From Candidatus Woesebacteria bacterium GW2011_GWB1_39_10 (GTDB lineage: Bacteria; Patescibacteriota; Microgenomatia; UBA8517), in NCBI GenBank assembly GCA_000993205.1, contig LBVU01000003.1, forward strand, positions 85,820 to 149,819: a DNA stretch of 64,000 bases. The letters run 5' to 3'. The stretch's first letter is position 1. Each line of letters opens with the position of its first letter. The position numbers were made by a program, and so were the translations under genes. This document shows, piece after piece, positions 1-64,000 of the stretch. The notes below the pieces were generated by a model. The model was not told where the DNA came from and ran no database searches. It saw nothing but the letters and a program-made list of their open reading frames with translations.

Positions 1-1860
1 GACTGTACCCGCCTTGGTCATAGTTGTGACTTCGTCGGTATATTGAGTTGGAATTCCCTGATTTTTAACAAATGCCACTAACGCTTCTATTTCTTTATCA
101 TTAACAAATGCGCCCTGAATTCTTAAAGGTTTTGCTTGTTCAGGGGGCAAATATAACATATCCCCTTTACCCAACAGTTTCTCTGCTCCTTGAGTGTCAA
201 GGATAACACGAGAATCTACTTGGGAGGCTACAGCAAAAGCAATACGGGAAGGAACATTAGCCTTAATTAAACCTGTAATGACATCAACCGAAGGCCTTTG
301 TGTGGCCAAAACCATGTGAATACCTGTAGCCCTACTCATTTGAGCAATTCGGGTAATTGCATCTTCAACTTCAACCGGAGAAAAAAGCATAATGTCCGCA
401 AGTTCGTCTATAAAAAGAATTATAAAAGGCAGGGCTTGGAACCCGCTCATTTCGTTATAACCATCGATATTCCTGGCACCCGCTTCCGCAAAAAGTTTAT
501 AACGCCTATCCATCTCCGCCATAACCCAACGGAGAGCACTTAAGACTTTTTCAGGTTCTACAATAACCGGGGACAAAAGATGTGGTATACCATTATATCC
601 TGTAAGTTCAACCCGTTTGGGATCAACCAAAATTAATTTCACTTCAGTCGGGGCCGCGCGGAAAAGAATTGATGCAAGAAATGCATTAATACAAACCGAT
701 TTACCGCTTCCGGTTTGCCCTGCTATAAGAACATGCGGCATTCTGGCTATATCGGCAACAACCGGTTTACCGGAAACGTCAAAGCCCAAAGAAACTGCCA
801 ATTTTGAACGAGTTCCCTGCATTTCCTCTGACTCCATCATTCTTTTGAGGGTTACAAATTCTGCTGCACGGTTGGGAAGCTCTATTCCAACAAGCGATCT
901 ACCGGGAATTGGGGCTTCAATCCTAATTGTACCGGTGGGGGCAGCCAACGCCAGAGCCAAGTCGCGTTCCAAAGCGGTAATTTTAGATAATTTGGTCCCG
1001 AGGGCAACTTCAATAGCGTATTGAGTTACGGCCGGACCAAGATTTACCTCAACCACCCTCGCTGTAATTCCAAAAGATTCCAGGGTCTTTTCAATAACTG
1101 CGGCATTGCCCTTTATATCTCCTCTGTCGGCTTTGCCCACGCCGGTATCGCTAAGAAGTTCAAAACTTGGATATTTCCATATCTTTTCCTCTCCGGGAAT
1201 ATTGCTCACAAGCTTTTGTTCCAAAGGCTCCTTGAGTGTATTTGCCGCAGTCGCCGTCTTTGCAGAATTTATAGCCACCTGAGACCTGATGTTGCTTCCG
1301 CCGGAAACTTTCATAGGTCCCTTGCTCATTTGATTACCGCTGATTTTTATCGGCGACTGGCCGTAAACATATCCTCCAACATACTTAAACATTTCCACTG
1401 TGAATTTAATAACTTGGTCAATCGAAGTATTGAAAAGGACAATCAAACCAACAAGGCTGGTTCCGATTAGAACTATTCCGGCTCCTATTCCTGTAATCAG
1501 AGCCTCTATTCCCTCCCAGGCAGAAGTTCCCAAAATCCCCGCCCTTGTTAAAGTAACCATAGAAATAAAGAAAAGGAGTCCCCCCACAATAACATTGGGT
1601 TGGGCAAGAGGAAACTTGGCCCTGGACATTAAGAATGCAAAAGCCAAAAAAAGAAAAGGTAAAAAGAAGGATGACCAAGAAAAGTAAGTTACAAGAAGAT
1701 CATTAAATTTGATTAAAATTGCCCCCTGCCGGGAAAAGGAAATAAAAACCAGCGCCGCTAACGCAAAAAAGAAAATTTTAGCAATGGAAAAAGAAGTATC
1801 TCTTTTAATTTTTAATTTAAATCCGCGTTTGTCTATCCTTCTTTTACGCTTTTTTAGCAT
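1..1860 (-). CDS. ftsK: DNA translocase FtsK/SpoIIIE (N-terminal TM region + motor; C-terminus beyond window edge)
   Basis: Minus-strand translation from ATG at 1860 is continuous to position 1. Polytopic N-terminus, then '...VADIARMPHVLIAGQTGSGKSVCINAFLASIL' Walker A at ~640-720, and downstream 'ILFIDELADIM' and 'TQRPSVDVITG' FtsK motifs. Absent from the ORF track because it runs off the edge. Confidence 0.9.
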   Translation of the reverse strand, partial: MLKKRKRRIDKRGFKLKIKRDTSFSIAKIFFFALAALVFISFSRQGAILIKFNDLLVTYFSWSSFFLPFLFLAFAFLMSRAKFPLAQPNVIVGGLLFFISMVTLTRAGILGTSAWEGIEALITGIGAGIVLIGTSLVGLIVLFNTSIDQVIKFTVEMFKYVGGYVYGQSPIKISGNQMSKGPMKVSGGSNIRSQVAINSAKTATAANTLKEPLEQKLVSNIPGEEKIWKYPSFELLSDTGVGKADRGDIKGNAAVIEKTLESFGITARVVEVNLGPAVTQYAIEVALGTKLSKITALERDLALALAAPTGTIRIEAPIPGRSLVGIELPNRAAEFVTLKRMMESEEMQGTRSKLAVSLGFDVSGKPVVADIARMPHVLIAGQTGSGKSVCINAFLASILFRAAPTEVKLILVDPKRVELTGYNGIPHLLSPVIVEPEKVLSALRWVMAEMDRRYKLFAEAGARNIDGYNEMSGFQALPFIILFIDELADIMLFSPVEVEDAITRIAQMSRATGIHMVLATQRPSVDVITGLIKANVPSRIAFAVASQVDSRVILDTQGAEKLLGKGDMLYLPPEQAKPLRIQGAFVNDKEIEALVAFVKNQGIPTQYTDEVTTMTKAGTV

Positions 1861-1941
1861 TGCCAATCATTGTATAACGAACTTAAGCTAAACCTCAACA
1901 GGAGATACGATGATATTCTTGAAACCTGTTAAAATTAGCAG

Positions 1942-3402
1942 GTGAAAAAGACAATCGCAAAATTTATCCTCAATCATCCTTTGACTATTCTCTCTCTAAT
2001 ATATTTTCTTTCAAGAATAATCAACTTAACCAAACTCCCTATTTTTAATGATGAAGCAATTTATCTGGACTGGGGTTGGAAATCTCTTCACACCAGTGCG
2101 GGTTTGTTTTATTCATTGTATGATGCCAAACCCCCTCTCCTTATTTGGATTTTCGGAATATTTGAAAGCGTTTTTAATTCACCACTTCTGGCGGGCAGGA
2201 TCGTATCCGTTATATTTGGATTTTTGACATTAGTCGGAATATTTAAAATCGCAAAAAACTTAGGAGACGAAAGGTTCGCGCGTTTATCTTCAATCATTTA
2301 TATTATTGTTCCTCTTTTCGCTTTTTTTGACCGCCAGGCTTTGATGGAATCAGCGGTCGGGGCCACTGGCATTTGGTCCTTTTATTTTTTACTAAAGGTT
2401 CTTGAAACCAAAAAAACTCAATACGCGATTTACCTGGGTTTGATTCAGGGGTTGGGCATCTTTACAAAACTTTCGGCACTTGTTTTTTTGATTCCGATCG
2501 GTTTAATTTTGATTTACAGAAAACGTTTTAAAGAAACTGTTGTATCTATCATAACCGGTCTTATTGTTCTCGCCCCACTCTTTTTTCAAAAAATATTTTG
2601 GACCTCATTTAACGCCAATAATCGTTTTATTTTGTCTGTTCCGGAAATTTTGGTCTTCCCACTTTCTTTGTGGATAAAAAATTTTTCAACCTCAATCGAT
2701 GTATCATTTTTCCACTTAACCCCCCTGATTTTTATATTAGGAATTTACGGACTATATTTATCTGTAAGAGATAAAATTGGGATTCTTCCCATATTTTTCT
2801 TGACAGGGTGCCTCCTTGTCATACTTCTCGGCAGATCTATCGGTCCAAGATATTTGACGGCTTTTCTTGTATTAACACCAATCTTCGCGTCACGGGCAAT
2901 TTTTAGTTTTAAAAAAACACCTGCAATTTTAATCGGAGGCACCTCAACTTTCACGGCAATCGCTGTAACTTCACTTTTAATTTTTTCTCCTATCGTCTAC
3001 TTCAATTCTATGGACAAAGTGACAACATTTTCGCAAAAATCTGAATATATAACAGGCTGGACATCGGGATATGGGATTTTGGAGACGGTAGATTATCTAA
3101 ACCAAAAAGCGAAGGATGAAAAAATAATCGCCGGTTTTAGAATTGATGCGGGTAATCCCGAAAGTGCGATGTTTGTATATTTTAACAACTCGGCTAGAGT
3201 AAAACCAATATATATAGATTCAAAGAATCTTGACAAATCCATCTTAAATCTAAATTGTGTGAAAAGCCCATTTCCTATATATTTCGTGGCCCGGGCTGGA
3301 AATTTAGCGGGGCTTGATAAACTCTTTATCGAAGAAAAGAGGTTTTATAAACCGGAGGCAAAAGACTTCGTTTCTATCCACAGGCTCAAGAAGTGTGATT
3401 AA
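1942..3402 (+). CDS. GT-C membrane glycosyltransferase, PMT/ArnT (GT39/GT83)-like
   Basis: 486 aa, GTG start. Multi-TM with a first-loop 'FNDEAIYLDWG' DE motif typical of dolichyl/undecaprenyl-phosphate sugar transferases. Confidence 0.7.
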   Translation: MKKTIAKFILNHPLTILSLIYFLSRIINLTKLPIFNDEAIYLDWGWKSLHTSAGLFYSLYDAKPPLLIWIFGIFESVFNSPLLAGRIVSVIFGFLTLVGIFKIAKNLGDERFARLSSIIYIIVPLFAFFDRQALMESAVGATGIWSFYFLLKVLETKKTQYAIYLGLIQGLGIFTKLSALVFLIPIGLILIYRKRFKETVVSIITGLIVLAPLFFQKIFWTSFNANNRFILSVPEILVFPLSLWIKNFSTSIDVSFFHLTPLIFILGIYGLYLSVRDKIGILPIFFLTGCLLVILLGRSIGPRYLTAFLVLTPIFASRAIFSFKKTPAILIGGTSTFTAIAVTSLLIFSPIVYFNSMDKVTTFSQKSEYITGWTSGYGILETVDYLNQKAKDEKIIAGFRIDAGNPESAMFVYFNNSARVKPIYIDSKNLDKSILNLNCVKSPFPIYFVARAGNLAGLDKLFIEEKRFYKPEAKDFVSIHRLKKCD

Positions 3403-5051
3403 ACTTCTACAACAACAGGAAGAATCATCGGGCGACGGCCTGTTTTTTGGGCAAAATATCTTTCCAGAAAGTCTATTGCAGTATTTCTGGCTAACGTTGA
3501 ATTAACCGATTTTTTCTTCTGAAGTTCGCGCGCCAGGTCGCGGGAAGCGTCGTCCAAAACTCTGCCGTATTTCTGTTCAAAAACAAAGCCACGGCTTATT
3601 ATTTCGGGCGGAGAAAGAAGGGTCCCGCGGTTTCTGTCAAAGTGGATAATGGTTATAACAATTCCTTCCTTGGAAAGTATATGCCGGTCCCTTAGCACAG
3701 TATTTCCCACGTCTCCAACCCCAAGTCCGTCAATTAAAACCTCTTTGACAGGAACTCTTCCCGCAATTCTTGCGTTCTGATTGTTATACTCCACAATTTG
3801 CCCGGGGGTAAGCTCCAGAACCTCTCTTTCCGACGCGCCCATCGATTGCGCGATAAGCCCGTATGCCCTCATGTGACGAATAGTTCCACCGATTGGGATG
3901 TAATATTTAGGTTTAACTAGCGCAAAAAGCATTTCAATATCTTTAATGCTTCCGTGTCCTGAGACATGAAGATCCTCCTGCATGTCGTAGTAATGTACAT
4001 CAATATCACTTTCGATAAATTTATCTACCAAAAAATTAATTCCACCGGCGCTTCCGGGTGGCCCCGGGTCTGCCGAAAAAATAACCATATCCCCTTTGTT
4101 TATCGTCAAAAAATCATGTTCACCTGTTGCCAACCGGTAAAGGGCGCTCCCGGACTGTCCGTAACAGCCGGATATAATATAGAGAACTTTATTCGGAGGA
4201 AGCTTAGCAGCCTGTTTTGAACGGATGACAACATCTTTGGGATAAAATATGTAACCTAATTGTCTTGCAATCTCTGCTTTCCTTTCAATTGATCGACCAA
4301 TCAACACTACTTTTCTTCCCAATTTTGCGGCGGCATTAATTGTCTGCTGCATCCTTGAAATGTTTGATGATATTGTTGTCAAATAAATTTTGCCCGTCGC
4401 CTCTCTTCCTGCTTGTTCAATTCTTCCCTCAATCGCCTTTTCGCTCTCGGTGTAACCCGGGGATGTTGCCCCCAACGAATCCGATGCTAAAGCAAGCGCT
4501 CCACCAGAAGCCAATGTTGCCACTTTTGCTACGTCGAATGGACGCCCGTCTACCGGGGTCCAGTCAAATTTATAATCTGGAACATGGAAAAGTTTCCCTT
4601 CCGGGGAATCAATGCAAAAACCAACCCCGTCTGGAACTGAATGGGCAACCCTAAACGGGGTTACTTTAAATACTCCGAGAGTCAGAACGTCATGATCCGG
4701 ATCAAAAACCTTAACATTTTTGGTATCCATCCCGGAATCTATTAATTTTTCTTGAATAAAACCGGCAACTAATTTGGTCGCGTAAACTGGGGTGTTGACC
4801 TCTTTAAGAAGAAATGGAATTGCCCCCAGGTGATCTTCGTGTCCATGAGAAATAAGAACCCCGCGAAGTTTATGTTTATTTTGAACTACGTAAGTAAAAT
4901 CGGGAATAACAAGATCCACACCAAACATTTCGCTATCGGGAAAGCCCACGCCGCAATCAACAACAATCATGTCGTTTCCGTATTCGTAAACGTAAAGATT
5001 TTCCGTTACGCCGGTAGTTCCCGAGAGGGCAATGAATTTGAGGGAGTTCAT
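3399..5051 (-). CDS. rnj: Ribonuclease J (metallo-beta-lactamase / beta-CASP)
   Basis: 550 aa. 'VVDCGVGFP...ISHGHEDHLGAIPFLL' HxHxDH motif, beta-CASP region and a C-terminal domain. Confidence 0.9.
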   Translation of the reverse strand: MNSLKFIALSGTTGVTENLYVYEYGNDMIVVDCGVGFPDSEMFGVDLVIPDFTYVVQNKHKLRGVLISHGHEDHLGAIPFLLKEVNTPVYATKLVAGFIQEKLIDSGMDTKNVKVFDPDHDVLTLGVFKVTPFRVAHSVPDGVGFCIDSPEGKLFHVPDYKFDWTPVDGRPFDVAKVATLASGGALALASDSLGATSPGYTESEKAIEGRIEQAGREATGKIYLTTISSNISRMQQTINAAAKLGRKVVLIGRSIERKAEIARQLGYIFYPKDVVIRSKQAAKLPPNKVLYIISGCYGQSGSALYRLATGEHDFLTINKGDMVIFSADPGPPGSAGGINFLVDKFIESDIDVHYYDMQEDLHVSGHGSIKDIEMLFALVKPKYYIPIGGTIRHMRAYGLIAQSMGASEREVLELTPGQIVEYNNQNARIAGRVPVKEVLIDGLGVGDVGNTVLRDRHILSKEGIVITIIHFDRNRGTLLSPPEIISRGFVFEQKYGRVLDDASRDLARELQKKKSVNSTLARNTAIDFLERYFAQKTGRRPMILPVVVEV

Positions 5052-5053
5052 TA

Positions 5054-5641
5054 TTACACTTTCATTTTACTCAATATTTCTCTCAATTGCACGAAATCGA
5101 CCTTTTCTGCTTCCAGTACTTTCCCATTCCTTAGAGATGCGGCAGGGTGATACATTGGGATAACTGTTAACTGTTGATTGTTTACTGTTAAATTGAACAC
5201 TTTTCCGTGGACTCCAGAGATGAAAACATCTGACAAAAATTTTGCCATAGAAAACCTACCCAATGTAATTACTATTTTTGGTTCGATAATTTCAATTATT
5301 TTGTCCAGATATTTCCCGTATGCCGATATTTCCTCAGGGAGCGGATCGCGGTTTTCAGGGGGTCTATGGTGAACGATATTTGTTATAAACACCTTTTTCC
5401 TTTCGAGGCCGGCAAGAAGTAAGAGCTTGTCTAAAAGTTTTCCCGCCTGCCCCACAAATGGCAGACCTTGTTCATCTTCGTTTCTCCCTGGCCCCTCCCC
5501 GATACAGAGAATTGAGGCCTCGGTATTTCCCGATCCGAAAACCAATTTGTTTGCTCCTTTTTTGAGAGGAAGCGAGTCGTCTTTCTCCATCTCATCTTTC
5601 AACTCGTGTAATTTCTTATATTTTGATTTCATATATTGCAT
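5054..5641 (-). CDS. Uracil-DNA glycosylase, family 4
   Basis: 'CIGEGPGRNEDEQGLPFVGQAGKLL' and 'MYHPAA' motifs of family-4 UDG. Confidence 0.85.
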   Translation of the reverse strand: MQYMKSKYKKLHELKDEMEKDDSLPLKKGANKLVFGSGNTEASILCIGEGPGRNEDEQGLPFVGQAGKLLDKLLLLAGLERKKVFITNIVHHRPPENRDPLPEEISAYGKYLDKIIEIIEPKIVITLGRFSMAKFLSDVFISGVHGKVFNLTVNNQQLTVIPMYHPAASLRNGKVLEAEKVDFVQLREILSKMKV

Positions 5642-5643
5642 TG

Positions 5644-5698
5644 ATTGACAGGGTCGGACCTTGTCAAACCGCTATCTATCCTGAAAAGGTCCGACCCT
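5644..5698. promoter_or_regulatory. Nested inverted repeats in the MPE–UDG intergenic spacer
   Basis: 'TTGACAGGGTCGGACCTTGTCAA' near-palindrome. An 11-bp arm AGGGTCGGACC (5650-5660) is repeated as its complement GGTCCGACCCT (5688-5698). Function unknown. Confidence 0.35.
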
Positions 5699-5699
5699 T

Positions 5700-6173
5700 T
5701 CAGTCCTCATTAAAAAATTCTATCTCATTTGTCACTGTCTCATACACTGCAAAATTTATACCGTTAATTATGGCTCCAGGGCGCACAAATTTAGTCCAAT
5801 TTATCGTTTTTTCCTCTTTTGAGTGGTAATGCCCGCTGAAGACGATACTAAGAGACTCGATACTAGATATTAAGTTTTGGGACATTCTGTGAACTATTCC
5901 GATTTCAAGTCCGTCGACGTTTAGTTTAAGAAGATGAGGATCAAACTTTTCGGCATTAAATTTTAAATATTCTTCAATTCCATCCTCTACATCCGCATTT
6001 CCCAAAACAGAATAAAGGGGAATTCCATATGATAAAACAGTTTCAATCGACGCGACGTTGTCCCAGTCACCGCAGTGGATAACGGCACCAATCTTGGCTT
6101 TTTTGCCAATCTCCATTACGGCTTTAAGGTTGGCAATATGGCCGTGAGAATCGGAAATAATTAAAATCTTCAC
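5700..6173 (-). CDS. Metallophosphoesterase, YfcE/MJ0936 family
   Basis: 'KILIISDSHGH', 'HCGDWD', 'GNAD' and 'GHYH' motifs. Confidence 0.8.
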   Translation of the reverse strand: MKILIISDSHGHIANLKAVMEIGKKAKIGAVIHCGDWDNVASIETVLSYGIPLYSVLGNADVEDGIEEYLKFNAEKFDPHLLKLNVDGLEIGIVHRMSQNLISSIESLSIVFSGHYHSKEEKTINWTKFVRPGAIINGINFAVYETVTNEIEFFNED

Positions 6174-6262
6174 CTGTAAATTATACCAAACTTGTGTTTT
6201 TGTGTCCTATAGGTTAGAATCCTCCATATAAATAGGCTACAAATCCCAGAAAGGAGTTAGTT

Positions 6263-6682
6263 ATGCCCGACCTATTTTTGATTGCATCCCAAGAGGACGC
6301 AGAAGTTTTGAAAAAGCACATTAAAACCGTCATTGGCCCAGCTCTCCGCCAGGCCACAGCAAACTCTTTCGAGGACCTCGAAAAAGACCCTAAAAAGGTG
6401 GCCTTATATATTTTGGCCCACCAAGGCGGAGACAACATTCCGCCCCTTCAAATCATTGGCATCGCGAGCTGGAATGCTGAAAGGGAAAGGGAGTTAGAAG
6501 GTTGGCGAAACAGGCTCGGAAGGGAGTGGGGGCTCATTCTGTCCGATAAAAAAATTGGCAAAGAGTTAACAGACAGATTCCCTTTTGACAAGGTCGAGAT
6601 CTGGCCGCTCCTGCCGAAAGGTTCATTCGCAACCGCTGCATTTGCCGCAAAGATGTTCTTGGCAGAGCAGGAATGGCGCTAG
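6263..6682 (+). CDS. Hypothetical protein (GC-rich, likely horizontally acquired)
   Basis: 139 aa ORF with strong RBS 'AAAGGAGTTAGTT-ATG'. GC content visibly higher than flanks. No recognisable domain. Confidence 0.55.
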   Translation: MPDLFLIASQEDAEVLKKHIKTVIGPALRQATANSFEDLEKDPKKVALYILAHQGGDNIPPLQIIGIASWNAERERELEGWRNRLGREWGLILSDKKIGKELTDRFPFDKVEIWPLLPKGSFATAAFAAKMFLAEQEWR

Positions 6683-6708
6683 ACAAATAGAAAACAAAAG
6701 GAGTTCCA

Positions 6709-7023
6709 ATGCAACACTTAGTTAAATTTTTTATGCCTGAGGCCATTGCCAAAGCTATCAATGCTCATTCTGAGCTTGTAACCTCGACTTTCGCCAGAAA
6801 GTTAAAAGTCCCAGAGAGCAGTGTAACCTGCATCGCCATGGCCATACCTGGAGGCAATCAGCGTATCATCGAGATCGCATTCCCCGTTATTCATACCACC
6901 GAAATGGAACGTGCGGCCCAGGATGCCTGGATCAACGCCGCCAGTATAATCACCGGCGATGTTGCAGAGCTTGTGTTCGACCGCGAATCGGATATCTGGT
7001 TTACTATTGGCTCTAAGGCTTGA
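6709..7023 (+). CDS. Hypothetical protein (GC-rich, likely horizontally acquired)
   Basis: 104 aa ORF with RBS 'AAAGGAGTTCCA-ATG', followed by an intrinsic terminator. No recognisable domain. Confidence 0.55.
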   Translation: MQHLVKFFMPEAIAKAINAHSELVTSTFARKLKVPESSVTCIAMAIPGGNQRIIEIAFPVIHTTEMERAAQDAWINAASIITGDVAELVFDRESDIWFTIGSKA

Positions 7024-7034
7024 TCGTTCGCAAG

Positions 7035-7076
7035 AAGGCGCTTTTCTTTTCAAAAAAGACTAGCGCCTTTTCTTTT
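7035..7076 (+). terminator. Rho-independent terminator after the GC-rich ORF pair
   Basis: Stem AAGGCGCT(7035-7042)/AGCGCCTT(7062-7069) followed by TTTCTTTTG. Confidence 0.7.
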
Positions 7077-7080
7077 GCAG

Positions 7081-7409
7081 TCATCCTGAATTCATTTCAG
7101 GATCTTCCTTGTCCTGAACTTGTTTCAGGATCTGCGTGAACAAATCCTTGAACTCCGGATTTTTTGTTTTAATCAAATCAATCTTCCATTCTCTATGCAA
7201 TTCTTGAGTTGTTTTTCTCTTTTGATCGCTTCCAATATTTCTTCAAAAACCTCGTAATAAAGAAGTTTGTAAGTCTTATATTTAGAGCTAAACATACTAC
7301 CAAACCCACTTCTATGCCGCGCAATTCTATTAATTAAATTAGAAGTCACCCCAATATACAAAACCGGTTTTTGATTTCCCAAAATGTAAACGAATCCTTG
7401 TTTAGACAT
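7081..7409 (-). pseudogene. GIY-YIG nuclease family protein, frameshifted near 7197
   Basis: 'FVYILGNQKPVLYIGVTSNLINRIARH' GIY-YIG motif. Frame 0 stops at 7173 ('...REKQLKNCIENGRLI*'). The +2 frame continues as the family-typical 'HREWKIDLIKTKNPEFKDL...' to 7081. A single missing G (TGG to TG) would restore '...QLKNWHREWKIDLI...'. Confidence 0.7.
7083..7131. repeat. Two tandem hairpins with YCCTGAA-N5-TTCAGGR stems
   Basis: ATCCTGAA-ttcat-TTCAGGAT (7083-7103) and TCCTGAA-cttgt-TTCAGGA (7112-7130). Related to the hairpins at 7420-7472 and to the infB/dnaK leader elements. Confidence 0.6.
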
Positions 7410-7419
7410 AATGACAAAG

Positions 7420-7472
7420 ATACTGAAACGAGTTCAGTATGACACACGCAGAAGCTGAACTGAATTCAGCTT
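7420..7472. repeat. Two hairpins, ATACTGAA-N5-TTCAGTAT and AAGCTGAA-N5-TTCAGCTT, between the Lon-like and GIY-YIG genes
   Basis: Perfect 8-bp stems at 7420-7440 and 7452-7472. Same CTGAA/TTCAG core as 7083-7131. Confidence 0.6.
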
Positions 7473-7486
7473 GACTCGGTGACTCA

Positions 7487-8533
7487 TCACTGTGGTATAA
7501 ATGTCTTTACGTTTTCGGAAGTTACCCGAACTTCTTTAGCTTTTCCTTCAACAATCATCCTGGCCACCTTACGCACAACTCCGTCGATATTCCGCTCAAG
7601 TGTACGGATTCCGGCGTCATAGCCCAAGGGTCTAACAATATTAGGCCAAACTTCGTCGGAAATAACAAGTGAGCCTTCAGGCAGCCCCGATGCTTTCATT
7701 GCGGCCGGCAAAATATATCTTTGAGCGATAACAGTCTTTTCCTGGTCGGAATAACTGGGCATGCTAATGGGCTCAAGCCTATCCATAACGGCAGTTGCGA
7801 TGCTTGTGGTGTTATTGGCTGTTGCAATAAACAGAGTCTCGGAAAGGTCGAAGGGGAAGTCGATATAATGGTCCACATAGGCATAATTCTGTTTGGGGTC
7901 CAAAAGCTCGACCAAAACTCCCATTATGCTGCTTCTGCCCTGTTCTGTAACCCTGTCGATTTCGTCCAAAAGTATAACCGGATTTCTGCACTGGGTATCC
8001 CTCAAGGCCTTAATAACTTTCCCAGGTTCTGCCTCAGGGTGCATTCGCGATTGACCGCGAAGGTCTAAAGGGTCTCCCATACCTCCAAAGGGAATACGGG
8101 CAATAGGCCTGCCCAGCGCTTCTGCAATCGAATAAGCAATCGTTGTTTTACCGGTACCAACAAGCCCCACAAAACATAGAATCGGGGCACGATACAAATC
8201 TTTCATTTCCCCTTTTTCGGTTTTTAGTTTCATAACACTCATGTACTCCAAAACACGGGTTTTAATATCATCAAGGCCATAGTGGTGAGCTTCAAGAATT
8301 TTCTTAGCATTTTCCAGGTCCAGAGTATCCTGGATTCTTTTGTTCCAGGGAAGGATTGTTATCCAATCAATATATTTTTCCATGCTGTCAAACTCGGGTA
8401 AAAATGAGGGGGAATTAGTAAGCTTGGCCAGTTGATTAAGACGAACCAGAACCATCTCGCGGAGTTTATCCGGTAAGCTGGCATTTTTAATTCTTTCTAT
8501 TAAAACAGTAATTTCCTGGGCAGCAGGTTCCAT
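7487..8533 (-). CDS. Lon-like AAA+ ATPase module, with no Lon N-domain and no S16 protease domain
   Basis: 348 aa. 'YIDWITILPWNKR...HYGLDDIKTRVLEYMSV...ILCFVGLVGTGKTT...VILLDEIDR...LLDPKQNYAYVDHY' aligns to the Lon ATPase core and alpha-helical subdomain. The ORF ends before any Ser-Lys protease domain. No SD upstream. Confidence 0.75.
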   Translation of the reverse strand: MEPAAQEITVLIERIKNASLPDKLREMVLVRLNQLAKLTNSPSFLPEFDSMEKYIDWITILPWNKRIQDTLDLENAKKILEAHHYGLDDIKTRVLEYMSVMKLKTEKGEMKDLYRAPILCFVGLVGTGKTTIAYSIAEALGRPIARIPFGGMGDPLDLRGQSRMHPEAEPGKVIKALRDTQCRNPVILLDEIDRVTEQGRSSIMGVLVELLDPKQNYAYVDHYIDFPFDLSETLFIATANNTTSIATAVMDRLEPISMPSYSDQEKTVIAQRYILPAAMKASGLPEGSLVISDEVWPNIVRPLGYDAGIRTLERNIDGVVRKVARMIVEGKAKEVRVTSENVKTFIPQ

Positions 8534-8559
8534 ACATTCATGATATCACGAAGTCTTTT

Positions 8560-9429
8560 TTAAATCCCAATTTTCCAAACACCATTCTCCCTAAATGCAG
8601 GTATTGCCTGTCTTTTAGCGGAGTTGAAAACCCCGGACCCTTCTAATCTATTTATTTTTACATATTCAGTCAGTGTTATTATTTTCAGACCTTTCAGATA
8701 GGTTATTCTTTTATTTAAAGACTCTATCAGGGCTTTGCTGATTATTTTAGTCATTAACTTTATGCTTTTGGTATCGTTAAACTCGTTAAAGGCTAAATAA
8801 TACTCAAGCTTTTCTTTATTTTTAACAATGATGTTTGGAAAACCAAGACTTAATAGTTGGAAGTTCAGTAAAACTCGACCGATTCTTCCGTTTCCGTCAT
8901 TAAAAGGGTGGATTGATTCAAACCCGAGGTGAAAACCAGAAATCTTATCCAAAAAATATTTTGTATTGTCGCTTGAATAACTTAACAACAAATCAGAAAT
9001 TAAACCTTCAATTTTTTCTGGTGGAGCGCCAATATGCGTCCCTACGCGAACATTTTCCGTCCCATTCCTAAATCTTCCCGAAATTTTGTCATTAATATTA
9101 TCTAAGAGCATTTTATGGAGAAACAAAATTACATGAATATCTAAATCAGTTCTTTCTTTATTTCTCAAATATTCAAAAATCCGGGCCAAATTTTTAGCCT
9201 CAAAAACCTCCCTTAAACTAACATCACGGGGAACCTCCATTTCCATGAGGATTTTTTCTGTCTCTTTCAAGGTAAGAGTCGAGTTTTCAATAGCATTGCT
9301 GTTATAGACACTCTCGGCGATTTCAGCCTCGTCTATTAAATTAAGCAAAGAGGATTTTCCTACCCTTCGTTGATCAAATTCCTTTTTGAGCTCATCGATT
9401 TTGGCTTTTGTAGAAGTTCCAACTGTCAT
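8560..9429 (-). CDS. Fic/Doc family protein (Fido AMP-transferase) with an N-terminal inhibitory motif
   Basis: Canonical Fic motif 'HPFNDGNGRIGR'. N-terminal 'SNAIEN' matches the (S/T)xxxE(G/N) auto-inhibitory helix motif (class II arrangement). Confidence 0.85.
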   Translation of the reverse strand: MTVGTSTKAKIDELKKEFDQRRVGKSSLLNLIDEAEIAESVYNSNAIENSTLTLKETEKILMEMEVPRDVSLREVFEAKNLARIFEYLRNKERTDLDIHVILFLHKMLLDNINDKISGRFRNGTENVRVGTHIGAPPEKIEGLISDLLLSYSSDNTKYFLDKISGFHLGFESIHPFNDGNGRIGRVLLNFQLLSLGFPNIIVKNKEKLEYYLAFNEFNDTKSIKLMTKIISKALIESLNKRITYLKGLKIITLTEYVKINRLEGSGVFNSAKRQAIPAFRENGVWKIGI

Positions 9430-9447
9430 ATAGTCATATTATACAAT

Positions 9448-9516
9448 ATTCACGCCTTTTTGTCAAATATGCGTGAATTTATGTCAAAAGTCGCCCAAAT
9501 TCACGCCAAATTCACC
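9448..9516. promoter_or_regulatory. TTCACGC repeat cluster (putative operator) in the Fic/DinD divergent promoter region
   Basis: ATTCACGCC (9448-9456), inverted GCGTGAAT (9471-9478), ATTCACGCC (9499-9507), AATTCACC (9509-9516). The spacer carries a TGTCAAA x2 direct repeat. Confidence 0.5.
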
Positions 9517-9534
9517 TTCCGAAGTCTTTCCTTG

Positions 9535-9563
9535 CCCTTCCGTAGCCTTGGCGAAGGAGGGTC
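9535..9563 (+). repeat. GC-rich ~29-bp repeat family, copy A (intergenic)
   Basis: 'CCCTTCCGTAGCCTTGGCGAAGGAGGGTC'. See copies at 29001, 29481, 49411 and 49945. Confidence 0.7.
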
Positions 9564-9695
9564 TCTAGCTTTTGTTATCAGTTCCTTGCAGGGTTTCTGC
9601 TTACAAGGAGTCATACTACTTGAAGGCGTTCCTTCCAAGGTGCACAAAAAAACCATATCTTGACTTCGGGTAATGTTTGGTTCTAAAGTGTATGT

Positions 9696-10523
9696 ATGGC
9701 CAAAACTTCTAAGATTGCATTATTTGAGGGGAATAAAATACGCAGGCATTGGGATAACAATAAAGAATTGTGGTATTTTTCTGTTGTCGACGTTGTCCAA
9801 ACACTAACAGATCAACCAGATTTTACCAGGGCCCGTAAATATTGGAATAAATTAGCAGAAAGACTTCGAAAAGAAGGAAGCGAGTCGGTGACAAAATGTC
9901 ACCAACTGAAAATGAAATCCTCTGATGGCAAATACTATCTTACTGATGTGGCGGACACTGAAACAATGTTACGTTTAATTCAGTCAATCCCCTCCCCAAA
10001 AGCCGAGCCTTTCAAATTATGGCTGGCCAGCGTAGGTTATGAACGATTGGAAGAAACTGCCGATCCGGAATTGGCTATTAATCGCGCTTTAAAAACATAT
10101 TTACAAAAAGGCTACAGCAGAGAATGGATCAACCAGCGTTTAAAAAGTATTGAAATTCGAAAAGAATTAACTGATGAATGGGAAAGCCGTGGGGTAAAAG
10201 AAGGGTTGGAATTTGCAATTTTAACCAATGAAATTACTGAAGCCTGGGCCGGGTTAACTACTAAACAATACAAAAATCTCAAAGGATTAAAGAAAGAGAA
10301 CTTAAGAGACAATATGACTAACTTGGAATTAGTTTTAAACATGTTGGCAGAAACAGCCACAACTGAAATTTCTCAAAAAAGAAAACCCAAAAACTTTCCT
10401 GAAAACAAAAAGGTTGCCAAAGAAGGAGGAACTGTGGCGGGGAACGCAAGACGCGAAATAGAATCAAAAACAGGTAAAAAAGTGATTACCGGAAAGAATG
10501 CTAAGAAATTGAAACTTATATGA
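9696..10523 (+). CDS. DNA-damage-inducible protein D (DinD)-like / Bro-N domain protein
   Basis: 'IALFEGNKIRRHWDNNKELWYFSVVDVVQTLTD...IQSIPSPKAEPFKLWLASVGYERLEE' matches the DinD/Bro-N antirepressor-type family from memory. Confidence 0.75.
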   Translation: MAKTSKIALFEGNKIRRHWDNNKELWYFSVVDVVQTLTDQPDFTRARKYWNKLAERLRKEGSESVTKCHQLKMKSSDGKYYLTDVADTETMLRLIQSIPSPKAEPFKLWLASVGYERLEETADPELAINRALKTYLQKGYSREWINQRLKSIEIRKELTDEWESRGVKEGLEFAILTNEITEAWAGLTTKQYKNLKGLKKENLRDNMTNLELVLNMLAETATTEISQKRKPKNFPENKKVAKEGGTVAGNARREIESKTGKKVITGKNAKKLKLI

Positions 10524-10552
10524 TCGTTGTGTTCACAACATCACTATCGATG

Positions 10553-12988
10553 TTACCTTCCAAAGTCTTTATTGCTATCATCTCCCATTAGTCTTGAAGT
10601 TGGGAAATGGGGACCGCCTGCTTCTCCCGGTCTGTCGCTATTTCCAAAATCACGTCTTGGTCCACCAAAACCCGTTCTTGGACCTCTCGAAAATCCACCA
10701 CTTCTTCCTCCACTAAAACCTCCTCTTGAGCCTCCTCCAAAACCACCCCGTCCTTCACCGAATCCACCTCGTGAACCTCCGCCGAACCCACCGCGTCCGC
10801 CGCCCCTTGGTCTTTCCTCTCTCGGTTTATCTTTTGCCGGGTCCATGTTCATAGAGAGATTAATTCTTCCCATTTCGTCAATTTTGACTACACGAACCTT
10901 TACTTTATCGCCGATTTTAACAACATCGTTGGCGTCGGCTACAAATTCCTCTCGGCCCATGTCGCTTACATGTACCATTCCGTCTTTTCCGGGAAGAATA
11001 TTCACGAATGCTCCAAAAGGCATAATTCTAACAACTTCTCCGTCATAAATTTCTCCTGCTTGGACTTCTTTTGCAAAACCTTCGACGTAGGAAATTGCTG
11101 ACTGCATCTTTTCAGGATCAACTCCGCTTACCGCAACGCTTCCGTCATCGCTAACATCCACCGTTACTCCAAAGTCTGCCATAACCTTCTTAATATTCTT
11201 CCCTCCGGGGCCAATAAACTCACCAATCTTATCGACCGGAATCTTAACAACTTGAATCTTGGGCGCATATTGCGAAACTGTCTTTCTGGGTTCGGCTAGA
11301 GTATCAACAATCGCTTTCATCACCTGTCCTCTGGCATCTTTTGATTGTTCTAATGCCTTTTCTAAAATTTCGGGTGTTAAATTTAAGGTTTTAACATCAA
11401 GCTGAAGCGCTGTAATCCCCTTTTCCGTTCCCGCGACCTTAAAGTCCATGTCACCGTTATAATCCTCGATTCCCATGATGTCGCTTAGGACCGCAAATTC
11501 TTTCTCACTACTTCCGAATATAAGTCCCATCGCAATTCCGGCAACCGGAGCTTTTATGGGAACTCCTGCGTCCATCAACGAAAGAGTAGACCCAACAACT
11601 GAAGCCATAGAAGTCGAGCCGTTTGAACTCATTACTTCGCTGACTACGCGGATAGCATATGGAAAGTCATCTTGAGATGGGATAACCGGCTCAAGAGCCC
11701 GCTCGGCCAAAGCTCCGTGTCCAATTTCACGCCTGCCGGGATTTCCAAATCTCCCAACCTCACCGCTGGCGTAAGGAGGCATGGAATATTGGTGCATATA
11801 GCGCTTTTCTGCTTCACCCTCGGCAGATTCCAAGAGTTGACCCATTGATTGGGCGCCAAGTGTGGCGACAGAAAGAACATGGGTTTGACCCCTCTTGAAC
11901 AATGCCGATCCATGGACTCGTGGTAAATATCCGACTTCTCCGGATAATTTTCTTACCTCCGTCAGTTTTCGTCCGTCGGGGCGAATTCCCTTTTTAAGAA
12001 TTTGCTCACGAATGAAATCTTTCTTCATGTGATCAACAATTTCCGGTACCCATTTTGCGTCTGTCTCAGTTACATTTTCCGTAACGGCGTCGATTAAATC
12101 AGCCAGTTCAGTAGATCTTCCATTTTCAACCTGAACCAAACTTGCTACAACGCCGGCAATTTTGTCTCCAACTAATTTTTTGACTTGATTTTCAAGTTCA
12201 GCTGATGGCTTTTCTTCTTTGTATGTTTCGCGGGTTCTGCCAACCTCTTTAGAAAGATCTTCTATTAATTTAAGAACTGCTTTGGATTCTTTGAATGCAA
12301 GTTCAACGCCTTTTACAATTTGTGCCTCAGTTACTTCATTTGCGCCGGCCTCGACCATCAAAACCGCCTCTTTTGTTGAAGAAACGGTAAGATTCATTAA
12401 AGAAGCCTTCATCTCAGATGCTATCGGATTAATTTTGTATTTATCTTCGATCAAACCAACTGTTAGGGGAGCCACTGGGCCTTTCCAGGGAAGAGTCGAG
12501 ACGTGAATTGCAGCGCTTGCGGCAATTGCGCCCAAAGTCTTTGGATCATTTTCCATGTCAACGGAAAGAACGGTAACTGTAACCTGAACTTCCATTTTGT
12601 AGGATTTGGGGAAAAGCGGACGGATTGAACGATCGATTAGGCGGGCGGAAAGAATCTCATCATCGGTTGGTCTACCTTCTTTTTTAACCCATTTGCTTCC
12701 TTTAATTCGTCCTCCTGCATAAAGCCTTTCAAGATAGTCGACGGAAAGAGGAAAATAATCCATTTCCATTTTCATGGGCGCCGAGGCGACGGTTGCAAGA
12801 ACAACAGTATCACCGTGTCTGGCTATAACTGCTCCCCCTGCCTGTTCAGCAAGTTCTCCTGTTGAAAGGGTAAGGGTTCTGCCTCCAAGTTCTATACTTT
12901 TTTCGATCTTTTTCATTATTTTGAGGTAAGTTTGAAGATTGAGTTCTGAGGTCTCACTACTATCGTGAGACACCATTTCCAATCTCAA
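10553..12988 (-). CDS. pnp: Polyribonucleotide nucleotidyltransferase (PNPase) with a C-terminal RGG/RG-rich tail
   Basis: Two RNase PH domains, KH and S1 ('GEIYDGEVVRIMPFGAFV'), then a ~95-aa 'RGGGRGGFGGGSRGGFGEGRGGFGGGSRGGF...' tail. The true start is probably M25 at 12916 ('MKKIEKSIELGGRTLTLSTGELA'). Confidence 0.9.
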   Translation of the reverse strand: MRLEMVSHDSSETSELNLQTYLKIMKKIEKSIELGGRTLTLSTGELAEQAGGAVIARHGDTVVLATVASAPMKMEMDYFPLSVDYLERLYAGGRIKGSKWVKKEGRPTDDEILSARLIDRSIRPLFPKSYKMEVQVTVTVLSVDMENDPKTLGAIAASAAIHVSTLPWKGPVAPLTVGLIEDKYKINPIASEMKASLMNLTVSSTKEAVLMVEAGANEVTEAQIVKGVELAFKESKAVLKLIEDLSKEVGRTRETYKEEKPSAELENQVKKLVGDKIAGVVASLVQVENGRSTELADLIDAVTENVTETDAKWVPEIVDHMKKDFIREQILKKGIRPDGRKLTEVRKLSGEVGYLPRVHGSALFKRGQTHVLSVATLGAQSMGQLLESAEGEAEKRYMHQYSMPPYASGEVGRFGNPGRREIGHGALAERALEPVIPSQDDFPYAIRVVSEVMSSNGSTSMASVVGSTLSLMDAGVPIKAPVAGIAMGLIFGSSEKEFAVLSDIMGIEDYNGDMDFKVAGTEKGITALQLDVKTLNLTPEILEKALEQSKDARGQVMKAIVDTLAEPRKTVSQYAPKIQVVKIPVDKIGEFIGPGGKNIKKVMADFGVTVDVSDDGSVAVSGVDPEKMQSAISYVEGFAKEVQAGEIYDGEVVRIMPFGAFVNILPGKDGMVHVSDMGREEFVADANDVVKIGDKVKVRVVKIDEMGRINLSMNMDPAKDKPREERPRGGGRGGFGGGSRGGFGEGRGGFGGGSRGGFSGGRSGGFSRGPRTGFGGPRRDFGNSDRPGEAGGPHFPTSRLMGDDSNKDFGR

Positions 12989-13002
12989 ACTTACTTATTA
13001 TA

Positions 13003-13272
13003 TTACTTCTCTATCTTTAAGTCACTGGCCAATTTCGCAAACCTCTCTTCATCGCGTCTTTTTAGATAGCTTAAAAGCCTTCGTCTTTTGGCTACCATTG
13101 AAAGGAGTCCGCGCCTACTGTGAACATCTTTTTTGTGTTCTTTTAGATGGGTGACAAGTTTGTCTATCTGATTAGAAAGAAGTGCAATTTGAACTTCAGG
13201 AGAACCTGTGTCACCTTTCTCGCGGGAAAACTTCTTAATTATGTCCTGTTTTGTATCTTTGGCTAGTGCCAT
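13003..13272 (-). CDS. rpsO: 30S ribosomal protein S15
   Basis: 89 aa '...SPEVQIALLSNQIDKLVTHLKEHKKDVHSRRGLLSMVAKRRRLLSYL'. Classic rpsO-pnp arrangement. Confidence 0.95.
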   Translation of the reverse strand: MALAKDTKQDIIKKFSREKGDTGSPEVQIALLSNQIDKLVTHLKEHKKDVHSRRGLLSMVAKRRRLLSYLKRRDEERFAKLASDLKIEK

Positions 13273-13405
13273 ATGTGTGTCATGAGAAGCAAAGTAGGTC
13301 TTGAGTCTGTCGAATGGACGAACCTAGCTTTCATCTTGTGAATGATATCACAGGCAAGGGAAAAAGTAAAAGGGAAAGTAAGAGCTTTTCACCATAGGCA
13401 TCGGC

Positions 13406-13798
13406 TTACCAAATAGTTTCTAGTGGGAAGGTCGACCTCAAGATTTTGTCTTTTGTAACAAGTTTTGATCCTGTCAAAATTGCTGTAGAAATAATAATTC
13501 GGTCGTGAATATTTATGTTTTTGGGTAATTCATAGCCGATCTTAAGAATTTCTTCATTTAGGGAAATAACAACAAATTCTGCGTGACTTAAAAAGCCTAT
13601 GAACTCCGAGAAGACAAAATCTTTTTCTTTCAAACTTATGTGAAATGCCTCAAAAAGAACAATCGAGGAAACAAACGCTACCGAGTTACCCAAAAAAGCA
13701 TCATCCAAAATTAGCCTAGCTTCTTTAGATAATGTTTCTGAATTCTTAAAATACCAAACCAAAGCATGGGTATCAAAAGAATATTTAGGTAAGCTCAT
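13406..13798 (-). CDS. PIN-domain toxin (VapC-like)
   Basis: Conserved acidic residues in 'FDTHALVWY', 'LFEAF', 'IHDRIII' and 'TKDK'. Overlaps the upstream antitoxin gene by 14 nt. Confidence 0.8.
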   Translation of the reverse strand: MSLPKYSFDTHALVWYFKNSETLSKEARLILDDAFLGNSVAFVSSIVLFEAFHISLKEKDFVFSEFIGFLSHAEFVVISLNEEILKIGYELPKNINIHDRIIISTAILTGSKLVTKDKILRSTFPLETIW

Positions 13799-14054
13799 CT
13801 ACAATTTTGTCCAAACTCGAAGTAACTTCGTCTATGTCTTTCTCAGTGATTTCAGGACCTTTAAATATGCCGAATGGGGTTTTGTATTTTGCCCACAACT
13901 TTTGACTTTTGGAAGCTGTGAAGGATTTTTCCTCTACAAACTTTTTTAGATGATTATTAATAACAGCGCTCAAAGTTAATCCCAGCTCAGCAGCTGTTTT
14001 CTGGGCCTTGGCCTTAAGTTTCGAGTCAGTTCTAATAATAATGGTGCTTGTCAT
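13785..14054 (-). CDS. RelB/DinJ-like ribbon-helix-helix antitoxin
   Basis: 'IIRTDSKLKAKAQKTAAELGLTLSAVINNHLKKFVEE' RHH pattern, placed upstream of the PIN toxin. Confidence 0.7.
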   Translation of the reverse strand: MTSTIIIRTDSKLKAKAQKTAAELGLTLSAVINNHLKKFVEEKSFTASKSQKLWAKYKTPFGIFKGPEITEKDIDEVTSSLDKIVDELT

Positions 14055-14082
14055 ATATACACAGTATATATGTTCACTGTGT
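14052..14082. promoter_or_regulatory. Overlapping palindromes (putative TA operator) at the antitoxin start
   Basis: CATATATAC-aca-GTATATATG (14052-14072) and ACACAGT-N10-ACTGTGT (14059-14082). The first overlaps the start codon. Confidence 0.55.
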
Positions 14083-14144
14083 GAATTGTCAAATCTGTCG
14101 GGTAGATAGGTACGGTTAAAGAAATAAGGAAAATGTTGCGCGGA

Positions 14145-14759
14145 CTATCTTTCAATATTTAATATCGCAGTTCCAGATTTTAATCTTACATCCCATTGAC
14201 CGACATTATAACCAAATGCTTTATATAATACCCGTCTGGCCGAAAGTCTAGCTTTTGAATCTTCGCTTAATTCACCCGGTTTATCCCCACCGATAAGTTG
14301 GACAAAGATATTGTCTCCTCTGGAAAGAGTTTCTTTCAAGGATGATTTCATCGCCTTAAAAAAGGCATCACGGTCTTTATCTTCAATCAGAAGTCTGATC
14401 GCGTAGTCTCTATCTTTTTCCGCGTGTACAACTTCTGGAATACTATCGTCCCCTTCGTAAACTAAGGCATGAGATATTTCTGTTTTGGGGTTAAACGAGA
14501 ATTGTTTTAAATCTATTCCGATCGCATTTCCCAACCTTCTGTATGCGGAGATTAACTCCTTCCCGTCTTCGGTCGCCGGATTGGCCACCAACGACAACAT
14601 TCCATTCTTAGCGCCAACCACAACCCCGTTCATCATATTTGCAAAATCTTCATAACCTCTGTCGGGCTTTTCCCAGTATTTACGGGCATATATCAAGTCT
14701 TTATCAGGTTTGTTAATGAGGGTCTCATGCTGCGGTATTACTGAGTCCAGTTTATCCAT
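14145..14759 (-). CDS. Hypothetical protein
   Basis: 204 aa ORF within the infB-rpsO cluster. No recognisable motifs. Confidence 0.5.
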   Translation of the reverse strand: MDKLDSVIPQHETLINKPDKDLIYARKYWEKPDRGYEDFANMMNGVVVGAKNGMLSLVANPATEDGKELISAYRRLGNAIGIDLKQFSFNPKTEISHALVYEGDDSIPEVVHAEKDRDYAIRLLIEDKDRDAFFKAMKSSLKETLSRGDNIFVQLIGGDKPGELSEDSKARLSARRVLYKAFGYNVGQWDVRLKSGTAILNIER

Positions 14760-14773
14760 CTACAAATTATATA

Positions 14774-15736
14774 TTATCCTTTATTCTCACTGTAGGTATC
14801 GGGTTGATTAGTAGAAGCGCCTTTGAATATTTTTGGCTGGAGCCAATCGTCGGGCGGGTTTACATCTTGTTCCGTCTCCTGAGTACCATTTATATCTTGG
14901 GCATCTAACTCCTGAGGCTGGGGAACTTGAGGTTGAGCATTCATAATTGGTCTTGAAAACGGCTGGGTTGGAATTGCGCCCGGCGGGAAACTGGCGGGGC
15001 TTAATCTGGTTTTTGGCAGTCGTTGTCCGCCGCTTCTTAAAAGATAGGCAAATGTTTCAAAAGTTTCGGCAGTTACGTCGCTTCCGGCAAAATTGCTGCT
15101 GCCTTCCTCAACTCCCATAATAAGGTTTGTGGCAATGTCGGGCTCCATATTTAAACTATTTTCTTTAATTAGGTTGGCAATCAGCTCACTGGTGGATGCT
15201 CCCGGTTTGGCAAACGACATAACTTCGCTATTTGATGCAAGAACTCTTGTTCCGATGTGTACAACTTTTGCCCCTGCAAAATCCCCGGAAGAAAGAATCG
15301 GGAAATGGGAATCGTTAGCCCCGCCAATCAATATGACCAAGTCAGACGCTACACCGGCATAACTTAAATCCAATTGTTCTTTTTGGGGCGCGACAAAACC
15401 CGTCTTTGGTACAACTATAAGTTTGAATTCACCCTGTTCAATGTCATAACTGACTTTTTCGATATTGTTCGCATCATACCCCTCAAATTTTATCGTCAAA
15501 TTTTTATTTCCAATCTCCCCGACAATTTTATCTATTCCTATCAAACGGTTAAAACCAACAAGCATGGGGGAGGAACTTGCTATCGTCACGTCTTTTCCCG
15601 ATCTCAAAGAGAGATATAACGAAAGACCTGCGGCTACCTGATCAAAATATGGTTTTGTAGGCAACAAAACAAGAATTGAGGTGGCAGAGTCAATTAATTG
15701 TGAGAAGCTGTCTTGCATTTTTGTATCCGTCTCCAA
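14774..15736 (-). CDS. DHH/NrnA-like protein with degenerate catalytic motifs
   Basis: 'LPTKPYFDQVAAGLSLYLSL' and 'LIGGANDSHF' resemble DHH motifs I and III, but the Asp/His residues are largely substituted. Q/P-rich C-terminal tail. Confidence 0.45.
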   Translation of the reverse strand: METDTKMQDSFSQLIDSATSILVLLPTKPYFDQVAAGLSLYLSLRSGKDVTIASSSPMLVGFNRLIGIDKIVGEIGNKNLTIKFEGYDANNIEKVSYDIEQGEFKLIVVPKTGFVAPQKEQLDLSYAGVASDLVILIGGANDSHFPILSSGDFAGAKVVHIGTRVLASNSEVMSFAKPGASTSELIANLIKENSLNMEPDIATNLIMGVEEGSSNFAGSDVTAETFETFAYLLRSGGQRLPKTRLSPASFPPGAIPTQPFSRPIMNAQPQVPQPQELDAQDINGTQETEQDVNPPDDWLQPKIFKGASTNQPDTYSENKG

Positions 15737-15766
15737 TTTGTAAATTGAAAATTGAAAATTCCGCTC

Positions 15767-17197
15767 CTAGCGGATGGATACTATCACGTCACCCACCCCG
15801 AAATCAAGCTGAGGTTCAAGTATCGCTCCGAATTCTTCGGAAGGTCCAACCGAGGCAACCTCATTTTTTTGTTTTCTGATTGAAACTATTTTTGCCTTTC
15901 CTATTGTTTTTTCGTTCCTTAAAAGAACGACTGTGTCACCTTTTGTGATTCTGCCGCTAACTACTTTTGCGCCGGCAACTTTTTTGTTATTAAAAGGAAA
16001 ACTCGCCAATATGTTTGCGCGTCCTATTTCCTGGATCTTACCTTTTTTAAGTATTTCTTCCAACCTCTGTATAAACTCATAAATTATTTCAAATCTTTCC
16101 AATCTCACATTCTCCGCTTCTGCCAGTTTGGTCACATCGCTTCCTATTTTGGACTCAAAAGAAAAGATATAAGCATTTCCGGTTTTGGCCGCAATTACAT
16201 CCGACGAATTTATTTCTCCGACTCCGTTATCAACAACAATAATTTTAGGCGGAATGGACGCGATAATTGCTTCCAGTGCCCCCGCATTACTAGCCTTAAT
16301 TATTATCGGGATCTCGTCTTCCCGAAGCCGCCTAAGATCAAAAGTTCCTCGAGCCTTCGGAGGCGCAGACCCCGAACTTGCTTCAGGGTTTTCGCCAACT
16401 CTGGCTCCAACCGGCGGAACCAGGCTAAAACCAATAACTTTCGCGGGGTACCCCGGCAAGACTTCGCGAATTGTTTTTCCTTTATCATCAAATAATCCGC
16501 GTACTTTGCAAAGAACTTCTTCGGCAAAAATTGTCTGACCCACCTTTATACTGCCGTTTCTGACAACTACTGAAGCCACCTGACCCATCTTTTCCTTGTT
16601 TGACTCAATAACGACACCTTCAAGATCTGCCGCCGGGTCCCCTTTTAAATCGGCGACTTCAGACATTAGAATAATCATTTCTAATAGTTCCTTTATCCCC
16701 GTCCCGATTTTTGCCGAAACCGAGAAAAAAGGAACATCTCCACCACGTCCTTCAAAAAAAACCTGCTCTTTTTCAAGCTGTCCTTTAAGCGCCTCAACAT
16801 TAACCCCGACAACGTCTGCCTTAGTTCCCGCAACAAGAAATGGGATTTTAGCATCCCGTATTATTTGTAAGGCTTCCTTGGTCTGGGGAGCAACTCCATC
16901 GTCTTGAGCAACCACAAGTACGGCAATATCGGCAATTTTAGCTCCGCGACTGCGCATCTTGGTAAATGCCGCATGTCCCGGAGTATCTATGAAGGTTATT
17001 TTTTTATTTATCCCGCCTGTGGACGGGACCTCAATTACACTGGCCCCTATTGCTTGTGTTATTCCTCCCGCCTCAGCACCAGCCACATTAGTTTTTCTTA
17101 TCGCGTCTAGCAACGTGGTTTTTCCATGATCGACATGGCCGAGCACCACAACAATTGGCGGGCGTGTTTGATTATTTTGATTTTTATTTTCTTCCAT
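15767..17197 (-). CDS. infB: Translation initiation factor IF-2 (short form lacking N-terminal domains)
   Basis: 'VVVLGHVDHGKTTLLDAIR...DTPGH...' G-domain, then domain II and the C-terminal domains. 476 aa. Confidence 0.9.
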   Translation of the reverse strand: MEENKNQNNQTRPPIVVVLGHVDHGKTTLLDAIRKTNVAGAEAGGITQAIGASVIEVPSTGGINKKITFIDTPGHAAFTKMRSRGAKIADIAVLVVAQDDGVAPQTKEALQIIRDAKIPFLVAGTKADVVGVNVEALKGQLEKEQVFFEGRGGDVPFFSVSAKIGTGIKELLEMIILMSEVADLKGDPAADLEGVVIESNKEKMGQVASVVVRNGSIKVGQTIFAEEVLCKVRGLFDDKGKTIREVLPGYPAKVIGFSLVPPVGARVGENPEASSGSAPPKARGTFDLRRLREDEIPIIIKASNAGALEAIIASIPPKIIVVDNGVGEINSSDVIAAKTGNAYIFSFESKIGSDVTKLAEAENVRLERFEIIYEFIQRLEEILKKGKIQEIGRANILASFPFNNKKVAGAKVVSGRITKGDTVVLLRNEKTIGKAKIVSIRKQKNEVASVGPSEEFGAILEPQLDFGVGDVIVSIR

Positions 17198-17245
17198 AAT
17201 GTCATCCTGGAGTCCCGCACTGCGGGACGATAGGATCTTATTCAG
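17198..17245 (-). promoter_or_regulatory. infB 5'-leader element, AATAAGATCCTATCG-[hairpin]-CTCCAGGATGACA, with the SD inside the outer stem
   Basis: On the mRNA strand: CTGAATAAGATCCTATC-GTCCCGCAGTGCGGGAC-TCCAGGATGACATT-ATG. The inner perfect hairpin is 17212-17228. ATCCT/AGGAT pairing would occlude the AGGA SD. Near-identical architecture upstream of dnaK. Confidence 0.6.
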
Positions 17246-17327
17246 AATTTAGAAAACGGAAGTTAGATTACGAAGACTGATGTTTGAAATTCGGCCACAA
17301 AGTGGTTCATAATTCGATCTTCAATGT

Positions 17328-18632
17328 TCATTTTTCGTTATCAGACTTCTCGCTTCCATCATCTGTCTTCTCCGGTTCAACACTTACAGGAAAAGATGGT
17401 TCTACGTTTTCCTGAGCACCACCTTCTCCGTCTTTCTTTTCGACTCCGTCTGTATCTGATTTTTCTGCCAGGGCTGATTTCGCCTTTTTAGCCAATTTCT
17501 TAGCTTTAGTCTTTGTAATCTTTTTAACAGGAGGAATCACAACTGCCGATTCCTCATTCTTAGTTATTAGCTCTTCGATTTTAGTTAATTCTCCGTTACC
17601 TTCCACCTCTATTCGATAACCTGTAAGTTTAGCCGTTAACCGAACATTCTGACCATCTTTTCCGATTGCCATAGAAAGTTGATCTTCAGGCGCGGACACC
17701 CTTGCAATCATTCTTTCTTTATCAAGTGTTACTATTAAGCTCTCCGCGGGGGAAAGAGAGGCCTTAATAAGTTCCGACACATCCTGGCTCCAGGGGATTA
17801 CGTCTACCCGCTCTCCACCAATTTCATTTGTAACAGCCTGAACCCTAACGCCTTTTTGGCCAACACAGGATCCAACCGGATCAACCCCGGTCTGGGATGA
17901 AAAGACTGCAACTTTTGTTCTTACTCCGGCTTCTCTGGCGATAGATTTGATTTCTACAGATTTAGATGAAATTTCGGGAACTTCTCTCGCAAAAAGTTTT
18001 TCAACAAATTCGGGAGCGGCCCGGGAAAGAAAAATTTCCTTGCCCCTGGGAGTTTCCGAAATAACTTTTATCAAAAATGTAAGCCTCTGATTCAGGTCAA
18101 GACGTTCATTGGGAATCCTGTCCTCGACCAAGAGTATCGCCTCAGTTCTACCTAAATCTACTCGAACATTTGGCCCGTCGAAGCGAAGGATCAAACCGGA
18201 TGCTAAAGAGCCGACTTTTTCTTCAAATTCTTCCATTATCGCCCCTTTTTCTGCCTCGCGAATTTTTTGATGAATAACCTGCTTTGCGGTTTGGGCCGCA
18301 ATTCTTCCAAATCCCGGAGGTGTCACATCGCGCTTTTCCTTTTTGGCTTTTGCCTTTTCCTTCTCTGTAGCATCTTCCGCAGGTAGCACCCAAGCAAAAA
18401 CGCGCGTTTCGCCGCTTACCGGGTCAAGTACCGCTTCGTAATCAAAAGTGTCAACATCTTCACCCTGTTCTTTTGCATCCCTCTTGTAAGCGGCAATTAT
18501 GGCTTGTTTAATCGTATCCAAAATCACGTCAGGATCAAGCCCCCGCTCCTGAGCGATGGCTTTTAAGGCCTGACTAAATTCTGTTCTTGCTGTTTGCATA
18601 TTACAAAAAAAGGCGGGCGTGTTAGTTCCCAC
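17328..18632 (-). CDS. nusA: Transcription termination/antitermination factor NusA (with K/E-rich C-terminal tail)
   Basis: S1 and tandem KH regions ('GVDPVGSCVGQKGVRVQAV', 'IGKDGQNVRLTAKLTGYRIEVE'). Confidence 0.9.
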   Translation of the reverse strand: MGTNTPAFFCNMQTARTEFSQALKAIAQERGLDPDVILDTIKQAIIAAYKRDAKEQGEDVDTFDYEAVLDPVSGETRVFAWVLPAEDATEKEKAKAKKEKRDVTPPGFGRIAAQTAKQVIHQKIREAEKGAIMEEFEEKVGSLASGLILRFDGPNVRVDLGRTEAILLVEDRIPNERLDLNQRLTFLIKVISETPRGKEIFLSRAAPEFVEKLFAREVPEISSKSVEIKSIAREAGVRTKVAVFSSQTGVDPVGSCVGQKGVRVQAVTNEIGGERVDVIPWSQDVSELIKASLSPAESLIVTLDKERMIARVSAPEDQLSMAIGKDGQNVRLTAKLTGYRIEVEGNGELTKIEELITKNEESAVVIPPVKKITKTKAKKLAKKAKSALAEKSDTDGVEKKDGEGGAQENVEPSFPVSVEPEKTDDGSEKSDNEK

Positions 18633-18681
18633 CTAATTTCCCGTACCCTGCGTAGATTTTACCTCAAGAAGCCTCATTAAG

Positions 18682-19398
18682 TCAAACATTTGGAACTGAG
18701 ATTATTGTTGGGAGCAAACCCTTCCTAGATTTCGAGCCTCCGAATTCCCCCACAGTGTAAACAACAGGCACTCCGAGAGCGCGAATTTTGGTTTCACCGG
18801 AATAACAACTTGCGAGTAATATTCCGGCATAGTTGACTGTATTGTCATATCTTTTTAGAATTCTATTCACCGCAACCTCATTTCCAAGCTTCTGAACCCT
18901 AGTCTCTTTTGTAAAATATGGCTGACGTGAACATTGTTCACCTATAGTCAAGGGTGCATCCCATCCGTGTCCGCTGACGATAACGATTTCTTTTCCGCGA
19001 TTTTTCTTAATCAACGAATTAAACTCATCTATTTGTTCATAATTCCTCCCGAACATAAGGTAAAAAAAATCGGCTATTATTTCTCTTCGAAAAGTATCTG
19101 TTCCCCGACCCGTGGTAGCAAGGTATCTTAGACTTGTGTCTTTATAATATTTCCAATCCGATTCAATATTTCGAAGTTCAATAGGAAGGGATTCTTGCGG
19201 ATTCAGATCGAGAAATCTTATTCCGAAAATTCTATCCGGTAAAATTACCCCGCTTAGTTTCCTAACAGCTTTCTTATCAAGAGAGCCTAAGGGAATTTCA
19301 ATTTCGATTCCCCATGCAAGAGGTCTATTTTTGGTAAAGTCAACACGCCTACCCACAATATTTATAGACCCAAGAATTCTTTCTGACATGGACGGCAT
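18682..19398 (-). CDS. Hypothetical protein with a His/Cys dyad suggestive of a caspase-like (C14/CHAT) fold
   Basis: 'EIVIVSGHGWD' and 'ILLASCYSGE' about 60 residues apart, resembling the caspase/metacaspase SHG...(Q/D)xCxG dyad. Speculative. Confidence 0.35.
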   Translation of the reverse strand: MPSMSERILGSINIVGRRVDFTKNRPLAWGIEIEIPLGSLDKKAVRKLSGVILPDRIFGIRFLDLNPQESLPIELRNIESDWKYYKDTSLRYLATTGRGTDTFRREIIADFFYLMFGRNYEQIDEFNSLIKKNRGKEIVIVSGHGWDAPLTIGEQCSRQPYFTKETRVQKLGNEVAVNRILKRYDNTVNYAGILLASCYSGETKIRALGVPVVYTVGEFGGSKSRKGLLPTIISVPNV

Positions 19399-19419
19399 TT
19401 TAACGTTTTGGAGTAAAAT

Positions 19420-21762
19420 ATGTCAAACATCTGCAATTTCATCAATCATAAAAATAATCACATACAATACTTGCAAACTATTATATGTAATGGCAAAATG
19501 AAGTACCCTGTCATGCAAGAACAAAATCCATATTTAATCAAAATTCCGGAAGTTCCGTATCAACCGCCTTCAAAGTCTCCATCTTTTCCTAAAAATAATA
19601 TTTCAAAAACGATTTTCGGCTTTCTTGGAATTATGATGCTTACAATCGGTGCCGGACTTGGTGTCCTTCTTGTCCAAAATCAACAAATATTTAGAGGAAA
19701 AGCAGCCGAAAATACCACAGCGCAAAAAATAGCCGAAATAGCTGAAAATCTTGGTCAGAATCAACCTTCAAATACCTCTGTATACACATCCAGTGACCTG
19801 GGTTATCAAATTACTTTCGATAAGAATTACTGGACACCCACGACCGATTTAAACCAATCTAATCTACAAACAATAAGCCTATCTCTTAACAATCAGGCTG
19901 GAAACGCTCAAATAACTTTTGCCTCTTTTGATCTGACAAAGAAACTTAAATCGGCAAAGGGAGTCGGCAATTCACTTGACTTACTCGCCCAAACTTATGC
20001 AACAGATACAAATTCCACTTCCAAAGAAAAAGTAAGAATGAACGGACGAGACTATTATAAATTGTCATATGACCTCAACTTCCTGAACCAAAGAAGTCAA
20101 TACTTTAAATATTTGACCATAAACGGAAATAACTACTATGTCATAACCGCCAAATACTCTACGTTTGGAAACGGGCAAGCATTTGCCAATCAATTCATCG
20201 ATTCGCTTTCGTTCTTACCTCAAAATCCATCGGTAAAGGCGGCAACAACCAATTCAATTCCCGCCACGGTCCTTGACGAATCAAAGATCGTGGAATTAAC
20301 TAAACCGTCTGTTTTTGAGATTGCGCATATCTACTGCAACAATATTGATATCCCCAACCTATCCGGGACCAAATATCTTAAAGCAAGTTACACTTTCTGC
20401 AATGGCGCTTTGGGATCCGGTTTTGCAATCAACAAAGACGGTTTTATCGCGACGAATGGTCACGTCGCCAAAAGTTACCCCGAGGAAGCAATGGTGCAGG
20501 CATTTTTGTATAAGAGCACCAGTATCAAACCGTTTGCAATTGACCTAATTCAAGAAATTGCCCTAATTCAAACAGGTCAGGAAATAAGCACGGATCAAGC
20601 CACAATTTTTCTTGCCCAAGCTGAAAATGATCCGAATGTGTTTCAGATACTCATGAATCTGATTTATAAAATGATGCAACAAAACCTGCTTGTTCTTAAG
20701 GAAAACCAGAACAGATATTTTGTGAAATTAAGTAATGATCCTCTCGTTATAGATACCAAAAAATCCGGACTCGATATTTTAAATTCAATCACATCGTCCG
20801 ACACGGTTAAGGAAGCAACTTACGTGGCATCAAATTATCCAAATGCTTACACCACAGATGCGATACTTAATAATAAGCCCCCAACTGGCTCCGATGTTGC
20901 CATTCTTAAGATTATAAACCCTGGTAAGCTAGTTTTTCCTTCAGTCAACCTCGGTACTTCCGATGGCTTAAAAGAGGGTTCTGATGTAATAGTAATCGGT
21001 TATCCGGGTTTGGTGTCGGGAAGCGCCTCGGCAGATTCTCTTATAAATCAAAAATCTTCTGCGACTGCCACTGTAACCAGGGGAATTATTTCCGCTATCA
21101 AAAATGATCAGGGCGGACTAAAGTTGATCCAAGTTGACGCCTCGATTGACCATGGGAATAGCGGTGGCCCGGCTTTCGATACAAATGGGAATGTAATTGG
21201 AATTGCAACTTACGGTATGGGGAGCACTAGCGGTAATTATAATTTTTTAAGGGATATAAACGATCTTAAAAAATTAGCGAGCGACAACTCAGTTTCAATT
21301 GGCACTTCTGCTACTTATGACCAGTGGGCACAGGGCTTGTCTTACTTTTGGATCGAACACTACAGACAAGCTGAAATTCCATTTGCCCAAGTACAAAAAG
21401 ACTATCCAATCCATCCAACAGTTATCGGTTATGTTTCGGATTCAAACACGGCAATTCAAAAAGGGCAGGACAAAAGTGGACTGTTGTTTCTTCTAACTCA
21501 CGATCTTAAAACACAGCTTATTTTTGCCGGAATAATCTTTGCTGTCATTGGCGGTGGAGTTGGAATAATTATTTTTATACATAGAAAAAAGACTCCAGGA
21601 ACGGGGATTACCCCTACTCAACAAACAGTGCAAACAACCCAAAGTATCCAACCCACCCCTCTGCCTTTACCACAACAACCGACTTTTGTTGGCCAAAACA
21701 CCACACCTGTAAGTCCTCCGAGAGTTTTTTCCACAAACGGGCCACTTGCTAACAATATCTAA
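19420..21762 (+). CDS. Membrane-anchored trypsin-like serine protease (S1/HtrA-like domain plus N-terminal unknown domain and Pro/Thr/Gln-rich tail)
   Basis: Catalytic triad context 'IATNGHVA', 'SDVAILKI', 'DHGNSGGPAF'. N- and C-terminal TM segments. Start may be the downstream ATG at 19498. Confidence 0.75.
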   Translation: MSNICNFINHKNNHIQYLQTIICNGKMKYPVMQEQNPYLIKIPEVPYQPPSKSPSFPKNNISKTIFGFLGIMMLTIGAGLGVLLVQNQQIFRGKAAENTTAQKIAEIAENLGQNQPSNTSVYTSSDLGYQITFDKNYWTPTTDLNQSNLQTISLSLNNQAGNAQITFASFDLTKKLKSAKGVGNSLDLLAQTYATDTNSTSKEKVRMNGRDYYKLSYDLNFLNQRSQYFKYLTINGNNYYVITAKYSTFGNGQAFANQFIDSLSFLPQNPSVKAATTNSIPATVLDESKIVELTKPSVFEIAHIYCNNIDIPNLSGTKYLKASYTFCNGALGSGFAINKDGFIATNGHVAKSYPEEAMVQAFLYKSTSIKPFAIDLIQEIALIQTGQEISTDQATIFLAQAENDPNVFQILMNLIYKMMQQNLLVLKENQNRYFVKLSNDPLVIDTKKSGLDILNSITSSDTVKEATYVASNYPNAYTTDAILNNKPPTGSDVAILKIINPGKLVFPSVNLGTSDGLKEGSDVIVIGYPGLVSGSASADSLINQKSSATATVTRGIISAIKNDQGGLKLIQVDASIDHGNSGGPAFDTNGNVIGIATYGMGSTSGNYNFLRDINDLKKLASDNSVSIGTSATYDQWAQGLSYFWIEHYRQAEIPFAQVQKDYPIHPTVIGYVSDSNTAIQKGQDKSGLLFLLTHDLKTQLIFAGIIFAVIGGGVGIIIFIHRKKTPGTGITPTQQTVQTTQSIQPTPLPLPQQPTFVGQNTTPVSPPRVFSTNGPLANNI

Positions 21763-22334
21763 GGAGTCTTGAAAGCGCTTATCAGGGCGTCATAGACGTC
21801 CTTATATACCACGCCATTCTTTATAAAGTTGGATACCGCACTCGAGACTAAATTGAATTCTAAAAATATGATAGCCGCCAAAACAACCACTCCCAAAAAT
21901 GCAAGTTTCTTATTACCGGTAACCACATAACTATCGACTATTTGATCGTGCCATGTGCGTCTTTCTTTGTCCACTAAAATCCATATGAATCCGAGCCACA
22001 AAAGAACTCCGGAAACTATATATGCAATCCTGTCGCGGAAAAAAGCTTTCCAGAAACTCAACAATTGACCGTCAGCAAGAACAACTTTTATTCCGGTCGC
22101 CAATTTACCCACAGTTCCCCCAAACCTTGAAACAAGGAACGAAGATAAAAAGATATAAACAATGGGGTAGACCATGATCAACAACACCACATACAAAGAT
22201 AGTCGGTTGAGCATGCTCACGGTATCGGTAGAAGTCGAAAAAATGGAGATTAAGAAAATTGGGAAAAGCCACAAAAACGCAACGTCTATGCTACGTGCTA
22301 AAAGTCTTTGCCAAGGGCTTGCAATATTATTCAT
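21759..22334 (-). CDS. RDD family membrane protein
   Basis: 'WQRLLARSIDVAFLW' and 'RTWHDQIVDSYVV' RDD signatures. Confidence 0.75.
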   Translation of the reverse strand: MNNIASPWQRLLARSIDVAFLWLFPIFLISIFSTSTDTVSMLNRLSLYVVLLIMVYPIVYIFLSSFLVSRFGGTVGKLATGIKVVLADGQLLSFWKAFFRDRIAYIVSGVLLWLGFIWILVDKERRTWHDQIVDSYVVTGNKKLAFLGVVVLAAIIFLEFNLVSSAVSNFIKNGVVYKDVYDALISAFKTP

Positions 22335-23370
22335 TTTTTACCTCCTCATTAAAAATTTCCTTGAACAACAAGTTCCAGTTCCCATAATTAAATACAATAA
22401 ACACCGCTTTGATTAATGAATTTATTGAAACAAAAATCAAAAACAAAATCGCAATACCAATTATCTGACCAATTCCCGGAAAATGAAACCCATTATCAAA
22501 AGATGGCGCAATCAAAAAGTAACCGGGGATTCCAAATACCAGACCCAAAAGTAAAAGCCCCACGCATCCCGAAGTGCAACCAATAACCGAATTAATAAGA
22601 CCCATAACAAAAGTGGGTATAAAGTTGCCTTTACTTAGGGACAAACCTTTTTTCCAAGCATTCCATGGTGAATAATTTTTAAGAACTATTAAACGCTCCG
22701 CGTATATCGAAAGCATAACAAAAAGAACCATGGAGATGATAAAACCCAATACTCCGACTATTCCAAAAAGAATAAGCCAGATAATTCCGAGCACGGGTAT
22801 TAATAGCTTGATTAGAAAACCAATTCCTATAATGAAAATTATTCCTAAAATTAAAACAGTAGTTATACCTGATGAAATCAAATTGAAAATAATTAAATCT
22901 TTGATTTTGGCGATTCCTTTTGGTGAAACATTTTTTAAGTCAACCGACTCGTCCATATCAGCCATATTAAGTCCCGCTATAAGCGCTCCTTTAGCCCAGG
23001 ACGTCAGCACCCAGATTACGGCAGTTGTAAAAACCGCAACTATTAAAATCAGAAGCCCCAGGAGAATCCACGTTCCGACTGGAATCCCCGTAACCCAATT
23101 TTTAAAAATATTTGTGGCCTCCCCCAAAACGTACGAAGTCTGTTGCCGAATGTTTTGGATATTTGTCGGGCCAGGGCTTAGAGAAGCATTGGGAAGATTT
23201 GTATTTGCACTACCGCCACCACCGGAACCTCCACCGCCTCCGGAACCTCCGCCAAAAGCCGCAAGCACCAATCCCATCACCCACAACCATTTATTTTTCC
23301 AGGTTAGTTCCCAGGAGCGTTTAATTATTTTCCCGTAATCAATATTTTGCATGAAGTTAGACTTTAACAA
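22327..23370 (-). CDS. Polytopic membrane protein with Gly/Ser linker (unknown function)
   Basis: 347 aa. 'GGGSGGGGGSGGGGS' after the first TM, then 6-8 predicted TM segments. Overlaps both flanking RDD genes (8 and 14 nt). Confidence 0.55.
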   Translation of the reverse strand: MLKSNFMQNIDYGKIIKRSWELTWKNKWLWVMGLVLAAFGGGSGGGGGSGGGGSANTNLPNASLSPGPTNIQNIRQQTSYVLGEATNIFKNWVTGIPVGTWILLGLLILIVAVFTTAVIWVLTSWAKGALIAGLNMADMDESVDLKNVSPKGIAKIKDLIIFNLISSGITTVLILGIIFIIGIGFLIKLLIPVLGIIWLILFGIVGVLGFIISMVLFVMLSIYAERLIVLKNYSPWNAWKKGLSLSKGNFIPTFVMGLINSVIGCTSGCVGLLLLGLVFGIPGYFLIAPSFDNGFHFPGIGQIIGIAILFLIFVSINSLIKAVFIVFNYGNWNLLFKEIFNEEVKNE

Positions 23371-23872
23371 CTACGGTACCTGCAATTTTGTCGTGCCATG
23401 TCTGCTTATTTTTATCCCAAAGCATCCACAAAAATCCGAGTAGGAACACAAAAGATGATATAAACTTTCCTACAACCTCTCTTAAAAAGGCCTTAAGATA
23501 TCCTGGAGCCTCGTTTGTCCCGGCTCTTACAACCTTAATCTTTAGGGCCATCTTGCCCAAGGTTTGCCCTTTTGCACCTATAAAATAGATGAAGTAGACA
23601 AGTTCAAGTACAAAAAATATTAAAGACACCACCATGGAAACCACCGCGACGACAGAAGAAGCTGAGCCACCTCCAGCAACCGTGGTAACAATCCCCATCA
23701 CGAGATTAATTACAAAAGAGACCACACCGATAATAAGCCCATCCAACACTGAAGCTCCAAGTCGGGCCCAAAAACCGGCGTAAACTACCGTTCCGGCAGC
23801 GGAAACAGCCTGAGGATCAACCTGGGGCTGTGGCTGACTAACAATTGGTGATGGTGTATTTTCCTGTGGCAT
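23357..23872 (-). CDS. RDD family membrane protein (paralog)
   Basis: 'YAGFWARLGASVLDGLII' and 'QTWHDKIAGTVVV'. Confidence 0.75.
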   Translation of the reverse strand: MPQENTPSPIVSQPQPQVDPQAVSAAGTVVYAGFWARLGASVLDGLIIGVVSFVINLVMGIVTTVAGGGSASSVVAVVSMVVSLIFFVLELVYFIYFIGAKGQTLGKMALKIKVVRAGTNEAPGYLKAFLREVVGKFISSFVFLLGFLWMLWDKNKQTWHDKIAGTVVVKV

Positions 23873-23925
23873 GTTTTAAGTTTATATTCAGATATTCTTA
23901 TATGTCAACTGACAACAGCATAAAT

Positions 23926-24483
23926 TTAATACCCTCTGTCTATTGCTTCAATTGCTTCGATTTTTTTATCAATTCTTTGTTTGGCCTTCACTAGGTTTTC
24001 GTTAGCCCAAGCAATAGCGGTTTCACCAGCAAAAATTTCGCTTCCCCGTCTTTTGGATATTTCCCCCACAACCGCTATCAGCAAATCTGGTTCGTTTAGC
24101 GATATGTTTTCGACAAATTTGACAGAACGGCCAAGCATTCTATTGATGTCTGCAAGGCTTTCTGTATCCTCAACAAACTGTTTTTTATAGGATTTTGCTT
24201 CAATTATTTGCAACGCCGCCTCCACAGATAATCCAAGCGACGCTTTTCTCGCTTCCTCTATCGATTCTGGTCCAATTTTTCCTTTGTAGTTCAAAGCGTC
24301 CACATATTCTCTGAAAAATTTCTCAGGTTCTAGAAAAAGTATATTGGGGCGGTCTTGCACTACTCTGAATTCGCTTCTGGCTCTCGCAGTATTTAAGATG
24401 TCTGCACCTATTCCTCTTGCACTTGCAAACTCAACCTCTAGGGTGGCCCCCATATCGTTTGCTCCAGGTGTACCAATCGCCAT
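23926..24483 (-). CDS. Hypothetical protein
   Basis: 185 aa ORF. No recognised motif. Confidence 0.45.
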   Translation of the reverse strand: MAIGTPGANDMGATLEVEFASARGIGADILNTARARSEFRVVQDRPNILFLEPEKFFREYVDALNYKGKIGPESIEEARKASLGLSVEAALQIIEAKSYKKQFVEDTESLADINRMLGRSVKFVENISLNEPDLLIAVVGEISKRRGSEIFAGETAIAWANENLVKAKQRIDKKIEAIEAIDRGY

Positions 24484-24534
24484 AATAAGTATATTATAAT
24501 CCTTCTTCCTTCATCTCTTCAATCAAACTTTTGG

Positions 24535-24732
24535 TTAATTTTGAGTATTCGCTTTTACAAAGGCCTCTTCAAGTTCTTTTTCGGTTGGGGATCTGCCCTC
24601 TTTTTCCGTCTTTTTCATTAATCTGCAAACAGGGCAGTCATCAAAAAATTCATCACTGCTGGAAATTAATTGGTATTCTGAATCGACTTCTTTTTTAACC
24701 TCTTTTTTAACCTTCGATTTTGCCTTCGACAT
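24535..24732 (-). CDS. Small hypothetical protein with CPVC motif
   Basis: 65 aa. 'EFFDDCPVCRL...SPTEKELEEAF' shares the EFFDD...SPTEK string with the divergent TrpR-like neighbour. Confidence 0.4.
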   Translation of the reverse strand: MSKAKSKVKKEVKKEVDSEYQLISSSDEFFDDCPVCRLMKKTEKEGRSPTEKELEEAFVKANTQN

Positions 24733-24794
24733 TATAAATACTTTAAATCAAAACAACTGGTATATTCAACCCCACCTACACATCTTGCAATCCA

Positions 24795-24822
24795 CACTTC
24801 ATTACTATATAGTAATGAAGTG
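24795..24822. promoter_or_regulatory. 28-bp perfect palindrome CACTTCATTACTAT|ATAGTAATGAAGTG in a divergent promoter region
   Basis: Core TTACTATATAGTAA is shared with the palindromes at 25273-25306 and 48103-48130. Sits 2 nt upstream of the TrpR-like start. Confidence 0.7.
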
Positions 24823-24824
24823 AT

Positions 24825-25274
24825 ATGACAAAAGTTTCAGGACTTCCACTTAGGCCAGATGTTTGGAATAGAGTATTGGAACTATTTGTTTCTACACTTG
24901 CCAACCAAACGAATAATAAAAAATTGTCGGAGTTTTTCGATGACTTTTTCTCCCCAACAGAAAAAATAATGTTTGCCAAACGGCTTGCGGCGGCAGTTTT
25001 ACTGGCCAAAAACCATGATTACCAAAGCATCCATGAAATTCTCAGAATCAGTCCTCCCACAATAGCAAAATTGAGTTTGAAAATTAAATACGGGGGAGAA
25101 GGACTAAAACCCGTGATAGAAGATATTTTTAAAAAGGAAGCAAATCAAATAGTTTGGAAGGAAATCGAGAGTCTGTTTGATCTGCCAACTAAAGGAAATA
25201 TAAAATCTCCTGAAAGATTTAAAAGAAACCTCAAACGCGAGCAAAAAATTCGAGAAATAAAATCCGAATTTTAA
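24825..25274 (+). CDS. TrpR/YerC-YecD-like DNA-binding protein
   Basis: 'LSEFFDDFFSPTEKIMFAKRLAAAVLLAKNHDYQSIHEILRISPPTIAKLS' matches the Trp-repressor-like YerC/YecD pattern. Confidence 0.65.
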   Translation: MTKVSGLPLRPDVWNRVLELFVSTLANQTNNKKLSEFFDDFFSPTEKIMFAKRLAAAVLLAKNHDYQSIHEILRISPPTIAKLSLKIKYGGEGLKPVIEDIFKKEANQIVWKEIESLFDLPTKGNIKSPERFKRNLKREQKIREIKSEF

Positions 25275-25306
25275 ATACTTAATTACTATATAGTAATTAA
25301 GTATTT
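25273..25306. repeat. 34-bp perfect palindrome AAATACTTAATTACTAT|ATAGTAATTAAGTATTT
   Basis: Located between the convergent TrpR-like and dnaJ genes. Second copy of the TTAATTACTATATAGTAATTAA core. Confidence 0.7.
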
Positions 25307-25324
25307 GGAGCTAAAATATTATAT

Positions 25325-26173
25325 TTACAATCCTTCTTCTTTCATTTCTTCAACCAAACTTTTTTGATTCCTATTCAATTTTTCCGGAATTGCAACATTT
25401 ATACGGATATACTCATCACCTTTTCCCCGCCCATGCAAATGTGGAACACCCTGCTCCCTAAGCCTCATCATTACTCCGCTTTGAGTCCCCTGGCGGATTC
25501 TGATCTTAATTTCATCTCCAATTGTCGGAACTTTTATCTCACCGCCGAGCACGGCGAGGGAGAAGGGGATTCCTACAGTTACATAAATGTCATCGTCCTG
25601 TCGCTCAAAAAGTTTATGGGGCTTAATATTGACTGAAAGCGTAAAGTCCTCGAAATTAATCCTTGCTCCTTCATAAATGCCGGCAGGAATCTTAATCTTT
25701 CTCTTTTTTCCACCCACATCAACCTCTTTTGAAACTCCGTGTACAGCCTCCATGAAATCAATCGTCATTGAGTATCTCGGTATTTGTTGGCGTTGGGTAC
25801 GCCCAAAAGGATTCCCGCCACCGAAAAAACTTTCAAAAATGTCAAAGGGGTCACCAAAGTCAACATTGCCAAAAGGGTTCTCTCCTCCGCTTGTATAGGT
25901 GTATGTAAAAGGAGAACCTCCACCAGCAAATGGATTCCCGGCAGGGCCATTTGTGCTGCCATACTGGTCAAACATTGATTTCTTTTTGGGATCGCTAAGC
26001 ACCTGATAGGCCTCATTTATCTCTTTGAATCTCTTTTCCGCCGCCTCTTTATCGTCTTTGTGTCTATCCGGATGCCACTCGAGAGCCTGCTTGCGGTAAG
26101 CCTTTTTGATTTCGTCGGCCGAAGCAGATTTCGAAACTCCGAGGATGTCGTAATAGTCCGTTTTTGTGACCAT
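25325..26173 (-). CDS. dnaJ: DnaJ-class co-chaperone, type II (J-domain + G/F + C-terminal domains, no Zn-finger)
   Basis: 'DYYDILGV...AYRKQALEWHPDR' J-domain with G/F-rich linker. No CxxCxGxG repeats. Confidence 0.85.
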   Translation of the reverse strand: MVTKTDYYDILGVSKSASADEIKKAYRKQALEWHPDRHKDDKEAAEKRFKEINEAYQVLSDPKKKSMFDQYGSTNGPAGNPFAGGGSPFTYTYTSGGENPFGNVDFGDPFDIFESFFGGGNPFGRTQRQQIPRYSMTIDFMEAVHGVSKEVDVGGKKRKIKIPAGIYEGARINFEDFTLSVNIKPHKLFERQDDDIYVTVGIPFSLAVLGGEIKVPTIGDEIKIRIRQGTQSGVMMRLREQGVPHLHGRGKGDEYIRINVAIPEKLNRNQKSLVEEMKEEGL

Positions 26174-26177
26174 GAAG

Positions 26178-28094
26178 CTATTCTACCACTTCACCCTCTT
26201 CAACTTTGGCGTCATCTTTCTTTCCATCCTCAGACTTCTTCCCTCCATTTTCACCCTCAGTCTTCTGGCTTCCGTCGTCTGTCTTCGCACCCTGATCCTT
26301 GTACATTGCTTCTCCAATTTTAGAAAGTTCTTCTGACAATTCTTTGGTCGCGGTTTCGATATCTTCCTTTGAAGAATCTTCTTTTCCTGCAACTTCTTTT
26401 ACTTTTTTGATTTTTTCTTCAACTTTTTCTTTTACGTCGGCCGGAACTTTGTCCCCGGCATCTTTAATAGATTTTTCAGCTGTGGCCACCATCGAATCAG
26501 CGGTATTTTTGGATTTGATAGTTTCAGCCTTCTTTTCATCTTCTTCTTTGTGTTTTTCCGCCTCTTCTTGCATGCGTTTAATTTCATCGTCGGATAAACC
26601 AACCGCGCCGGTAATTTTAATATTCTGGGTTTTCCCTGTCGCTTTATCTTTGGCTGTAACGGTTAGGATACCTGAGGCATCCATATCAAAAGTAACCTCA
26701 ACCTGCGGTACTCCACGTGGGGCCGGTGGAATTCCGTCCAATACAAAAGTCCCAAGAGTTTTGTTGTCTGCACTCATCGGCCTCTCGCCTTGAGTAACAA
26801 CTATTTGGACCTGCGTTTGGTTATCACTGGCTGTGGAAAATGTTTCGGTTTTACTTGTTGGAACTGTAGTATTTCTTGGAATCATGGGGGTGGCAATATT
26901 GCCCATTGTTTCAATTGCCAATGTTAACGGAGTAACGTCCAAAAGAAGAATGTCTTTAACCTCGCCTCCCAAAACTCCACCTTGAATTGCAGCTCCAATG
27001 GCCACGACCTCATCTGGATTAACTGATTGATTTAGATCTTTACCAAAAAAGTTTTTGACTGTTTCTACAACTTTAGGCATTCTGGTCATTCCTCCAACCA
27101 TAATTACCTCGTCTATATCGTGTGCATCAAGTTTGGCATCTTTCAAACAGGATTCAACCGGTTTAATTGTTTTTTGAATAAGGTCATCAACCAAGCTTTC
27201 CAATTTAGCGCGGGTTAATTTCATTGTTAAATGAAGCGGCGCGCCGTTATTCTGGGTTATATAAGGCTGATTAATTTCAACTTCATTCGCCGCGGAAAGC
27301 TCAATTTTTGCTTTTTCGGCGGCATCGCGAACTCTCTGAAGAGCTTGTGAGTCGGCTTTAAGGTCCACCGAATTTTCCTTTTTGAATTCAGAAACTATGT
27401 GGTCAACAATCACCGCATCAAAATCGTCCCCACCAAGATGGGTATCTCCATTTGTTGCTTTAACCTCAAAAACCCCGTCCCCAAGTTCCAAAACTGAAAT
27501 ATCAAAAGTTCCGCCTCCAAGGTCATAAACAGCAATTTTGTGAGCATTTTTTTTCTCCAGGCCGTAAGCAAGCGCAGCCGCTGTAGGTTCATTGATAATT
27601 CGCTCAACTTTTAGTCCCGCAATTTCACCGGCCTGTTTGGTGGCCTGACGTTGGGCATCGTCAAAATAGGCTGGAACTGTGATGACTGCTTTATCAACTT
27701 TTTCACCAAGATATTTTTCTGCATCAGCCTTAAGCTTCATCAAAATCCTGGCCGAAATTTCCTGAGGTGTGTAAGTTTTTCCTTCGACTTCAACGTCGGC
27801 CATGCCGCTTTTTCCCTCAATAATTTTATAAGGAACCATTTCTATAGTTCTTTTAACTTCTTTATCTTCAAATCTCCTACCCATAAGGCGCTTAACCGAA
27901 TAGATAGTATTTTTACCATTGAGGATCATCTGTCTCTTGGCAACGTCCCCAACTAAATTTTTAACCACCTCAACAATGGAGGGTGTAGTATTCCTCCCTG
28001 TATCGCCCGCGGAAATAACTTTTGGCCTGCCGCCTTCCATCACCGCAAGACAAGAGTTTGTCGTTCCTAAATCAATTCCGATTATTTTTGACAT
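26178..28094 (-). CDS. dnaK: Chaperone DnaK (Hsp70)
   Basis: '[15 protein letters not shown]', 'DLGGGTFD' and others. 638 aa. Confidence 0.95.
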
Positions 28095-28147
28095 ATTTCA
28101 TATTGTCATCCTGGAGCGAAGTATCTACTTCGCGATAGGATCTTATT
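28095..28147 (-). promoter_or_regulatory. dnaK 5'-leader element with the same architecture as the infB leader
   Basis: mRNA strand: GTTAATAAGATCCTATC-GCGAAGTAGATACTTCGC-TCCAGGATGACAATATGAAAT-ATG. Inner hairpin at 28116-28133. A further ATCCT...AGGAT element lies at 28161-28182. Confidence 0.6.
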
Positions 28148-28175
28148 AACTTTTGATATGATCCTTCAACTTCGT

Positions 28176-28655
28176 TCAGGATAATTGTTTGCTAACAATC
28201 ACCTTCGCATGTCTTACTACATTACCATCTTTAAACTTCCAACCCGTAACAAGAACCTCTGAGATCATATTATCCATCTTTCCGTCAATTACTTCAATAA
28301 CTTCTTGACTGTTTTCGTCAAATTCACTTCCAATTTTAGGATTTATTTCTTCCAAACCTTCTTCAATAAAAACTTTTTTAAATTCCAAAATCGATATCGC
28401 AAGTCCGGAATCTTTTAGATGCTCCTGAGCTTTTTCTAACATGTCCATTATTGGCAGCAGTCTTGAGATTATGCTTAAAGACGAAAATTTTGTCCAAGAA
28501 ATTTTCTCTTCCTCAGTCCTTCGCTTTAAATTATCATAATCCGCCAAAGTTCTTGCCAGTTGGCTTTTCAGCTGTTCCATCTCCAAACTATTCGCTACCA
28601 GGGCTTTGACTGGCCAAGCTTTGCTTATTCGCTTTTCGCTTTTCGCTTTTTTCAT
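28176..28655 (-). CDS. grpE: Nucleotide exchange factor GrpE
   Basis: 159 aa, positioned between hrcA and dnaK, with a GrpE C-terminal pattern. Confidence 0.85.
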   Translation of the reverse strand: MKKAKSEKRISKAWPVKALVANSLEMEQLKSQLARTLADYDNLKRRTEEEKISWTKFSSLSIISRLLPIMDMLEKAQEHLKDSGLAISILEFKKVFIEEGLEEINPKIGSEFDENSQEVIEVIDGKMDNMISEVLVTGWKFKDGNVVRHAKVIVSKQLS

Positions 28656-29413
28656 TGGTTTGCAACTTCCTCAATTAAATTACCAAAATATCTCAAAATC
28701 GGAATGACTGACGCATAGTCTGCTCTGGCGGGGCCAATCACTCCAAGGGCCCCAGGCTTTCCTTTTATACTAAAATGTGTCGAAATTATTCCCGACGTTG
28801 CCAGTTCCGGCATTCCTAATTCTTCACCAAACAAAACTTCCAAGGGTGAAGTAGACTGGAATCCAAAGAAAAGCCTGTCTAGTTTATCAAACTCATCAAA
28901 AATTGAAAATAGATTCTGACAAGCTGCCATTTCTGCAAACTCAGGATTATTAAAAACATAGGAATGTCCAGCCTGCCAAAAGCGGTCCCTCGCCCCGCGA
29001 AGCCCATTGGGTGAAGTGGGGTTTTTTAGTGCCGCTATCGCGAGGGAGCGTGTCCGACTTGCCAAGGCGTGTGTTGCCTCGTCCATGAGTTCGTCGATAT
29101 CGTCCCGAGAGTCCCAAACTTCCTCTTTAGCTTTGACTTCATCGACCAAGCTCATTTGTTTTTCTTCCATAAGTTGATTTATATAAAATTTCATCGCAAG
29201 CGGCGACGGAATTCTTCCTGCTGAGGTATGGGGTTGACGGAGGTAACCGGATTTTGTCAGCGCAACCATTTCGTTTCTGATTGTTGCCGGGGAAACTCCA
29301 AGATTATATTTTTTGTCGAGTGCGTCACTTCCCACAGGTTCGGCAGTTTCGATATATTCATCAATAATCGTCTTTAATATTTGGGTTTGACGGGAAGTAA
29401 GTGAATCAGTCAT
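28652..29413 (-). CDS. hrcA: Heat-inducible transcription repressor HrcA (short)
   Basis: 'LTSRQTQILKTIIDEYIETAEPVGSDAL' N-terminal wHTH. hrcA-grpE-dnaK-dnaJ order. Carries an in-frame GC-rich repeat insertion (29001-29032). Confidence 0.85.
   Translation of the reverse strand: MTDSLTSRQTQILKTIIDEYIETAEPVGSDALDKKYNLGVSPATIRNEMVALTKSGYLRQPHTSAGRIPSPLAMKFYINQLMEEKQMSLVDEVKAKEEVWDSRDDIDELMDEATHALASRTRSLAIAALKNPTSPNGLRGARDRFWQAGHSYVFNNPEFAEMAACQNLFSIFDEFDKLDRLFFGFQSTSPLEVLFGEELGMPELATSGIISTHFSIKGKPGALGVIGPARADYASVIPILRYFGNLIEEVANQ
29001..29032 (+). repeat. GC-rich repeat family, copy B (inside hrcA, translated in-frame as NPTSPNGLRGA)
   Basis: 'CGCCCCGCGAAGCCCATTGGGTGAAGTGGGGT'. Confidence 0.7.
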
Positions 29414-29440
29414 TTAGCAGTATCTTACCTCGAGTGCTAA
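29414..29440. promoter_or_regulatory. CIRCE-like operator TTAGCAGTA-N9-GAGTGCTAA abutting the hrcA start
   Basis: Right half is a perfect GAGTGCTAA; left half matches 7/9. The N9 spacer (GAGGTAAGA on the mRNA strand) carries the only SD-like sequence for hrcA. Confidence 0.75.
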
Positions 29441-29480
29441 CAGTTGTCAAGGGGTAGCACCAGTCGGCGCACCCCGCAGA

Positions 29481-29523
29481 CCCCGCGAAGCCCTGAGCGT
29501 AGTCGAAGGGGCGAAGTGGGGTC
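29481..29523 (+). repeat. GC-rich repeat family, copy C (expanded; intergenic upstream of hrcA)
   Basis: 'CCCCGCGAAGCCCTGAGCGTAGTCGAAGGGGCGAAGTGGGGTC', flanked by related 'CACCCCGCAGAC' and 'CCTCGCAGACC' fragments. Confidence 0.7.
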
Positions 29524-29652
29524 AAGAGCCGTTTAGCTCCTCGCAGACCTTGAACGAAACCGAAGGATAAAGCGCTGATTTAGACAATACCCAACAGAAA
29601 TCCACCCGACCTTGACAAACCTTAGATTAATCTATAGACTAATCTTACTACT

Positions 29653-29922
29653 ATGTTGATACCTACGACCAAAAACGTAAAAACCATTACAGACATGCGG
29701 GAGGACGCTTTAGGTCTTCTTGAGCTTGTGCAAAAAAATGGCCTTGCCTATATCTTCCACAGATCCCAACCAAAAGCGGTTTTGATGAACATAGAAGACT
29801 TTGTTGCCCTTCAAAATGCGGCGGAAGACTTAGAGGATTACATGGCAGTTCAGGAGTTAAAGAAAGAGCCCAGAGGCAAAGGAATTCCAATAGAGGAAAT
29901 TGCCAAAAAGTATGGCCTATAA
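29653..29922 (+). CDS. Phd/YefM family antitoxin
   Basis: 'TITDMREDALGLLELVQKNGLAYIFHRSQPKAVLMNIEDF' Phd/YefM fold pattern. Overlaps the toxin gene by 23 nt. Confidence 0.75.
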   Translation: MLIPTTKNVKTITDMREDALGLLELVQKNGLAYIFHRSQPKAVLMNIEDFVALQNAAEDLEDYMAVQELKKEPRGKGIPIEEIAKKYGL

Positions 29923-30175
29923 AGTCATTGTCACCAAAAAAACTGACAAACAGCTACAAAAACTTTCAAAAATTGACGTAAAAAGAATCGTCGAAAAAAT
30001 CCTTAGACTTAGTTATCCGTTTCCTTCAAATTACGATATCAGTAAAATGGCCGAAGCTCATGATTATTTTAGGTTAAGAGTCGGAACAATTAGAACAATA
30101 TTTGAAATTGACCATGATAGAAAAGAAATCTGGATCAGAAAAATTAAATACCGAGGCCAAGTCTATAAAAAATAG
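29900..30175 (+). CDS. RelE/ParE family toxin
   Basis: 91 aa basic protein immediately downstream of and overlapping the Phd/YefM antitoxin. Confidence 0.7.
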   Translation: MPKSMAYKVIVTKKTDKQLQKLSKIDVKRIVEKILRLSYPFPSNYDISKMAEAHDYFRLRVGTIRTIFEIDHDRKEIWIRKIKYRGQVYKK

Positions 30176-30176
30176 T

Positions 30177-31877
30177 TTATTGTTCCTGCGTATCTGTAGT
30201 TGTGGGGCTTACCGGCTCCTGCTCTTTATCGGAAATGCGCGGAAGCATTCGTCTGGTTATCAATCTCTTTACAATAGTTAAGAAATAGCCAGCCTCTGCT
30301 ACTTTTAGAATAAGCGAGACTCCGATATAAATTGCCATTCCGATTAAAAAGGTGACAACCGTTAAGATCAGCAAGTTTCCTGCGTAACGTGTATCGAGAA
30401 CAAATTTTTCAAATGGAATTGATGTAACCTGTTTTAGCCAATACCATCTGTCGAAAAATTTGATTAGGAAAAACATTGAAAATCCGGAAATTACAGTCGC
30501 TACAAAAATTTTGGAGAGATGTCCAAAAAATCTCAATCCGATTAACTCACCAACCTTCTTGTGAATAAGAACAGATAAAATTACGGCCTCAATTATAGTG
30601 CTAAAGGAAAAGGATGCGGCAAGCGCCCAAACAGGAAGTCCAAAACCCTTCACCAAAAGAAAATCCCCCGCGATTAAAAGACCAAGGCCTATAAAGGAAA
30701 TTTTAACCGGGGTTTTTGTATCATGAAGCGCAAAAAATGCGCGGGCTAAAATCGACATCAGGGTTTGCGATACAATCCCTACCGCATAAACCGAAAGGAC
30801 CATTCCGGTTTGTACCGTTGCCTCCCAATCGAAAATCTTTGTTCCATAGACAAGACGTACTATTGGAATCCTAAGTATAATGAGTGCTATAGAAAGAGGT
30901 AGTGTAAAAAATATTGCCTGGAAAATCGCAGTCAGAAGGATTCTTCTGTACTCCTTTAGGTTTCCGTCTGCGCGTGACAAAAGCGGTAAAACCGCCTTTG
31001 CAAGTGAGGTTCCAAAAAGAGTCACCGGCAAAAGCTGCAAGGTATTAGCAAATATGTAATATGTATAAGAGGCCTGAGAAATAAGAGACGAAAGAAAGAG
31101 TTCGGTGGTTTTGCCCACCTGATCAAAAGTTAAGTCTATTACACGGGGAAGGGCTAAGATTCCGACCTTTTTAACTCCTACGTCGGGCTTAAAATCCCAA
31201 ACAAACCGAAAACCGAGTTTGCGCGATAACGGGAACTGAACCATAAAATGGGCAAAGGCTCCGATTACAACTCCAACAGCCGGAGCTAAAAGCCCCAAAT
31301 AAGGTGTAAGCAGTACCGTTCCTAAAATTATGCCAATATTGTAGAAAAGCGGAGCCAGTGCCGGCACTAAAAATCTTCTTAAACTTTCCAAAACGCCAGT
31401 TAAAACATAACTTATGACAAAAAAACCCTGAGCGGCAAAAAGAATTCTGGCAAGATTCGCAATTTGGGCAGTTTCCCCGTTTTTATAACCTGGCGCTATA
31501 ACCGAATAAATTTGAGGCGCCCAAATGGCTAAAATGATTGCGGTAAAGCCAAACACCAATAGGCCTATCGTGACCACTCGTCCGGCAATTTCCCAAGCTC
31601 TTCTTTGGCCTTCCCTCAAGGCTTTTGTAAAAACCGGAATAAAGGCAGATGAAAATGTTCCAAAAACCAAAACCTCGAAAATCGCATCAGGTAAACGAAA
31701 GGCTGCGAAAAAGAGCGAAAGATCGCTTGGAGCAAAATAATTGGCCAGCACCCTCTGTCTGACCAATCCCAAAATCCTGCTTGCAATAATCATTGTCATT
31801 ATAAGAGTTGCTGCCGAAAGAACTGTATTTTGCTGAGAATTTAAAAGTTTTTTGCCCTTTGCGATTAAATCATTCAT
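30177..31877 (-). CDS. murJ: Lipid II flippase MurJ/MviN
   Basis: 'MNDLIAKG...TLIMTMIIASRILGLVRQRVLANYF...FRLPDAIFEVLVFGTFSSAFIPVF'. Start placed at 31877. The longer ORF to 32165 overlaps rpsT on the other strand and is rejected. Confidence 0.8.
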   Translation of the reverse strand: MNDLIAKGKKLLNSQQNTVLSAATLIMTMIIASRILGLVRQRVLANYFAPSDLSLFFAAFRLPDAIFEVLVFGTFSSAFIPVFTKALREGQRRAWEIAGRVVTIGLLVFGFTAIILAIWAPQIYSVIAPGYKNGETAQIANLARILFAAQGFFVISYVLTGVLESLRRFLVPALAPLFYNIGIILGTVLLTPYLGLLAPAVGVVIGAFAHFMVQFPLSRKLGFRFVWDFKPDVGVKKVGILALPRVIDLTFDQVGKTTELFLSSLISQASYTYYIFANTLQLLPVTLFGTSLAKAVLPLLSRADGNLKEYRRILLTAIFQAIFFTLPLSIALIILRIPIVRLVYGTKIFDWEATVQTGMVLSVYAVGIVSQTLMSILARAFFALHDTKTPVKISFIGLGLLIAGDFLLVKGFGLPVWALAASFSFSTIIEAVILSVLIHKKVGELIGLRFFGHLSKIFVATVISGFSMFFLIKFFDRWYWLKQVTSIPFEKFVLDTRYAGNLLILTVVTFLIGMAIYIGVSLILKVAEAGYFLTIVKRLITRRMLPRISDKEQEPVSPTTTDTQEQ

Positions 31878-31932
31878 ATCTGGTTGATATTCTAGCCTCT
31901 TTATCGTATACTCACAATCACAAAACAAAGAT

Positions 31933-32229
31933 ATGCCGGTAACAAAAACAGCCAAAAGGGCCCTAAGGGGAAGTAGGGTCAAAGAATCCATAAATAAGCT
32001 TATTATCAGTAAGCTTGAAATTGCTGTCCGCAAGGCAAAAAAATCCAAATTGGAAAAAGACGTCAGAGTGGCCTCGTTCTTGTCCGACCGCGCCGCCAAA
32101 AAGAGGGTGATCCACAAAAATAAGGCAGCCAGAATAAAGTCGCAGATGGCAAAACTTTTGGTCAAGAAAACGGAAAAGAAAGAAGTTAAACCTAAAGCCC
32201 AAAAATCTTCAAAGGCTCCAAAAATTTAA
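31933..32229 (+). CDS. rpsT: 30S ribosomal protein S20
   Basis: 'MPVTKTAKRALRGSRVKESINKL...IHKNKAARIKSQMAKLL'. Confidence 0.85.
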   Translation: MPVTKTAKRALRGSRVKESINKLIISKLEIAVRKAKKSKLEKDVRVASFLSDRAAKKRVIHKNKAARIKSQMAKLLVKKTEKKEVKPKAQKSSKAPKI

Positions 32230-32285
32230 CAGCTTCTTTCACTCCTTTTCATATGCTATATTGAATACAAGTAGATCTTGTTGTC

Positions 32286-32819
32286 ATGCCCAAAAATAAA
32301 TCAATCAATTTATTGCCTCAAGAAGAATTTGAAGCCTCTACTATCGGTCGTGTGTTAAAGTGGGCCACTGGAACTTTTAGAATTATTGTCATAATAACAG
32401 AGATGGTGGTTATGGCCGCATTTCTTTCGCGCTTTTGGCTGGATGCGCAAAATTCAGATTTGACCGATTCTATTAAGATTAGAAGCGCTCAAATATCCGC
32501 TCAGGGAGACTTGGAAAAACGCTTCAGGGAAATTCAAACCAAACTGGACATTTTCAAAGCCCTCGCCTTAATACCCAAGCCCGGTGACAGGGTGGAAAAT
32601 GTCACATCAAAAACCCCAACCGACGTTATTCTCTCCTCAATGGCGGTCCAGGAAAATTCCATGTCCATAAAAGGAACCGCTTCTAATGAACTGGCAATTG
32701 CGCAGTTTGCAAGCAATCTTAAAAATGAACCTTCTTTTAAAAAGGTCGAACTTAATTCAATTAACTCGTCTGAAGACAATTCAGGATCAACAATTTTTAT
32801 GATTAAAGTTTCGTACTAA
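32286..32819 (+). CDS. pilN: Type IV pilus assembly protein PilN-like
   Basis: 'INLLPQEEF' start, single TM, coiled region. 177 aa. Confidence 0.65.
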   Translation: MPKNKSINLLPQEEFEASTIGRVLKWATGTFRIIVIITEMVVMAAFLSRFWLDAQNSDLTDSIKIRSAQISAQGDLEKRFREIQTKLDIFKALALIPKPGDRVENVTSKTPTDVILSSMAVQENSMSIKGTASNELAIAQFASNLKNEPSFKKVELNSINSSEDNSGSTIFMIKVSY

Positions 32820-32824
32820 CAAAA

Positions 32825-33478
32825 ATGGCACTTGGCTGGAGGGGATCATACCTGCGTTATAGAGAATATTTCTTAAACATCATGTCTCTTTACAAAAAAA
32901 GGGCTGAGGTCCGCGCGTTTCTCGAAATTATACTTTCTCTCGTTACTATCACAATATTTCTTACCTTCGCGCTAAAGCCGACAGTATTAACAATTATAAG
33001 TCTGGTTCAACAAATTCAGGAAAAAAAGACCACGGTTGCCGCCCTTGATCAAAAAATAAAAAATTTGAAGACGGCTGTGGCGGTTCTTGCACAAAATGAG
33101 GCGGCCGCGGGGGATGTTGATTTTGCAATATCGTCACAGGCAAACTTTGATGCTGTCTCAAAACAAATTCAGGGGTTGGCGATTAAAGATTCTGTAACCA
33201 TTTTGGGACTTTCTATTGGCCAAACGATATTGGTCGGGGTTGACGCATCCGTAAAGAAAAGCTCCGATTACAAGCCAATACCGGGGAACCCGGGAGAAAT
33301 GCCCATCTCCTTAAGCATCAAGGGGACTTATTTCGATATTCTGTCCTTTGTTAAAGATTTCGGCAACTTGAGAATTGCAATTAAAATTGATAGTTTAGGA
33401 ATTAATTCTTCCCAAACCGACTCCGGACAAGTTATAGTGGCAGTGGTCGCAGGCAGAGTTCCTTATTTGAAAAATTAA
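32825..33478 (+). CDS. pilO: Type IV pilus assembly protein PilO-like
   Basis: 217 aa. N-terminal TM then coiled-coil. Immediately follows pilN. Confidence 0.55.
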   Translation: MALGWRGSYLRYREYFLNIMSLYKKRAEVRAFLEIILSLVTITIFLTFALKPTVLTIISLVQQIQEKKTTVAALDQKIKNLKTAVAVLAQNEAAAGDVDFAISSQANFDAVSKQIQGLAIKDSVTILGLSIGQTILVGVDASVKKSSDYKPIPGNPGEMPISLSIKGTYFDILSFVKDFGNLRIAIKIDSLGINSSQTDSGQVIVAVVAGRVPYLKN

Positions 33479-33479
33479 T

Positions 33480-33770
33480 ATGAAAACACAGAAGATTCCG
33501 AATATCGTAATCATACTTGTATTAACACTCATTACTGTAATTATGTGGATATCGCTAACTATTTACGGAGCCTTAACATCAAAGCCACCCATTGTCGTTC
33601 CGAAAGAAGTATCTCAACCCATTACCCCGGTTTTAGACAAAGATACTTTAAATCAAATAGAATCGCGGATCTTTTTTAATGATTCCGAAATTCCGGATAA
33701 TGTAATTGCCACCAAAATTACGTCTTTACCCAATCCAGATTCGTCGCCATCTGCCACACCATTACCTTAA
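33480..33770 (+). CDS. Small membrane-anchored protein (pilus-cluster associated)
   Basis: 96 aa, N-terminal TM, Pro-rich tail. Function unknown. Confidence 0.45.
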   Translation: MKTQKIPNIVIILVLTLITVIMWISLTIYGALTSKPPIVVPKEVSQPITPVLDKDTLNQIESRIFFNDSEIPDNVIATKITSLPNPDSSPSATPLP

Positions 33771-33779
33771 TTATTAAAA

Positions 33780-35081
33780 ATGATCAAAAAAAATAAAATA
33801 CCAACAATTTTAGGCATTATTATACTTCTTGCCGGAATTTTTGCCGGGGTCTTCTTTTTGGGCATGAATCAAGTTTTTAAAATTGGGGCAGATAGTTCCA
33901 TCGCTCCAAAAGATATTCGTATAAGTAATATTGACAACAGTTCCGCAACTATATCGTGGATCACAGATAAAGAAACTTTTAGTTTTGTTTCTTGGGGAGA
34001 GGGTCAAACGTCGTTAAACAAAATTGAAAGGGAGGGAAACGAAAAACTCTCAATTCATACCATTTCACTCACGGGGCTCAAACCCGGCACTAAATATTTC
34101 TACAAAATAAATTCCGGCGGAACGATGTTCGATAATAAAGGAATTCCGTGGCAGTTTTCTACCGGACCGGATTTGGGAATTAATCAGAAAGGTTTTCTTA
34201 TATCGGGCTCTGTCATAAACGCTTCCGGAGAACCGGAAAGGGAAGTCCTTGTCTATATAAATATCGACGGATATCTTCTTTCTACACTAACATCAAACAC
34301 GGGAAACTTTGTTTTTCAATTAGGGTCGGTCAGAACTCAAGATCTGGCCGACTATGCGCAAATTGACAAAGCCCAAACACTGCTACAGATTTCGGTTCAA
34401 GCGGGAGACCACGGGGTCGCTTCTGCGCAGATTTTTCCCCAATCTGCCAACCCCGTTCCACCCATGGTCCTGGGGCAGGTCTATGATCTAAGGAGTCTTC
34501 AGCCTTCCGAAAGTGGCCAAATTCCAACTGCAAACTTAAGCCTCCCGGAAGATGCAACAAAAGAATCAAAATTTTTTATCCCCATAGCAACGGGTTCTCC
34601 TACCCCGACCAGTGTAATACTGGAAAGCCTCAATGAAGGAGAAATTGTAACGAATTCCCGACCGGAATTTTTTGGCCGTGGCCCGGGAGGAGAAAAAATC
34701 ACCATTACAATTCAATCAGATCCGATTTCGCAAGATATGTTTATCGCCAGTGACGGCACTTGGACGTTTAGCGCACCAGTCGATTTAGGGGCAGGCGCTC
34801 ACTCAATTACAATTTCTTGGATTGATTCAAACGGAATAACCAGAACCCTTACCAGAAACTTCATTGTCCAAGCCAGTGAAAATCCTGCTTTTACTGCATC
34901 TGATTCAGGAATATTCCCCTCACCCAGCGCTTCTCCGGGGGCAACACCCACCACAACACCAACCGCCTCCCCTAAACCAATTCCGGTTACTGGTGAAACA
35001 GCGCCCACTCTTATATTGTTTGCGATAGGTGTAGCAATAATGATTTTCGGCACCTTTATCTGGAAAATGTCTGAAAATTAA
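33780..35081 (+). CDS. Surface protein with Fn3-like and Ig-like domains and an LPXTG-like C-terminal sorting signal
   Basis: 'ISNIDNSSATISWIT...LKPGTKYFYKI' Fn3/PAP-N-like. C-terminus 'IPVTGETAPTLILFAIGVAIMIFGTFIWKMSEN' reads as sortase motif + hydrophobic segment + charged tail. Confidence 0.6.
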   Translation: MIKKNKIPTILGIIILLAGIFAGVFFLGMNQVFKIGADSSIAPKDIRISNIDNSSATISWITDKETFSFVSWGEGQTSLNKIEREGNEKLSIHTISLTGLKPGTKYFYKINSGGTMFDNKGIPWQFSTGPDLGINQKGFLISGSVINASGEPEREVLVYINIDGYLLSTLTSNTGNFVFQLGSVRTQDLADYAQIDKAQTLLQISVQAGDHGVASAQIFPQSANPVPPMVLGQVYDLRSLQPSESGQIPTANLSLPEDATKESKFFIPIATGSPTPTSVILESLNEGEIVTNSRPEFFGRGPGGEKITITIQSDPISQDMFIASDGTWTFSAPVDLGAGAHSITISWIDSNGITRTLTRNFIVQASENPAFTASDSGIFPSPSASPGATPTTTPTASPKPIPVTGETAPTLILFAIGVAIMIFGTFIWKMSEN

Positions 35082-35084
35082 TCT

Positions 35085-36062
35085 ATGACTACTAAGCAGT
35101 ATGTTTTTGTCGTTGCCATCTTCGTGTTAAGTGTCCTTGCCTCGTTTTATTCAGGATATTTTTTGAAGGATTTGCTTATAAAAGCTAATGTTGGCACTGA
35201 CACAAGCCAGTCAAATTTAAAGCCTTATTTTAGCGATGAAATAATTCTCATTTCTAAAAACAAACCCCACTATACTTTAATTGCTTATTCCTCGAGATCT
35301 TCAAAAAAAAATCTGTTATTTTCTCAGACGCAAAGGGTGTTTTTTTTCGACGGTAACCGGTGGCAAAAAAAATTTTTTAACACAGACTCCAAGGAATCTG
35401 AGATCGCAAAAACACCAATAATCCCAAGCTGGAACATCGAGGTTGATCCAACCCTTGTATTAAAAGAGAGAGTTGGTGGCGAAATACAAATAGATAGTAA
35501 CAAAATCGGGTTTGACGTCCCGGAGATTGATAATGAGCTGGGAATTAGGAGTCAGGAGGACTATACAATTTTTAGATCAGAAGCTACAGGAAAATTAATT
35601 GTTAATGGTAAAGAGTATGAAAGCTACGTCTTGTATAGCAGAACATATTCCTACTCTGTTTCAATTGATCTGGTTAGAATAACCGATCCACTTGGAATAA
35701 ATACAGATTGGGTTGCTTTTTGGGACAACGAAGGCAATTTTTACAACGTCGATAAAACATCAGTAGACGATAACTACAAAGGCGTATATAAATCACATTC
35801 AATTGCCGTCTTAAAAGACAATCTCGGAAGAGTGCAAAAGTCCTTTTCTTTGGCCATCAAGAAGAAATCAACCACGGGTTACATTGTTGATATTACGGAT
35901 GGAATCAATAGGTCAATTGATGTCAACATTTTGAATTCCACGGACAAGAATGAGGTATCTTCACCATATATTTGGGCGACAGGACAAGTCGAAGGGGAAG
36001 TTGTTGCCAATAATGGGAAACGGATAAAAGGATTTGGTATTTACGAACAGCTGTATCAATAA
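35085..36062 (+). CDS. Hypothetical membrane-anchored protein
   Basis: 325 aa, single N-terminal TM. Confidence 0.5.
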   Translation: MTTKQYVFVVAIFVLSVLASFYSGYFLKDLLIKANVGTDTSQSNLKPYFSDEIILISKNKPHYTLIAYSSRSSKKNLLFSQTQRVFFFDGNRWQKKFFNTDSKESEIAKTPIIPSWNIEVDPTLVLKERVGGEIQIDSNKIGFDVPEIDNELGIRSQEDYTIFRSEATGKLIVNGKEYESYVLYSRTYSYSVSIDLVRITDPLGINTDWVAFWDNEGNFYNVDKTSVDDNYKGVYKSHSIAVLKDNLGRVQKSFSLAIKKKSTTGYIVDITDGINRSIDVNILNSTDKNEVSSPYIWATGQVEGEVVANNGKRIKGFGIYEQLYQ

Positions 36063-36349
36063 ATTGGCCTTTGGGGACTAATTATCTTAAATACAATTGT
36101 AATTATAATCCCCAAAAGAACCAGTAGGCCCATCCCAAAAAGTATCCCCACAGCCGGTGATTTCTTTTTTATTTTGAAATAAAGAGCGCTTAACCCTAAA
36201 ACCGGTGTAGCAACTGCACCAATAATCCAAGCCGCAATATGAACTATTGGGATAATAATAGTTGGTACAACAACAATGATAGCCTTCGCCTCTCGAGTCG
36301 AAAAAATAAAAAGCAATAAAAGAATTAAAAAAGAAAACAATAATTTCAT
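36056..36349 (-). CDS. Small hydrophobic membrane protein
   Basis: 97 aa, three predicted TM segments. Confidence 0.4.
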   Translation of the reverse strand: MKLLFSFLILLLLFIFSTREAKAIIVVVPTIIIPIVHIAAWIIGAVATPVLGLSALYFKIKKKSPAVGILFGMGLLVLLGIIITIVFKIISPQRPIY

Positions 36350-36364
36350 TTATAATTAGTATAT

Positions 36365-37000
36365 ATGAATTTATTTAGGCTTATATATTGGGTATTAGAT
36401 CCTCAAAAAGCAGTTGACTATGCCAACGGTTTACTAACTGATATTAAAAATAATAAAGGAGACCGGATTAAAAAAACAAAATCTATTGGTTATCTGAATG
36501 AGTTTTTTTCGAAATATTTAGCTTATGGAAAATCAAATCAAGAAATCGTTTTAGTTAATCAGGATATTGATAAAAAGAAAAAAACTAATGACAAAATAGC
36601 TAACGCTTTAATAGAATTGAGGAAAATTCGGTTAGAAATAAAAAAAATGAGCAATGACCAAAATGATCAGATTATAAAAACCGTCAAAACGTTTGGAGTG
36701 TCAAGCGGGATTGTTAGAGGAACAGCTCTAAATATCACTTCCGAAAAGCAAGCAATTCCAAAAGGTTGTATCGGAATTTTTCCAACATCCGGAACTAAAC
36801 ACACAAGGCAATTTTCAAAATGTGCCGGCATCATTTTCGCCAATGGCGGAATGACATCTCACGGGGCAATTATCACCAGAGAATTTAACATTCCGGCAGC
36901 AGTCTCCCCAAGATTAAAAATCCCCGATGGAACAAATGTTTTAATTGACGGAAGTACTGGAAAAATCATAATTTCTGGTACATTTGACCGATCTTCTTGA
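36365..37000 (+). CDS. Stand-alone PEP-utilizing enzyme mobile (phosphohistidine swivel) domain protein
   Basis: 'FANGGMTSHGAIITREFNIPAAV...IDGSTGKII' matches the PEPS/PPDK mobile domain. N-terminal ~110 aa unknown. Confidence 0.65.
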   Translation: MNLFRLIYWVLDPQKAVDYANGLLTDIKNNKGDRIKKTKSIGYLNEFFSKYLAYGKSNQEIVLVNQDIDKKKKTNDKIANALIELRKIRLEIKKMSNDQNDQIIKTVKTFGVSSGIVRGTALNITSEKQAIPKGCIGIFPTSGTKHTRQFSKCAGIIFANGGMTSHGAIITREFNIPAAVSPRLKIPDGTNVLIDGSTGKIIISGTFDRSS

Positions 37001-37053
37001 CTATAACTATTCTTTTCTCTATTCTGAGTATAGATGCCGTTTGACATCGTCTT

Positions 37054-37893
37054 TTGTTACCTACAAATATGCCCAACCAAAACGACCAAAATCAAAACAA
37101 CAACCAAACATCTGGAACTATCCCCGTTGTTTTTCCTCAGACCGACCTTCCACCCCTTCCTCCCGATTTCCAAACAGTTCAAAATGTTCCACCCGATTCA
37201 TCGGTGACTGCAACCTCTACTACAACAGCAACTAATGTCATATCGAATGTACAAACAGGATCGGCGGCGCCCGCCGATCTCCCGCCAATAATAGTATCTA
37301 CCCCAAAAAAGAAATTTGGCGGCGGAAAAATCATCGCGACAATTTTGGGATTATTTTTGTTGGTAGGTGGAATATCTGGTGGAGTGATTTTAACAAGACA
37401 AGGACCAGGTTTTACCAATAAAGCGGGAGGTAGTGGGGATACCTGCGATTTTGGCACCACTCCCGGACAGTGTGAAGCAAATTGTGAAGCCATTGTAAAA
37501 AGCACCCCGGGTTGCCATCCAAATACTGGCATTGGCTGTGGGTCGGAATACAACGCTGATTGTCTCGATCGACCAAGAAACGTCACAATTAATTGTGGAG
37601 GGGCTGAAGCGTATTCAATCACCTGGACTTTGCTGAATTCGTCAGATTTAACTAACCTAAAAGCCGGCGATCAAGTTAACTTCTGTGTAACCGGGGAGAC
37701 AAATCAGAACATCGTTCCTTTTACAGCGGCCAGGTTTACGATCAATGGTGTCCTACGACCTGAAACATCAAATAAAAGGCCCGGAGACCATCCCAACGAA
37801 TTCTGCGATCAATATACCATCCCTGATGAAGTAACAACCTTTAATGTCACAGCTGAAGTAAAAATAGGGCGTAACCACTGGATTGGTTCATAA
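37054..37893 (+). CDS. Cys-rich, N-terminally anchored secreted protein (unknown function)
   Basis: 279 aa. Q/N/P-rich N-terminus, TM, then a domain with 10+ Cys. Confidence 0.5.
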   Translation: MLPTNMPNQNDQNQNNNQTSGTIPVVFPQTDLPPLPPDFQTVQNVPPDSSVTATSTTTATNVISNVQTGSAAPADLPPIIVSTPKKKFGGGKIIATILGLFLLVGGISGGVILTRQGPGFTNKAGGSGDTCDFGTTPGQCEANCEAIVKSTPGCHPNTGIGCGSEYNADCLDRPRNVTINCGGAEAYSITWTLLNSSDLTNLKAGDQVNFCVTGETNQNIVPFTAARFTINGVLRPETSNKRPGDHPNEFCDQYTIPDEVTTFNVTAEVKIGRNHWIGS

Positions 37894-37895
37894 CT

Positions 37896-38453
37896 ATGAA
37901 AAAATCTAAATTTGTAACTGGTTTAATAATAATTATTACCCTGATCTTGGCGGGTGTTGCCATTTTTACCGCTATCAGGCTGTATCAACTTCGACAAACA
38001 TCCGTGGCTCCAAATGTTCCGGAAAGTAATCCCAAAGCCGCCGGTAGTTGCAGTCTTTCTTTCACCTTAACAACATCCACCGCTTCCCCAACTGCAACAG
38101 CTACACCAACCGCTACCGCAACGGCCACAGCCACAGCAACTGCCACGGCAACCGCTACAGCTACCGCGACTGCTACCGCAACCGCAACTGCAACAGCTAC
38201 ACCAACCGCTCCACCGAACTCATGCGGCGGAACTTGCGGAAGCAATTTTAACTGTGGAAGCGAATTGGTTTGCTACAACGGTTACTGTAGAAACCCGTCT
38301 TGTACAGCTGAAAATGACTGTGTTTGTAACGGTACACCGGGTCCAACCGCAACACCACCGACTCTTCCACAATCAGGAACGGATTGGCCGACTATGGTAG
38401 GAGCCGGACTTGGAATATTGGTTATCTTGGGGTCAATCTTACTGGCACTTTGA
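37896..38453 (+). CDS. Membrane-anchored protein with (Ala-Thr)n repeat, Cys-rich module and C-terminal TM
   Basis: 'TATATPTATATATATATATATATATATATATATATATPTAPP', then 'CGGTCGSNFNCGSELVCYNGYCRNPSCTAENDCVCNG', then 'LPQSGTD'+TM. Confidence 0.6.
   Translation: MKKSKFVTGLIIIITLILAGVAIFTAIRLYQLRQTSVAPNVPESNPKAAGSCSLSFTLTTSTASPTATATPTATATATATATATATATATATATATATATATPTAPPNSCGGTCGSNFNCGSELVCYNGYCRNPSCTAENDCVCNGTPGPTATPPTLPQSGTDWPTMVGAGLGILVILGSILLAL
38089..38215 (+). repeat. In-frame (GCN-ACN)n hexanucleotide-type repeat encoding (AT)n
   Basis: About 21 tandem Ala-Thr codon pairs. GC-rich relative to the surroundings. Confidence 0.7.
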
Positions 38454-38728
38454 TCACACTTCTAAACACATTGTTGGATTTTTTTAAAAACAATTATGTT
38501 TTCATTATTGTTATCCTCGTTACAGCTATTGTTGTATATCTTGCTTTTTATTTAACAACGTCTTCCCTCAAAAAACTTAAGACTTCAATCTTTACGTCAT
38601 ACCCATTTGATCTTTTCTTCCCACACGAAGGAACTTGGTCTGTCGGATATTTCCTCATAATAGTTTTGTTCTTGGGACTGCTCATATATTTTCTGGGGAA
38701 GGGAAATTTTGTCCTTGGTCCTGCTTAA
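38450..38728 (+). CDS. Small membrane protein (possible TTG start overlapping upstream stop)
   Basis: Hydrophobic 92-aa ORF. A TTGA start/stop overlap with the preceding gene suggests coupling. Low confidence. Confidence 0.3.
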   Translation: MITLLNTLLDFFKNNYVFIIVILVTAIVVYLAFYLTTSSLKKLKTSIFTSYPFDLFFPHEGTWSVGYFLIIVLFLGLLIYFLGKGNFVLGPA

Positions 38729-38749
38729 CCTATTGTCAAACTTCGTTTT

Positions 38750-41218
38750 TTATCTCCAAGAATTCACCCAGTAATAGCTCCTGTCCAACCATAACGGGAT
38801 TTGAAGACCAATCCAGTGGGGATAAAAATAAATAAAGAATAATAAGCAAATAAGCAAACAGGCAAATGTTAATTTGGGATTTCTGCGGAGGACGTACCCC
38901 GTTGCAATCGCCAAAAAAGGAACCGACGGCAAATAGTGATATAAAAACATTATTCTGGGGGAGGCGGCCCAAGGCACGAAGAATATCAAATAAGCAAATA
39001 CTACAAATGCTAAATTTTTGTTTCGTTCTAAATAGGAATAGATAGCGGAAGTCGCAATCGATACAAACCCGAACCAAAAAATAAACGGGTTCCCCATTGC
39101 ATAGATTCTTGCAACCCATCCGCCTACCTCGTCAGAGGTATAAAGGTAAATCGGGCGGATCAAGAAGGGCCAGGTCCACCAGGAAGAAGAATAGGCGTGG
39201 GTCGCGACAAGTCCGGTGTGATACCACCACATTTGTTTCTGCATTCCCCACCAGATCCCAAGATCGTGGCCAGTCAAAAACATCGGGATGTAAGATGAAA
39301 GGTATATGATAAACGGAACAACTAAAAAAAACGCAAAAGTAGAAAGTCTAAATTTATTCTTCCGCCTGAGCCATAAAACAAAAAATATTGGGGTTGCCCA
39401 AATAGCGGACCACTTGGAAGAAATTGCCAAACCAAAAGAAATTGCAGACCAAAAATCCCATCGGGCCGTACGGCCCTTTGGGCCGGAGGCTTCTCCTTTC
39501 ATGAATAGATATATTGATAGCAACACAAAAAACAATAAGTAAATATCATTCATTCCTATACGGCTCATCACAAGCGCTAGTCCGTCAAGCGAGAAAATGG
39601 CTGCCGATAAAAGCCCGGTTAATTCATCTTTAAACAATAATTTTGCTAAAAGATAAACCATTAGCACCGACCCTACACCAAGAAGAACTCCCGGAATCCT
39701 GTAACCAAAAGAATTTTCGCCGAATATTTTCATTCCCATTACCATCCCCAATTTTGCCAAAGGCGGGTGCGTCCATTCATATGCAAACCCTTCCGGTGGG
39801 GTATTCCACCATTCCCAAGCTTTATTGGCGTCGGCATGCATCATTACTTTTGCCGTAAAGGCGTGATAAACTTCATCAAAATATTCGTTTTTAGGAGAAT
39901 TTAAATTATATATTCTGGTAATAAAAGCAAATGTCAAAATTCCAATTAGAATATATTTAGATTTGTTTTTAGAGAGATTAATATTAGGCAACTTGTATTC
40001 GGTAATCAATCGTTTCTTGTTTCCGATTAATCGATTAATCGGATATTTGAACCATGACCATGTTTTATTTATTTTTTTAGCGATGACGGTAAACATAAAA
40101 AAAACTGATCCAATATTTGCTACCTCTATTGCTTTGATTACAAAATCAGAAAAGATTTCTTTAAAGTTAGAGGAAATCCAAACATAGGCATAATAAAGAT
40201 TAGCAATATAAGTTAAAGAGAAACCGACGTATGGAATTAACAGAATCGGGCTTTCTATAGTTGCTATGGCAAGAGGCGCAAAAAGCGGCAAAAGATGTCT
40301 CTCGTGCATTCTGGTAAAAAAGACAAAACTTGAGGCAAAAATTAAAGCTGCCAAAAAATATTTCGTATTTTTTTGCTCTCTGTTCCTTCGTATAGCTATT
40401 ACAATTGTTATAATTAAAACCAAAAGATATCCACCAACCTGCATAAACACGTTGTCAGGTTTCCAGATCCCGATAAGCCCCCAGAAATTAAAGGCATTTA
40501 TCGAAGTATAAGGGTATTGATTTAAAGATATCCCCAACCTTTCCAAAATAAAAGATGCCAGATTTCCATGATTCCAGAAGGGGATAAATGAACCAATAAA
40601 TACAAATAAACCAACGGACAAATAAGCAAATATTTTTTGCAACTTCCATCTTTCCTTAAACACCATGAACACGATTACCGGAAATATAAACGCTGTTTGT
40701 GGTTTGACAAGAGTCCCAATCGCCAAAGAAATAGCGGATAGCAAATAATTGATAGGTAATAGATAAATCGACAAAACCGAAAAAAGTGAAGTCAAAGAAT
40801 CCACTTGACCCCATAAAGCAGAGTTGGATAAAATCGCAGGATTAAAAATATAGATTGCCGCACCAATCAAGCCCCATTTAACTCCCTTAGATTTCCTTAA
40901 AATCCTGTAAATCAAATAGCCGGTGGCAATGTCAGACAAGATGGCTGGAAGTTTATATAGAATCGTAGTCGGAATCACTCCTGCCAAATTTATTTTTCCC
41001 AAAAGCCATAGAACATAAAGGTATCCGGGTAAATAGTCGCTCCACCCATTATAGAAATTTTTAAACCCGTCACGGGTGAGATTGGCACTCCAGGCAACAA
41101 AAGTTCCCTGGTCCAAGTTCAACGTCCCAAAAAAAGATAGGATAATTCTTAAAAACAAACCAAACAAAAGCAGTAAAAAAATCTTACTGCTTGATATTCT
41201 TTTGATGAATGTGAACAT
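38750..41218 (-). CDS. Fused double GT-C glycosyltransferase (N-terminal DUF2029/GT87-like module + C-terminal PMT/GT39-like module)
   Basis: 822 aa. The second half begins 'NEYFDEVYHAFTAKVMM' (PMT loop-1 DE motif). The N-terminal half is a separate multi-TM GT-C-like module. Confidence 0.6.
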   Translation of the reverse strand: MFTFIKRISSSKIFLLLLFGLFLRIILSFFGTLNLDQGTFVAWSANLTRDGFKNFYNGWSDYLPGYLYVLWLLGKINLAGVIPTTILYKLPAILSDIATGYLIYRILRKSKGVKWGLIGAAIYIFNPAILSNSALWGQVDSLTSLFSVLSIYLLPINYLLSAISLAIGTLVKPQTAFIFPVIVFMVFKERWKLQKIFAYLSVGLFVFIGSFIPFWNHGNLASFILERLGISLNQYPYTSINAFNFWGLIGIWKPDNVFMQVGGYLLVLIITIVIAIRRNREQKNTKYFLAALIFASSFVFFTRMHERHLLPLFAPLAIATIESPILLIPYVGFSLTYIANLYYAYVWISSNFKEIFSDFVIKAIEVANIGSVFFMFTVIAKKINKTWSWFKYPINRLIGNKKRLITEYKLPNINLSKNKSKYILIGILTFAFITRIYNLNSPKNEYFDEVYHAFTAKVMMHADANKAWEWWNTPPEGFAYEWTHPPLAKLGMVMGMKIFGENSFGYRIPGVLLGVGSVLMVYLLAKLLFKDELTGLLSAAIFSLDGLALVMSRIGMNDIYLLFFVLLSIYLFMKGEASGPKGRTARWDFWSAISFGLAISSKWSAIWATPIFFVLWLRRKNKFRLSTFAFFLVVPFIIYLSSYIPMFLTGHDLGIWWGMQKQMWWYHTGLVATHAYSSSWWTWPFLIRPIYLYTSDEVGGWVARIYAMGNPFIFWFGFVSIATSAIYSYLERNKNLAFVVFAYLIFFVPWAASPRIMFLYHYLPSVPFLAIATGYVLRRNPKLTFACLLICLLFFIYFYPHWIGLQIPLWLDRSYYWVNSWR

Positions 41219-41220
41219 TG

Positions 41221-42879
41221 TTATTTAGAGTCGCATTTTACAGAATAAATCCTGTAATTTGTAGTAGCTTTAACAAGACAGAAATTTTCTATAAAAAATC
41301 TTTCGTTTGCTTTTAAAACATCCCTTTCTCCCGGACCTATCACAACATAATTAACATCATATTTATACAACAAACTTTTTGCATTGGCGGTGCCGGAATA
41401 TATAACCTTTATATCCCGTTCCCTGTCCCCATACTTTATTCCGTGAACCCAAAGACTACCCTGATAACCCATTAATATTTTTCTACCTCCCAAGTTGCTT
41501 GCAAAACTTCTGTGAGTAAATTCAGTTAAAAATAACGAATCAAACTGTGTATTTTTCCTAACCCACAACCCTAAATCAACTTCTTCTTTAGAAAATAGTT
41601 GATAACTAACATTTATTTCGCGGTATATAGAAAGTAACGAAGACAAAGTCAGCGAAGCAATAAGAATTCCAGTTAATATTTTTCCAAAAAAAATTTTACT
41701 TTGCCATAGTTTTACCAAAAGAAAGGCGACGGCCGCATAGGCAAAAATCGCGAACCAGAAAAGAAATTTGATGTTATCCCAATCAAACGGCTGAAAAATA
41801 AACAGGTTGATAATCACGAAAATAAAAGATGAAAACAAAATCAATCTAGTCAACAGTTTGTAGGGTTTGATAAAAAATATAGACAAAATTAACGATGGAA
41901 TAAGTATGCCGGTGTTTTTCCACCAAAATATTATAAATTCAAGTATTCCGGGATCGCTCATCCAACCCAAATGGAATCTAAAAAAAGAGGAGCTGGTATT
42001 CAGATGAAAAAAGATTAATTTTAACTGGGGGGCCGCGATTAATAGGACTATGGTTCCAAAAATCGACCATTTTTTTAACCATTCTACCCAATTATTTTTG
42101 CGCAACTCAAAAACGGCTAAAAACGGAATTAGAAGACTAAAAACAATGAAGGTGTGAGTATGTGATAATGGCAAAAAGCCAGTTAACACCGCCGCAAAAA
42201 TATACCACCAATTTAGATTCTTTTCATCTTTTTTCTCCTTCAAAAAAAGTATATATAAAATAGCTATCCCCATCGGAATTCCCAAGAGGACGCTCCGCTC
42301 AGGAATTAATATTCTGGACAAAAAATTACACCACTGGATATTTTGTCCGAATAAATGGCTGTAATCCGGAAAGGCGCCGGGGCCAGTTATAAAATTTTGA
42401 AGTTTGCCGTTAAAAACCACATCTTTAAAAAAATAATAAAAACCAAGACCACCGTTAAGAAAAAATAAGAGTGTACCCAAAAAGGCAACTGATTTAAGTC
42501 CTGTCAATTTTTTGTAAAAAAAGTATAACGACACAATCATGAGGATGGAAAAAAACATTCCCGGTAAAATTATCGAAGCTCTAAGACCAAACCCCCAAAT
42601 AACCATTGCTGCCGACAAAACATTTATAAAAAATGGGTAAACCAGTGGGATATCGGAAAACAAAGGGTTTTCCGGGGGAAAAGTTCCCGTATATGCCATT
42701 CGAGAAATTGTCGCCAAATGAAATGGCAAATCCCCATAAGTGCTTTCTCCTGTTGTTAAATTTCCGTTTAAATCCTGTTTGATTATGTGACTATTAAAAA
42801 TAGCGTAAATAAAAAAACTAAGCGCTAGCACAAGTATCCAAACAGGTTCTTTGCGTATTTTTTTAAATAGATCTCGCAT
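41221..42879 (-). CDS. Large polytopic membrane protein, GT-C/YfhO-like (unknown)
   Basis: 552 aa with more than 10 TM segments. Adjacent to other GT-C genes and LCP. Confidence 0.45.
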   Translation of the reverse strand: MRDLFKKIRKEPVWILVLALSFFIYAIFNSHIIKQDLNGNLTTGESTYGDLPFHLATISRMAYTGTFPPENPLFSDIPLVYPFFINVLSAAMVIWGFGLRASIILPGMFFSILMIVSLYFFYKKLTGLKSVAFLGTLLFFLNGGLGFYYFFKDVVFNGKLQNFITGPGAFPDYSHLFGQNIQWCNFLSRILIPERSVLLGIPMGIAILYILFLKEKKDEKNLNWWYIFAAVLTGFLPLSHTHTFIVFSLLIPFLAVFELRKNNWVEWLKKWSIFGTIVLLIAAPQLKLIFFHLNTSSSFFRFHLGWMSDPGILEFIIFWWKNTGILIPSLILSIFFIKPYKLLTRLILFSSFIFVIINLFIFQPFDWDNIKFLFWFAIFAYAAVAFLLVKLWQSKIFFGKILTGILIASLTLSSLLSIYREINVSYQLFSKEEVDLGLWVRKNTQFDSLFLTEFTHRSFASNLGGRKILMGYQGSLWVHGIKYGDRERDIKVIYSGTANAKSLLYKYDVNYVVIGPGERDVLKANERFFIENFCLVKATTNYRIYSVKCDSK

Positions 42880-42881
42880 TT

Positions 42882-43850
42882 TTACTTAAAAAGTTCACTG
42901 ACCCATTTTTGAATTTCCCCCCATTTCCCATTGCCTTCTTTTGGTATGAGGACATACTGATTGTCGTAATTGTTTGTAATCGGAGGATTAACCAAAAATC
43001 CGTCCGGAATTAAATATTTATTTATTGAATTCCTGGAATCAAAAACTTTTCTGGCGACAGTTGCCGCAGTTTTATCGTCCACGTTCGTTTCGATAGAAAC
43101 TCTTAGCACCTTAAAGATCGCTTTATCTGTCCTCATTGAAAGATAAATCTGCGGGGAAAGTAATTTATTCTTGATAGCATCAATGATTTTTTGTTGCCTG
43201 GCCTCACGCGCCTGATCCGTCCCCTCGGATCCTTCGGCATGCCGTGAACGGACAAACTTTAAAGCCGTGTCCCCATTCATCAATTGAAGACCCGATACAA
43301 AAGTTACTGTCTCATAACGGCAGGCGAACGCTCTATCTCCATCGCAAGTATCATTCTCCCGCTCCGCAATTGGATACAATTTGTCGGAAAAACCTGTTTC
43401 AACATTCACCAGGATTCCTCCGAGCGCATCCACCATGTCTTTAAAGGCTGAGAAATCCACTATAGCTGAATATTGTATTTTTATCCCCGTAACCTTTTCT
43501 ACTGCAGCCTTCGCCAAATCCGTGCCTCCGTAATGATAGGCGCTATTAATTTTGGCGCGGATTTCAGGAATCCATAAGTCCCTTGGAACTGAAACAATAT
43601 CTACTCCGGGACCTTCCAGATTTATGGAAACAAGCATTATAGTATCAGTTAAATCTCCACCAGTATGGTCCTTTCCCCCAATTCCCAGAACCAGGAAGTT
43701 TGCGCGACCTTTGTCTGATTTAATCTGTGACGTGTCCGGAAACAGAAACTTCGAAGCTAGAGAAACTTGAGATCTAAAAATATATAAAAGGGCAAAAAAA
43801 AGTACAAAAACAACACCCAATATCAAGAGGGTAATTTTTTTAATACTCAT
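42882..43850 (-). CDS. LytR-CpsA-Psr (LCP) family cell-envelope phosphotransferase
   Basis: 'NFLVLGIGGKDHTGGDLTDTIMLVSIN...VSVPRDLWIP...RHAEGSEGTDQAREARQQKII'. Confidence 0.85.
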   Translation of the reverse strand: MSIKKITLLILGVVFVLFFALLYIFRSQVSLASKFLFPDTSQIKSDKGRANFLVLGIGGKDHTGGDLTDTIMLVSINLEGPGVDIVSVPRDLWIPEIRAKINSAYHYGGTDLAKAAVEKVTGIKIQYSAIVDFSAFKDMVDALGGILVNVETGFSDKLYPIAERENDTCDGDRAFACRYETVTFVSGLQLMNGDTALKFVRSRHAEGSEGTDQAREARQQKIIDAIKNKLLSPQIYLSMRTDKAIFKVLRVSIETNVDDKTAATVARKVFDSRNSINKYLIPDGFLVNPPITNNYDNQYVLIPKEGNGKWGEIQKWVSELFK

Positions 43851-43868
43851 GTTACTATTGTATTTGGA

Positions 43869-45803
43869 ATGAATGACGTAGACAAGCTAACAAACGATTT
43901 AAACAAAGACCAGTTCGCTGCCGTAATTTATACCGCAGGACCCCTTCTGGTTTTGGCCGGAGCGGGATCGGGAAAGACAAAAGTTTTAACACACCGTGTG
44001 GCCTATTTTATCCAACAAGGCCTAATTAAACCTGAAAACGCGCTTCTTTTAACATTCACCAACAAAGCAGCCACAGAGATGCGGCAAAGAATTAACGACC
44101 TACTCGGTCAGTCATCAGCCAACAGTAAACAGTCAACGGTTTTCTCCGGAACATTTCATAGTTTTTGTGCCAAAGTTCTCAGAATTGACGGAAAACATAT
44201 TGGAATTCCAATAAACTTCATTATTTACGATGATCAAGACCAAAAAGACGCCGTTAAACAAATTTTGGAGAGTATCAACATTTCAACTGATCAGTTTGCC
44301 CCGGCTTCAATTTTAAACGGAATCGGAGAAGCAAAGAATCAAATGTTGACTCCGGCCGAGTACAAGAATTTTGTCAGAGGTGAGTGGCAAGAGGTGGTTG
44401 CCAAGGTCTACGAGCAGTACGAAAAAATGCTCAAGGATATTGGGGCTCTGGATTTTGATGACCTGATGATCAAAACAGTCCAACTTTTCAAGGAGGTTCC
44501 GGAAATTCTTACAAAATGGCAAACAACTCTAACACATATTTTCGTTGACGAATGGCAAGATACAAATAAAATCCAGTACACCCTAACAAAACTTTTAGTC
44601 GGAAAAAATCGCAACATTACAGCGGTGGGGGATGCTTCCCAATCGATTTATTCATGGCGAGGAGCTGACTATCGAAATATAACACTACTTACGAGGGACT
44701 ACCCGGATATTAAAATCGTTAATTTAGAACAAAATTACAGATCGACTCAAAACATTCTTGATGCCGCCAACCTGGTCATTTCAAAAAATACAAATCATCC
44801 TATTTTGAAACTTTGGACAGATAAACACGCTGGATCTAAAATCAAGCTCTACTCTGCCAGAAATGGTTTTGATGAGGCAGATTTTGTTGTTTCTGAAATT
44901 CAATCCCGAGATTCAAAGTATGGCGACTTCGCCATACTTTATCGCACCAATGCCCAATCCCGTGTTTTAGAGGAGGCCTTCTTACATGCCGGCATTCCTT
45001 ATTCCTTAGTTGGAGGGACAAGATTTTACGACCGTAAAGAAGTCAAGGATATCATTAGCTACTTAAAATATTTAGTTAATCCAAAAGATTCAGTTTCCCG
45101 AAAGAGGATTGAGAAAATCGGAATTCGTCGTTTTGAAAAATTAGAAGAATTTCGCAACTCCCAAAATTCCCTAAATTCCCTAACCACCTTGGAAATGCTT
45201 GATGCTGTTATACAAAAAACCGATTATCTTTCTTTGTTTCAAAAGGAATCGGAAGAAAATTTGGCCCGTCTGGAAAACATAAAGGAATTAAGAAGCGTCG
45301 CCACAGAATTCCCCGCTATCAGTGATTTTTTGGAAAATGTTGCGCTTGTGGAATCAACCCAAAAACCTGCTAATTCCGCCTCAATTGCTAAAGATTCCGT
45401 GACCCTTATGACCCTGCATGCGGCCAAGGGATTGGAATTCCCGATCGTTTTTATAGTTGGCATGGAGGAGGGACTTTTCCCCCACAGTAGAAGCTTAATG
45501 GACGGAAATCAGCTGGAGGAGGAACGTCGTTTGGCATATGTGGGTATCACCCGTGCCAAAGATGTTCTTTATTTAACTTATGCCAGTTCCCGTCTTTACT
45601 TCGGAGAAAGAATCAGTAACCCCCCGAGTAGGTTTATAATGGACATTCCAGAGGACTTGATCGAGAATATAGATGCTAATATATGGAAGGATGACTTGTC
45701 CTCCAAAGCCTTGGCGTCGGAGGATCTAAAATTGGATTCTGTAGAAGATATCAAGGGAACTTTTGACGATATAATTGAGAAATATTTACCACATGACGAC
45801 TAA
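43869..45803 (+). CDS. UvrD/PcrA/Rep-family DNA helicase
   Basis: 'LVLAGAGSGKTKVLTHRVAYF', 'IFVDEWQDTN', 'GTFHSF', 'VGITRAK'. Confidence 0.9.
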   Translation: MNDVDKLTNDLNKDQFAAVIYTAGPLLVLAGAGSGKTKVLTHRVAYFIQQGLIKPENALLLTFTNKAATEMRQRINDLLGQSSANSKQSTVFSGTFHSFCAKVLRIDGKHIGIPINFIIYDDQDQKDAVKQILESINISTDQFAPASILNGIGEAKNQMLTPAEYKNFVRGEWQEVVAKVYEQYEKMLKDIGALDFDDLMIKTVQLFKEVPEILTKWQTTLTHIFVDEWQDTNKIQYTLTKLLVGKNRNITAVGDASQSIYSWRGADYRNITLLTRDYPDIKIVNLEQNYRSTQNILDAANLVISKNTNHPILKLWTDKHAGSKIKLYSARNGFDEADFVVSEIQSRDSKYGDFAILYRTNAQSRVLEEAFLHAGIPYSLVGGTRFYDRKEVKDIISYLKYLVNPKDSVSRKRIEKIGIRRFEKLEEFRNSQNSLNSLTTLEMLDAVIQKTDYLSLFQKESEENLARLENIKELRSVATEFPAISDFLENVALVESTQKPANSASIAKDSVTLMTLHAAKGLEFPIVFIVGMEEGLFPHSRSLMDGNQLEEERRLAYVGITRAKDVLYLTYASSRLYFGERISNPPSRFIMDIPEDLIENIDANIWKDDLSSKALASEDLKLDSVEDIKGTFDDIIEKYLPHDD

Positions 45804-46743
45804 CAGCTTAGATAAAATTGCCACACACCCTCTTCAAACTTCCGCTTGGGCAGACTTTCGCCGCAAATGGGGGAATGAAGTTCTGGAGACAAAATGGGGA
45901 CTGCTTACTGTTCACAGATTACCGTTTACTGACTACAAACTAGCAATATTTGAAAAAGGCCCAACTCCAACTAGGGATATGCTAAATGCTTTATGCCGAA
46001 TGGGGAAAGAACAAAAACTAATTTTTATCAAACTAGAATCCAATTGCCTCAAATCAGACAAATTGGCCAAATTGCTCCAATCTTTTGGTGCTGTTCCCGG
46101 TAAAACCGTTTTTACCCCTACCACTTTTTGGATTGATTTAATTCCAAGTGAAGAAAATTTAATGAAAGGCTTTTCTTCAAAGACCAGATATAACATCCGC
46201 TTAGCTATCAAAAATGGCGTTACAGTTAAAGAGAATAATCGTGACCAAGCTTTCGAGAGATACCTCGAATTAACACGCGAAACCGTTAACAGACAAGGCT
46301 TTTACGCACACACAGAAAAATACCACCAACTGATGTGGAAAATTTTAAGGAAAGCTGGAATTGCCCACCTACTAACTGCCACCTATCAAAAACAAATTAT
46401 CACAACATGGATCTTATTCGTCTGGAAAGACTTTTTGTACTACCCATATGGAGCTTCAACCGAAGAACATAAAAATGTTATGGCCAACAACTTAATGATG
46501 TGGGAGGCTATAAAGTTTGGAAAGAAGTTGGGACTTAAAACATTCGATCTCTGGGGGAGGGAGGAGGGCAAGGGGTTTACAAAATTTAAGGAAGGATATA
46601 ACCCTCACGTTGTAGAATTTTTTGGAACTTGGGACCTGGTTATAAATAAACCGATGTATTTAATATATAAAATCGGCGAATGGATCAGGTGGCCCTCACT
46701 TAAGCTCGCCGCTAAATTTGGATTACCCAAGCATCGTTTTTAG
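45793..46743 (+). CDS. FemAB-family peptidoglycan interpeptide-bridge aminoacyltransferase
   Basis: 'SKTRYNIRLAIKNGVTV', 'YYPYGAS'. Start ATG at 45793 overlaps the helicase stop by 8 nt. Confidence 0.75.
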   Translation: MTTNSLDKIATHPLQTSAWADFRRKWGNEVLETKWGLLTVHRLPFTDYKLAIFEKGPTPTRDMLNALCRMGKEQKLIFIKLESNCLKSDKLAKLLQSFGAVPGKTVFTPTTFWIDLIPSEENLMKGFSSKTRYNIRLAIKNGVTVKENNRDQAFERYLELTRETVNRQGFYAHTEKYHQLMWKILRKAGIAHLLTATYQKQIITTWILFVWKDFLYYPYGASTEEHKNVMANNLMMWEAIKFGKKLGLKTFDLWGREEGKGFTKFKEGYNPHVVEFFGTWDLVINKPMYLIYKIGEWIRWPSLKLAAKFGLPKHRF

Positions 46744-46756
46744 ACCACAACCCCTT

Positions 46757-46784
46757 CACTACCATAATTCGAATTATGGTAGTG
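46757..46784. promoter_or_regulatory. 28-bp perfect palindrome CACTACCATAATTC|GAATTATGGTAGTG between the femAB paralogs
   Basis: 14-bp arms with no U-tract. Ends 8 nt before the next start codon. Confidence 0.6.
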
Positions 46785-46791
46785 TCCAAAC

Positions 46792-47769
46792 ATGATCGAC
46801 ATCAGACAAACTAAAAATTACGCCGATTACTTAAGACGTGAGGCTTGGGTTGTGGAAAGAGTTGACGAAACGAACTACTTTATTCGTAAATTTCCACTCA
46901 TTGGATCTGTTTTAAAACTCCAAAGGCCGGAAAAGATTAATTTTGGAATAATAGATAAACTAGCCCGAAAATATCGCGTATTTCAGATTATAATAGAACC
47001 CGATTTAGGTTCCGGTCCCGTCACCGTATTTGACCATAAATTATTATTACACAACGGCTTCAAGTTGTCAAAAAGCCCGTATTTACCGTCTAAAACCCTC
47101 CAAATTGATCTAACCCAGCCAAAAGAAAAGATTTACACAAATTTTACGAAGGAGTGTAGATATACAATTCGAAAAGCTGCCGTCGCTAAGACTATGGCCG
47201 GCAAGGGAGTAGGGGGGTTTTATAATTCGTCTTGTTCAACCCCCGCAGAAATAATAAAGTGGCGCGAAGCATGGAAAAATTCTGTTAAATTTAATAGATA
47301 TGTCCCAAGCGCCAAGCAACTTTTAAATATAAAAAAAAGTTTTCCACAAAACCACTCTCTTTTCCTTGCGTCGCACAATATTTCTGGCAGAATTACAGGT
47401 GGAGCGCTTTTCACGGTTTCTTCACACGATGTATCAAACCATATCACATATTATTGGTATGGATTTACAAATAAGGAAGGCCGCGCTTCCCTCTCCCAGT
47501 ACTCTCTCCTCTATCAAGGTATACTATGGGCTAAAAAGATGGGTTGTAAAGTTTTTGACTTCGAAGGTGTTTACGATTCAAGATTTCCTAATAAATCCTG
47601 GCTCGGTTTCACTCATTTCAAGCGCTCTTTCGGTGGACGCGAAGTTCTCTACCCCGGGGCCTATACTAAAAATGTGCTATCATTTGGGCTGTGGAACAAC
47701 AAGAGACAACGGCTAGCGACACAGAAAAAGCGAAAAGATTGGCCAGAAAAACATTCGGGAGGATCTTAA
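46792..47769 (+). CDS. FemAB-family aminoacyltransferase (paralog)
   Basis: 'CRYTIRKAAVAKT...', 'HITYYWYGFT'. Same family as the upstream gene. Confidence 0.7.
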   Translation: MIDIRQTKNYADYLRREAWVVERVDETNYFIRKFPLIGSVLKLQRPEKINFGIIDKLARKYRVFQIIIEPDLGSGPVTVFDHKLLLHNGFKLSKSPYLPSKTLQIDLTQPKEKIYTNFTKECRYTIRKAAVAKTMAGKGVGGFYNSSCSTPAEIIKWREAWKNSVKFNRYVPSAKQLLNIKKSFPQNHSLFLASHNISGRITGGALFTVSSHDVSNHITYYWYGFTNKEGRASLSQYSLLYQGILWAKKMGCKVFDFEGVYDSRFPNKSWLGFTHFKRSFGGREVLYPGAYTKNVLSFGLWNNKRQRLATQKKRKDWPEKHSGGS

Positions 47770-48053
47770 ATGAATCCCATTGGATGAGAGACCCAGATGG
47801 CGAGGATCATTGTGCAAAATGTTGGGAAGAATATCTGATAATTTTTGACGAAAATATACGCCAAATAGTTATCGGAGATTCGAAAAGGACAGCCCAGATG
47901 TTAACCGATGCCATCGACACATTGAGAACAAGAGATGGTTGGTATGCTTCGTGTCAAGGCTCCGGGCACAAAAGATCTTGCTCAGACAAAGCAAGTATTA
48001 TTGTTTCCGACGACTTATTGACATTTAAAATTAATGGAGCAGATCAAGAATAA
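47691..48053 (+). CDS. Hypothetical small Cys/His-containing protein (start uncertain; possibly ATG 47784)
   Basis: 'DPDGEDHCAKCWEEY...CQGSGHKRSC'. GC-richer than the flanks. Confidence 0.4.
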   Translation: MEQQETTASDTEKAKRLARKTFGRILNESHWMRDPDGEDHCAKCWEEYLIIFDENIRQIVIGDSKRTAQMLTDAIDTLRTRDGWYASCQGSGHKRSCSDKASIIVSDDLLTFKINGADQE

Positions 48054-48102
48054 TGTCGTTTTTGGAATGAGTCGATTCGGTTTTATCTATTTGATTGAAC
48101 TC

Positions 48103-48130
48103 AACTTAATTACTATATAGTAATTAAGTT
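48103..48130 (+). terminator. Third copy of the AT-rich palindrome (AACTTAATTACTAT|ATAGTAATTAAGTT) followed by TTTTTAG
   Basis: Lies in the convergent intergenic region. A hairpin plus T-run on the + strand fits a terminator. The shared core with 24795 and 25273 suggests it is also a regulator site. Confidence 0.55.
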
Positions 48131-48131
48131 T

Positions 48132-51092
48132 TTAGCTTCTGGATTTGCAAAACATTGAGAACTCACATTTTCCCTGACAAAAAAAGTTGTTGTTGCATTT
48201 GAAATCCGAATTTTCGATTTCGTCACGGATCTTTAAAATTTCTTCTTTTACTTTTTCCAGATCTTTCTCTGTCCTGGTTGTAGAAATTTTTTCCTGAGTA
48301 TCCAAATAATAAAGTGAAAGTTTTATATCTTCCGGTTTTATCTTTCTTATATTGCTCATCGCTAATGCATAAAAAGATAATTGAAGATCTTTATTAACTT
48401 CTTTTTGAGTAGGAATCGTTGCCCCGGTCTTATAGTCAATAATTTCTATTCTGCTTCCACCCAAATCATCAACCCTGTCGATTGTGCCGCCGATCCGCAA
48501 GGATCGTCCTGAACTCGTTTCAGGACCTAACGGTAGAACAAATTTTCCCTCAAGCAAAATAGTTCTTATCTTTGGATCATACCCATTCTTTATAAATCCC
48601 TGAAGATAAAGCTCGCCTTTCTTGTAGAATTCCTGTTTATGTTTTTTGTTTAAATATCCATCTTCGAGGAAAGATTCTTTATATATTTCAATCAATCTTT
48701 CCGAAAAACCCCGTAAAGCCGCAGGCGTTGTGGGGTTCAATGAAATTTCTTGATAGAATTTTTTAAGCGTCTCATGAATCGAAATTCCGAAACTACTCGA
48801 TGCAAAAGCTTTTGTCGGAAGTTTGTAAACATATTTAAGTTTGTAATGTAGCGGACATGTTTGGAATGTTTCGATTTGACTCACCGAAAGGTATTCTACC
48901 TTTCGTGGCTCTATGCTATATGGTTTATGCTTTATGGGTTCGCTACCATATTGCTTATGGCTTAAAGCATATGGCTTTTCATTGGCATAAGGCATACGGC
49001 TTGTGGCATCTTCCCCAAGCGTTTCATACACGAACGGGCTAATTTTCTTCTTTCTCTTTGCCTCACCATAGAAATCCGCCGCGCTAAAGTACAATTTTTC
49101 CTTTGCTCTGGTCATTCCAACATAAAAAAGCCTTCGCTCTTCCTGCAAATGAAAATCCCCTTCCGGTAAAACTTCTTTTATTAATTCTTGTGGAATTGGA
49201 ATTTGTTCATGACGTTCGCGTCCAGGAAATCTCTCCCCCACCAGGTTAACCAAAAACACGATCGGAAATTCAAGGCCTTTCGAAGAATGAACTGTCAAAA
49301 TATTTACGGCGTTATTTTCCTGCCAGTCGCCATCTGTAACATTGGGGCTCTCCCCCACCTCAAGCAAAAGATCTATATAGTCCACAACCTCAGCAACCCA
49401 ATTTTTGCTTGCCCCGCGAAGCCTTGGCGAAGTGGGGTCGTCTTCATAGGATTTAATCTTTTCAAAAAACTTGGCAATGTTTTTGGCTTTGGTGTCCTCC
49501 GAATTTTCTATCAACTTTTGCAACAACCCAATCTCCCGAATACAATCGTATAAAATTTCCCCGGCTGTCTGAGACTTAATTACTTTTAAATGCTTATCGA
49601 TAATCAACAAAAGTTTTTTGATTTGTTCATTTCCTGATTCTGCCGCGATTTCAAAAACCGACAAGCTTCTCTTTTTTGCTGCAGATGAAATTTTAATAAG
49701 CTCCAATGGAGATATATCAAAAATGTCAGATGATAATAGTCTGTAAAAAGATTCTGAATCTTCCGGGTTATATAAAATTTTGAGATATGAAATCAAATCA
49801 ACAATTTCCTCTTTTTCAAATAAATTACTTGGTCCCAAAAATTGATTTGGTATCCCCCGTCTTTCTAGTTCTCTTACAAATGGATCTGCATGGTTGTTCG
49901 CACGTATTAAAATAGCCATGTCTTTAAAATCATATCGTGCGAACCTTCCCGAAGCCTTGTGCGAAGGAGGGTTGGTTGTCAATTTGAGGATCTCCTTCAC
50001 AACAGAGTGCGCCTCATCCCCAACATTGGCGGCATGAACAAATTTTATTTCCGACTTCCCGCCCCTAACTTCCGACTTCAATCGCTTGTCTATCCCCTCC
50101 ACAACTTCCAACCTGTCCGGGTTGTTGTGTTGAATTAAATCATATGCCCTATCCAGAATTTCTTGAATAGAACGGTAGTTTTTTGTAAGAACTATTATTT
50201 TTGTTTTTGGAAACGTTTTTCTAAATTGAATAATGTTAGAAACCGCCGCTCCGCGGAAACGGTAAATTGATTGATCATCGTCCCCCACCACTGTAATATT
50301 TTGAGATTTGCCAGCCAAAAGAATGGCGAGTTGATTTTGCGCAAAATTTGTATCCTGAAACTCATCTATTAAAATATATTTAAATTTCTCTTGATAAATT
50401 TTAAGAATATTAGGACGTTCTTTGAAAAGTTTTATCGTATTTGTGATGAGGTCACCGAAATCCATTACGTTTTCTTTTATTTTTAGATCACTATATTTTT
50501 TATAAGCATTGGCCAACTCCACATTTTTCTTGGCTTCTAGTTTTTCCTCATCACTCAATTTTAAATTTTTAATTTTAAATTTTAAATTCACCCATGCGAC
50601 ATAGTCGCTGGGTGCTACGCATTCATCCTGCAGTCTATTAAAGTGTTGCAAAAGTCCATCAATAAACTTATTCGGGTTCCCCAAGGGTCTAAAATAATCT
50701 AGATCGAGGTCAAATAGGTTTTTTCTGACTAGATCAATTGCTTGCGCTTCTGTCATTAATTTATAACTCGGAGATAGACCAATGTGTATCGCATTATCCC
50801 GGAGAATTTGATCGCAAAAAGAATGAAATGTCATAACCCACATTTGTGTATAACCATATGGGAGTGCCACATCAATTCTTTCTTCCATTTCCTTTGCCCC
50901 TTTTTCTGTAAAAGTCAGCGCCAATATCTCTTCGGGTTTGGCCAGTCCACTCATTATTAAGTGTTTAACCCGCTCGGAAATTACTGTGGTTTTGCCAGTC
51001 CCCGCGCCGGCGATAATGAGAAGCGGTCCATCGCCAAACTTGACGGCTGCGATTTGCTCTTTGTTGAGTTTTAAATTTGAAGTTTCTATCAT
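48132..51092 (-). CDS. UvrD-family helicase fused to a C-terminal Cas4/AddB-type PD-(D/E)xK nuclease with Cys cluster
   Basis: N-terminus 'LIIAGAGTGKTTV', 'ILIDEFQDTN'. C-terminus 'TCPLHYKLKY...RIEIIDYKTG...CNNNFFCQGKCEFSMFC'. Contains a KPY-type low-complexity linker and two in-frame GC-rich repeat copies. Confidence 0.8.
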   Translation of the reverse strand: MIETSNLKLNKEQIAAVKFGDGPLLIIAGAGTGKTTVISERVKHLIMSGLAKPEEILALTFTEKGAKEMEERIDVALPYGYTQMWVMTFHSFCDQILRDNAIHIGLSPSYKLMTEAQAIDLVRKNLFDLDLDYFRPLGNPNKFIDGLLQHFNRLQDECVAPSDYVAWVNLKFKIKNLKLSDEEKLEAKKNVELANAYKKYSDLKIKENVMDFGDLITNTIKLFKERPNILKIYQEKFKYILIDEFQDTNFAQNQLAILLAGKSQNITVVGDDDQSIYRFRGAAVSNIIQFRKTFPKTKIIVLTKNYRSIQEILDRAYDLIQHNNPDRLEVVEGIDKRLKSEVRGGKSEIKFVHAANVGDEAHSVVKEILKLTTNPPSHKASGRFARYDFKDMAILIRANNHADPFVRELERRGIPNQFLGPSNLFEKEEIVDLISYLKILYNPEDSESFYRLLSSDIFDISPLELIKISSAAKKRSLSVFEIAAESGNEQIKKLLLIIDKHLKVIKSQTAGEILYDCIREIGLLQKLIENSEDTKAKNIAKFFEKIKSYEDDPTSPRLRGASKNWVAEVVDYIDLLLEVGESPNVTDGDWQENNAVNILTVHSSKGLEFPIVFLVNLVGERFPGRERHEQIPIPQELIKEVLPEGDFHLQEERRLFYVGMTRAKEKLYFSAADFYGEAKRKKKISPFVYETLGEDATSRMPYANEKPYALSHKQYGSEPIKHKPYSIEPRKVEYLSVSQIETFQTCPLHYKLKYVYKLPTKAFASSSFGISIHETLKKFYQEISLNPTTPAALRGFSERLIEIYKESFLEDGYLNKKHKQEFYKKGELYLQGFIKNGYDPKIRTILLEGKFVLPLGPETSSGRSLRIGGTIDRVDDLGGSRIEIIDYKTGATIPTQKEVNKDLQLSFYALAMSNIRKIKPEDIKLSLYYLDTQEKISTTRTEKDLEKVKEEILKIRDEIENSDFKCNNNFFCQGKCEFSMFCKSRS
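49411..49439 (+). repeat. GC-rich repeat family, copy D (in-frame in helicase-nuclease; encodes DDPTSPRLRGA)
   Basis: 'GCCCCGCGAAGCCTTGGCGAAGTGGGGTC'. Confidence 0.7.
49945..49973 (+). repeat. GC-rich repeat family, copy E (in-frame in helicase-nuclease; encodes NPPSHKASGR)
   Basis: 'CTTCCCGAAGCCTTGTGCGAAGGAGGGTT'. One extra base relative to copy D, so it is translated partly in a different frame. Confidence 0.7.
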
Positions 51093-51191
51093 GTAGCAAT
51101 TTTAGCAGAAAAATCTATTCTGATATTGTATAATTCCCCCACTAAGTGTCAATTGGGACGCTTTTGCACGTATTACAAAAAGGAGTCAGAA

Positions 51192-51638
51192 ATGTCCGAC
51201 AAAATAGTTCTACAGCTGTTTAAGGAAATGGGCCAAAGAGAAGTTCATACGATTTCCGAAGACGCAACCGCACTCGATGCAGCGAGAATGATGAGAGCTA
51301 AAAATATCGGGGCGCTTGCTGTTGTGAACGAAAAAGTGGACCTCGTTGGAATCGTATCCGAAAGAGACGTCAACAACAAGGTTGCAGCTCTCAACAAACT
51401 GTCCGTAGAAGTTCAGGTTTCAGAGATTATGACCAAAAAAGTTGCCGTCGTATTTTTGACAACGAATCTCAAGGAATGTGAAGAGACAATGAAGGATCTT
51501 CATGTTCGCCATCTCATTGTAATGGACAAAGGAAAACTTGTTGGGATCGTATCAATTCGAGACCTACTTGTTTCAACAAGAGAAGAATTGGAAGACATTG
51601 TTCGGCACCTAAAACACTATATTGGTATCCCAGGGTAA
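51192..51638 (+). CDS. CBS-domain pair protein
   Basis: Two CBS motifs ('...GALAVVNEKVDLVGIVSERDV...', '...HLIVMDKGKLVGIVSIRDLL'). RBS AAAAAGGAGTCAGAA-ATG. The track ORF starting at 51126 is probably too long. Confidence 0.75.
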   Translation: MSDKIVLQLFKEMGQREVHTISEDATALDAARMMRAKNIGALAVVNEKVDLVGIVSERDVNNKVAALNKLSVEVQVSEIMTKKVAVVFLTTNLKECEETMKDLHVRHLIVMDKGKLVGIVSIRDLLVSTREELEDIVRHLKHYIGIPG

Positions 51639-51644
51639 TTTCAC

Positions 51645-51700
51645 AACCAGCCTCTTTCATTTTTGAAAGTTAAAAAAATGAAATGCTGGTTATTTTTTTG
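51645..51700. terminator. Long-stem hairpin + T-tract between convergent genes (bidirectional intrinsic terminator)
   Basis: AACCAGCCTCTTTCATTTTT...AAAAATGAAATGCTGGTT imperfect ~19-bp stem followed by ATTTTTTTG. Confidence 0.7.
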
Positions 51701-51733
51701 CATTTTGCCGGCGAGGGTCAAATATTTAACCTT

Positions 51734-52258
51734 TCAACCTTTGATTGCTGATTCGATTAAATCTTTTGGAAGAGAGGCTGTTGCCTTCAAGGCCTCTCTA
51801 ACAGATTTCCCAGCTTCCGATCCAATACCATCAGCAGCTTTCACCGCAGAAGTAACCGCTTCTTTGGTGGCTTCACCCGTATCTTTTCCAACCTTGCCAA
51901 CGGCTTCAATTGCTCCTTCGACTGCAGAAACTGCAACCTTACCGACGTCTTCTCCAACTTCAGAGGCAGCCATAACTGCTCCGGAAACTGCTTTTCCGGA
52001 AGCTGAAATCACATCTCCTCCGGTTTCCGAAACGGCCGTTACTGCTGTTGATACCGTATCGCGGGTTGCATCAATAAATACTACCCCCATATCTTTTGCT
52101 GAAAGAATTCCGGCGGCAACAACATCGGAAACGTCTTTGGCACTCCCCACAATTTGGGTTTTTACACCATCACGAAGGGCGGATAAAACATCAGATGCAC
52201 CCTTAAGGGTGGCGACCATCACGCCTTTTAATTCGTTAATTATAGAACTTAATGCCAT
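51734..52258 (-). CDS. Ala/Val/Gly/Ser-rich amphipathic-repeat protein (phasin/LEA/YtxH-like; unknown)
   Basis: Strong RBS GGAGGTG 9 nt upstream. Repetitive 'G.DV..A..A' units. The antisense ORF 51663..52325 is its low-complexity shadow. Confidence 0.6.
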   Translation of the reverse strand: MALSSIINELKGVMVATLKGASDVLSALRDGVKTQIVGSAKDVSDVVAAGILSAKDMGVVFIDATRDTVSTAVTAVSETGGDVISASGKAVSGAVMAASEVGEDVGKVAVSAVEGAIEAVGKVGKDTGEATKEAVTSAVKAADGIGSEAGKSVREALKATASLPKDLIESAIKG

Positions 52259-52372
52259 AAATATTTCACCTCCAATCTATCTTGTTACTAACTTGTTACT
52301 GTTTTGTGACGCTATATTAATTTAATATATTGGTAACCATGAAGTCAACTGGTTTATTTTTTTTGTCACGGT

Positions 52373-52402
52373 CCACTTAAATACTGTACAGTATTTAAGT
52401 GG
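52373..52402. promoter_or_regulatory. 30-bp perfect palindrome CCACTTAAATACTGT|ACAGTATTTAAGTGG
   Basis: Overlaps the 3' end of the MBL gene, upstream of the repeat-protein gene. No U-tract in the transcribed direction. Confidence 0.55.
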
Positions 52403-52982
52403 CAACTTTAAACATTTTCCCGTGTCCTGGAATTATAATGTGCGCTTTGGATAAAACTAATTTTCTTGATGCAAGAAGCGCTTCTTTGTCATTAGCAAAC
52501 GGATCTTCTAAATTTAATAAATCTTCTACATTATCCGATTTTTGTTTTCCATCCTCCCACCAGAAAACATCTGGACAAATACAAACCACCCCATCCTCTG
52601 TTTCTATCAGAAGCGACGTGTCTTCAGTTGCATGGCCAGGAGTTTTTAATATTTCTACATCTACATCCGGCAATTTACCTTGATGAAAAATTTCCCGATC
52701 ACCACTCCAACAAATTTCTCCATCATAAATATCTAAATTTGGAAAAAGCCTGGTATTTAGCCAATGATCCGGGTGATAGTGACTTAAATAAATAAAGGAT
52801 AAATCGCTTTCATTTATGTTTTCTTTCTTTAGTGCTTCTAGAAGTTTTTCCCTACTTGTTCCCGGATCGACCAAAAACTTTTTTCCATTCGACTCTACCA
52901 AAGTGCATGTGGGGCTGGCGGTATAACTTCCATCCTCATTTGGGTGTGCATACCCTTCCACCAATACTTTTGCTTTATTCAT
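52395..52982 (-). CDS. MBL-fold metallohydrolase
   Basis: 'LSHYHPDH' and a second 'TPGHATED' motif. Confidence 0.75.
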   Translation of the reverse strand: MNKAKVLVEGYAHPNEDGSYTASPTCTLVESNGKKFLVDPGTSREKLLEALKKENINESDLSFIYLSHYHPDHWLNTRLFPNLDIYDGEICWSGDREIFHQGKLPDVDVEILKTPGHATEDTSLLIETEDGVVCICPDVFWWEDGKQKSDNVEDLLNLEDPFANDKEALLASRKLVLSKAHIIIPGHGKMFKVAT

Positions 52983-52986
52983 CTCT

Positions 52987-53301
52987 TTATTTTTTGTTAG
53001 GTTCCAGTGGCTTCACCAGAGATGCAAATTGTTTCCAAATGGCATCAACTTTTATACTGTTCCACCTGCCTTGAGTTGAATCTGCGACAAACTTCTGGAT
53101 AACTTTACGGCTTATCAGTCCGTCTTCCGAAAACCTGACTAAGGATTCTAAAACCCTAGCAAGCTGTTCGCGATCCGACAGGTAGTCTGCCTTTCCCCAA
53201 ACCACACCTTCAATTTTATTATGTGTAGCCAAAACGTTCCGTGCTTCGTGTATAAACCAGTCGGTCAAATTTTTAGAACGCAAATCATCAAACTTTTCCA
53301 T
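52987..53301 (-). CDS. Hypothetical protein
   Basis: 104 aa, no recognised motif. Confidence 0.4.
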   Translation of the reverse strand: MEKFDDLRSKNLTDWFIHEARNVLATHNKIEGVVWGKADYLSDREQLARVLESLVRFSEDGLISRKVIQKFVADSTQGRWNSIKVDAIWKQFASLVKPLEPNKK

Positions 53302-53304
53302 ATT

Positions 53305-53901
53305 TCAGTCAGACAACAACTTCCGAACTTTTGGGCCAATTTTTGAAACTATCAAAAAGGACATCGCAGCATTCGCAATTAATAAATAAATCGGAAACGC
53401 GTAATTTTGGAAATTCCATTCCTTGATTACCAAAAGAGCAATTCCGGCATTTACGACCCCCATTGTAAAAATCAAGTGACTTTCTGATTCCGGTTCTATA
53501 TAAGATTTGTAAACCGTAAGGTATGTGGCAAGTGCATCAGTCGCCAAACTAAAAATGATTGCTATATTTCCAACTCTTGTAAACATCCACAGAACCAAAC
53601 CCAATACGGACAGTCCCCCGCAAATATAATCCAATTTGGTTATTTCCCAATACGCCTTTTTGTTTACAAATGAAGCAAAGAAAACCAACAAAGGCATGAA
53701 GCCAACAATGAAAGTTGCCCAGGCTTCGGGCCCAACTCCTTGTTTAATCATGGCGAAAAATGCAATGAGGGGAGCAACAGACCATAGAAGCCAACTGACT
53801 TTATTGGGTTTAACCTTTCCCTTTAGGGTGTCTATTAAATATCCAACGCCACCGATAGCCTGAATAATTACCCCAACATAAATCCAGTTTTGATTAATCA
53901 T
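53305..53901 (-). CDS. Hypothetical 6-TM membrane protein
   Basis: Hydrophobic profile. Overlaps the ALDH gene by 4 nt. Confidence 0.5.
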   Translation of the reverse strand: MINQNWIYVGVIIQAIGGVGYLIDTLKGKVKPNKVSWLLWSVAPLIAFFAMIKQGVGPEAWATFIVGFMPLLVFFASFVNKKAYWEITKLDYICGGLSVLGLVLWMFTRVGNIAIIFSLATDALATYLTVYKSYIEPESESHLIFTMGVVNAGIALLVIKEWNFQNYAFPIYLLIANAAMSFLIVSKIGPKVRKLLSD

Positions 53902-55271
53902 TTTTCTTCCGCCACAACTTTTACTTGAGTTAGATCGTAAAAACCAAATTTACCATGTTCTCTGCCGATTCCGGATTCTTTAAATCCTCCAAAAGGACTG
54001 CTTGGCTGTAAATATCCGGCATTATTGGTTTGAACCATACCCGTTTTTAATTCTGCAGCAACCCTTTCTGCCTTTTCTCTGTCTTCCGTAAAAATATAAC
54101 CTCCCAAACCATATTTTGTGTCATTCGCAAGATCGATGGCTTCTTTTTCAGTTTTAAAAGTTACTATTGGTAGAACCGGGCCAAACACTTCCTCGCACCA
54201 TACTCTCATATTTGGATTTATATTTGTTAAAACTGTTGGTTTGTAAAAATAGCCTCCATTTAAATTTAATTTCTCGCCGCCGACTTCGACTTTGGCTCCT
54301 TTTTGGACGGCGTCCTCAACCTGTTCTTCTAAAGTAATAAGTTGTTTCTCGGAGACCAATGGGCCGATCTCGGTTTTGTCATCAAGCGGGTCGCCTACTT
54401 TAGTATTACCTATTTTTTCAACAAGCTTATTTAGAACCTCGTCAAATTTATTTTCATGTACGATTAAGCGTTTCAGCCCGTCACAAACCTGGCCGGAATA
54501 TAAAAATCTGTTTCCAAAAAATGAATCTATCGTCCGTTCAATATCCGCGTCTTCAAAAATAACTCCGGGGGCCGATCCACCCAACTCCAAAAATATTTTT
54601 ATAAATTTTTCAGCGGCAACTTTGTATAAATATTTACCGATTGAGGTACTTCCCGTAAAACAAATTAAATCGATATCACCATTCACTAAAATATTACCAA
54701 CTTCACCGTCACCATAAATTTCTGAAAACACTCCATCTGGTAACCCTGATAAGTTAATTATCTCTTCAATCAATCTCCCGCTTAGGGGCACTTCTTCAGA
54801 GGTTTTATAAACGACCACATTTCCAGAAACCAACGATTGAGCAACCGACCAAACAAAATTTGAGGTTGTGAAGTTCCACGGTGTTATGTTTGCAGAAACT
54901 CCAATTGGTTCCCTGAATGCTACATGTTTCGTTTTATCGTCTTCATATACAACCTCCGGAGATAAATATTCTTTTGCATTATCAATATACCAACTAAAAT
55001 AATGCATAGAATCGTCCACGTCACTCCTGCTCATGGTGATCGGCATACCCATTTCTTTAGATGAAATTTGGGCAAGTTCTTCTTTGTGTTCTAAGAAATT
55101 TTCTACAACTTTTCGTAAATATTCGTTTCTTCCGGAAATTCCCAACTTATTCCAGCTTTCTTGGGCTTTTCTGGCTTTGGCGATCTTTTCATTGATTTCT
55201 TTCTCAGAAGAAATATCCACCTCTCCAAGAAGGTTGCCGTTCGACGGATTGGTTGATTTTAGTGTTGCCAT
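53898..55271 (-). CDS. NAD(P)-dependent aldehyde dehydrogenase
   Basis: 'LELGGSAPGVIFEDAD...FLYSGQVCDGLKRLIV' (ELGG and catalytic-Cys contexts). 457 aa. Confidence 0.85.
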   Translation of the reverse strand: MATLKSTNPSNGNLLGEVDISSEKEINEKIAKARKAQESWNKLGISGRNEYLRKVVENFLEHKEELAQISSKEMGMPITMSRSDVDDSMHYFSWYIDNAKEYLSPEVVYEDDKTKHVAFREPIGVSANITPWNFTTSNFVWSVAQSLVSGNVVVYKTSEEVPLSGRLIEEIINLSGLPDGVFSEIYGDGEVGNILVNGDIDLICFTGSTSIGKYLYKVAAEKFIKIFLELGGSAPGVIFEDADIERTIDSFFGNRFLYSGQVCDGLKRLIVHENKFDEVLNKLVEKIGNTKVGDPLDDKTEIGPLVSEKQLITLEEQVEDAVQKGAKVEVGGEKLNLNGGYFYKPTVLTNINPNMRVWCEEVFGPVLPIVTFKTEKEAIDLANDTKYGLGGYIFTEDREKAERVAAELKTGMVQTNNAGYLQPSSPFGGFKESGIGREHGKFGFYDLTQVKVVAEEK

Positions 55272-55276
55272 TGAAG

Positions 55277-56209
55277 TTATTCTAACCGACCCTCCTCTTT
55301 TTTGCCATCTCCCAATCTTTGAGTGCTGCTGATCTTTTGTCCCAACTGGTTGAACGAGGAAAACACATTACCCATCATGTTATAAGCGTTATTCAAATGT
55401 TTTTGTAACGTACTTAGGTTTTCTTCGACCTTTCCATAATCTGTCTGAATCGCCCGCAATATTCTAAAAACTTCTTTGGATTTTGCTTCCAAATCTTTCC
55501 CCTCAAAAGAAAGAAGTAGAACTTGAAGATGGGCATATAAAGTGTTTGGAGACACCGGATAAACTCTCAGTCTGCGCGCAAAAGTGGAAAGTTCGGGAAT
55601 GTTTACCGCCTCGTAATAAACCGCCTCTGACGGAATATACATCAAGGCAAAATCCATCGTTCCCTCATCCGGTAAAATGTATTTTCTTGAAATATCCTCT
55701 ATGTGTGTCTTGACGTCGTTAATAAACTGTTTTCTTGCCGAGTCCCGAGCAGCTTCCGTTTGGGCTTTATGCATCAAATTAAAGTTTTCCATTGGAAACT
55801 TGGAGTCAATACACAAAAGCCCCGCGTCAGTTTTAAGAACCGCATCCACTTTTACTCCGGATTTGAAAGGATATTGGAGATGAAATGCGTTTTTGGGAAA
55901 AGTCTGGCCTATCATTTCTTTTAAAACCTCCTCCCCCAACCCCCCGCGAAGTTTTGGTGATTGCAGAAAATCCTGAAGAGTTCTAATTCCTTTTCCGATC
56001 TCACTCATCTCCCCCAAACTTCTTTGAAGCGCGCTCATTACGTGTGCCGCGTTATCCAAACGGTCGTTAAAAGATTTGCTTTGACCTTCCATCCTTTGGT
56101 GGGTAGACTTTAACCATTCAACAATTTCCCCGGATGGTTTTTTGTTTATGTTCAAATAGATGAGAATAACGAGAGCTATTGATATTATAATGAGTAATGA
56201 GAGTTCCAC
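55277..56209 (-). CDS. rmuC: DNA recombination protein RmuC
   Basis: N-terminal TM, coiled-coil and RmuC nuclease-like C-terminal pattern ('LMYIPSEAVYYEAV'). Confidence 0.7.
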   Translation of the reverse strand: MELSLLIIISIALVILIYLNINKKPSGEIVEWLKSTHQRMEGQSKSFNDRLDNAAHVMSALQRSLGEMSEIGKGIRTLQDFLQSPKLRGGLGEEVLKEMIGQTFPKNAFHLQYPFKSGVKVDAVLKTDAGLLCIDSKFPMENFNLMHKAQTEAARDSARKQFINDVKTHIEDISRKYILPDEGTMDFALMYIPSEAVYYEAVNIPELSTFARRLRVYPVSPNTLYAHLQVLLLSFEGKDLEAKSKEVFRILRAIQTDYGKVEENLSTLQKHLNNAYNMMGNVFSSFNQLGQKISSTQRLGDGKKEEGRLE

Positions 56210-56547
56210 GACATAAGTATATCAGGCGTACAGAGCAAAAACTAAAGCGTAAAAATTTCTTACCCACTCTTTTGGTCACAATTTTATTGTGGCTGGCGAC
56301 TTTCGGAATTGTTTACTTCGTGGATCCCGGAACTTTTGGCGCAATACCTCTTTTTTTTATTGTAGTTTTTTTGAGTTTCCTTTTTACTTTTTCACTCTTG
56401 TTTGCCGATAGCCGGCGTGGAATGGTTGCAACCATCGCATCAACCCTATTCCTTACACTTCTCTACTTGGGTGTTGGAAATATATTAAATTTAATTTTGA
56501 TTGTTGCAATTGCAGTTAGTATCGAGATATATTTCAGCTTGAAGTGA
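56197..56547 (+). CDS. Small hydrophobic membrane protein
   Basis: 116 aa with 3 TM segments. Confidence 0.4.
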   Translation: MRVPRHKYIRRTEQKLKRKNFLPTLLVTILLWLATFGIVYFVDPGTFGAIPLFFIVVFLSFLFTFSLLFADSRRGMVATIASTLFLTLLYLGVGNILNLILIVAIAVSIEIYFSLK

Positions 56548-56873
56548 ATCCATCTCTTAAAAAACAATTGCTCCGAACTTTCTCTCAGATGATTGATGAC
56601 CTTAAGGACCCAAAAGAGATCGAAATCTTTTTGACAGACTTTTTTGACGAGGCCGAGCTTGAAAAATATGTTAAAAGAATATCTATTGCCTATTGGTTAA
56701 AAAAGGGACGGGACTCGGAAAATATCAAAAGGAACTTATTGGCTACTTCAAAAGAGATAACAGAGGCCGAAAAATCTTTAAAAAAAGGGGGGGTCAGGCT
56801 CGCCCTCAAAAAAATCGAGGCAGAAGAGTGGGCGAATGTGTGGAGTGAAAAAATCAAGAAATTTAAAAAATAG
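56544..56873 (+). CDS. TrpR/YerC-YecD-like DNA-binding protein (second paralog)
   Basis: 'IEIFLTDFFDEAELEKYVKRISIAYWLKKGRDSENIKRNLLATSKEI' follows the same pattern as 24825..25274. Confidence 0.55.
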   Translation: MNPSLKKQLLRTFSQMIDDLKDPKEIEIFLTDFFDEAELEKYVKRISIAYWLKKGRDSENIKRNLLATSKEITEAEKSLKKGGVRLALKKIEAEEWANVWSEKIKKFKK

Positions 56874-56935
56874 TAGCTTCAAATACCCTTCACGAATGAT
56901 ATTTCCAATCTAGATTGTAGTGCTCACATTATTAG

Positions 56936-56964
56936 TTGACATATTGTTATTGTTGATTAATAAT
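56936..56964 (+). promoter_or_regulatory. Sigma70-like promoter (TTGACA-N17-AATAAT) giving a near-leaderless LAGLIDADG transcript
   Basis: TTGACA at 56936-56941 and AATAAT at 56959-56964. The ATG at 56971 is 7 nt downstream of the -10 element. Confidence 0.45.
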
Positions 56965-56970
56965 TTATTA

Positions 56971-57993
56971 ATGCCTCACACCAGAAAAAATATTAATTGT
57001 AACAAGTTGAAGGATCTGTATATCAAAAGAAAACTCTCACTTTTAAAAGTTGGTAAAATTCTAGGCTATTCTTCAAGAACAATTGAGATCAAAACCAAAG
57101 AATGTAAAATACCCATTAGAAAACCAGGTTCGATCCCTCCAAAGATAAGCGATAAAACATTAAAACATTTATATATTCAAAAAAAAATGTCTAGCAGAAA
57201 AATAGCAAAGATATATAAATGTGCCTATTCATATATTGACACTCGAATAAAATCAATGAATATCCCCAGAAGGAATCTTTCTATTGCTCATATTGTCTCG
57301 AAAAGAATTAACTTTTCTGGTGACGTAAATGAAAAAGCATATCTAATTGGTTTTAGAATTGGAGATCTAAGAGTTAGAAAGATGTACAAAAATAGCGAGT
57401 CTATTTTAGTTGACTGCGGTTCAACCAAGCTAGAACAAATAAGACTAATAAAAAGATTGTTTGAAAAATACGGAAGAATCTGGATTAGCAGACCTAAAAC
57501 TAATGGGAAAACTCAAATTGAGATTGGCGTCAATGAATCGTTTTCTTTTTTACTTCCTAAATACCAAATATTCCCTCATTGGACAATGAAAATGAAAAAA
57601 ACATTCTTGAACATTCTTGCTGGCTTTGTCGATGCTGAGGGAAGCTTTTTCATATCTAACAACAAAAAATCTGCTACTTTTTCACTCGGTAATTATAACA
57701 AATCGATTCTCGAACAAACAAAACAAAAGCTATATGGATACAATTTTCACGCAAACCTATTTCAAGGTGTTAAAAAAGGATATACAGGAAAAGACGGTTA
57801 TTCACACAGACAGGATTATTGGATATTGTCTATTTCAAGGAAAAAAGATTTACAATTATTTATCGAAACAATATCTTCTTATTTGAAACACAAGGACAGA
57901 ATAAAACAAACACAAAAAGTACTGGAAAATATAGAAATGAGAAACAAAAAACATGGCTTTATAGGCATGCAACGTGATAAACTTCAACCATGA
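56971..57993 (+). CDS. Free-standing LAGLIDADG homing endonuclease (two-motif, single-chain) with duplicated N-terminal HTH-like segments
   Basis: 'KAYLIGFRIGDLRVRK' and 'FLNILAGFVDAEGSFFIS' LAGLIDADG motifs. Stop overlaps the metG ATG (ATGA). The ORF extension to 56920 runs through its own promoter and is likely spurious. Confidence 0.8.
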   Translation: MPHTRKNINCNKLKDLYIKRKLSLLKVGKILGYSSRTIEIKTKECKIPIRKPGSIPPKISDKTLKHLYIQKKMSSRKIAKIYKCAYSYIDTRIKSMNIPRRNLSIAHIVSKRINFSGDVNEKAYLIGFRIGDLRVRKMYKNSESILVDCGSTKLEQIRLIKRLFEKYGRIWISRPKTNGKTQIEIGVNESFSFLLPKYQIFPHWTMKMKKTFLNILAGFVDAEGSFFISNNKKSATFSLGNYNKSILEQTKQKLYGYNFHANLFQGVKKGYTGKDGYSHRQDYWILSISRKKDLQLFIETISSYLKHKDRIKQTQKVLENIEMRNKKHGFIGMQRDKLQP

Positions 57994-59420
57994 TTGATAA
58001 AAAGTCTGTTTATATAACAACAACGCTCCCATATGTGAACTCTGACCCACATCTGGGATTTGCGCTGGAAATAACGCAAGCCGATACTGTTGCCAGATTT
58101 AAAAGGCAAGAAGGATTTGATGTCTTTTTTAATTTTGGCACCGACGAACATGGTTTAAAAATATACCAAAAAGCTCTCGAACAAGGAAAAGAAACTCAAA
58201 CATACGTTGATGAGTATGCTGAAAAATTTGATGCCCTTAAGAAAGCTTTAAACTTAAGCTATAACAATTTTATAAGAACCACAGACCCCCACCACATAAT
58301 GGCGGCTCGGGGGTTTTGGGAAAGATGTGATAAAAATGGAGATATTTACAAGAAAAATTATAAACAAAAATATTGTGTAGGTTGCGAGCTAGAGAAAACA
58401 GATTCTGAACTTATTGAAAACAAGTGTCCTCTGCATCCGAATCGGGATATAGAAATTATTGAAGAAGAAAACTACTTTTTTAAATTTAGTAAATATCAAC
58501 AGCCACTCCTAGAATTCTACAAAAAAAATCCAGATTTTGTAGTTCCAGATGGGAAATTTAGTGAGATAAGATCATTTGTTGAAGGTGGCCTTCAAGATTT
58601 TTCCATTTCTAGAATTAAGAACAAAATGCCTTGGGGAATTCCTGTTCCAAACGACCCAGAACATGTCATGTTCGTGTGGTTCGATGCTTTAGTAAATTAT
58701 GTATCTGCAATCGGATGGCCCGATGACATGAAGAAGTTTGATAAGTGGTGGCCCGTGGTTCAGTTTGCCGGAAAAGACAATTTAAGACAGCAAACTGCTA
58801 CATGGCAAGCAATGCTCATGAGCGCAGGAATTTCGAATTCAAAACAAATTTTTATACACGGATTTATTACAGTAAATGGTCAAAAAATTAGCAAAAGCCT
58901 AGGAAACACGATCAATCCAATAGATGTTGTAAAAAAATATGGGACTGACCCTGTTCGATACTATTTATTGTCTAAAATAAATCCATATGACGATTCAGAT
59001 TTTACTTTTGAAAAATTTGAAGATGTTTATAATGGTGACCTGGCAAACGGACTTGGAAATTTGGTTTCCAGATGCGCTAAGCTTTGCGAGAATTCCAGTT
59101 TCGATTTCCCGTATGATATATCGATATATCATATTCTTGATAAAAAAATTGAGGTATCTCTAAATGATTATAGATTTGACGAGGCGCTGAAAATAGTTTG
59201 GACCAAAGTCGCTGAAACAGATAAATATATCAACGAAAACGAACCATGGAAGTTGGAGGGAGACAAACTCAAGGGGGTCCTTAGCAGCTCAGTTGAATCC
59301 ATAAGACATATTGCATATAACTTGAAGTCATTCCTCCCTGAAACTGCAGAAAAAATTGAAGCTCAATTTAAGGGCCCAAAAATAAAATCCGACAGATCGT
59401 TATTCCCCCGTTTGCCATAG
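57990..59420 (+). CDS. metG: Methionyl-tRNA synthetase (short form) with an HLGF variant of the HIGH motif
   Basis: 'YITTTLPYVNSDPHLGFALE', 'KISKSLGN' (KMSKS), 'CVGCELE...CPLH' knuckle. Confidence 0.85.
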   Translation: MIDKKSVYITTTLPYVNSDPHLGFALEITQADTVARFKRQEGFDVFFNFGTDEHGLKIYQKALEQGKETQTYVDEYAEKFDALKKALNLSYNNFIRTTDPHHIMAARGFWERCDKNGDIYKKNYKQKYCVGCELEKTDSELIENKCPLHPNRDIEIIEEENYFFKFSKYQQPLLEFYKKNPDFVVPDGKFSEIRSFVEGGLQDFSISRIKNKMPWGIPVPNDPEHVMFVWFDALVNYVSAIGWPDDMKKFDKWWPVVQFAGKDNLRQQTATWQAMLMSAGISNSKQIFIHGFITVNGQKISKSLGNTINPIDVVKKYGTDPVRYYLLSKINPYDDSDFTFEKFEDVYNGDLANGLGNLVSRCAKLCENSSFDFPYDISIYHILDKKIEVSLNDYRFDEALKIVWTKVAETDKYINENEPWKLEGDKLKGVLSSSVESIRHIAYNLKSFLPETAEKIEAQFKGPKIKSDRSLFPRLP

Positions 59421-59453
59421 CTCTTTACGGTTTAAACCGTTAAACAATTTAAA

Positions 59454-60944
59454 ATGAGGAACTACATCATCAAACACGAAAAAGGTATCTTACGGGCCTT
59501 GGAAATTTTACCAGGGTTAGTCTCCTGGAACCTCATTCTCTTCCCCTATTGGGGAATTCTGGTTATCCCCGTTGTTGTTGCCTATTTCATACTTTTTTTC
59601 AATATTTACTGGTTTTATCAATCACTCCAAATTGCAATTTCCTCAATCGTCTCGCACCTTAAAATTCAGTCGGCTAAGATTTACGACTGGATGGGAGATG
59701 TTAGAGGATTCTCCGATTGGGAAAGAGTCAGACACATTGTAATTATTCCAACATACAACGAACCGATTCATATTTTGGAAAGAACCCTCAGGTCCCTCGC
59801 CGATCAGGAATTCCCAACTAAACACATAATTCCAGTAGTGGCTATGGAAGGAAAGGAAACACGCGAAGCGCGAAATGACAAATTTCAAATACTAAATAAT
59901 AAATTTGGGGAAAAATTTAGTCACTTATACATGACTGTCCACGAACTGGAAATGGGGGAAGTGACCGGAAAAGCTTCTAATGAGAGATTCGCAGCTGTCT
60001 GGATCAAAAAAAACTATATTGACTTAAATAAAATCGATATTAATTATGTAACAGTGACCAGTTGCGACGCGGACCATAAATTCCATCCTAAGCATTTCGC
60101 AAATTTAACTTACAAATTTCTGGACAATCCAAAAAGATATAAAACTTTTTGGCAACCGGCTGTTATGTTTTATAATAATATTTGGGAAATTCCCGCAATT
60201 ACACGAGTTCCAAATACTCTTATGACAATTTGGAATCTTTCACTCCTCCCCAGACACGACAGGCTTATTAACGCTCAGAATTACTCTCTTTCTTTTAAAC
60301 TTCTAGATTCTGTGGGCTATTGGGATCCGGATAAAATTCCGGAAGATTGGGGATTATTCTTTAAGGCGTTTTATAAGAGTGGCGGCGGGATCGAGGTGGA
60401 ACCTATTTATCTACCCCTAATGGCCGATGCTGCCCAATCTTCTTCATTTTGGAAAACTTTGCAAAATCAATATCAACAAATTCAAAGGTGGGCGTGGGGA
60501 GTAAGCGACGATCCTTGGATTATAAAAAGTTATTTGCTTGCTAGAGACGTTCCTTTTTGGGATAAAACCACCCGCCTGTTCCAAGTGATTTGGGCCCATT
60601 TCCTCTGGCCCGTTAACTGGTTTATCATCACAATAGGCTTAACACTGCCAACACTTCTAAATCCAGCCTTTGGTAGAACAGCACTGGGTTATACCATTCC
60701 CAAACTTTCCTCTTTTATTCTAACCGTTTCGTTGATTTTTCTGGTCGTTGTACTTGTAATCGACAACATCCAAAAACCGGTAAGACCTAAGGAGGTTTCT
60801 GTGTGGAAACAAATTCTCGCACCATTTGAATTTGTTTTAATGCCCATTGCCGGGTTTTTCTTTTCCGCTCTGCCCGGCCTCGATGCGCACACGAGGCTTA
60901 TGCTAGGCAAGTACATCGAGTACAGGGTGACAGAGAAAATGTAG
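59454..60944 (+). CDS. Processive GT2 membrane glycosyltransferase (cellulose/chitin/hyaluronan-synthase-like)
   Basis: 'TSCDADH' (DxD) and 'QQIQRWAWG' (QxxRW). N- and C-terminal TM segments. Confidence 0.8.
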   Translation: MRNYIIKHEKGILRALEILPGLVSWNLILFPYWGILVIPVVVAYFILFFNIYWFYQSLQIAISSIVSHLKIQSAKIYDWMGDVRGFSDWERVRHIVIIPTYNEPIHILERTLRSLADQEFPTKHIIPVVAMEGKETREARNDKFQILNNKFGEKFSHLYMTVHELEMGEVTGKASNERFAAVWIKKNYIDLNKIDINYVTVTSCDADHKFHPKHFANLTYKFLDNPKRYKTFWQPAVMFYNNIWEIPAITRVPNTLMTIWNLSLLPRHDRLINAQNYSLSFKLLDSVGYWDPDKIPEDWGLFFKAFYKSGGGIEVEPIYLPLMADAAQSSSFWKTLQNQYQQIQRWAWGVSDDPWIIKSYLLARDVPFWDKTTRLFQVIWAHFLWPVNWFIITIGLTLPTLLNPAFGRTALGYTIPKLSSFILTVSLIFLVVVLVIDNIQKPVRPKEVSVWKQILAPFEFVLMPIAGFFFSALPGLDAHTRLMLGKYIEYRVTEKM

Positions 60945-60967
60945 CCCCAATTTTTAATTCTAAATTC

Positions 60968-61912
60968 TTAATTATTAATTGATTTGTAATATTCAATCGT
61001 CTTTAGAAGGCCTTTGTCTACACTCACCACAGGTTTCCAGTTTAAAAATCTTTCGGTTTTGCTTATATCCGGCCGTCTTTGTTTTGGATCGTCCGGTGGA
61101 AGTTCTTTATTTATAATATCGGACGCAGAATCTGTCATTTCCCTGATCTTTTTGGCCAAATCATTCATTGAATATTCCTCCGGGTTTCCCAAATTAAAAA
61201 CTTCCCCGGTTGTTCCCTCAGTAAACATCACTTTTGTTAGACCCTCAACCAAATCGCTTACAAAACAAAAAGAGCGCGTTTGTGTTCCATCGCCATAAAT
61301 GGTGATCGGTTCATTTGTTAAGGCCGCATTGATAAAATTACTTACTACCCGTCCATCGTTTACCTGCATTCTGGGACCGTAGGTGTTAAAAATTCTTACA
61401 ACACTCGCATCTAAATTATATTTATGTAGATAAACGTATGTTGCCGATTCTGCAAATCTTTTACTCTCATCGTAACAAGAACGAGGACCAAAGGTGTTAA
61501 CGTTCCCCCAATATGTTTCTTTTTGAGGATGTTCCAGAGGGTCCCCGTAGACTTCTGACGTCGAAGCAATCAATATCTTGGCACTCATTTTTTTTGCCAA
61601 TTCCAACATATTAATTGTACCCATGGAATTGGTCAAAAGTGTTTCTTCTGGGTAATTTTGATAATCAACAGGAGACGCCGGGGAGGCCAAGTGAAATATA
61701 TAGCTAATATCTAAAAGCGAAGAACTAAGAGGTTTGGTAACGTCGGACTCTACAAATTCAAAGTTGGGGTTATCCAGAAGGTGTTCTATATTCTTTTTTG
61801 AACCAGTAAGAAAGTTATCCAGACAAATTACTTCATAATCTTTTCCGATAAGAAAATCGCAAAGGTGAGAACCAATAAACCCCGCCCCGCCTGTTACCAA
61901 GACTTTTTGCAT
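60968..61912 (-). CDS. UDP-glucuronate decarboxylase / UDP-xylose synthase (SDR)
   Basis: 'VLVTGGAGFIGSHL', 'YDESKRFAE' (YxxxK), 314 aa. Confidence 0.85.
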   Translation of the reverse strand: MQKVLVTGGAGFIGSHLCDFLIGKDYEVICLDNFLTGSKKNIEHLLDNPNFEFVESDVTKPLSSSLLDISYIFHLASPASPVDYQNYPEETLLTNSMGTINMLELAKKMSAKILIASTSEVYGDPLEHPQKETYWGNVNTFGPRSCYDESKRFAESATYVYLHKYNLDASVVRIFNTYGPRMQVNDGRVVSNFINAALTNEPITIYGDGTQTRSFCFVSDLVEGLTKVMFTEGTTGEVFNLGNPEEYSMNDLAKKIREMTDSASDIINKELPPDDPKQRRPDISKTERFLNWKPVVSVDKGLLKTIEYYKSINN

Positions 61913-61953
61913 ATGGGCAAATTATACATTAAACTGATTTAAGATAACATTCT

Positions 61954-61973
61954 TCGCAAACAAAAGTTTGCGA
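61954..61973. promoter_or_regulatory. Hairpin TCGCAAAC-aaaa-GTTTGCGA in a divergent intergenic region
   Basis: Perfect 8-bp inverted repeat between the UXS and GT-C gene starts. Confidence 0.45.
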
Positions 61974-61989
61974 TTCCCCTTGAGGGAGA

Positions 61990-63546
61990 ATGATATATCA
62001 GGTTCAATTCCTCCCTGAATTAAAATTCAGGGTATCCTTGAAATCTGTTATGAAATCTCTTTGGCAAAAATTTCACAAAATTGGCGACACCTTACGTCTC
62101 CCAAATATTCCAAATTGGCTCTGTGGACTTTTATTTTTAGTGTTAATTCTTAGAATTCCATCCTTTTTCGAACCATATTATTACGGTGATGAGATGGTAT
62201 ATATGACACTGGGACAAGGGGTTCGCCAGGGATTGTCCTTATATAGAGATGTTTATGACAATAAGCCCCCCCTCCTATATTTGGCCGCTGCTACCGCCGA
62301 CAATCTCTTCTGGTTTAAAGTAATACTTGCCTTTTGGATGCTTATTTCCTCTATTTGGTTTTACAAGCTGTCAAAAACTCTTTTTGGCCAGAATGAAGGA
62401 GCGCAAAAAATTTCGACAATTGTTTTTGCCATTCTTACCACTCTTCCACTGCTCGAGGGCAACACTGTAAACTCCGAACTTTTTATGATTGGTTTTACGA
62501 TCCTCGCTCTGTTGACTCTACTTAAACACAGACTTACATCAAAGAGAGTCTTATTTGCCGGAATCCTTTTGGGGCTTGGCACACTCTTCAAAGTTCCCGC
62601 AGCTTTCGATGCCCCGATAATCGTCGTCTACTGGTTAATAACGGGCGACCTTAAAAAAGAATGGAAAGAAATAATTAAGAATACATTTGTCCTAATTCTT
62701 GGATTTACACTACCAATTGTTTTAACTTTTATCTGGTACTATTTTGCCGGCGCCTTGCCTGAATATATCAAGGCTGCATTTTTACAGAACATAGGATACC
62801 TAAGTAGTTTTAGGCCCAGTGATATCCAAAAACCATTTATCATTAGAAATGCTCCGTTATTGACCAGGGCTCTGATTGTTCTTATTGGATCAATTGTCAT
62901 ATGGTTTTTTAGAAAAAAACTTTCAAAGAGATTTATTTTATTTGCGGTTTGGACTCTTTTTGCGCTTTTTGCGATAACGCTTTCGGAAAGGCCATATCCG
63001 CATTATTTTATACAGGTAGTAGCCCCGATCTCATTTCTTCTAACTATGTTTTTTACCAGCAAAAATATTGAACAATCACTTGCCGTAATTCCCTTGGCAA
63101 TAGCCTTTACTGTCCCCGTCCTTTATAAATTTTATCTTTACCCCACTACCAGTTACTATTTGCGTTTTGTAAATTTTGCCACCCATAAAATTAACAAGAG
63201 TGTATATTTTGACGGCTTTTCCTCAACAACAAACAGAAATTATCAAATTGCCCTGTTTTTGTCGCAATCAAGCCGCAAAACTGATCGAGTATTTATGTGG
63301 GATCCAGATTCAGCAGCGGTCTATTCCCTGGCCAAAAGACTTCCTCCAATCAAATACGTAGTACCTTACCACGTAAACGATTTTTCGTCCCGCATCATAA
63401 TTGCCAAACAGATTGAAGCAAATCCTCCTAGATTTATTATTCTTACATCCGGAAATCCTTACCCGGAATTGACTGTACTAATTGCCAATAAATATATTCT
63501 ATTGCAACAGATAGACGGAGCAAATATATACTCCTCACTTCCTTAA
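61990..63546 (+). CDS. GT-C membrane glycosyltransferase (ArnT/PMT-like)
   Basis: 'YYYGDEMVYM' DE motif and multiple TM segments. Start may be the downstream ATG at about 62050. Confidence 0.65.
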   Translation: MIYQVQFLPELKFRVSLKSVMKSLWQKFHKIGDTLRLPNIPNWLCGLLFLVLILRIPSFFEPYYYGDEMVYMTLGQGVRQGLSLYRDVYDNKPPLLYLAAATADNLFWFKVILAFWMLISSIWFYKLSKTLFGQNEGAQKISTIVFAILTTLPLLEGNTVNSELFMIGFTILALLTLLKHRLTSKRVLFAGILLGLGTLFKVPAAFDAPIIVVYWLITGDLKKEWKEIIKNTFVLILGFTLPIVLTFIWYYFAGALPEYIKAAFLQNIGYLSSFRPSDIQKPFIIRNAPLLTRALIVLIGSIVIWFFRKKLSKRFILFAVWTLFALFAITLSERPYPHYFIQVVAPISFLLTMFFTSKNIEQSLAVIPLAIAFTVPVLYKFYLYPTTSYYLRFVNFATHKINKSVYFDGFSSTTNRNYQIALFLSQSSRKTDRVFMWDPDSAAVYSLAKRLPPIKYVVPYHVNDFSSRIIIAKQIEANPPRFIILTSGNPYPELTVLIANKYILLQQIDGANIYSSLP

Positions 63547-63567
63547 CTGTGGTAAAATCTCCATATC

Positions 63568-63927
63568 GTGTCTACTAAAACAGAAATCATTTCCTCGTGG
63601 CAAAGAACGCCTTTCAAGGAGTATTTTTATGCATCTCTCTGTCTCGGCATTTTTTCGATTTTATCAATATTTGTATTTAAAGGATCTCTTCCTCCGATTG
63701 TCCCTCTTTTTTATGGCCGTCCTTCCGGAGAATCACAATTGGTTCCTGTTCTAAACTTGTTTTTCGCTCCATTTGTCTCAATTGTTGTGACTTTGGTAAA
63801 TTCCGGCCTTGCGCTTTTAACGGAAAGCGCTTTTTCCAAAAGGATCCTAATTGCGGCAGCATTTCTTTTTTCCCTTTTGACAACAATTACTGTTTTAAAA
63901 ATAATTTTTTTGGTAGGCTTTTTTTAA
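63568..63927 (+). CDS. Small membrane protein
   Basis: 119 aa with 3 TM segments. Confidence 0.4.
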   Translation: MSTKTEIISSWQRTPFKEYFYASLCLGIFSILSIFVFKGSLPPIVPLFYGRPSGESQLVPVLNLFFAPFVSIVVTLVNSGLALLTESAFSKRILIAAAFLFSLLTTITVLKIIFLVGFF

Positions 63928-64000
63928 CTATACAATCAATGAATATTAATAACCTTTTTTTCCTACCCTGGACCATCGCAGGAATTTTGTCTTTTTTAAT

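Follow-up and report, generated by a model that had tools for sequence, protein, structure and literature searches.

GC-rich stem-loop repeats in frame within a helicase-nuclease gene of a Woesebacterium, and hairpins with the same loop across bacterial phyla

The window (the whole 64-kb stretch of DNA analyzed here, from a groundwater Woesebacterium) includes a gene at 48132–51092 (−) for a 986-aa protein with UvrD-helicase, UvrD_C and PDDEXK_1 domains, that is, a fusion of a UvrD-family helicase with a PD-(D/E)XK nuclease that is Cas4-like and rich in cysteines. Among solved structures, PcrA (1PJR) is closest to it in sequence, with an E-value of 6e-81. The gene carries the inserts E, D and F, which are copies of one GC-rich hairpin (family 1), and G, which belongs to a different hairpin family. 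The earlier note on this DNA had described D and E; the third copy F and the other-family insert G go beyond it.

Copy D lies at 49408–49437 (+), with a CTTG tag at 49408–49411 and a hairpin at 49412–49437, whose stem arms CCCCGC/GTGGGG (49412–49417 and 49432–49437) include one G-T pair and enclose the loop GAAGCCTTGGCGAA. Read on the minus strand, it gives D-PTSPRLRGA (amino acids 551–561). Copy E, at 49942–49973 (+) and spaced 534 nt from D, has no CTTG tag; its stem CCTTCC/GGAGGG (arms at 49944–49949 and 49966–49971, extendable to AACC...GGTT at 49942–49973) encloses the loop CGAAGCCTTGTGCGAA, with one extra T, and it reads NPPSHKASGRF on the minus strand (amino acids 374–384). The translations first proposed for the two copies, DDPTSPRLRGA and NPPSHKASGR, are correct. 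The earlier note also held that the shared repeat is translated in shifted frames, and this is so for only part of it. Relative to D, copy E has an extra loop T (GCCTTGTGCG vs. GCCTTGGCG) and also a further base in the stretch from the 5′ stem to GAAG. The two frames are identical up to a shared TCG codon, and it is 3′ of the 1-nt loop indel that they shift and the codons differ (AGG CTT CGC vs. AAG GCT TCG).

The resemblance between the copies is far beyond chance. The 20-mer AAGCCTTGGCGAAGGAGGGT, allowing up to 3 mismatches, has 3 matches in the window and none in 100 shuffles. A scan for the hairpin plus its core finds six sites on the plus strand (some in two stem registers) and none on the minus strand, against a mean of 0.3 matches in shuffled windows for one version of the scan. 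And a profile HMM built only from the copies of other bacteria, used with nhmmer, finds D with an E-value of 2.5e-7 and copy E with an E-value of 0.009. The idea that the copies resemble each other by coincidence, as low-complexity GC-rich stretches of an AT-rich genome, has nothing in its favor except the short length of the repeat; the shuffles, the nhmmer result for D and the complementary flanks refute it, and we give it next to no probability.

The third copy in the helicase-nuclease gene, F, at 48707–48737 (+), is decayed. It has a stem of the type AACCCCG/TGTGGGGTT, the loop TAAAGCCGCAGGCGTTG and no C(T/C)TG tag, and it reads NPTTPAALRGF (amino acids 786–796). The remaining family-1 copies of the window lie elsewhere. 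Copy C (45695–45724, +; a CTTG tag and TCCTCC-AAAGCCTTGGCGTC-GGAGGA) is in the sense strand of the neighboring PcrA/UvrD gene 43869–45803 (+), where it reads SSKALASED and constitutes a net insertion of 24 nt with respect to four orthologous PcrA genes (5-gene codon alignment). Copy B (28989–29021, +; a CTCG tag and CCCCGC-GAAGCCCATTGGGTGAA-GTGGGG, with a stem identical to that of D) is inside a putative hrcA gene at 28652–29413 (−) and reads NPTSPNGLRGA. Copy A (9531–9561, +; a CTTG tag and CCTTCC-GTAGCCTTGGCGAA-GGAGGG; E-value 1.1e-7 with the HMM from other bacteria) is intergenic, between the divergent ORFs 8560–9429 (−) and 9696–10523 (+). In total the window has six family-1 hairpins of 26–31 nt with 6–8 bp stems, all on the plus strand and five of them inside ORFs. 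Four of the five intragenic copies are in UvrD-family genes, which make up 7.6% of the window. The GC skew of the window is uniformly negative, and all copies of both hairpin families (6/6 and 4/4) are on the plus strand.

The alignment of orthologues is what tells us that the segments in the helicase-nuclease gene are insertions. In a protein alignment of 40 sequences and a codon alignment of 7 genomes for 48132–51092, the D and E segments fall in gaps of most orthologues, and neither matches conserved residues. Copy E is a 36-nt net insertion found only in the window among the seven close orthologues compared at the DNA level, and it also falls in a gap of the alignment with PcrA. D is an insertion with respect to P0008, P0005, P0007 and P0009, while in P0004 the D hairpin is present at this site and differs by one substitution; in the protein alignment, P0002 and P0011 have a PTSPRLRGA insert there as well. 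Site F is better preserved in P0007 and in P0009, where it is CCCCGC-GAAGCCTTGCGCGAA-GTGGGG. In P0005, site F has an E-type loop and a different, compensated stem, and in P0008, P0004 and P0010 there is no hairpin at all (an outright gap in P0008 only). The hairpins form subfamilies: the stem CCCCGC/GTGGGG is found at sites B and D and at F in P0009, and the E-type loop GCCTTGTGCG at site E in the window and at site F in P0005. Every insert site (D, E, F and G) has close orthologues without the insert, and hairpins have been gained at several sites of this one gene in separate lineages. As an informative variant, the near-identical protein P0121 had to be discarded: it retains D, E, F and G, and its sole differences are two unrelated deletions. 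For site E with exact flanks, neither the empty nor the filled allele is present in the JGI metagenome collection, and no case of empty and filled alleles side by side in a single population came to light.

The AlphaFold model of the 986-aa protein is modest (mean pLDDT 66.7, residues 578–727 poor), and we used it only to assign inserts to local loops. D and E are in low-confidence loops between helices (pLDDT <50, including residues 377–384 of E), F is also between helices, and G is at the turn of a β-hairpin. The proposal of the earlier note that the ORF tolerates these insertions holds, in agreement both with the model and with the gaps in the orthologues.

What then is the element? The family-1 unit is about 30 nt long, with a 5′ C(T/C)TG tag, a covarying GC stem of 5–8 bp and the loop CGWAGCCTTGGCGAAG. 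In its canonical 30-nt form, the tag is unpaired, the stem is YCCNC(C)/(G)GNGGR (5–6 bp), and the loop is 16 nt. The loop can form a 3×3 internal loop of the G-A type, 2 base pairs and a CUUG tetraloop. The canonical unit is exactly 10 codons long, and 5 or 6 of its six frames are free of stops, which makes its survival inside genes likely. In other genomes, sequence conservation is limited to positions −9 to +21. The tag is moderately conserved, with CTTG or CCTG in 45 of 127 copies (∼35%).

The loop is constant and the stems covary. For the three stem pairs left free by the search pattern, the residues are Watson-Crick in 103–106 of 127 copies, vs. 45–64 when shuffled. All three pairs are Watson-Crick simultaneously in 69 of 128 genome copies and in 62 of 124 viral copies, where a chance level of about 7% is estimated from the shuffle means. 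Stem mismatches are G-T in 18 cases and A-C in 17 across the 127 copies. Because there is no excess of G-T over A-C, the stems do not point to a single functional strand, and we rejected a strand-specific RNA hairpin: the G-T wobbles that the window copies show on the plus strand are not general. An intrinsic terminator was also rejected, as a T run follows only a few copies among the flanks listed. Rfam has no match in the window at the gathering score and none over the hairpins at five loci with E-values up to 10, and no tRNA or tmRNA prediction in the window covers the hairpins.

The element is not confined to this genome, and same-loop hairpins occur across bacterial phyla. A scan of genome contigs finds the same loop with compensatory stems at no fewer than 120 loci, which belong to more than 10 phyla, and IMG/VR adds at least 120 contigs. 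The loop recurs in Verrucomicrobiota, Planctomycetota, Acidobacteriota, Bacteroidota, Proteobacteria, Patescibacteria and Dependentiae, and in phage contigs. Its carriers include cultured bacteria, namely Niastella soli, Brevifollis gellanilyticus, Cerasicoccus arenae and Bradyrhizobium frederickii. Outside the window, family 1 is a mixture of intergenic copies, many just beyond gene ends, and intragenic ones, which within long ORFs of other bacteria are found on either strand and in several frames. Closer to home, within about 20 kb of the locus in five related genomes, all hairpins with the AGCC core detected by the scan are in the helicase gene, except for one unrelated-looking match (L125). 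Pfam finds no recurring family among 146 ORFs of up to 400 aa within 350 bp of copies in other genomes, Y1 included, and no transposase or other mobilizing gene was identified among these neighbors. A linked selfish gene (GIY-YIG, the 23S-IVS four-helix protein or a Y1 transposase) was rejected for lack of enrichment, GIY-YIG being present in 2 of the 146. We likewise rejected a plasmid element or a universal RNA as the source of the repeat: of 5,426 E. coli genomes none matches the consensus, and PLSDB gives nothing but noise. No paper came up in a full-text literature search for the loop sequence and the peptides of its six frames, and a search for REP or RAYT in CPR returned no paper linking them.

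Several known systems resemble family 1 in part. The GTAG/CGTC REPs (Di Nocera 2013, PMC3733652) are also GC-rich stem-loops of 20–40 nt with an unpaired tetranucleotide at one end, dispersed, with subfamilies that differ by compensatory stem changes and with some in-frame copies. They have been found inside genes for UvrD/REP helicase, recBCD, uvrA, DNA ligase and tRNA synthetases, some of them in frame (PMC3733652). Family 1 differs from them in its tag, C(T/C)TG instead of a terminal GTAG or CGTC (in family 1, GTAG occurs only within the loop), in its long (14–16 nt), conserved and internally structured loop, and in its breadth, the same loop being found in viral contigs as well as in over 10 phyla, with window copies that are mostly intragenic and no linked RAYT. 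The core GCCTTGGC and the six-frame peptides are absent from the five supplementary text files of that paper. As a side observation, the hairpins are found in UvrD-family, ligase and RecF-type genes, and the same can be said of unrelated REP families. REPIN-RAYT systems (Bertels and Rainey 2011, PMC3116915) share with family 1 the nature of non-autonomous hairpin repeats. REPINs are inverted REP doublets, mostly inherited vertically within a lineage, and a HUH/Y1 transposase, encoded by a single-copy gene and working on single-stranded DNA, has been proposed to mobilize them in trans (PMC3116915). Family-1 copies, on the other hand, are single, and their loop is common to many phyla and to phage contigs.

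In the broad sense of the term, family 1 looks like a REP in being a short GC-rich palindrome with many dispersed copies (six in 64 kb), and unlike one in that five of the six window copies are in ORFs. Typical REPs are lineage-specific and mostly extragenic. Another class of interest is the RPEs of Rickettsia, reportedly described by Ogata and colleagues in 2000 and in later work as palindromic repeats in frame in protein-coding genes. RPEs are tolerated at surface positions, use various reading frames, and are not known outside Rickettsia; RPE-1 is about 100–150 bp long, and RPE-4 and RPE-6, which are short, are CGTC REPs. The inserts in the helicase-nuclease and PcrA/UvrD genes are likewise in-frame palindromic insertions that leave the ORFs intact. 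Family 1 differs in being spread across bacteria, and its host here is a Woesebacterium. Finally, Elhai and colleagues are said to have described in 2008, in heterocyst-forming cyanobacteria, hairpin-like mobile repeats of about 21–27 nt in genes and structural RNAs; these small dispersed repeats belong to another sequence family, whose taxonomic range is narrow. Intragenic hairpins of this kind are therefore already known, and it is family 1 itself, its breadth and its presence in CPR that appear undescribed.

We conclude that the repeat of which D and E are copies is probably a member of the REP/RPE class, a GC-rich stem-loop that is miniature and non-autonomous. Copies would enter the chromosome at the DNA level, and within genes the survivors would be those insertions that keep the frame, introduce no stop and sit in structurally permissive loops. 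As the agent, we favor a trans-acting enzyme of the HUH/Y1 (RAYT-like) kind that would act on single-stranded DNA hairpins, by analogy with REPs and given that a 5′ tag sits at the hairpin's foot and that the copies are co-oriented on one strand. Some observations go against this explanation. No mobilizing gene was identified and no Pfam family recurs among the neighboring ORFs of up to 400 aa, the stems have no G-T excess, and the tag is only moderately conserved. It is absent from E and F, and, unlike typical REPs, the window copies are mostly intragenic and the loop is constant across phyla. At sites D and F, moreover, orthologues bear different hairpins at the same position, which could indicate replacement by recombination and not independent transposition.

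That last observation is the starting point for a decidedly unlikely alternative, in which the hairpins spread by recombination: when a break is repaired or replication restarts, an existing hairpin would be copied into a new site through gene conversion, template switching or snap-back synthesis. Hairpins are swapped at a fixed site with the flanks kept (P0010 vs. the window at D, P0005 vs. P0009 at F), and the CAAG tag stays in place at site D. The lack of a linked transposase would fit too, as would the fact that the host genes themselves encode repair and recombination proteins. New sites, however, show no evident homology to donor flanks, conservation ends at the borders of the element, and a constant unit length with a terminal tag better suits a site-specific enzyme. 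Alternatively, the segments could be selected peptide modules, such as proline- or arginine-rich surface linkers, with the nucleotide likeness secondary. D, B and F do all read P-T-[ST]-P...LRG in the same frame. But E is frame-shifted over half of its length, C is on the opposite strand and A is intergenic, the copies of other bacteria use either strand and several frames, and the stem arms covary for base pairing and not for amino acids. The frame and strand data refute this reading, which we find highly improbable. Past the indel D and E no longer share a frame, and other copies are read on the other strand, so the conservation is at the DNA level, as the earlier note had maintained.

A further alternative is that the hairpins are cis elements selected by the host, such as sites that a widely conserved protein binds or processes, or DNA structures that modulate transcription, mRNA stability or replication, and that they would be found in helicase and repair genes because they regulate them. 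A constant 16-nt loop in many phyla and phage contigs, together with covarying stems, fits the pattern of a recognized motif, and the many intergenic copies just beyond gene ends, the concentration in UvrD-family genes of the window and in the helicase gene of the five related genomes, the hairpin structure retained at site F in orthologues despite changed sequence, and the same repair-gene bias in other REP families (PMC3733652) all favor it. Yet the orientation of the copies tracks the chromosome strand and not transcription (C lies in sense orientation to its gene, whereas B, D, E and F lie in antisense), the G-U over A-C asymmetry is missing, insert-free close orthologues exist at every site, F is decaying in the window, and neither the Rfam searches nor the few T runs among the flanks listed lend support. 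We consider such a regulatory role unlikely. Somewhat less likely still, the 16-nt loop may be the recognition site of a putative widespread trans-acting system, partly borne by phages and tied to repair helicases, and the element would not be ordinary selfish DNA. If this were true, the insertions in UvrD-family, ligase and RecF-type genes would reflect an interaction between the hairpin repeat and repair helicases, and the elements might, for instance, insert or be retained preferentially in genes that govern their own stability, and perhaps tune those genes.

The REP/RPE-class reading extends the in-frame "decoration" of proteins to the tiny genomes of CPR, for which we have found no report. 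The breadth of family 1 across phyla, unusual for REPs, suggests that its hosts share a recognition machinery or that phages carry it horizontally. The findings are also an independent repeat of an unexplained pattern of 2013, the gathering of such repeats in UvrD/Rep-type and other repair genes (PMC3733652). On the practical side, repeat-derived segments can inflate or confuse metagenome protein alignments and ORF calls, and the six-frame peptides PPSPRLRRT, SFAKATADK, RLRQGYGGQ, EALAKA, RSLGEGG and KPWRRR mark them.

The second hairpin family bears a CGTC- or AGTC-like tag and has four copies in the 64 kb. Insert G (48506–48528, +; cGTCCTGAA-CTCGT-TTCAGGAC), a CGTC-2-like REP, reads GPETSSGR (amino acids 856–863) for a net gain of 18 nt; it is common to the window and P0009, and absent from P0008, P0005, P0004, P0007 and P0010. 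Peptides related to CGTC-2 are tabulated in the supplement of PMC3733652, and from our own back-translation of one of the peptides published there, RHSELVSGS, we infer that G resembles the CGTC-2 family. The other copies are a head-to-tail dimer at 7083–7133 (+), between listed ORFs, and a single copy at 16369–16391 (+).

Copies D and E of family 1, the GC-rich hairpin repeat, are real copies, as the earlier note proposed. Copy D (49408-49437, + strand) reads CTTG-CCCCGC-GAAGCCTTGGCGAA-GTGGGG, and copy E (49942-49973, + strand) reads (AA)CCTTCC-CGAAGCCTTGTGCGAA-GGAGGG(TT). Both have a G+C content of 59-69%, in a window of about 37-40%. Their similarity is better than expected by chance: a 20-mer consensus with ≤3 mismatches has 3 matches in the window and 0 in 100 shuffles, and a window scan for GC-rich hairpins with an AGCC core gives six + strand sites and no - strand site, against a mean of 0.3 in shuffled windows. 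An HMM built only from copies of other bacteria recovers from the window A (1e-7), D (2.5e-7), C (6e-5), and E (0.009).

The host gene (48132-51092, - strand) was rightly labeled a helicase-nuclease. Its 986-aa product combines UvrD-helicase, UvrD_C, and PD-(D/E)XK domains and has a Cas4-like C-terminal Cys cluster. It matches, at 100% identity, a protein from Candidatus Woesebacteria bacterium GW2011_GWA2_40_7 (Candidate Phyla Radiation), is filed under 3 NCBI accessions, and has PcrA as its best solved relative by sequence comparison. In gene sense, D reads GAC CCC ACT TCG CCA AGG CTT CGC GGG GCA and E reads AAC CCT CCT TCG CAC AAG GCT TCG GGA AGG, and the translations previously given for them are correct. 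The two had been described as lying in different frames. This is true 3′ of the extra base in E, where they are offset by one, but not through the TCG codon, up to which the frame is common. That D and E are conserved at the DNA level is borne out by the independence of frame and strand and by the covariation in the stems.

The ORF does tolerate D and E as insertions, given that both sites are a gap in most of 40 aligned orthologues (59-80% identity) and fall in low-pLDDT loops. The AlphaFold model is of modest quality (mean pLDDT 66.7). It puts residues 377-384 (E) and 555-562 (D) in inter-helix loops with pLDDT <50, copy F between helices 764-785 and 796-807, and insert G, a copy of the second hairpin family, in the turn of a beta-hairpin. 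In the PcrA alignment, E is a gap immediately ahead of the strand FAVLYR, which we take to be helicase motif IV, and D is in a poorly conserved stretch, presumably late 2B domain by the domain limits of PcrA.

We compared the DNA of six orthologous helicase genes, with codons threaded onto the protein alignment. Site E is empty in P0008 (CTGACCAAA followed by AGATACGAT) and P0010, there is no hairpin at it in P0004 or P0007 in this codon alignment, and its loop in P0005 and P0009 (loci L122 and L127) holds a small unrelated palindrome, CCTAGCTCCGAGCTACC. Among the window and these six genes, the 36-nt filling of site E occurs in the window only; in the more distant orthologues P0063 and P0106, different hairpin-like peptides occupy it. 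At site D, four orthologues are empty (GAAGACGAAAACAAAAATGCAGGAGTA), the window and P0004 have one hairpin in common, a single substitution apart, and P0010 (L126) has a different hairpin terminating at the same CAAG. Copy F (48707-48737, + strand, peptide NPTTPAALRGF) is decayed in the window and well preserved in P0007 and P0009; in P0005, this site has an E-type loop on a stem that is different but compensated. Insert G (48506-48528, + strand) is in frame with peptide GPETSSGR, and copy C, in the neighboring PcrA/UvrD gene, is a 24-nt insertion relative to four orthologues. Among these related genomes, the helicase gene appears to be a recurrent hairpin target.

All six window copies share one layout: an outer stem of 6-8 bp, a GWA opposite GAA, an inner stem of 2-4 bp, and a small loop. 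The outer stem is CCTTCC/GGAGGG in A and E, TCCTCC/GGAGGA in C, and CCCCGC/GTGGGG in B and D, and the stem differences are compensatory. The loop pattern CRWAGCCTTGGCGAAGNNGG, scanned across one genome per GTDB species, is found at a minimum of 120 genome loci (at least), with an estimated ~70 matches expected by chance. The matches listed include Verrucomicrobiota, Planctomycetota, Acidobacteriota, Bacteroidota, Alpha-, Gamma-, and Deltaproteobacteria, Patescibacteria, Dependentiae, Cyanobacteria, Elusimicrobia, Armatimonadetes, and Omnitrophota, and cultured carriers such as Niastella soli, Brevifollis gellanilyticus, Cerasicoccus arenae, Bradyrhizobium frederickii, and Brevundimonas. In almost all matches listed, complementary bases flank the pattern on its two sides. 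The three stem pairs outside it are Watson-Crick in 103-106 of the 127 copies listed, versus 45-64 shuffled, and all three are so in 69 of 128 genome copies listed (estimated chance ~7%). For IMG/VR viral contigs, where counts are again "at least" figures, 62 of 124 among the matches listed are fully paired. The consensus is CTTG-YCCnC-CGWAGCCTTGGCGAAG-GnGGR. Sequence information is limited to 30 positions, with no conservation outside them among the copies compared, and therefore the canonical unit is 30 nt, or 10 codons. Its six frames are all open, except that a GTAG loop variant, seen in copy A, introduces TAG in one of them.

We think it probable that a non-autonomous hairpin would spread at the DNA level, and that selection would then keep the in-frame, stop-free inserts within permissive loops. 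The basis consists of the insertions, the frame and strand independence, the stem covariation, the subfamilies, and the repeated gains in one gene. By analogy, the mobilizing enzyme may use a RAYT- or IS200-like single-strand-DNA mechanism, because there is a REP-like tag at the hairpin foot, because a linked gene is absent, and because 10/10 hairpins of both families are on the + strand under negative GC skew. In the window, this holds for 6/6 family-1 and 4/4 family-2 hairpins irrespective of gene direction, the skew is negative in 30 of 32 two-kb bins, and there are hints that the orientation bias is tied to replication. The proposed mechanism is weakened by the lack of a candidate enzyme, by a tag of moderate conservation (missing in E and F), and by the finding of no excess of G-T over A-C in the stems. 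In addition, the hairpins at one site differ among orthologues, and one could have replaced another by recombination. Metagenome scans found neither the empty nor the filled form of E.

Two UvrD-family genes, together 7.6% of the window, hold four of its five intragenic family-1 copies (post hoc binomial estimate, p ~4e-4). The family-1-type hairpins found in five related Woesebacteria loci (14-23 kb) are all inside the helicase-nuclease gene; the sole other hairpin-scan match, in L125, has an unrelated loop. This clustering may be explained by the tolerance of large multi-domain proteins. The same kind of bias was noted for unrelated REP families in 2013 (PMC3733652), with REPs in genes for UvrD/REP helicase, recBCD, uvrA, DNA ligase, and tRNA synthetases.

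The same paper (Di Nocera et al., PMC3733652) divides REPs into GTAG- and CGTC-tagged superfamilies. Its supplement has a UvrD/REP helicase from Kosmotoga olearia, 991 aa long, with a CGTC-2 REP inside, and a CGTC-2 peptide, RHSELVSGS, which back-translated resembles window family 2, the source of insert G. Unlike the families described there, family 1 has the tag C(T/C)TG and a long, conserved loop, and the text supplementary files of that paper contain neither its peptides nor its core. Rfam has zero family matches for the hairpins, and our literature search found no paper with the family-1 sequence or peptides. Family 1 spans far more phyla than usual REP families. It is a new, unusually widespread variant of REP/RPE-like intragenic palindromic repeats, a kind that is itself known.

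In other genomes, some family-1 copies in low-GC loci lie just 3′ of gene ends, and others, within long ORFs, occur in several frames and on both strands. The intragenic hosts checked are ATP-dependent DNA ligase, RecF/SMC-type ATPase, GluRS, TatD, MurB, prepilin peptidase, a SHOCT-domain protein, and two proteins without a Pfam match; one copy is at the predicted start of a transglutaminase/TPR protein. No neighbor recurs by Pfam in 146 ORFs (≤400 aa, within 350 bp of a copy), so the element stands alone, outside any larger mobile unit. Both copies in L013 (Patescibacteria; 1828-1847, 5063-5082) are inside repair/replication genes, one RecF/SMC-type and one ATP-dependent DNA ligase, and two tandem copies in L048 (Caulobacter; 4315-4419) adjoin a tRNA gene. 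L122, from a related complete Woesebacteria genome, has a 23S_rRNA_IVP gene (22370-22759; PF05635, four-helix-bundle) ~9.5 kb from the helicase gene, with no association with hairpins.

The helicase-nuclease has further variants. The P0007 gene (L125) carries a hairpin insert, DPPSHKATEGQ, that the window does not have; its site is a new one and aligns near window aa 487. P0121 (KKR26508; another MAG, same 90% cluster) is otherwise identical to the 986-aa protein and misses two stretches. One is 21 nt (window 50049-50069, aa 342-348) between 10-nt direct repeats GAAGTCGGAA, and it looks like a slippage deletion because the orthologue P0008 has the long form. The other, 105 nt (window 50916-51020, aa 25-59), includes the Walker A motif and may be an assembly artefact.

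Family 2, (C)GTC-CTGAA-CTYGT-TTCAG-GAC, is on the + strand at 7083-7133 (a head-to-tail dimer), 16369-16391, and 48506-48528. An AT-rich 26-nt perfect palindrome, ACTTAATTACTATATAGTAATTAAGT, has four window copies (24796-24821, 25277-25302, 48104-48129, 52375-52400), all outside the listed ORFs or at their edges, with one directly after the stop codon of the helicase-nuclease gene; it may act as an operator or bidirectional terminator. Finally, 38073-38228 is a low-complexity ACn/GCn repeat of 12/18-nt period, probably coding, with a weaker relative at 34920-34979.

What the first reader, a model, noticed from the sequence alone, without database searches (positions are those of the whole stretch)
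56936..57993. Free-standing LAGLIDADG homing endonuclease with its own promoter, overlapping the start of essential metG
Both LAGLIDADG motifs are intact, which implies a functional single-chain enzyme. It is not inside an intron or intein. A strong TTGACA-N17-AATAAT promoter places the transcription start at or near the ATG, giving a leaderless mRNA. The stop overlaps the metG ATG (ATGA), so metG translation may be coupled to it. Parking next to an essential gene is a selfish-element strategy. The HLGF variant of the metG HIGH motif nearby is also odd.
Basis: partly seen in the sequence, partly recalled or inferred. Interest (0 to 1): 0.6.

Follow-up and report, generated by a model that had tools for sequence, protein, structure and literature searches.

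The report
Homing endonuclease cassette targeting metG
A selfish DNA-cutting enzyme gene sits directly in front of the essential methionyl-tRNA synthetase gene of a Woesebacteria (Patescibacteria) genome; relatives show that it is a mobile cassette specific to that one gene, which makes it a new bacterial variant of a known kind of element.

Summary
ORF 56971-57993 encodes a 340-aa protein with two N-terminal HTH modules and a two-domain LAGLIDADG core. Both catalytic acidic residues are conserved. TTGACA-17-AATAAT lies 6 nt before its ATG, and its stop overlaps the metG ATG.

Relatives support the selfish-element reading:
- All 74 homologous loci with enough downstream sequence (HE identity 39-70%) have the gene immediately upstream of metG.
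- Only 3 of the 80 closest metG loci in GTDB species representatives carry it, so syntenic empty sites are common.
- HE and MetRS similarities are partly discordant.
- Several HE+ loci keep a dead copy of the resident metG 5' end just upstream of the cassette. In independent insertions it ends at the His codon of the HIGH motif.
- One HE+/HE- pair shows a sharp recombination breakpoint about 850 nt into metG.
- The codon after that His is Ile in 62/75 HE- alleles but in only 4/20 HE+ alleles, so the L of 'HLGF' is HE-linked. The F is typical of the clade.

One refinement: a conserved extended -10 (TGnTAAACT) inside the HE 3' end lies 6 nt before the metG ATG. metG therefore probably has its own leaderless promoter and need not be translationally coupled.

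Cleavage activity and the target site are inferred, not tested. I rate it a new variant of a known kind.

The parts
56874..56892 (+). Residual native spacer after the TrpR-like gene (TAGCTTCAAATACCCTTCA). This is host sequence to the left of the cassette.
   Evidence: The same 19 nt follow the TrpR-like gene in the empty-site relative L021, where they run on into the native metG -10 (GCTGTACAAT, 6 nt, ATG). L009 and L022 are similar.
56893..56935 (+). Left junction: 43 nt of unassigned sequence. A metG 5' remnant would be expected here but none is detectable.
   Evidence: The best local alignment to the 5' ends of metG in relatives scores no better than shuffles (observed 10; shuffle mean 11.3; 281 of 300 shuffles reach it). 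Relatives L001, L168 and L019 have clear remnants at the equivalent place.
56936..56964 (+). HE promoter: -35 TTGACA (56936-56941), 17-nt spacer, -10 AATAAT (56959-56964). The predicted transcription start is at or next to the A of the ATG at 56971, giving a leaderless mRNA.
   Evidence: The geometry is conserved in 12 of 14 unique loci of the subfamily, while the sequence 5' of the -35 is unrelated between loci. That places the left border of the cassette here.
56971..57993 (+). Free-standing LAGLIDADG homing endonuclease gene, 340 aa. HTH module 1 is about aa 10-44 (56998-57102) and HTH module 2 about aa 61-95 (57151-57255). The LAGLIDADG core is about aa 118-330.
   Evidence: ORF; Pfam; alignment A1; AF2 model with pLDDT 88.9; Foldseek against PDB; hmmsearch against PDB, I-LtrI / I-OnuI / I-CreI at about 1e-8; dN/dS 0.1-0.25 in homologue pairs with unsaturated dS.
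57337..57369 (+). LAGLIDADG motif 1, AYLIGFRIGDL (aa 123-133). The catalytic Asp is D132.
   Evidence: G131 and D132 are invariant in 24 homologues with 42-71% identity.
57616..57645 (+). LAGLIDADG motif 2, LAGFVDAEGS (aa 216-225). The catalytic residue is Glu E223.
   Evidence: G218, F219, D221, A222 and G224 are invariant. E223 is kept in at least 90% of sequences and is Asp in one.
57975..57983 (+). Extended -10 element TGaTAAACT inside the HE 3' end, 6 nt before the metG ATG. It is the proposed promoter of a leaderless metG mRNA.
   Evidence: TGnTA(A/C)A(C/A)T at this spacing is present in 13 of 16 loci with HE at least 56% identical, including loci with a different MetRS type. L008 and L019 have TGGTACAAT instead. 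HE-less alleles have TA(C/A/T)AAT at the same spacing.
57990..59420 (+). metG (methionine-tRNA ligase, 476 aa), the gene the cassette is tied to. It belongs to the HE-linked allele lineage A.
   Evidence: Pfam tRNA-synt_1g at 5.8e-94. TIGR00398 scores 409.9, above its cut-off of 336.35. It is 100% identical to the MetRS of Candidatus Woesebacteria bacterium GW2011_GWB1_39_10. The lineage A and B markers are seen.
58029..58063 (+). Codons for PYVNSDPHLGFA, which include the HIGH motif (His codon at 58050-58052). This is the presumed cleavage-resistant version of the homing site.
   Evidence: It is the only match in the window to the degenerate site pattern. In relatives the remnants end at this His codon. 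The HE+ / HE- differences are concentrated at the flanking codons: position +3 is A in 63 of 75 HE- alleles against 4 of 20 HE+ alleles, and position -9 is G in 59 of 75 against 7 of 20.

Best explanation
This is a mobile, metG-specific homing-endonuclease cassette in a Woesebacteria chromosome.

The cassette contains, in order:
1. Its own sigma-70-type promoter, placed so that the HE mRNA starts at its ATG (leaderless).
2. A single-chain LAGLIDADG endonuclease with two extra N-terminal HTH DNA-binding modules.
3. An extended -10 element embedded in the last codons of the HE gene, which starts a leaderless metG mRNA.
4. A replacement copy of the 5' part of metG.

Proposed mechanism (inferred):
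- The enzyme recognises roughly 20-40 bp of HE-less metG alleles around the codons for PYVN(A)(E/D)PH-I-GF, the HIGH signature, and cuts there.
- The break is repaired from an HE-carrying allele. Repair copies the cassette together with a variable stretch of the donor's metG, about 0.85 kb in one documented pair.
- When the left break end is retained, the old promoter and the first 19-21 codons of the resident metG stay behind upstream as a dead remnant. That remnant then decays. It has decayed or been deleted in the window.
- HE-carrying alleles escape self-cleavage through substitutions next to the His codon (Ile to Leu, Val or Ala; Ala to Ser).
- Because the promoter of the essential metG now lies inside the HE gene, imprecise deletion of the HE is counter-selected.

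Shown by comparison: the protein family and fold, conserved catalytic residues, conserved promoters, strict linkage to metG, patchy distribution with empty sites, remnants, a mosaic metG, and the HE-linked site polymorphism.

Inferred only: endonuclease activity, the exact target, the transcription starts, the immunity mechanism and the repair pathway.
For: - Enzyme: Pfam hits, invariant motifs, AF2 model and Foldseek matches. 71 of 74 homologous ORFs are intact; the other 3 are cut off by contig ends, and a separate two-frame match in L100 suggests one frameshifted copy. dN/dS is 0.1-0.25.
- Linkage: in 74 of 80 metagenomic HE loci metG starts -4 to +60 nt after the end of the HE match. The other 6 have at most 275 nt of contig left. 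MetRS identity in these loci ranges 35-74% and the upstream genes differ.
- Patchiness: only 3 of the 80 closest metG loci (GTDB species representatives) carry an HE. When relatives are ranked by the flanking GT2 gene, HE+ and HE- genomes interleave. Two HE subfamilies only 35% identical occupy the same site in equally close relatives, L001 versus L019 and L008.
- Discordance: window and L093 share 60% HE identity but 44% MetRS identity. Window and L019 share 35% HE identity but 65% MetRS identity.
- Insertion scars: metG 5' remnants lie upstream of the cassette in L001, L168, L019, L156, L166, L164, L163, L091, L152, L155, L135, L157 and L107. L001 and L168 have different host-type native promoters and B-type remnants, yet both remnants end at the His codon and are followed by 8 nt and the -35 TTGACT.
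- Co-conversion: between L168 (HE+) and L170 (HE-), metG nt 1-840 are about 70% identical, nt 900-1200 are 95-99% identical, and the downstream genes 83-94%. The proteins show lineage A or B N-terminal parts joined to shared C-terminal thirds.
- Site polymorphism: Ile in 62 of 75 HE- alleles against 4 of 20 HE+ alleles, Fisher p = 3e-7, not corrected for phylogeny.
- Promoters. Leaderless-type starts are common in this genome, 18 of 51 against an 8.9% background.
- Composition: G+C dips to 0.30 over the ORF.
- Precedents: promoters of essential genes embedded in free-standing HE genes, and co-conversion during intronless homing (PMC2988022). HE ORFs that carry a replacement gene end and leave the native end as a remnant (PMC3630166).
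Against: - No cleavage assay and no transcript data exist. The target is inferred from junctions and polymorphisms.
- The window itself has no detectable remnant. It is also too diverged from available relatives (about 70% nt throughout) to show a mosaic. The scars and the breakpoint therefore come from homologous loci.
- In some lineages (L152, L135, L157, L107) the remnant runs 3-25 codons past the HIGH motif, so the junction is not universal.
- Four HE+ alleles keep HIGF, and several HE- alleles (L009, L012, L171) carry HE-type SDPH(V/L)GF. The immunity substitutions are therefore neither necessary nor sufficient as read here.
- HE and MetRS identities are partly correlated (Spearman 0.63). 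Nearly all HE copies are intact and under purifying selection, which would also fit a host-beneficial role.
- No relatives were found in viral contigs, so no transfer vector is identified.
Confidence: 0.75

Rival explanations
1. Domesticated LAGLIDADG/HTH protein. On this reading the gene is a host regulator, for example a repressor or activator of metG or of its own promoter. It would have been inherited vertically with metG and lost many times, with nuclease activity irrelevant or absent.
For: - Strict linkage to metG.
- Purifying selection, dN/dS 0.1-0.25, and 71 of 74 ORFs intact.
- Partial co-divergence with MetRS, Spearman 0.63.
- Two N-terminal HTH modules.
- The metG promoter is embedded in its 3' end.
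- Domesticated LAGLIDADG scaffolds are known; HE-host protein relationships are reviewed in PMC3384342 (listed, not read). WhiA as the example is from my own knowledge.
Against: - Both catalytic acidic residues are conserved across the family.
- The gene is present in only 3 of the 80 closest metG loci, with clean empty sites.
- Remnants of resident metG 5' ends, of another allele or type than the functional copy, prove insertion events.
- Two 35%-identical subfamilies occupy one site in sister genomes.
- metG is mosaic, with a sharp breakpoint.
- G+C is foreign to the flanks.

A regulatory side-function, such as autorepression, is not excluded and could coexist with homing.
Confidence: 0.1
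2. A genuine homing endonuclease whose recognition site is not in metG. The site would lie instead in the intergenic DNA or promoter just upstream of metG, and the coding-region features would be hitch-hiking.
For: - In the window, and in L010, L093 and L095, the cassette directly follows the upstream gene with no remnant.
- Free-standing phage HEs often cut at some distance from their insertion point (PMC2988022).
Against: - Upstream genes and spacers differ completely between lineages. For example L006 has a TP_methylase gene upstream, and the sequence 5' of the -35 is unrelated between loci. metG is the only constant neighbour.
- The left junctions of independent insertions fall inside the metG coding sequence at the His codon.
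- HE-linked substitutions cluster within about 10 nt of that codon.
Confidence: 0.08
3. An inactive relic. On this reading the gene was once a homing endonuclease but is now fixed and decaying. It would be kept only because the metG promoter lies inside it.
For: - The embedded metG -10 would select against deletion.
- The window's left junction is decayed and has no remnant.
- One homologue, L100, has a frameshift.
Against: - The whole 340-aa ORF, not just its 3' end, is under purifying selection, and the catalytic residues are invariant.
- Retention of the promoter alone would not preserve the N-terminal HTH modules or the active site.
Confidence: 0.07

Closest known systems
Free-standing homing endonucleases of T-even phages (SegA-G, MobA-E), which spread by 'intronless homing'
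   Same: - A stand-alone HE gene lies next to a conserved or essential gene that it targets in HE-less genomes.
- It is inherited through double-strand-break repair with co-conversion of flanking markers.
- Promoters of the essential downstream gene are embedded in the HE ORF, as for gene 32 within segG, which favours retention (PMC2988022).

Here the counterparts are the co-conversion breakpoint inside metG and the metG -10 inside the HE 3' end.
   Different: - The phage enzymes are GIY-YIG or HNH, act between co-infecting genomes, and sit between intact genes.
- This one is a LAGLIDADG enzyme in a bacterial (Patescibacteria) chromosome.
- It has its own leaderless promoter.
- Insertion is into the coding sequence, with a duplicated 5' gene end.
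- No relatives were found in viral contigs.
Mobile endonuclease ORFs (mORFs) of fungal mitochondria that carry a foreign gene terminus (Allomyces macrogynus atp6; Glomus atp6, atp9, cox2, nad3)
   Same: An HE ORF (LAGLIDADG or GIY-YIG) is inserted in a protein-coding gene together with a replacement copy of the gene's end. The native end is left behind as a diverging remnant, and the inserted end comes from another lineage (PMC3630166).

Here the native metG 5' ends are left upstream of the cassette, and the functional 5' part belongs to another allele lineage or MetRS type.
   Different: - This case is the mirror image: the 5' end with promoter and start codon is replaced, not the 3' end.
- The HE is a separate cistron, not fused in frame.
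- The host is a bacterial chromosome and the target an aminoacyl-tRNA synthetase.
- The cassette supplies promoters.
Compact single-chain LAGLIDADG enzymes (I-DmoI, PI-PfuI endonuclease domain, I-Tsp061I, I-OnuI / I-LtrI)
   Same: A two-domain pseudo-dimeric fold, with two LAGLIDADG helices each ending in an acidic residue.
   Different: - Those enzymes are encoded in introns or inteins.
- Sequence identity is only 12-21%.
- This family adds about 110 N-terminal residues forming two three-helix HTH modules. Homologues hit HTH_23, HTH_38 and HTH_7 in Pfam.
- It has no NCBIfam model.
LAGLIDADG endonucleases in insertion sequences and introns of rRNA genes in CPR bacteria
   Same: The same phylum and the same nuclease superfamily. 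They show that homing endonucleases are active in CPR genomes (PMC11270868).
   Different: Those lie inside rRNA-gene insertions that are removed from the transcript. The text search of that paper found no mention of a synthetase or of free-standing endonucleases.
WhiA (a domesticated LAGLIDADG scaffold with an HTH domain); this comparison is from my own knowledge
   Same: It combines a LAGLIDADG-type scaffold with an HTH DNA-binding domain in one bacterial protein.
   Different: - In WhiA the HTH is C-terminal, the catalytic residues are lost, and the gene is conserved throughout its lineages.
- Here the HTH modules are N-terminal, the catalytic residues are conserved, and the distribution is patchy.
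- No WhiA Pfam families were hit.

Membership tests
LAGLIDADG homing endonuclease, single-chain two-motif type | Two LAGLIDADG motifs, each ending in a conserved acidic residue | tested here: met
   AYLIGFRIGD(132)L and LAGFVDAE(223)GS. G131, D132, D221, A222 and G224 are invariant in 24 homologues, and E223 is kept in at least 90%.
LAGLIDADG homing endonuclease, single-chain two-motif type | Profile match above the curated threshold | tested here: met
   PF14528 scores 33.1 bits (cut-off 22.5) and PF00961 scores 26.8 (cut-off 23.1). Both hits cover only the second domain, aa 214-310. A PDB profile search gives I-LtrI, I-OnuI and I-CreI at 7e-9 to 1e-5, with two matched stretches.
LAGLIDADG homing endonuclease, single-chain two-motif type | Pseudo-dimeric alpha-beta-beta-alpha-beta-beta-alpha fold, present twice | tested here: met
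   The AF2 model has pLDDT 88.9. Helix and strand order at aa 119-328 fits two such domains. Foldseek top hits are PI-PfuI (3.5e-10), E-DreI, I-DmoI and I-OnuI.
LAGLIDADG homing endonuclease, single-chain two-motif type | Site-specific double-strand cleavage of a long target, leaving 4-nt 3' overhangs | not testable with these tools
   This needs the purified protein and substrates carrying HE-less metG sequence.
Free-standing HE / intronless homing | The gene is not inside an intron or an intein | tested here: met
   No Rfam family, group I or II introns included, matches 55800-59600. metG is a continuous 476-aa ORF without an intein domain. The HE is a separate ORF with its own start.
Free-standing HE / intronless homing | Presence/absence polymorphism at one fixed genomic site among relatives | tested here: met
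   74 of 74 informative HE loci are at the metG 5' side. 77 of the 80 closest metG loci are empty with the same synteny.
Free-standing HE / intronless homing | Co-conversion of flanking target-gene sequence along with the HE | tested here: met
   Between L168 (HE+) and L170 (HE-), metG nt 1-840 are about 70% identical and the next 300 nt are 95-99% identical. MetRS proteins are mosaics of lineage A or B N-terminal parts with shared C-terminal thirds. This was not resolvable for the window itself.
mORF-type gene-hybrid element (HE plus replacement gene terminus) | The gene terminus is duplicated: the native copy is left as a non-functional remnant and the inserted copy is of foreign type | tested here: inconclusive
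   The feature is met in relatives: L001, L168, L019, L156, L152, L135, L157, L107 and others. In the window no remnant is detectable. The window's functional 5' end does carry the HE-linked lineage A markers.
Intein- or group-I-intron-encoded HE | The HE is embedded in a self-splicing protein or RNA element that interrupts the host gene | tested here: not met
   No intron RNA model matches and there are no Hint or intein domains. metG has a complete 5' end of its own downstream of the HE.
WhiA-like domesticated LAGLIDADG regulator | Loss of the catalytic acidic residues, a C-terminal HTH, and conservation throughout the lineage | tested here: not met
   The catalytic residues are conserved. 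The HTH modules are N-terminal. The gene is present in only 3 of 80 closest relatives.

The most novel reading that the evidence does not exclude
This endonuclease family may be a vehicle for horizontal replacement of an essential aminoacyl-tRNA synthetase gene across Patescibacteria. It would cut the universally conserved HIGH-motif codons and so drive in not only itself but part or all of a foreign metG, including a different MetRS type. The resident gene's 5' stump is left behind, and the second position of the HIGH signature would evolve under a cleavage / immunity arms race.

Supporting observations:
- Upstream of the HE in L152 there is a remnant of the eukaryote/archaeal MetRS type, in L135 one of the E. 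coli type, and in L157 one of the 'PIYYVNDVPHIGH' type. In each case the functional metG downstream is of another type.
- L093 keeps the window's synteny (RmuC 69% identical) but has a MetRS only 42-44% identical, together with an HE 60% identical.
- A 0.85-kb conversion tract is seen between L168 and L170.
- Ile is depleted at the second HIGH position in HE+ alleles.
Probability: 0.35. Interest if true: 0.75.

Novelty: new variant of a known kind. Interest (0 to 1): 0.62.

Why it matters
- Evolutionary model: it would be a clear bacterial-chromosome example of 'intronless homing' by a LAGLIDADG enzyme. It has hundreds of natural variants (540 homologues), empty sites, insertion scars and conversion tracts, which makes it a ready-made data set for the invasion / immunity / loss cycle of homing endonucleases.
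- CPR biology: it gives direct evidence of homologous DNA exchange between lineages of ultra-small, uncultured Patescibacteria. It also offers a concrete mechanism for mosaic and xenologous aaRS genes.
- Constraint on a catalytic motif: selfish-element pressure may be shaping a signature motif of a class I synthetase, at the second position of HIGH.
- Applied use: the family is an uncharacterised meganuclease scaffold with two extra HTH modules, and the natural target sites can be read off the empty alleles. That could interest genome-engineering work.
- Gene expression: the paired leaderless promoters, one for the HE and one embedded in it for metG, are a compact example of how a selfish gene makes itself hard to delete.

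Tried and rejected
- Domesticated, vertically inherited regulator. This was my first impression, where three distant homologues all sat before metG. I rejected it as the main explanation once 77 of the 80 closest metG loci proved empty and insertion scars appeared.
- metG remnant in the window's own left junction (56893-56935). It is not significant. A global alignment to the L001 junction is only suggestive.
- Mosaic or co-conversion signal between the window and its nearest available relatives (L021, L011, L009, L012, L001, L022, L013). Identity is about 70% throughout, so the comparison is uninformative. A protein sliding-window comparison of HE+ and HE- groups gave only a weak 5' gradient plus a lineage block at aa 211-270.
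- A closer HE-less relative of the window's metG (at least 90% identical). None is in the protein database; the next best after the identical entry is 80%.
- Phage vector. A scan of viral contigs with the family alignment found no relative.
- Intron or other structured RNA around the gene. No Rfam hit at E <= 1.
- Flanking direct or inverted repeats in the window. Only short AT-rich chance matches.
- A named family in NCBIfam. None for the HE.
- Literature on an HE linked to metG or an aaRS in CPR. Nothing relevant in the searchable library.
- Translational coupling as the main route of metG expression. I downgraded it because of the conserved extended -10 positioned for a leaderless metG start. 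It is not excluded.
Full report
**1. What is in the window.**
The ORF list and raw sequence show this order on the + strand:
- a TrpR/YerC-like gene (56544-56873)
- a 97-nt gap
- an ORF running to 57993
- metG (57990-59420)
- a GT2 glycosyltransferase gene

The gap contains TTGACA (56936), 17 nt, then AATAAT (ending at 56964). This site matches 11 of 12 consensus positions, tied for the best of the 22 promoter-like sites in 6 kb. Six nt further on is an ATG at 56971. Homologues start MPHT(R/K)... at this ATG, so the ORF is 56971-57993 (340 aa) and the upstream GTG at 56920 is not the start. The stop TGA overlaps the metG ATG as ATGA. G+C falls to about 0.30 over the ORF, against 0.37-0.42 on both sides. 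No RNA family, introns included, matches the region. metG is one continuous ORF that passes the TIGR00398 cut-off.

**2. The protein.**
- Pfam finds LAGLIDADG_3 and LAGLIDADG_1 above threshold in aa 214-310.
- An alignment of 24 homologues (42-71% identical) shows two motifs, AYLIGFRIGD132L and LAGFVDAE223GS. G131, D132, D221, A222 and G224 are invariant and E223 nearly so.
- The AlphaFold model built on that alignment has pLDDT 88.9. It shows two three-helix HTH modules (aa about 10-44 and 61-95), followed by a two-domain LAGLIDADG core.
- The best structural matches are PI-PfuI, E-DreI, I-DmoI, I-OnuI and I-Tsp061I. A profile search of PDB sequences gives I-LtrI, I-OnuI and I-CreI at about 1e-8.
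- There is no NCBIfam model.
- Across homologue pairs with unsaturated dS, dN/dS is 0.1-0.25.
- 71 of 74 ORFs are intact. The other three are cut by contig ends. A separate two-frame match in L100 suggests one frameshifted copy.

**3. Is it mobile, or a conserved partner of metG?**
The protein search returned 540 homologues, all from Patescibacteria and about 275-345 aa long. The first three contexts I looked at all had the gene directly before metG, even where every other neighbour differed. Two wider scans settled the question.
- With the window's MetRS as query, the 80 closest metG loci in GTDB species representatives (55-73% identical) were fetched. Only three carry an HE-like gene, each immediately upstream of metG.
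- The HE-less loci keep the same synteny (RmuC, small membrane protein, TrpR-like, metG, GT2). Only 30-70 nt separate the TrpR-like gene from metG.
- With the HE alignment as query, 80 metagenomic loci were fetched. In 74 of them metG begins -4 to +60 nt after the HE match. The remaining 6 have at most 275 nt of contig left.

So the gene is always at the metG 5' side, yet it is absent from most close relatives. When relatives are ranked by the flanking GT2 gene, HE+ and HE- genomes interleave. Two HE subfamilies only 35% identical sit at the same place in equally close relatives. HE and MetRS pairwise identities correlate only partly (Spearman 0.63), with clear discordant pairs.

**4. Insertion scars.**
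Upstream of the cassette in L001 lies the native metG promoter (TGTACAAT, 6 nt, ATG). It is followed by an intact copy of metG codons 1-19 (MNKKFYITTILPYVNAEPH), then 8 nt, then the cassette's -35.

L168 has a different, host-specific native spacer and promoter, like that of the empty site L012. It also has a decayed remnant that again ends at the (mutated) His codon, followed by 8 nt and TTGACT. L019 and L156, from other HE subfamilies, have remnants ending at the same codon. L166, L164, L163 and L091 have shorter ones.

The remnants are of the HE-less allele type (KKFY...NAEPH), whereas the functional 5' ends behind the HE are of another type (KSVY...NSDPHL). In L152, L135, L157 and L107 the remnant belongs to a different MetRS type altogether and runs 3-25 codons past the HIGH motif. 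These are direct traces of insertion into resident metG genes. The window itself keeps 19 nt of the native spacer (56874-56892, identical to L021), but no significant remnant.

**5. Co-conversion.**
The nearest MetRS proteins fall into two allele lineages that differ in many linked positions.
- Lineage A is HE-linked: ...SDPHLGF..., GLKIY, SAIGWP, KWWPVIQFAGK.
- Lineage B is HE-less: ...AEPHIGF..., GQKIY, STLGWP, DFWPGIQVAGK.

However, the C-terminal thirds pair up across the two lineages. At the DNA level I compared L168 (HE+, lineage A) with L170 (HE-, lineage B), which come from sister samples. They are about 70% identical over metG nt 1-840, 95-99% over nt 900-1200, and 83-94% in the downstream genes. 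This is a sharp recombination breakpoint about 0.85 kb into metG, on the HE side. It is what homing with co-conversion predicts.

Lineage A alleles without an HE also exist, for example L171. That is consistent with loss of the HE or with resistant empty sites.

**6. The likely target, and the 'HLGF' oddity.**
Among HxGF-type MetRS genes the tally is:
- HE- alleles: HIGF in 62 of 75 (HVGF 7, HLGF 3).
- HE+ alleles: HLGF 7, HVGF 6, HIGF 4, HAGF 3, out of 20.

The first base after the His codon is A in 63 of 75 HE- alleles but in 4 of 20 HE+ alleles (Fisher p = 3e-7, not corrected for phylogeny). The codon three positions before the His codon is mostly Ala (GCN) in HE- alleles and Ser (TCN) in HE+ alleles.

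Three lines of evidence thus point to the same 20-30 bp: the junctions of independent insertions, the HE-linked substitutions, and the extreme conservation of this stretch. I infer that the enzyme recognises the HIGH-motif codons of HE-less metG, and that the substitutions protect carrier alleles. The F of HLGF is simply the norm in this clade. The L is the HE-linked part.

**7. Expression.**
The HE promoter geometry (TTGAYN, 16-18 nt, nATAAT, 5-6 nt, ATG) is kept in 12 of 14 unique loci of the subfamily, while everything 5' of the -35 differs. That marks the left border of the cassette and supports a leaderless HE mRNA.

Unexpectedly, 13 of 16 loci of the subfamily also keep TGnTA(A/C)A(C/A)T exactly 6 nt before the metG ATG, inside or just after the HE 3' end. 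In the window this is 57975-57983. HE-less alleles have TA(C/A/T)AAT at the same distance. In the window, 18 of 51 long-ORF starts have TAnnnT 5-8 nt upstream against an 8.9% background, and only 9 have an SD-like motif.

So metG is probably transcribed as its own leaderless mRNA from a promoter embedded in the HE gene. The ATGA overlap need not mean translational coupling. The same arrangement, with promoters of an essential downstream gene inside a free-standing HE gene, is described for T4 segG and gene 32, where it is argued to favour retention of the endonuclease (PMC2988022).

**8. Comparison with known systems.**
- Functionally this matches 'intronless homing' by free-standing phage endonucleases (PMC2988022).
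- Structurally it mirrors the fungal mitochondrial mORFs, which carry a foreign gene terminus and leave the native one as a remnant (PMC3630166). Here it is the 5' end with promoter and start codon that is replaced.
- The nuclease is LAGLIDADG with two added HTH modules, and the host is a bacterial chromosome.
- LAGLIDADG enzymes are known in CPR only from rRNA-gene insertions (PMC11270868).
- Text searches found nothing on an HE tied to metG or to any aaRS.
- No relatives occur in viral contigs.

I therefore rate it a new variant of a known kind. The window comes from Candidatus Woesebacteria bacterium GW2011_GWB1_39_10.

**9. Limits.**
- Endonuclease activity, the exact target, the immunity mechanism and the transcription starts are all inferred.
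- The scars and the conversion tract come from homologous loci, not from the window.
- The Fisher test ignores phylogeny.
- Some junctions lie beyond the HIGH motif.
- Purifying selection and partial co-divergence leave room for an additional host-level role, such as autoregulation through the HTH modules.

My confidence is about 0.75 that this is a mobile, metG-specific homing-endonuclease cassette. It is about 0.6 that the recognition site is the HIGH-motif region.

Noticed in passing
window 58050-58061; L009-L087: The MetRS of this Patescibacteria clade has Phe instead of the second His of the class I 'HIGH' signature. HxGF occurs in 74 of 77 HE-less relatives and HIGH in only 1. The proteins still pass the metG equivalog-domain model.
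   Followed up: partly
window, whole 64 kb: Leaderless-type gene starts seem common in this genome. 18 of 51 first ATGs of long ORFs have TAnnnT 5-8 nt upstream, against 8.9% of all ATG triplets, and only 9 of 51 have an SD-like motif.
   Followed up: partly
L101, L103, L104, L108, L110, L112, L126, L165, L167: the 40 nt before the HE ATG: Another HE subfamily has a different, conserved 5' region: TGTGATAAAAT followed by a perfect hairpin, AAAGGAGGTTnnnCCTCCTTT, then AAGATT-ATG. The GGAGG is sequestered in the stem. This may be translational control of the HE.
   Followed up: no
L093 (also L099, L090); L152, L155, L135, L157, L107: Whole-gene replacement of metG looks possible. L093 keeps the window's synteny (RmuC 69% identical) and an HE 60% identical, but its MetRS is only 42-44% identical and of another type. 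Upstream of the HE, L152 has a stump of a eukaryote/archaeal-type MetRS ([24 protein letters not shown]) and L135 one of an E. coli-type MetRS (LVTCALPYVNGPIHIGH).
   Followed up: partly
L171 4064-4903 (minus strand): A lineage A ('SDPHLGF') metG has no HE. In its place an unrelated 279-aa ORF lies on the opposite strand between the TrpR-like gene and metG. Its function is unknown and it has no Pfam hit on record.
   Followed up: no
L100 3875-4848: This HE homologue matches in two reading frames (aa 1-94 in frame 2, aa 108-335 in frame 1). It is either a frameshifted pseudogene or an assembly error, and it is the only such case seen among the HE loci examined.
   Followed up: no
HE promoter spacers of L093, L094, L095, L096, L097, L005; window 56942-56958: The spacers between -35 and -10 share a loose TTCGG(G/T)T...T(T/C)GG pattern in many loci. 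The window instead has a tandem ATTGTT ATTGTT. This could be an operator for autoregulation by the HTH modules.
   Followed up: no
L001 5509-5950: About 450 nt of unassigned sequence lie between the TrpR-like gene and the native metG promoter and remnant in L001, L002 and L003. Its first bases (CACGAATGGCACC) resemble the window's junction at 56891-56905 (CACGAATGATATT).
   Followed up: partly
window 56544-56873 and 56197-56547: A TrpR/YerC-like gene and a small membrane-protein gene precede metG in both HE+ and HE- relatives, so they are not part of the cassette. Their stable linkage with RmuC and metG across Microgenomates is unexplained.
   Followed up: no
L168 vs L170, metG nt 900-1200: The 300 nt just beyond the conversion breakpoint are 95-99% identical. 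That is higher than the 83-94% seen in the downstream genes, which suggests a second, more recent exchange limited to this segment.
   Followed up: no
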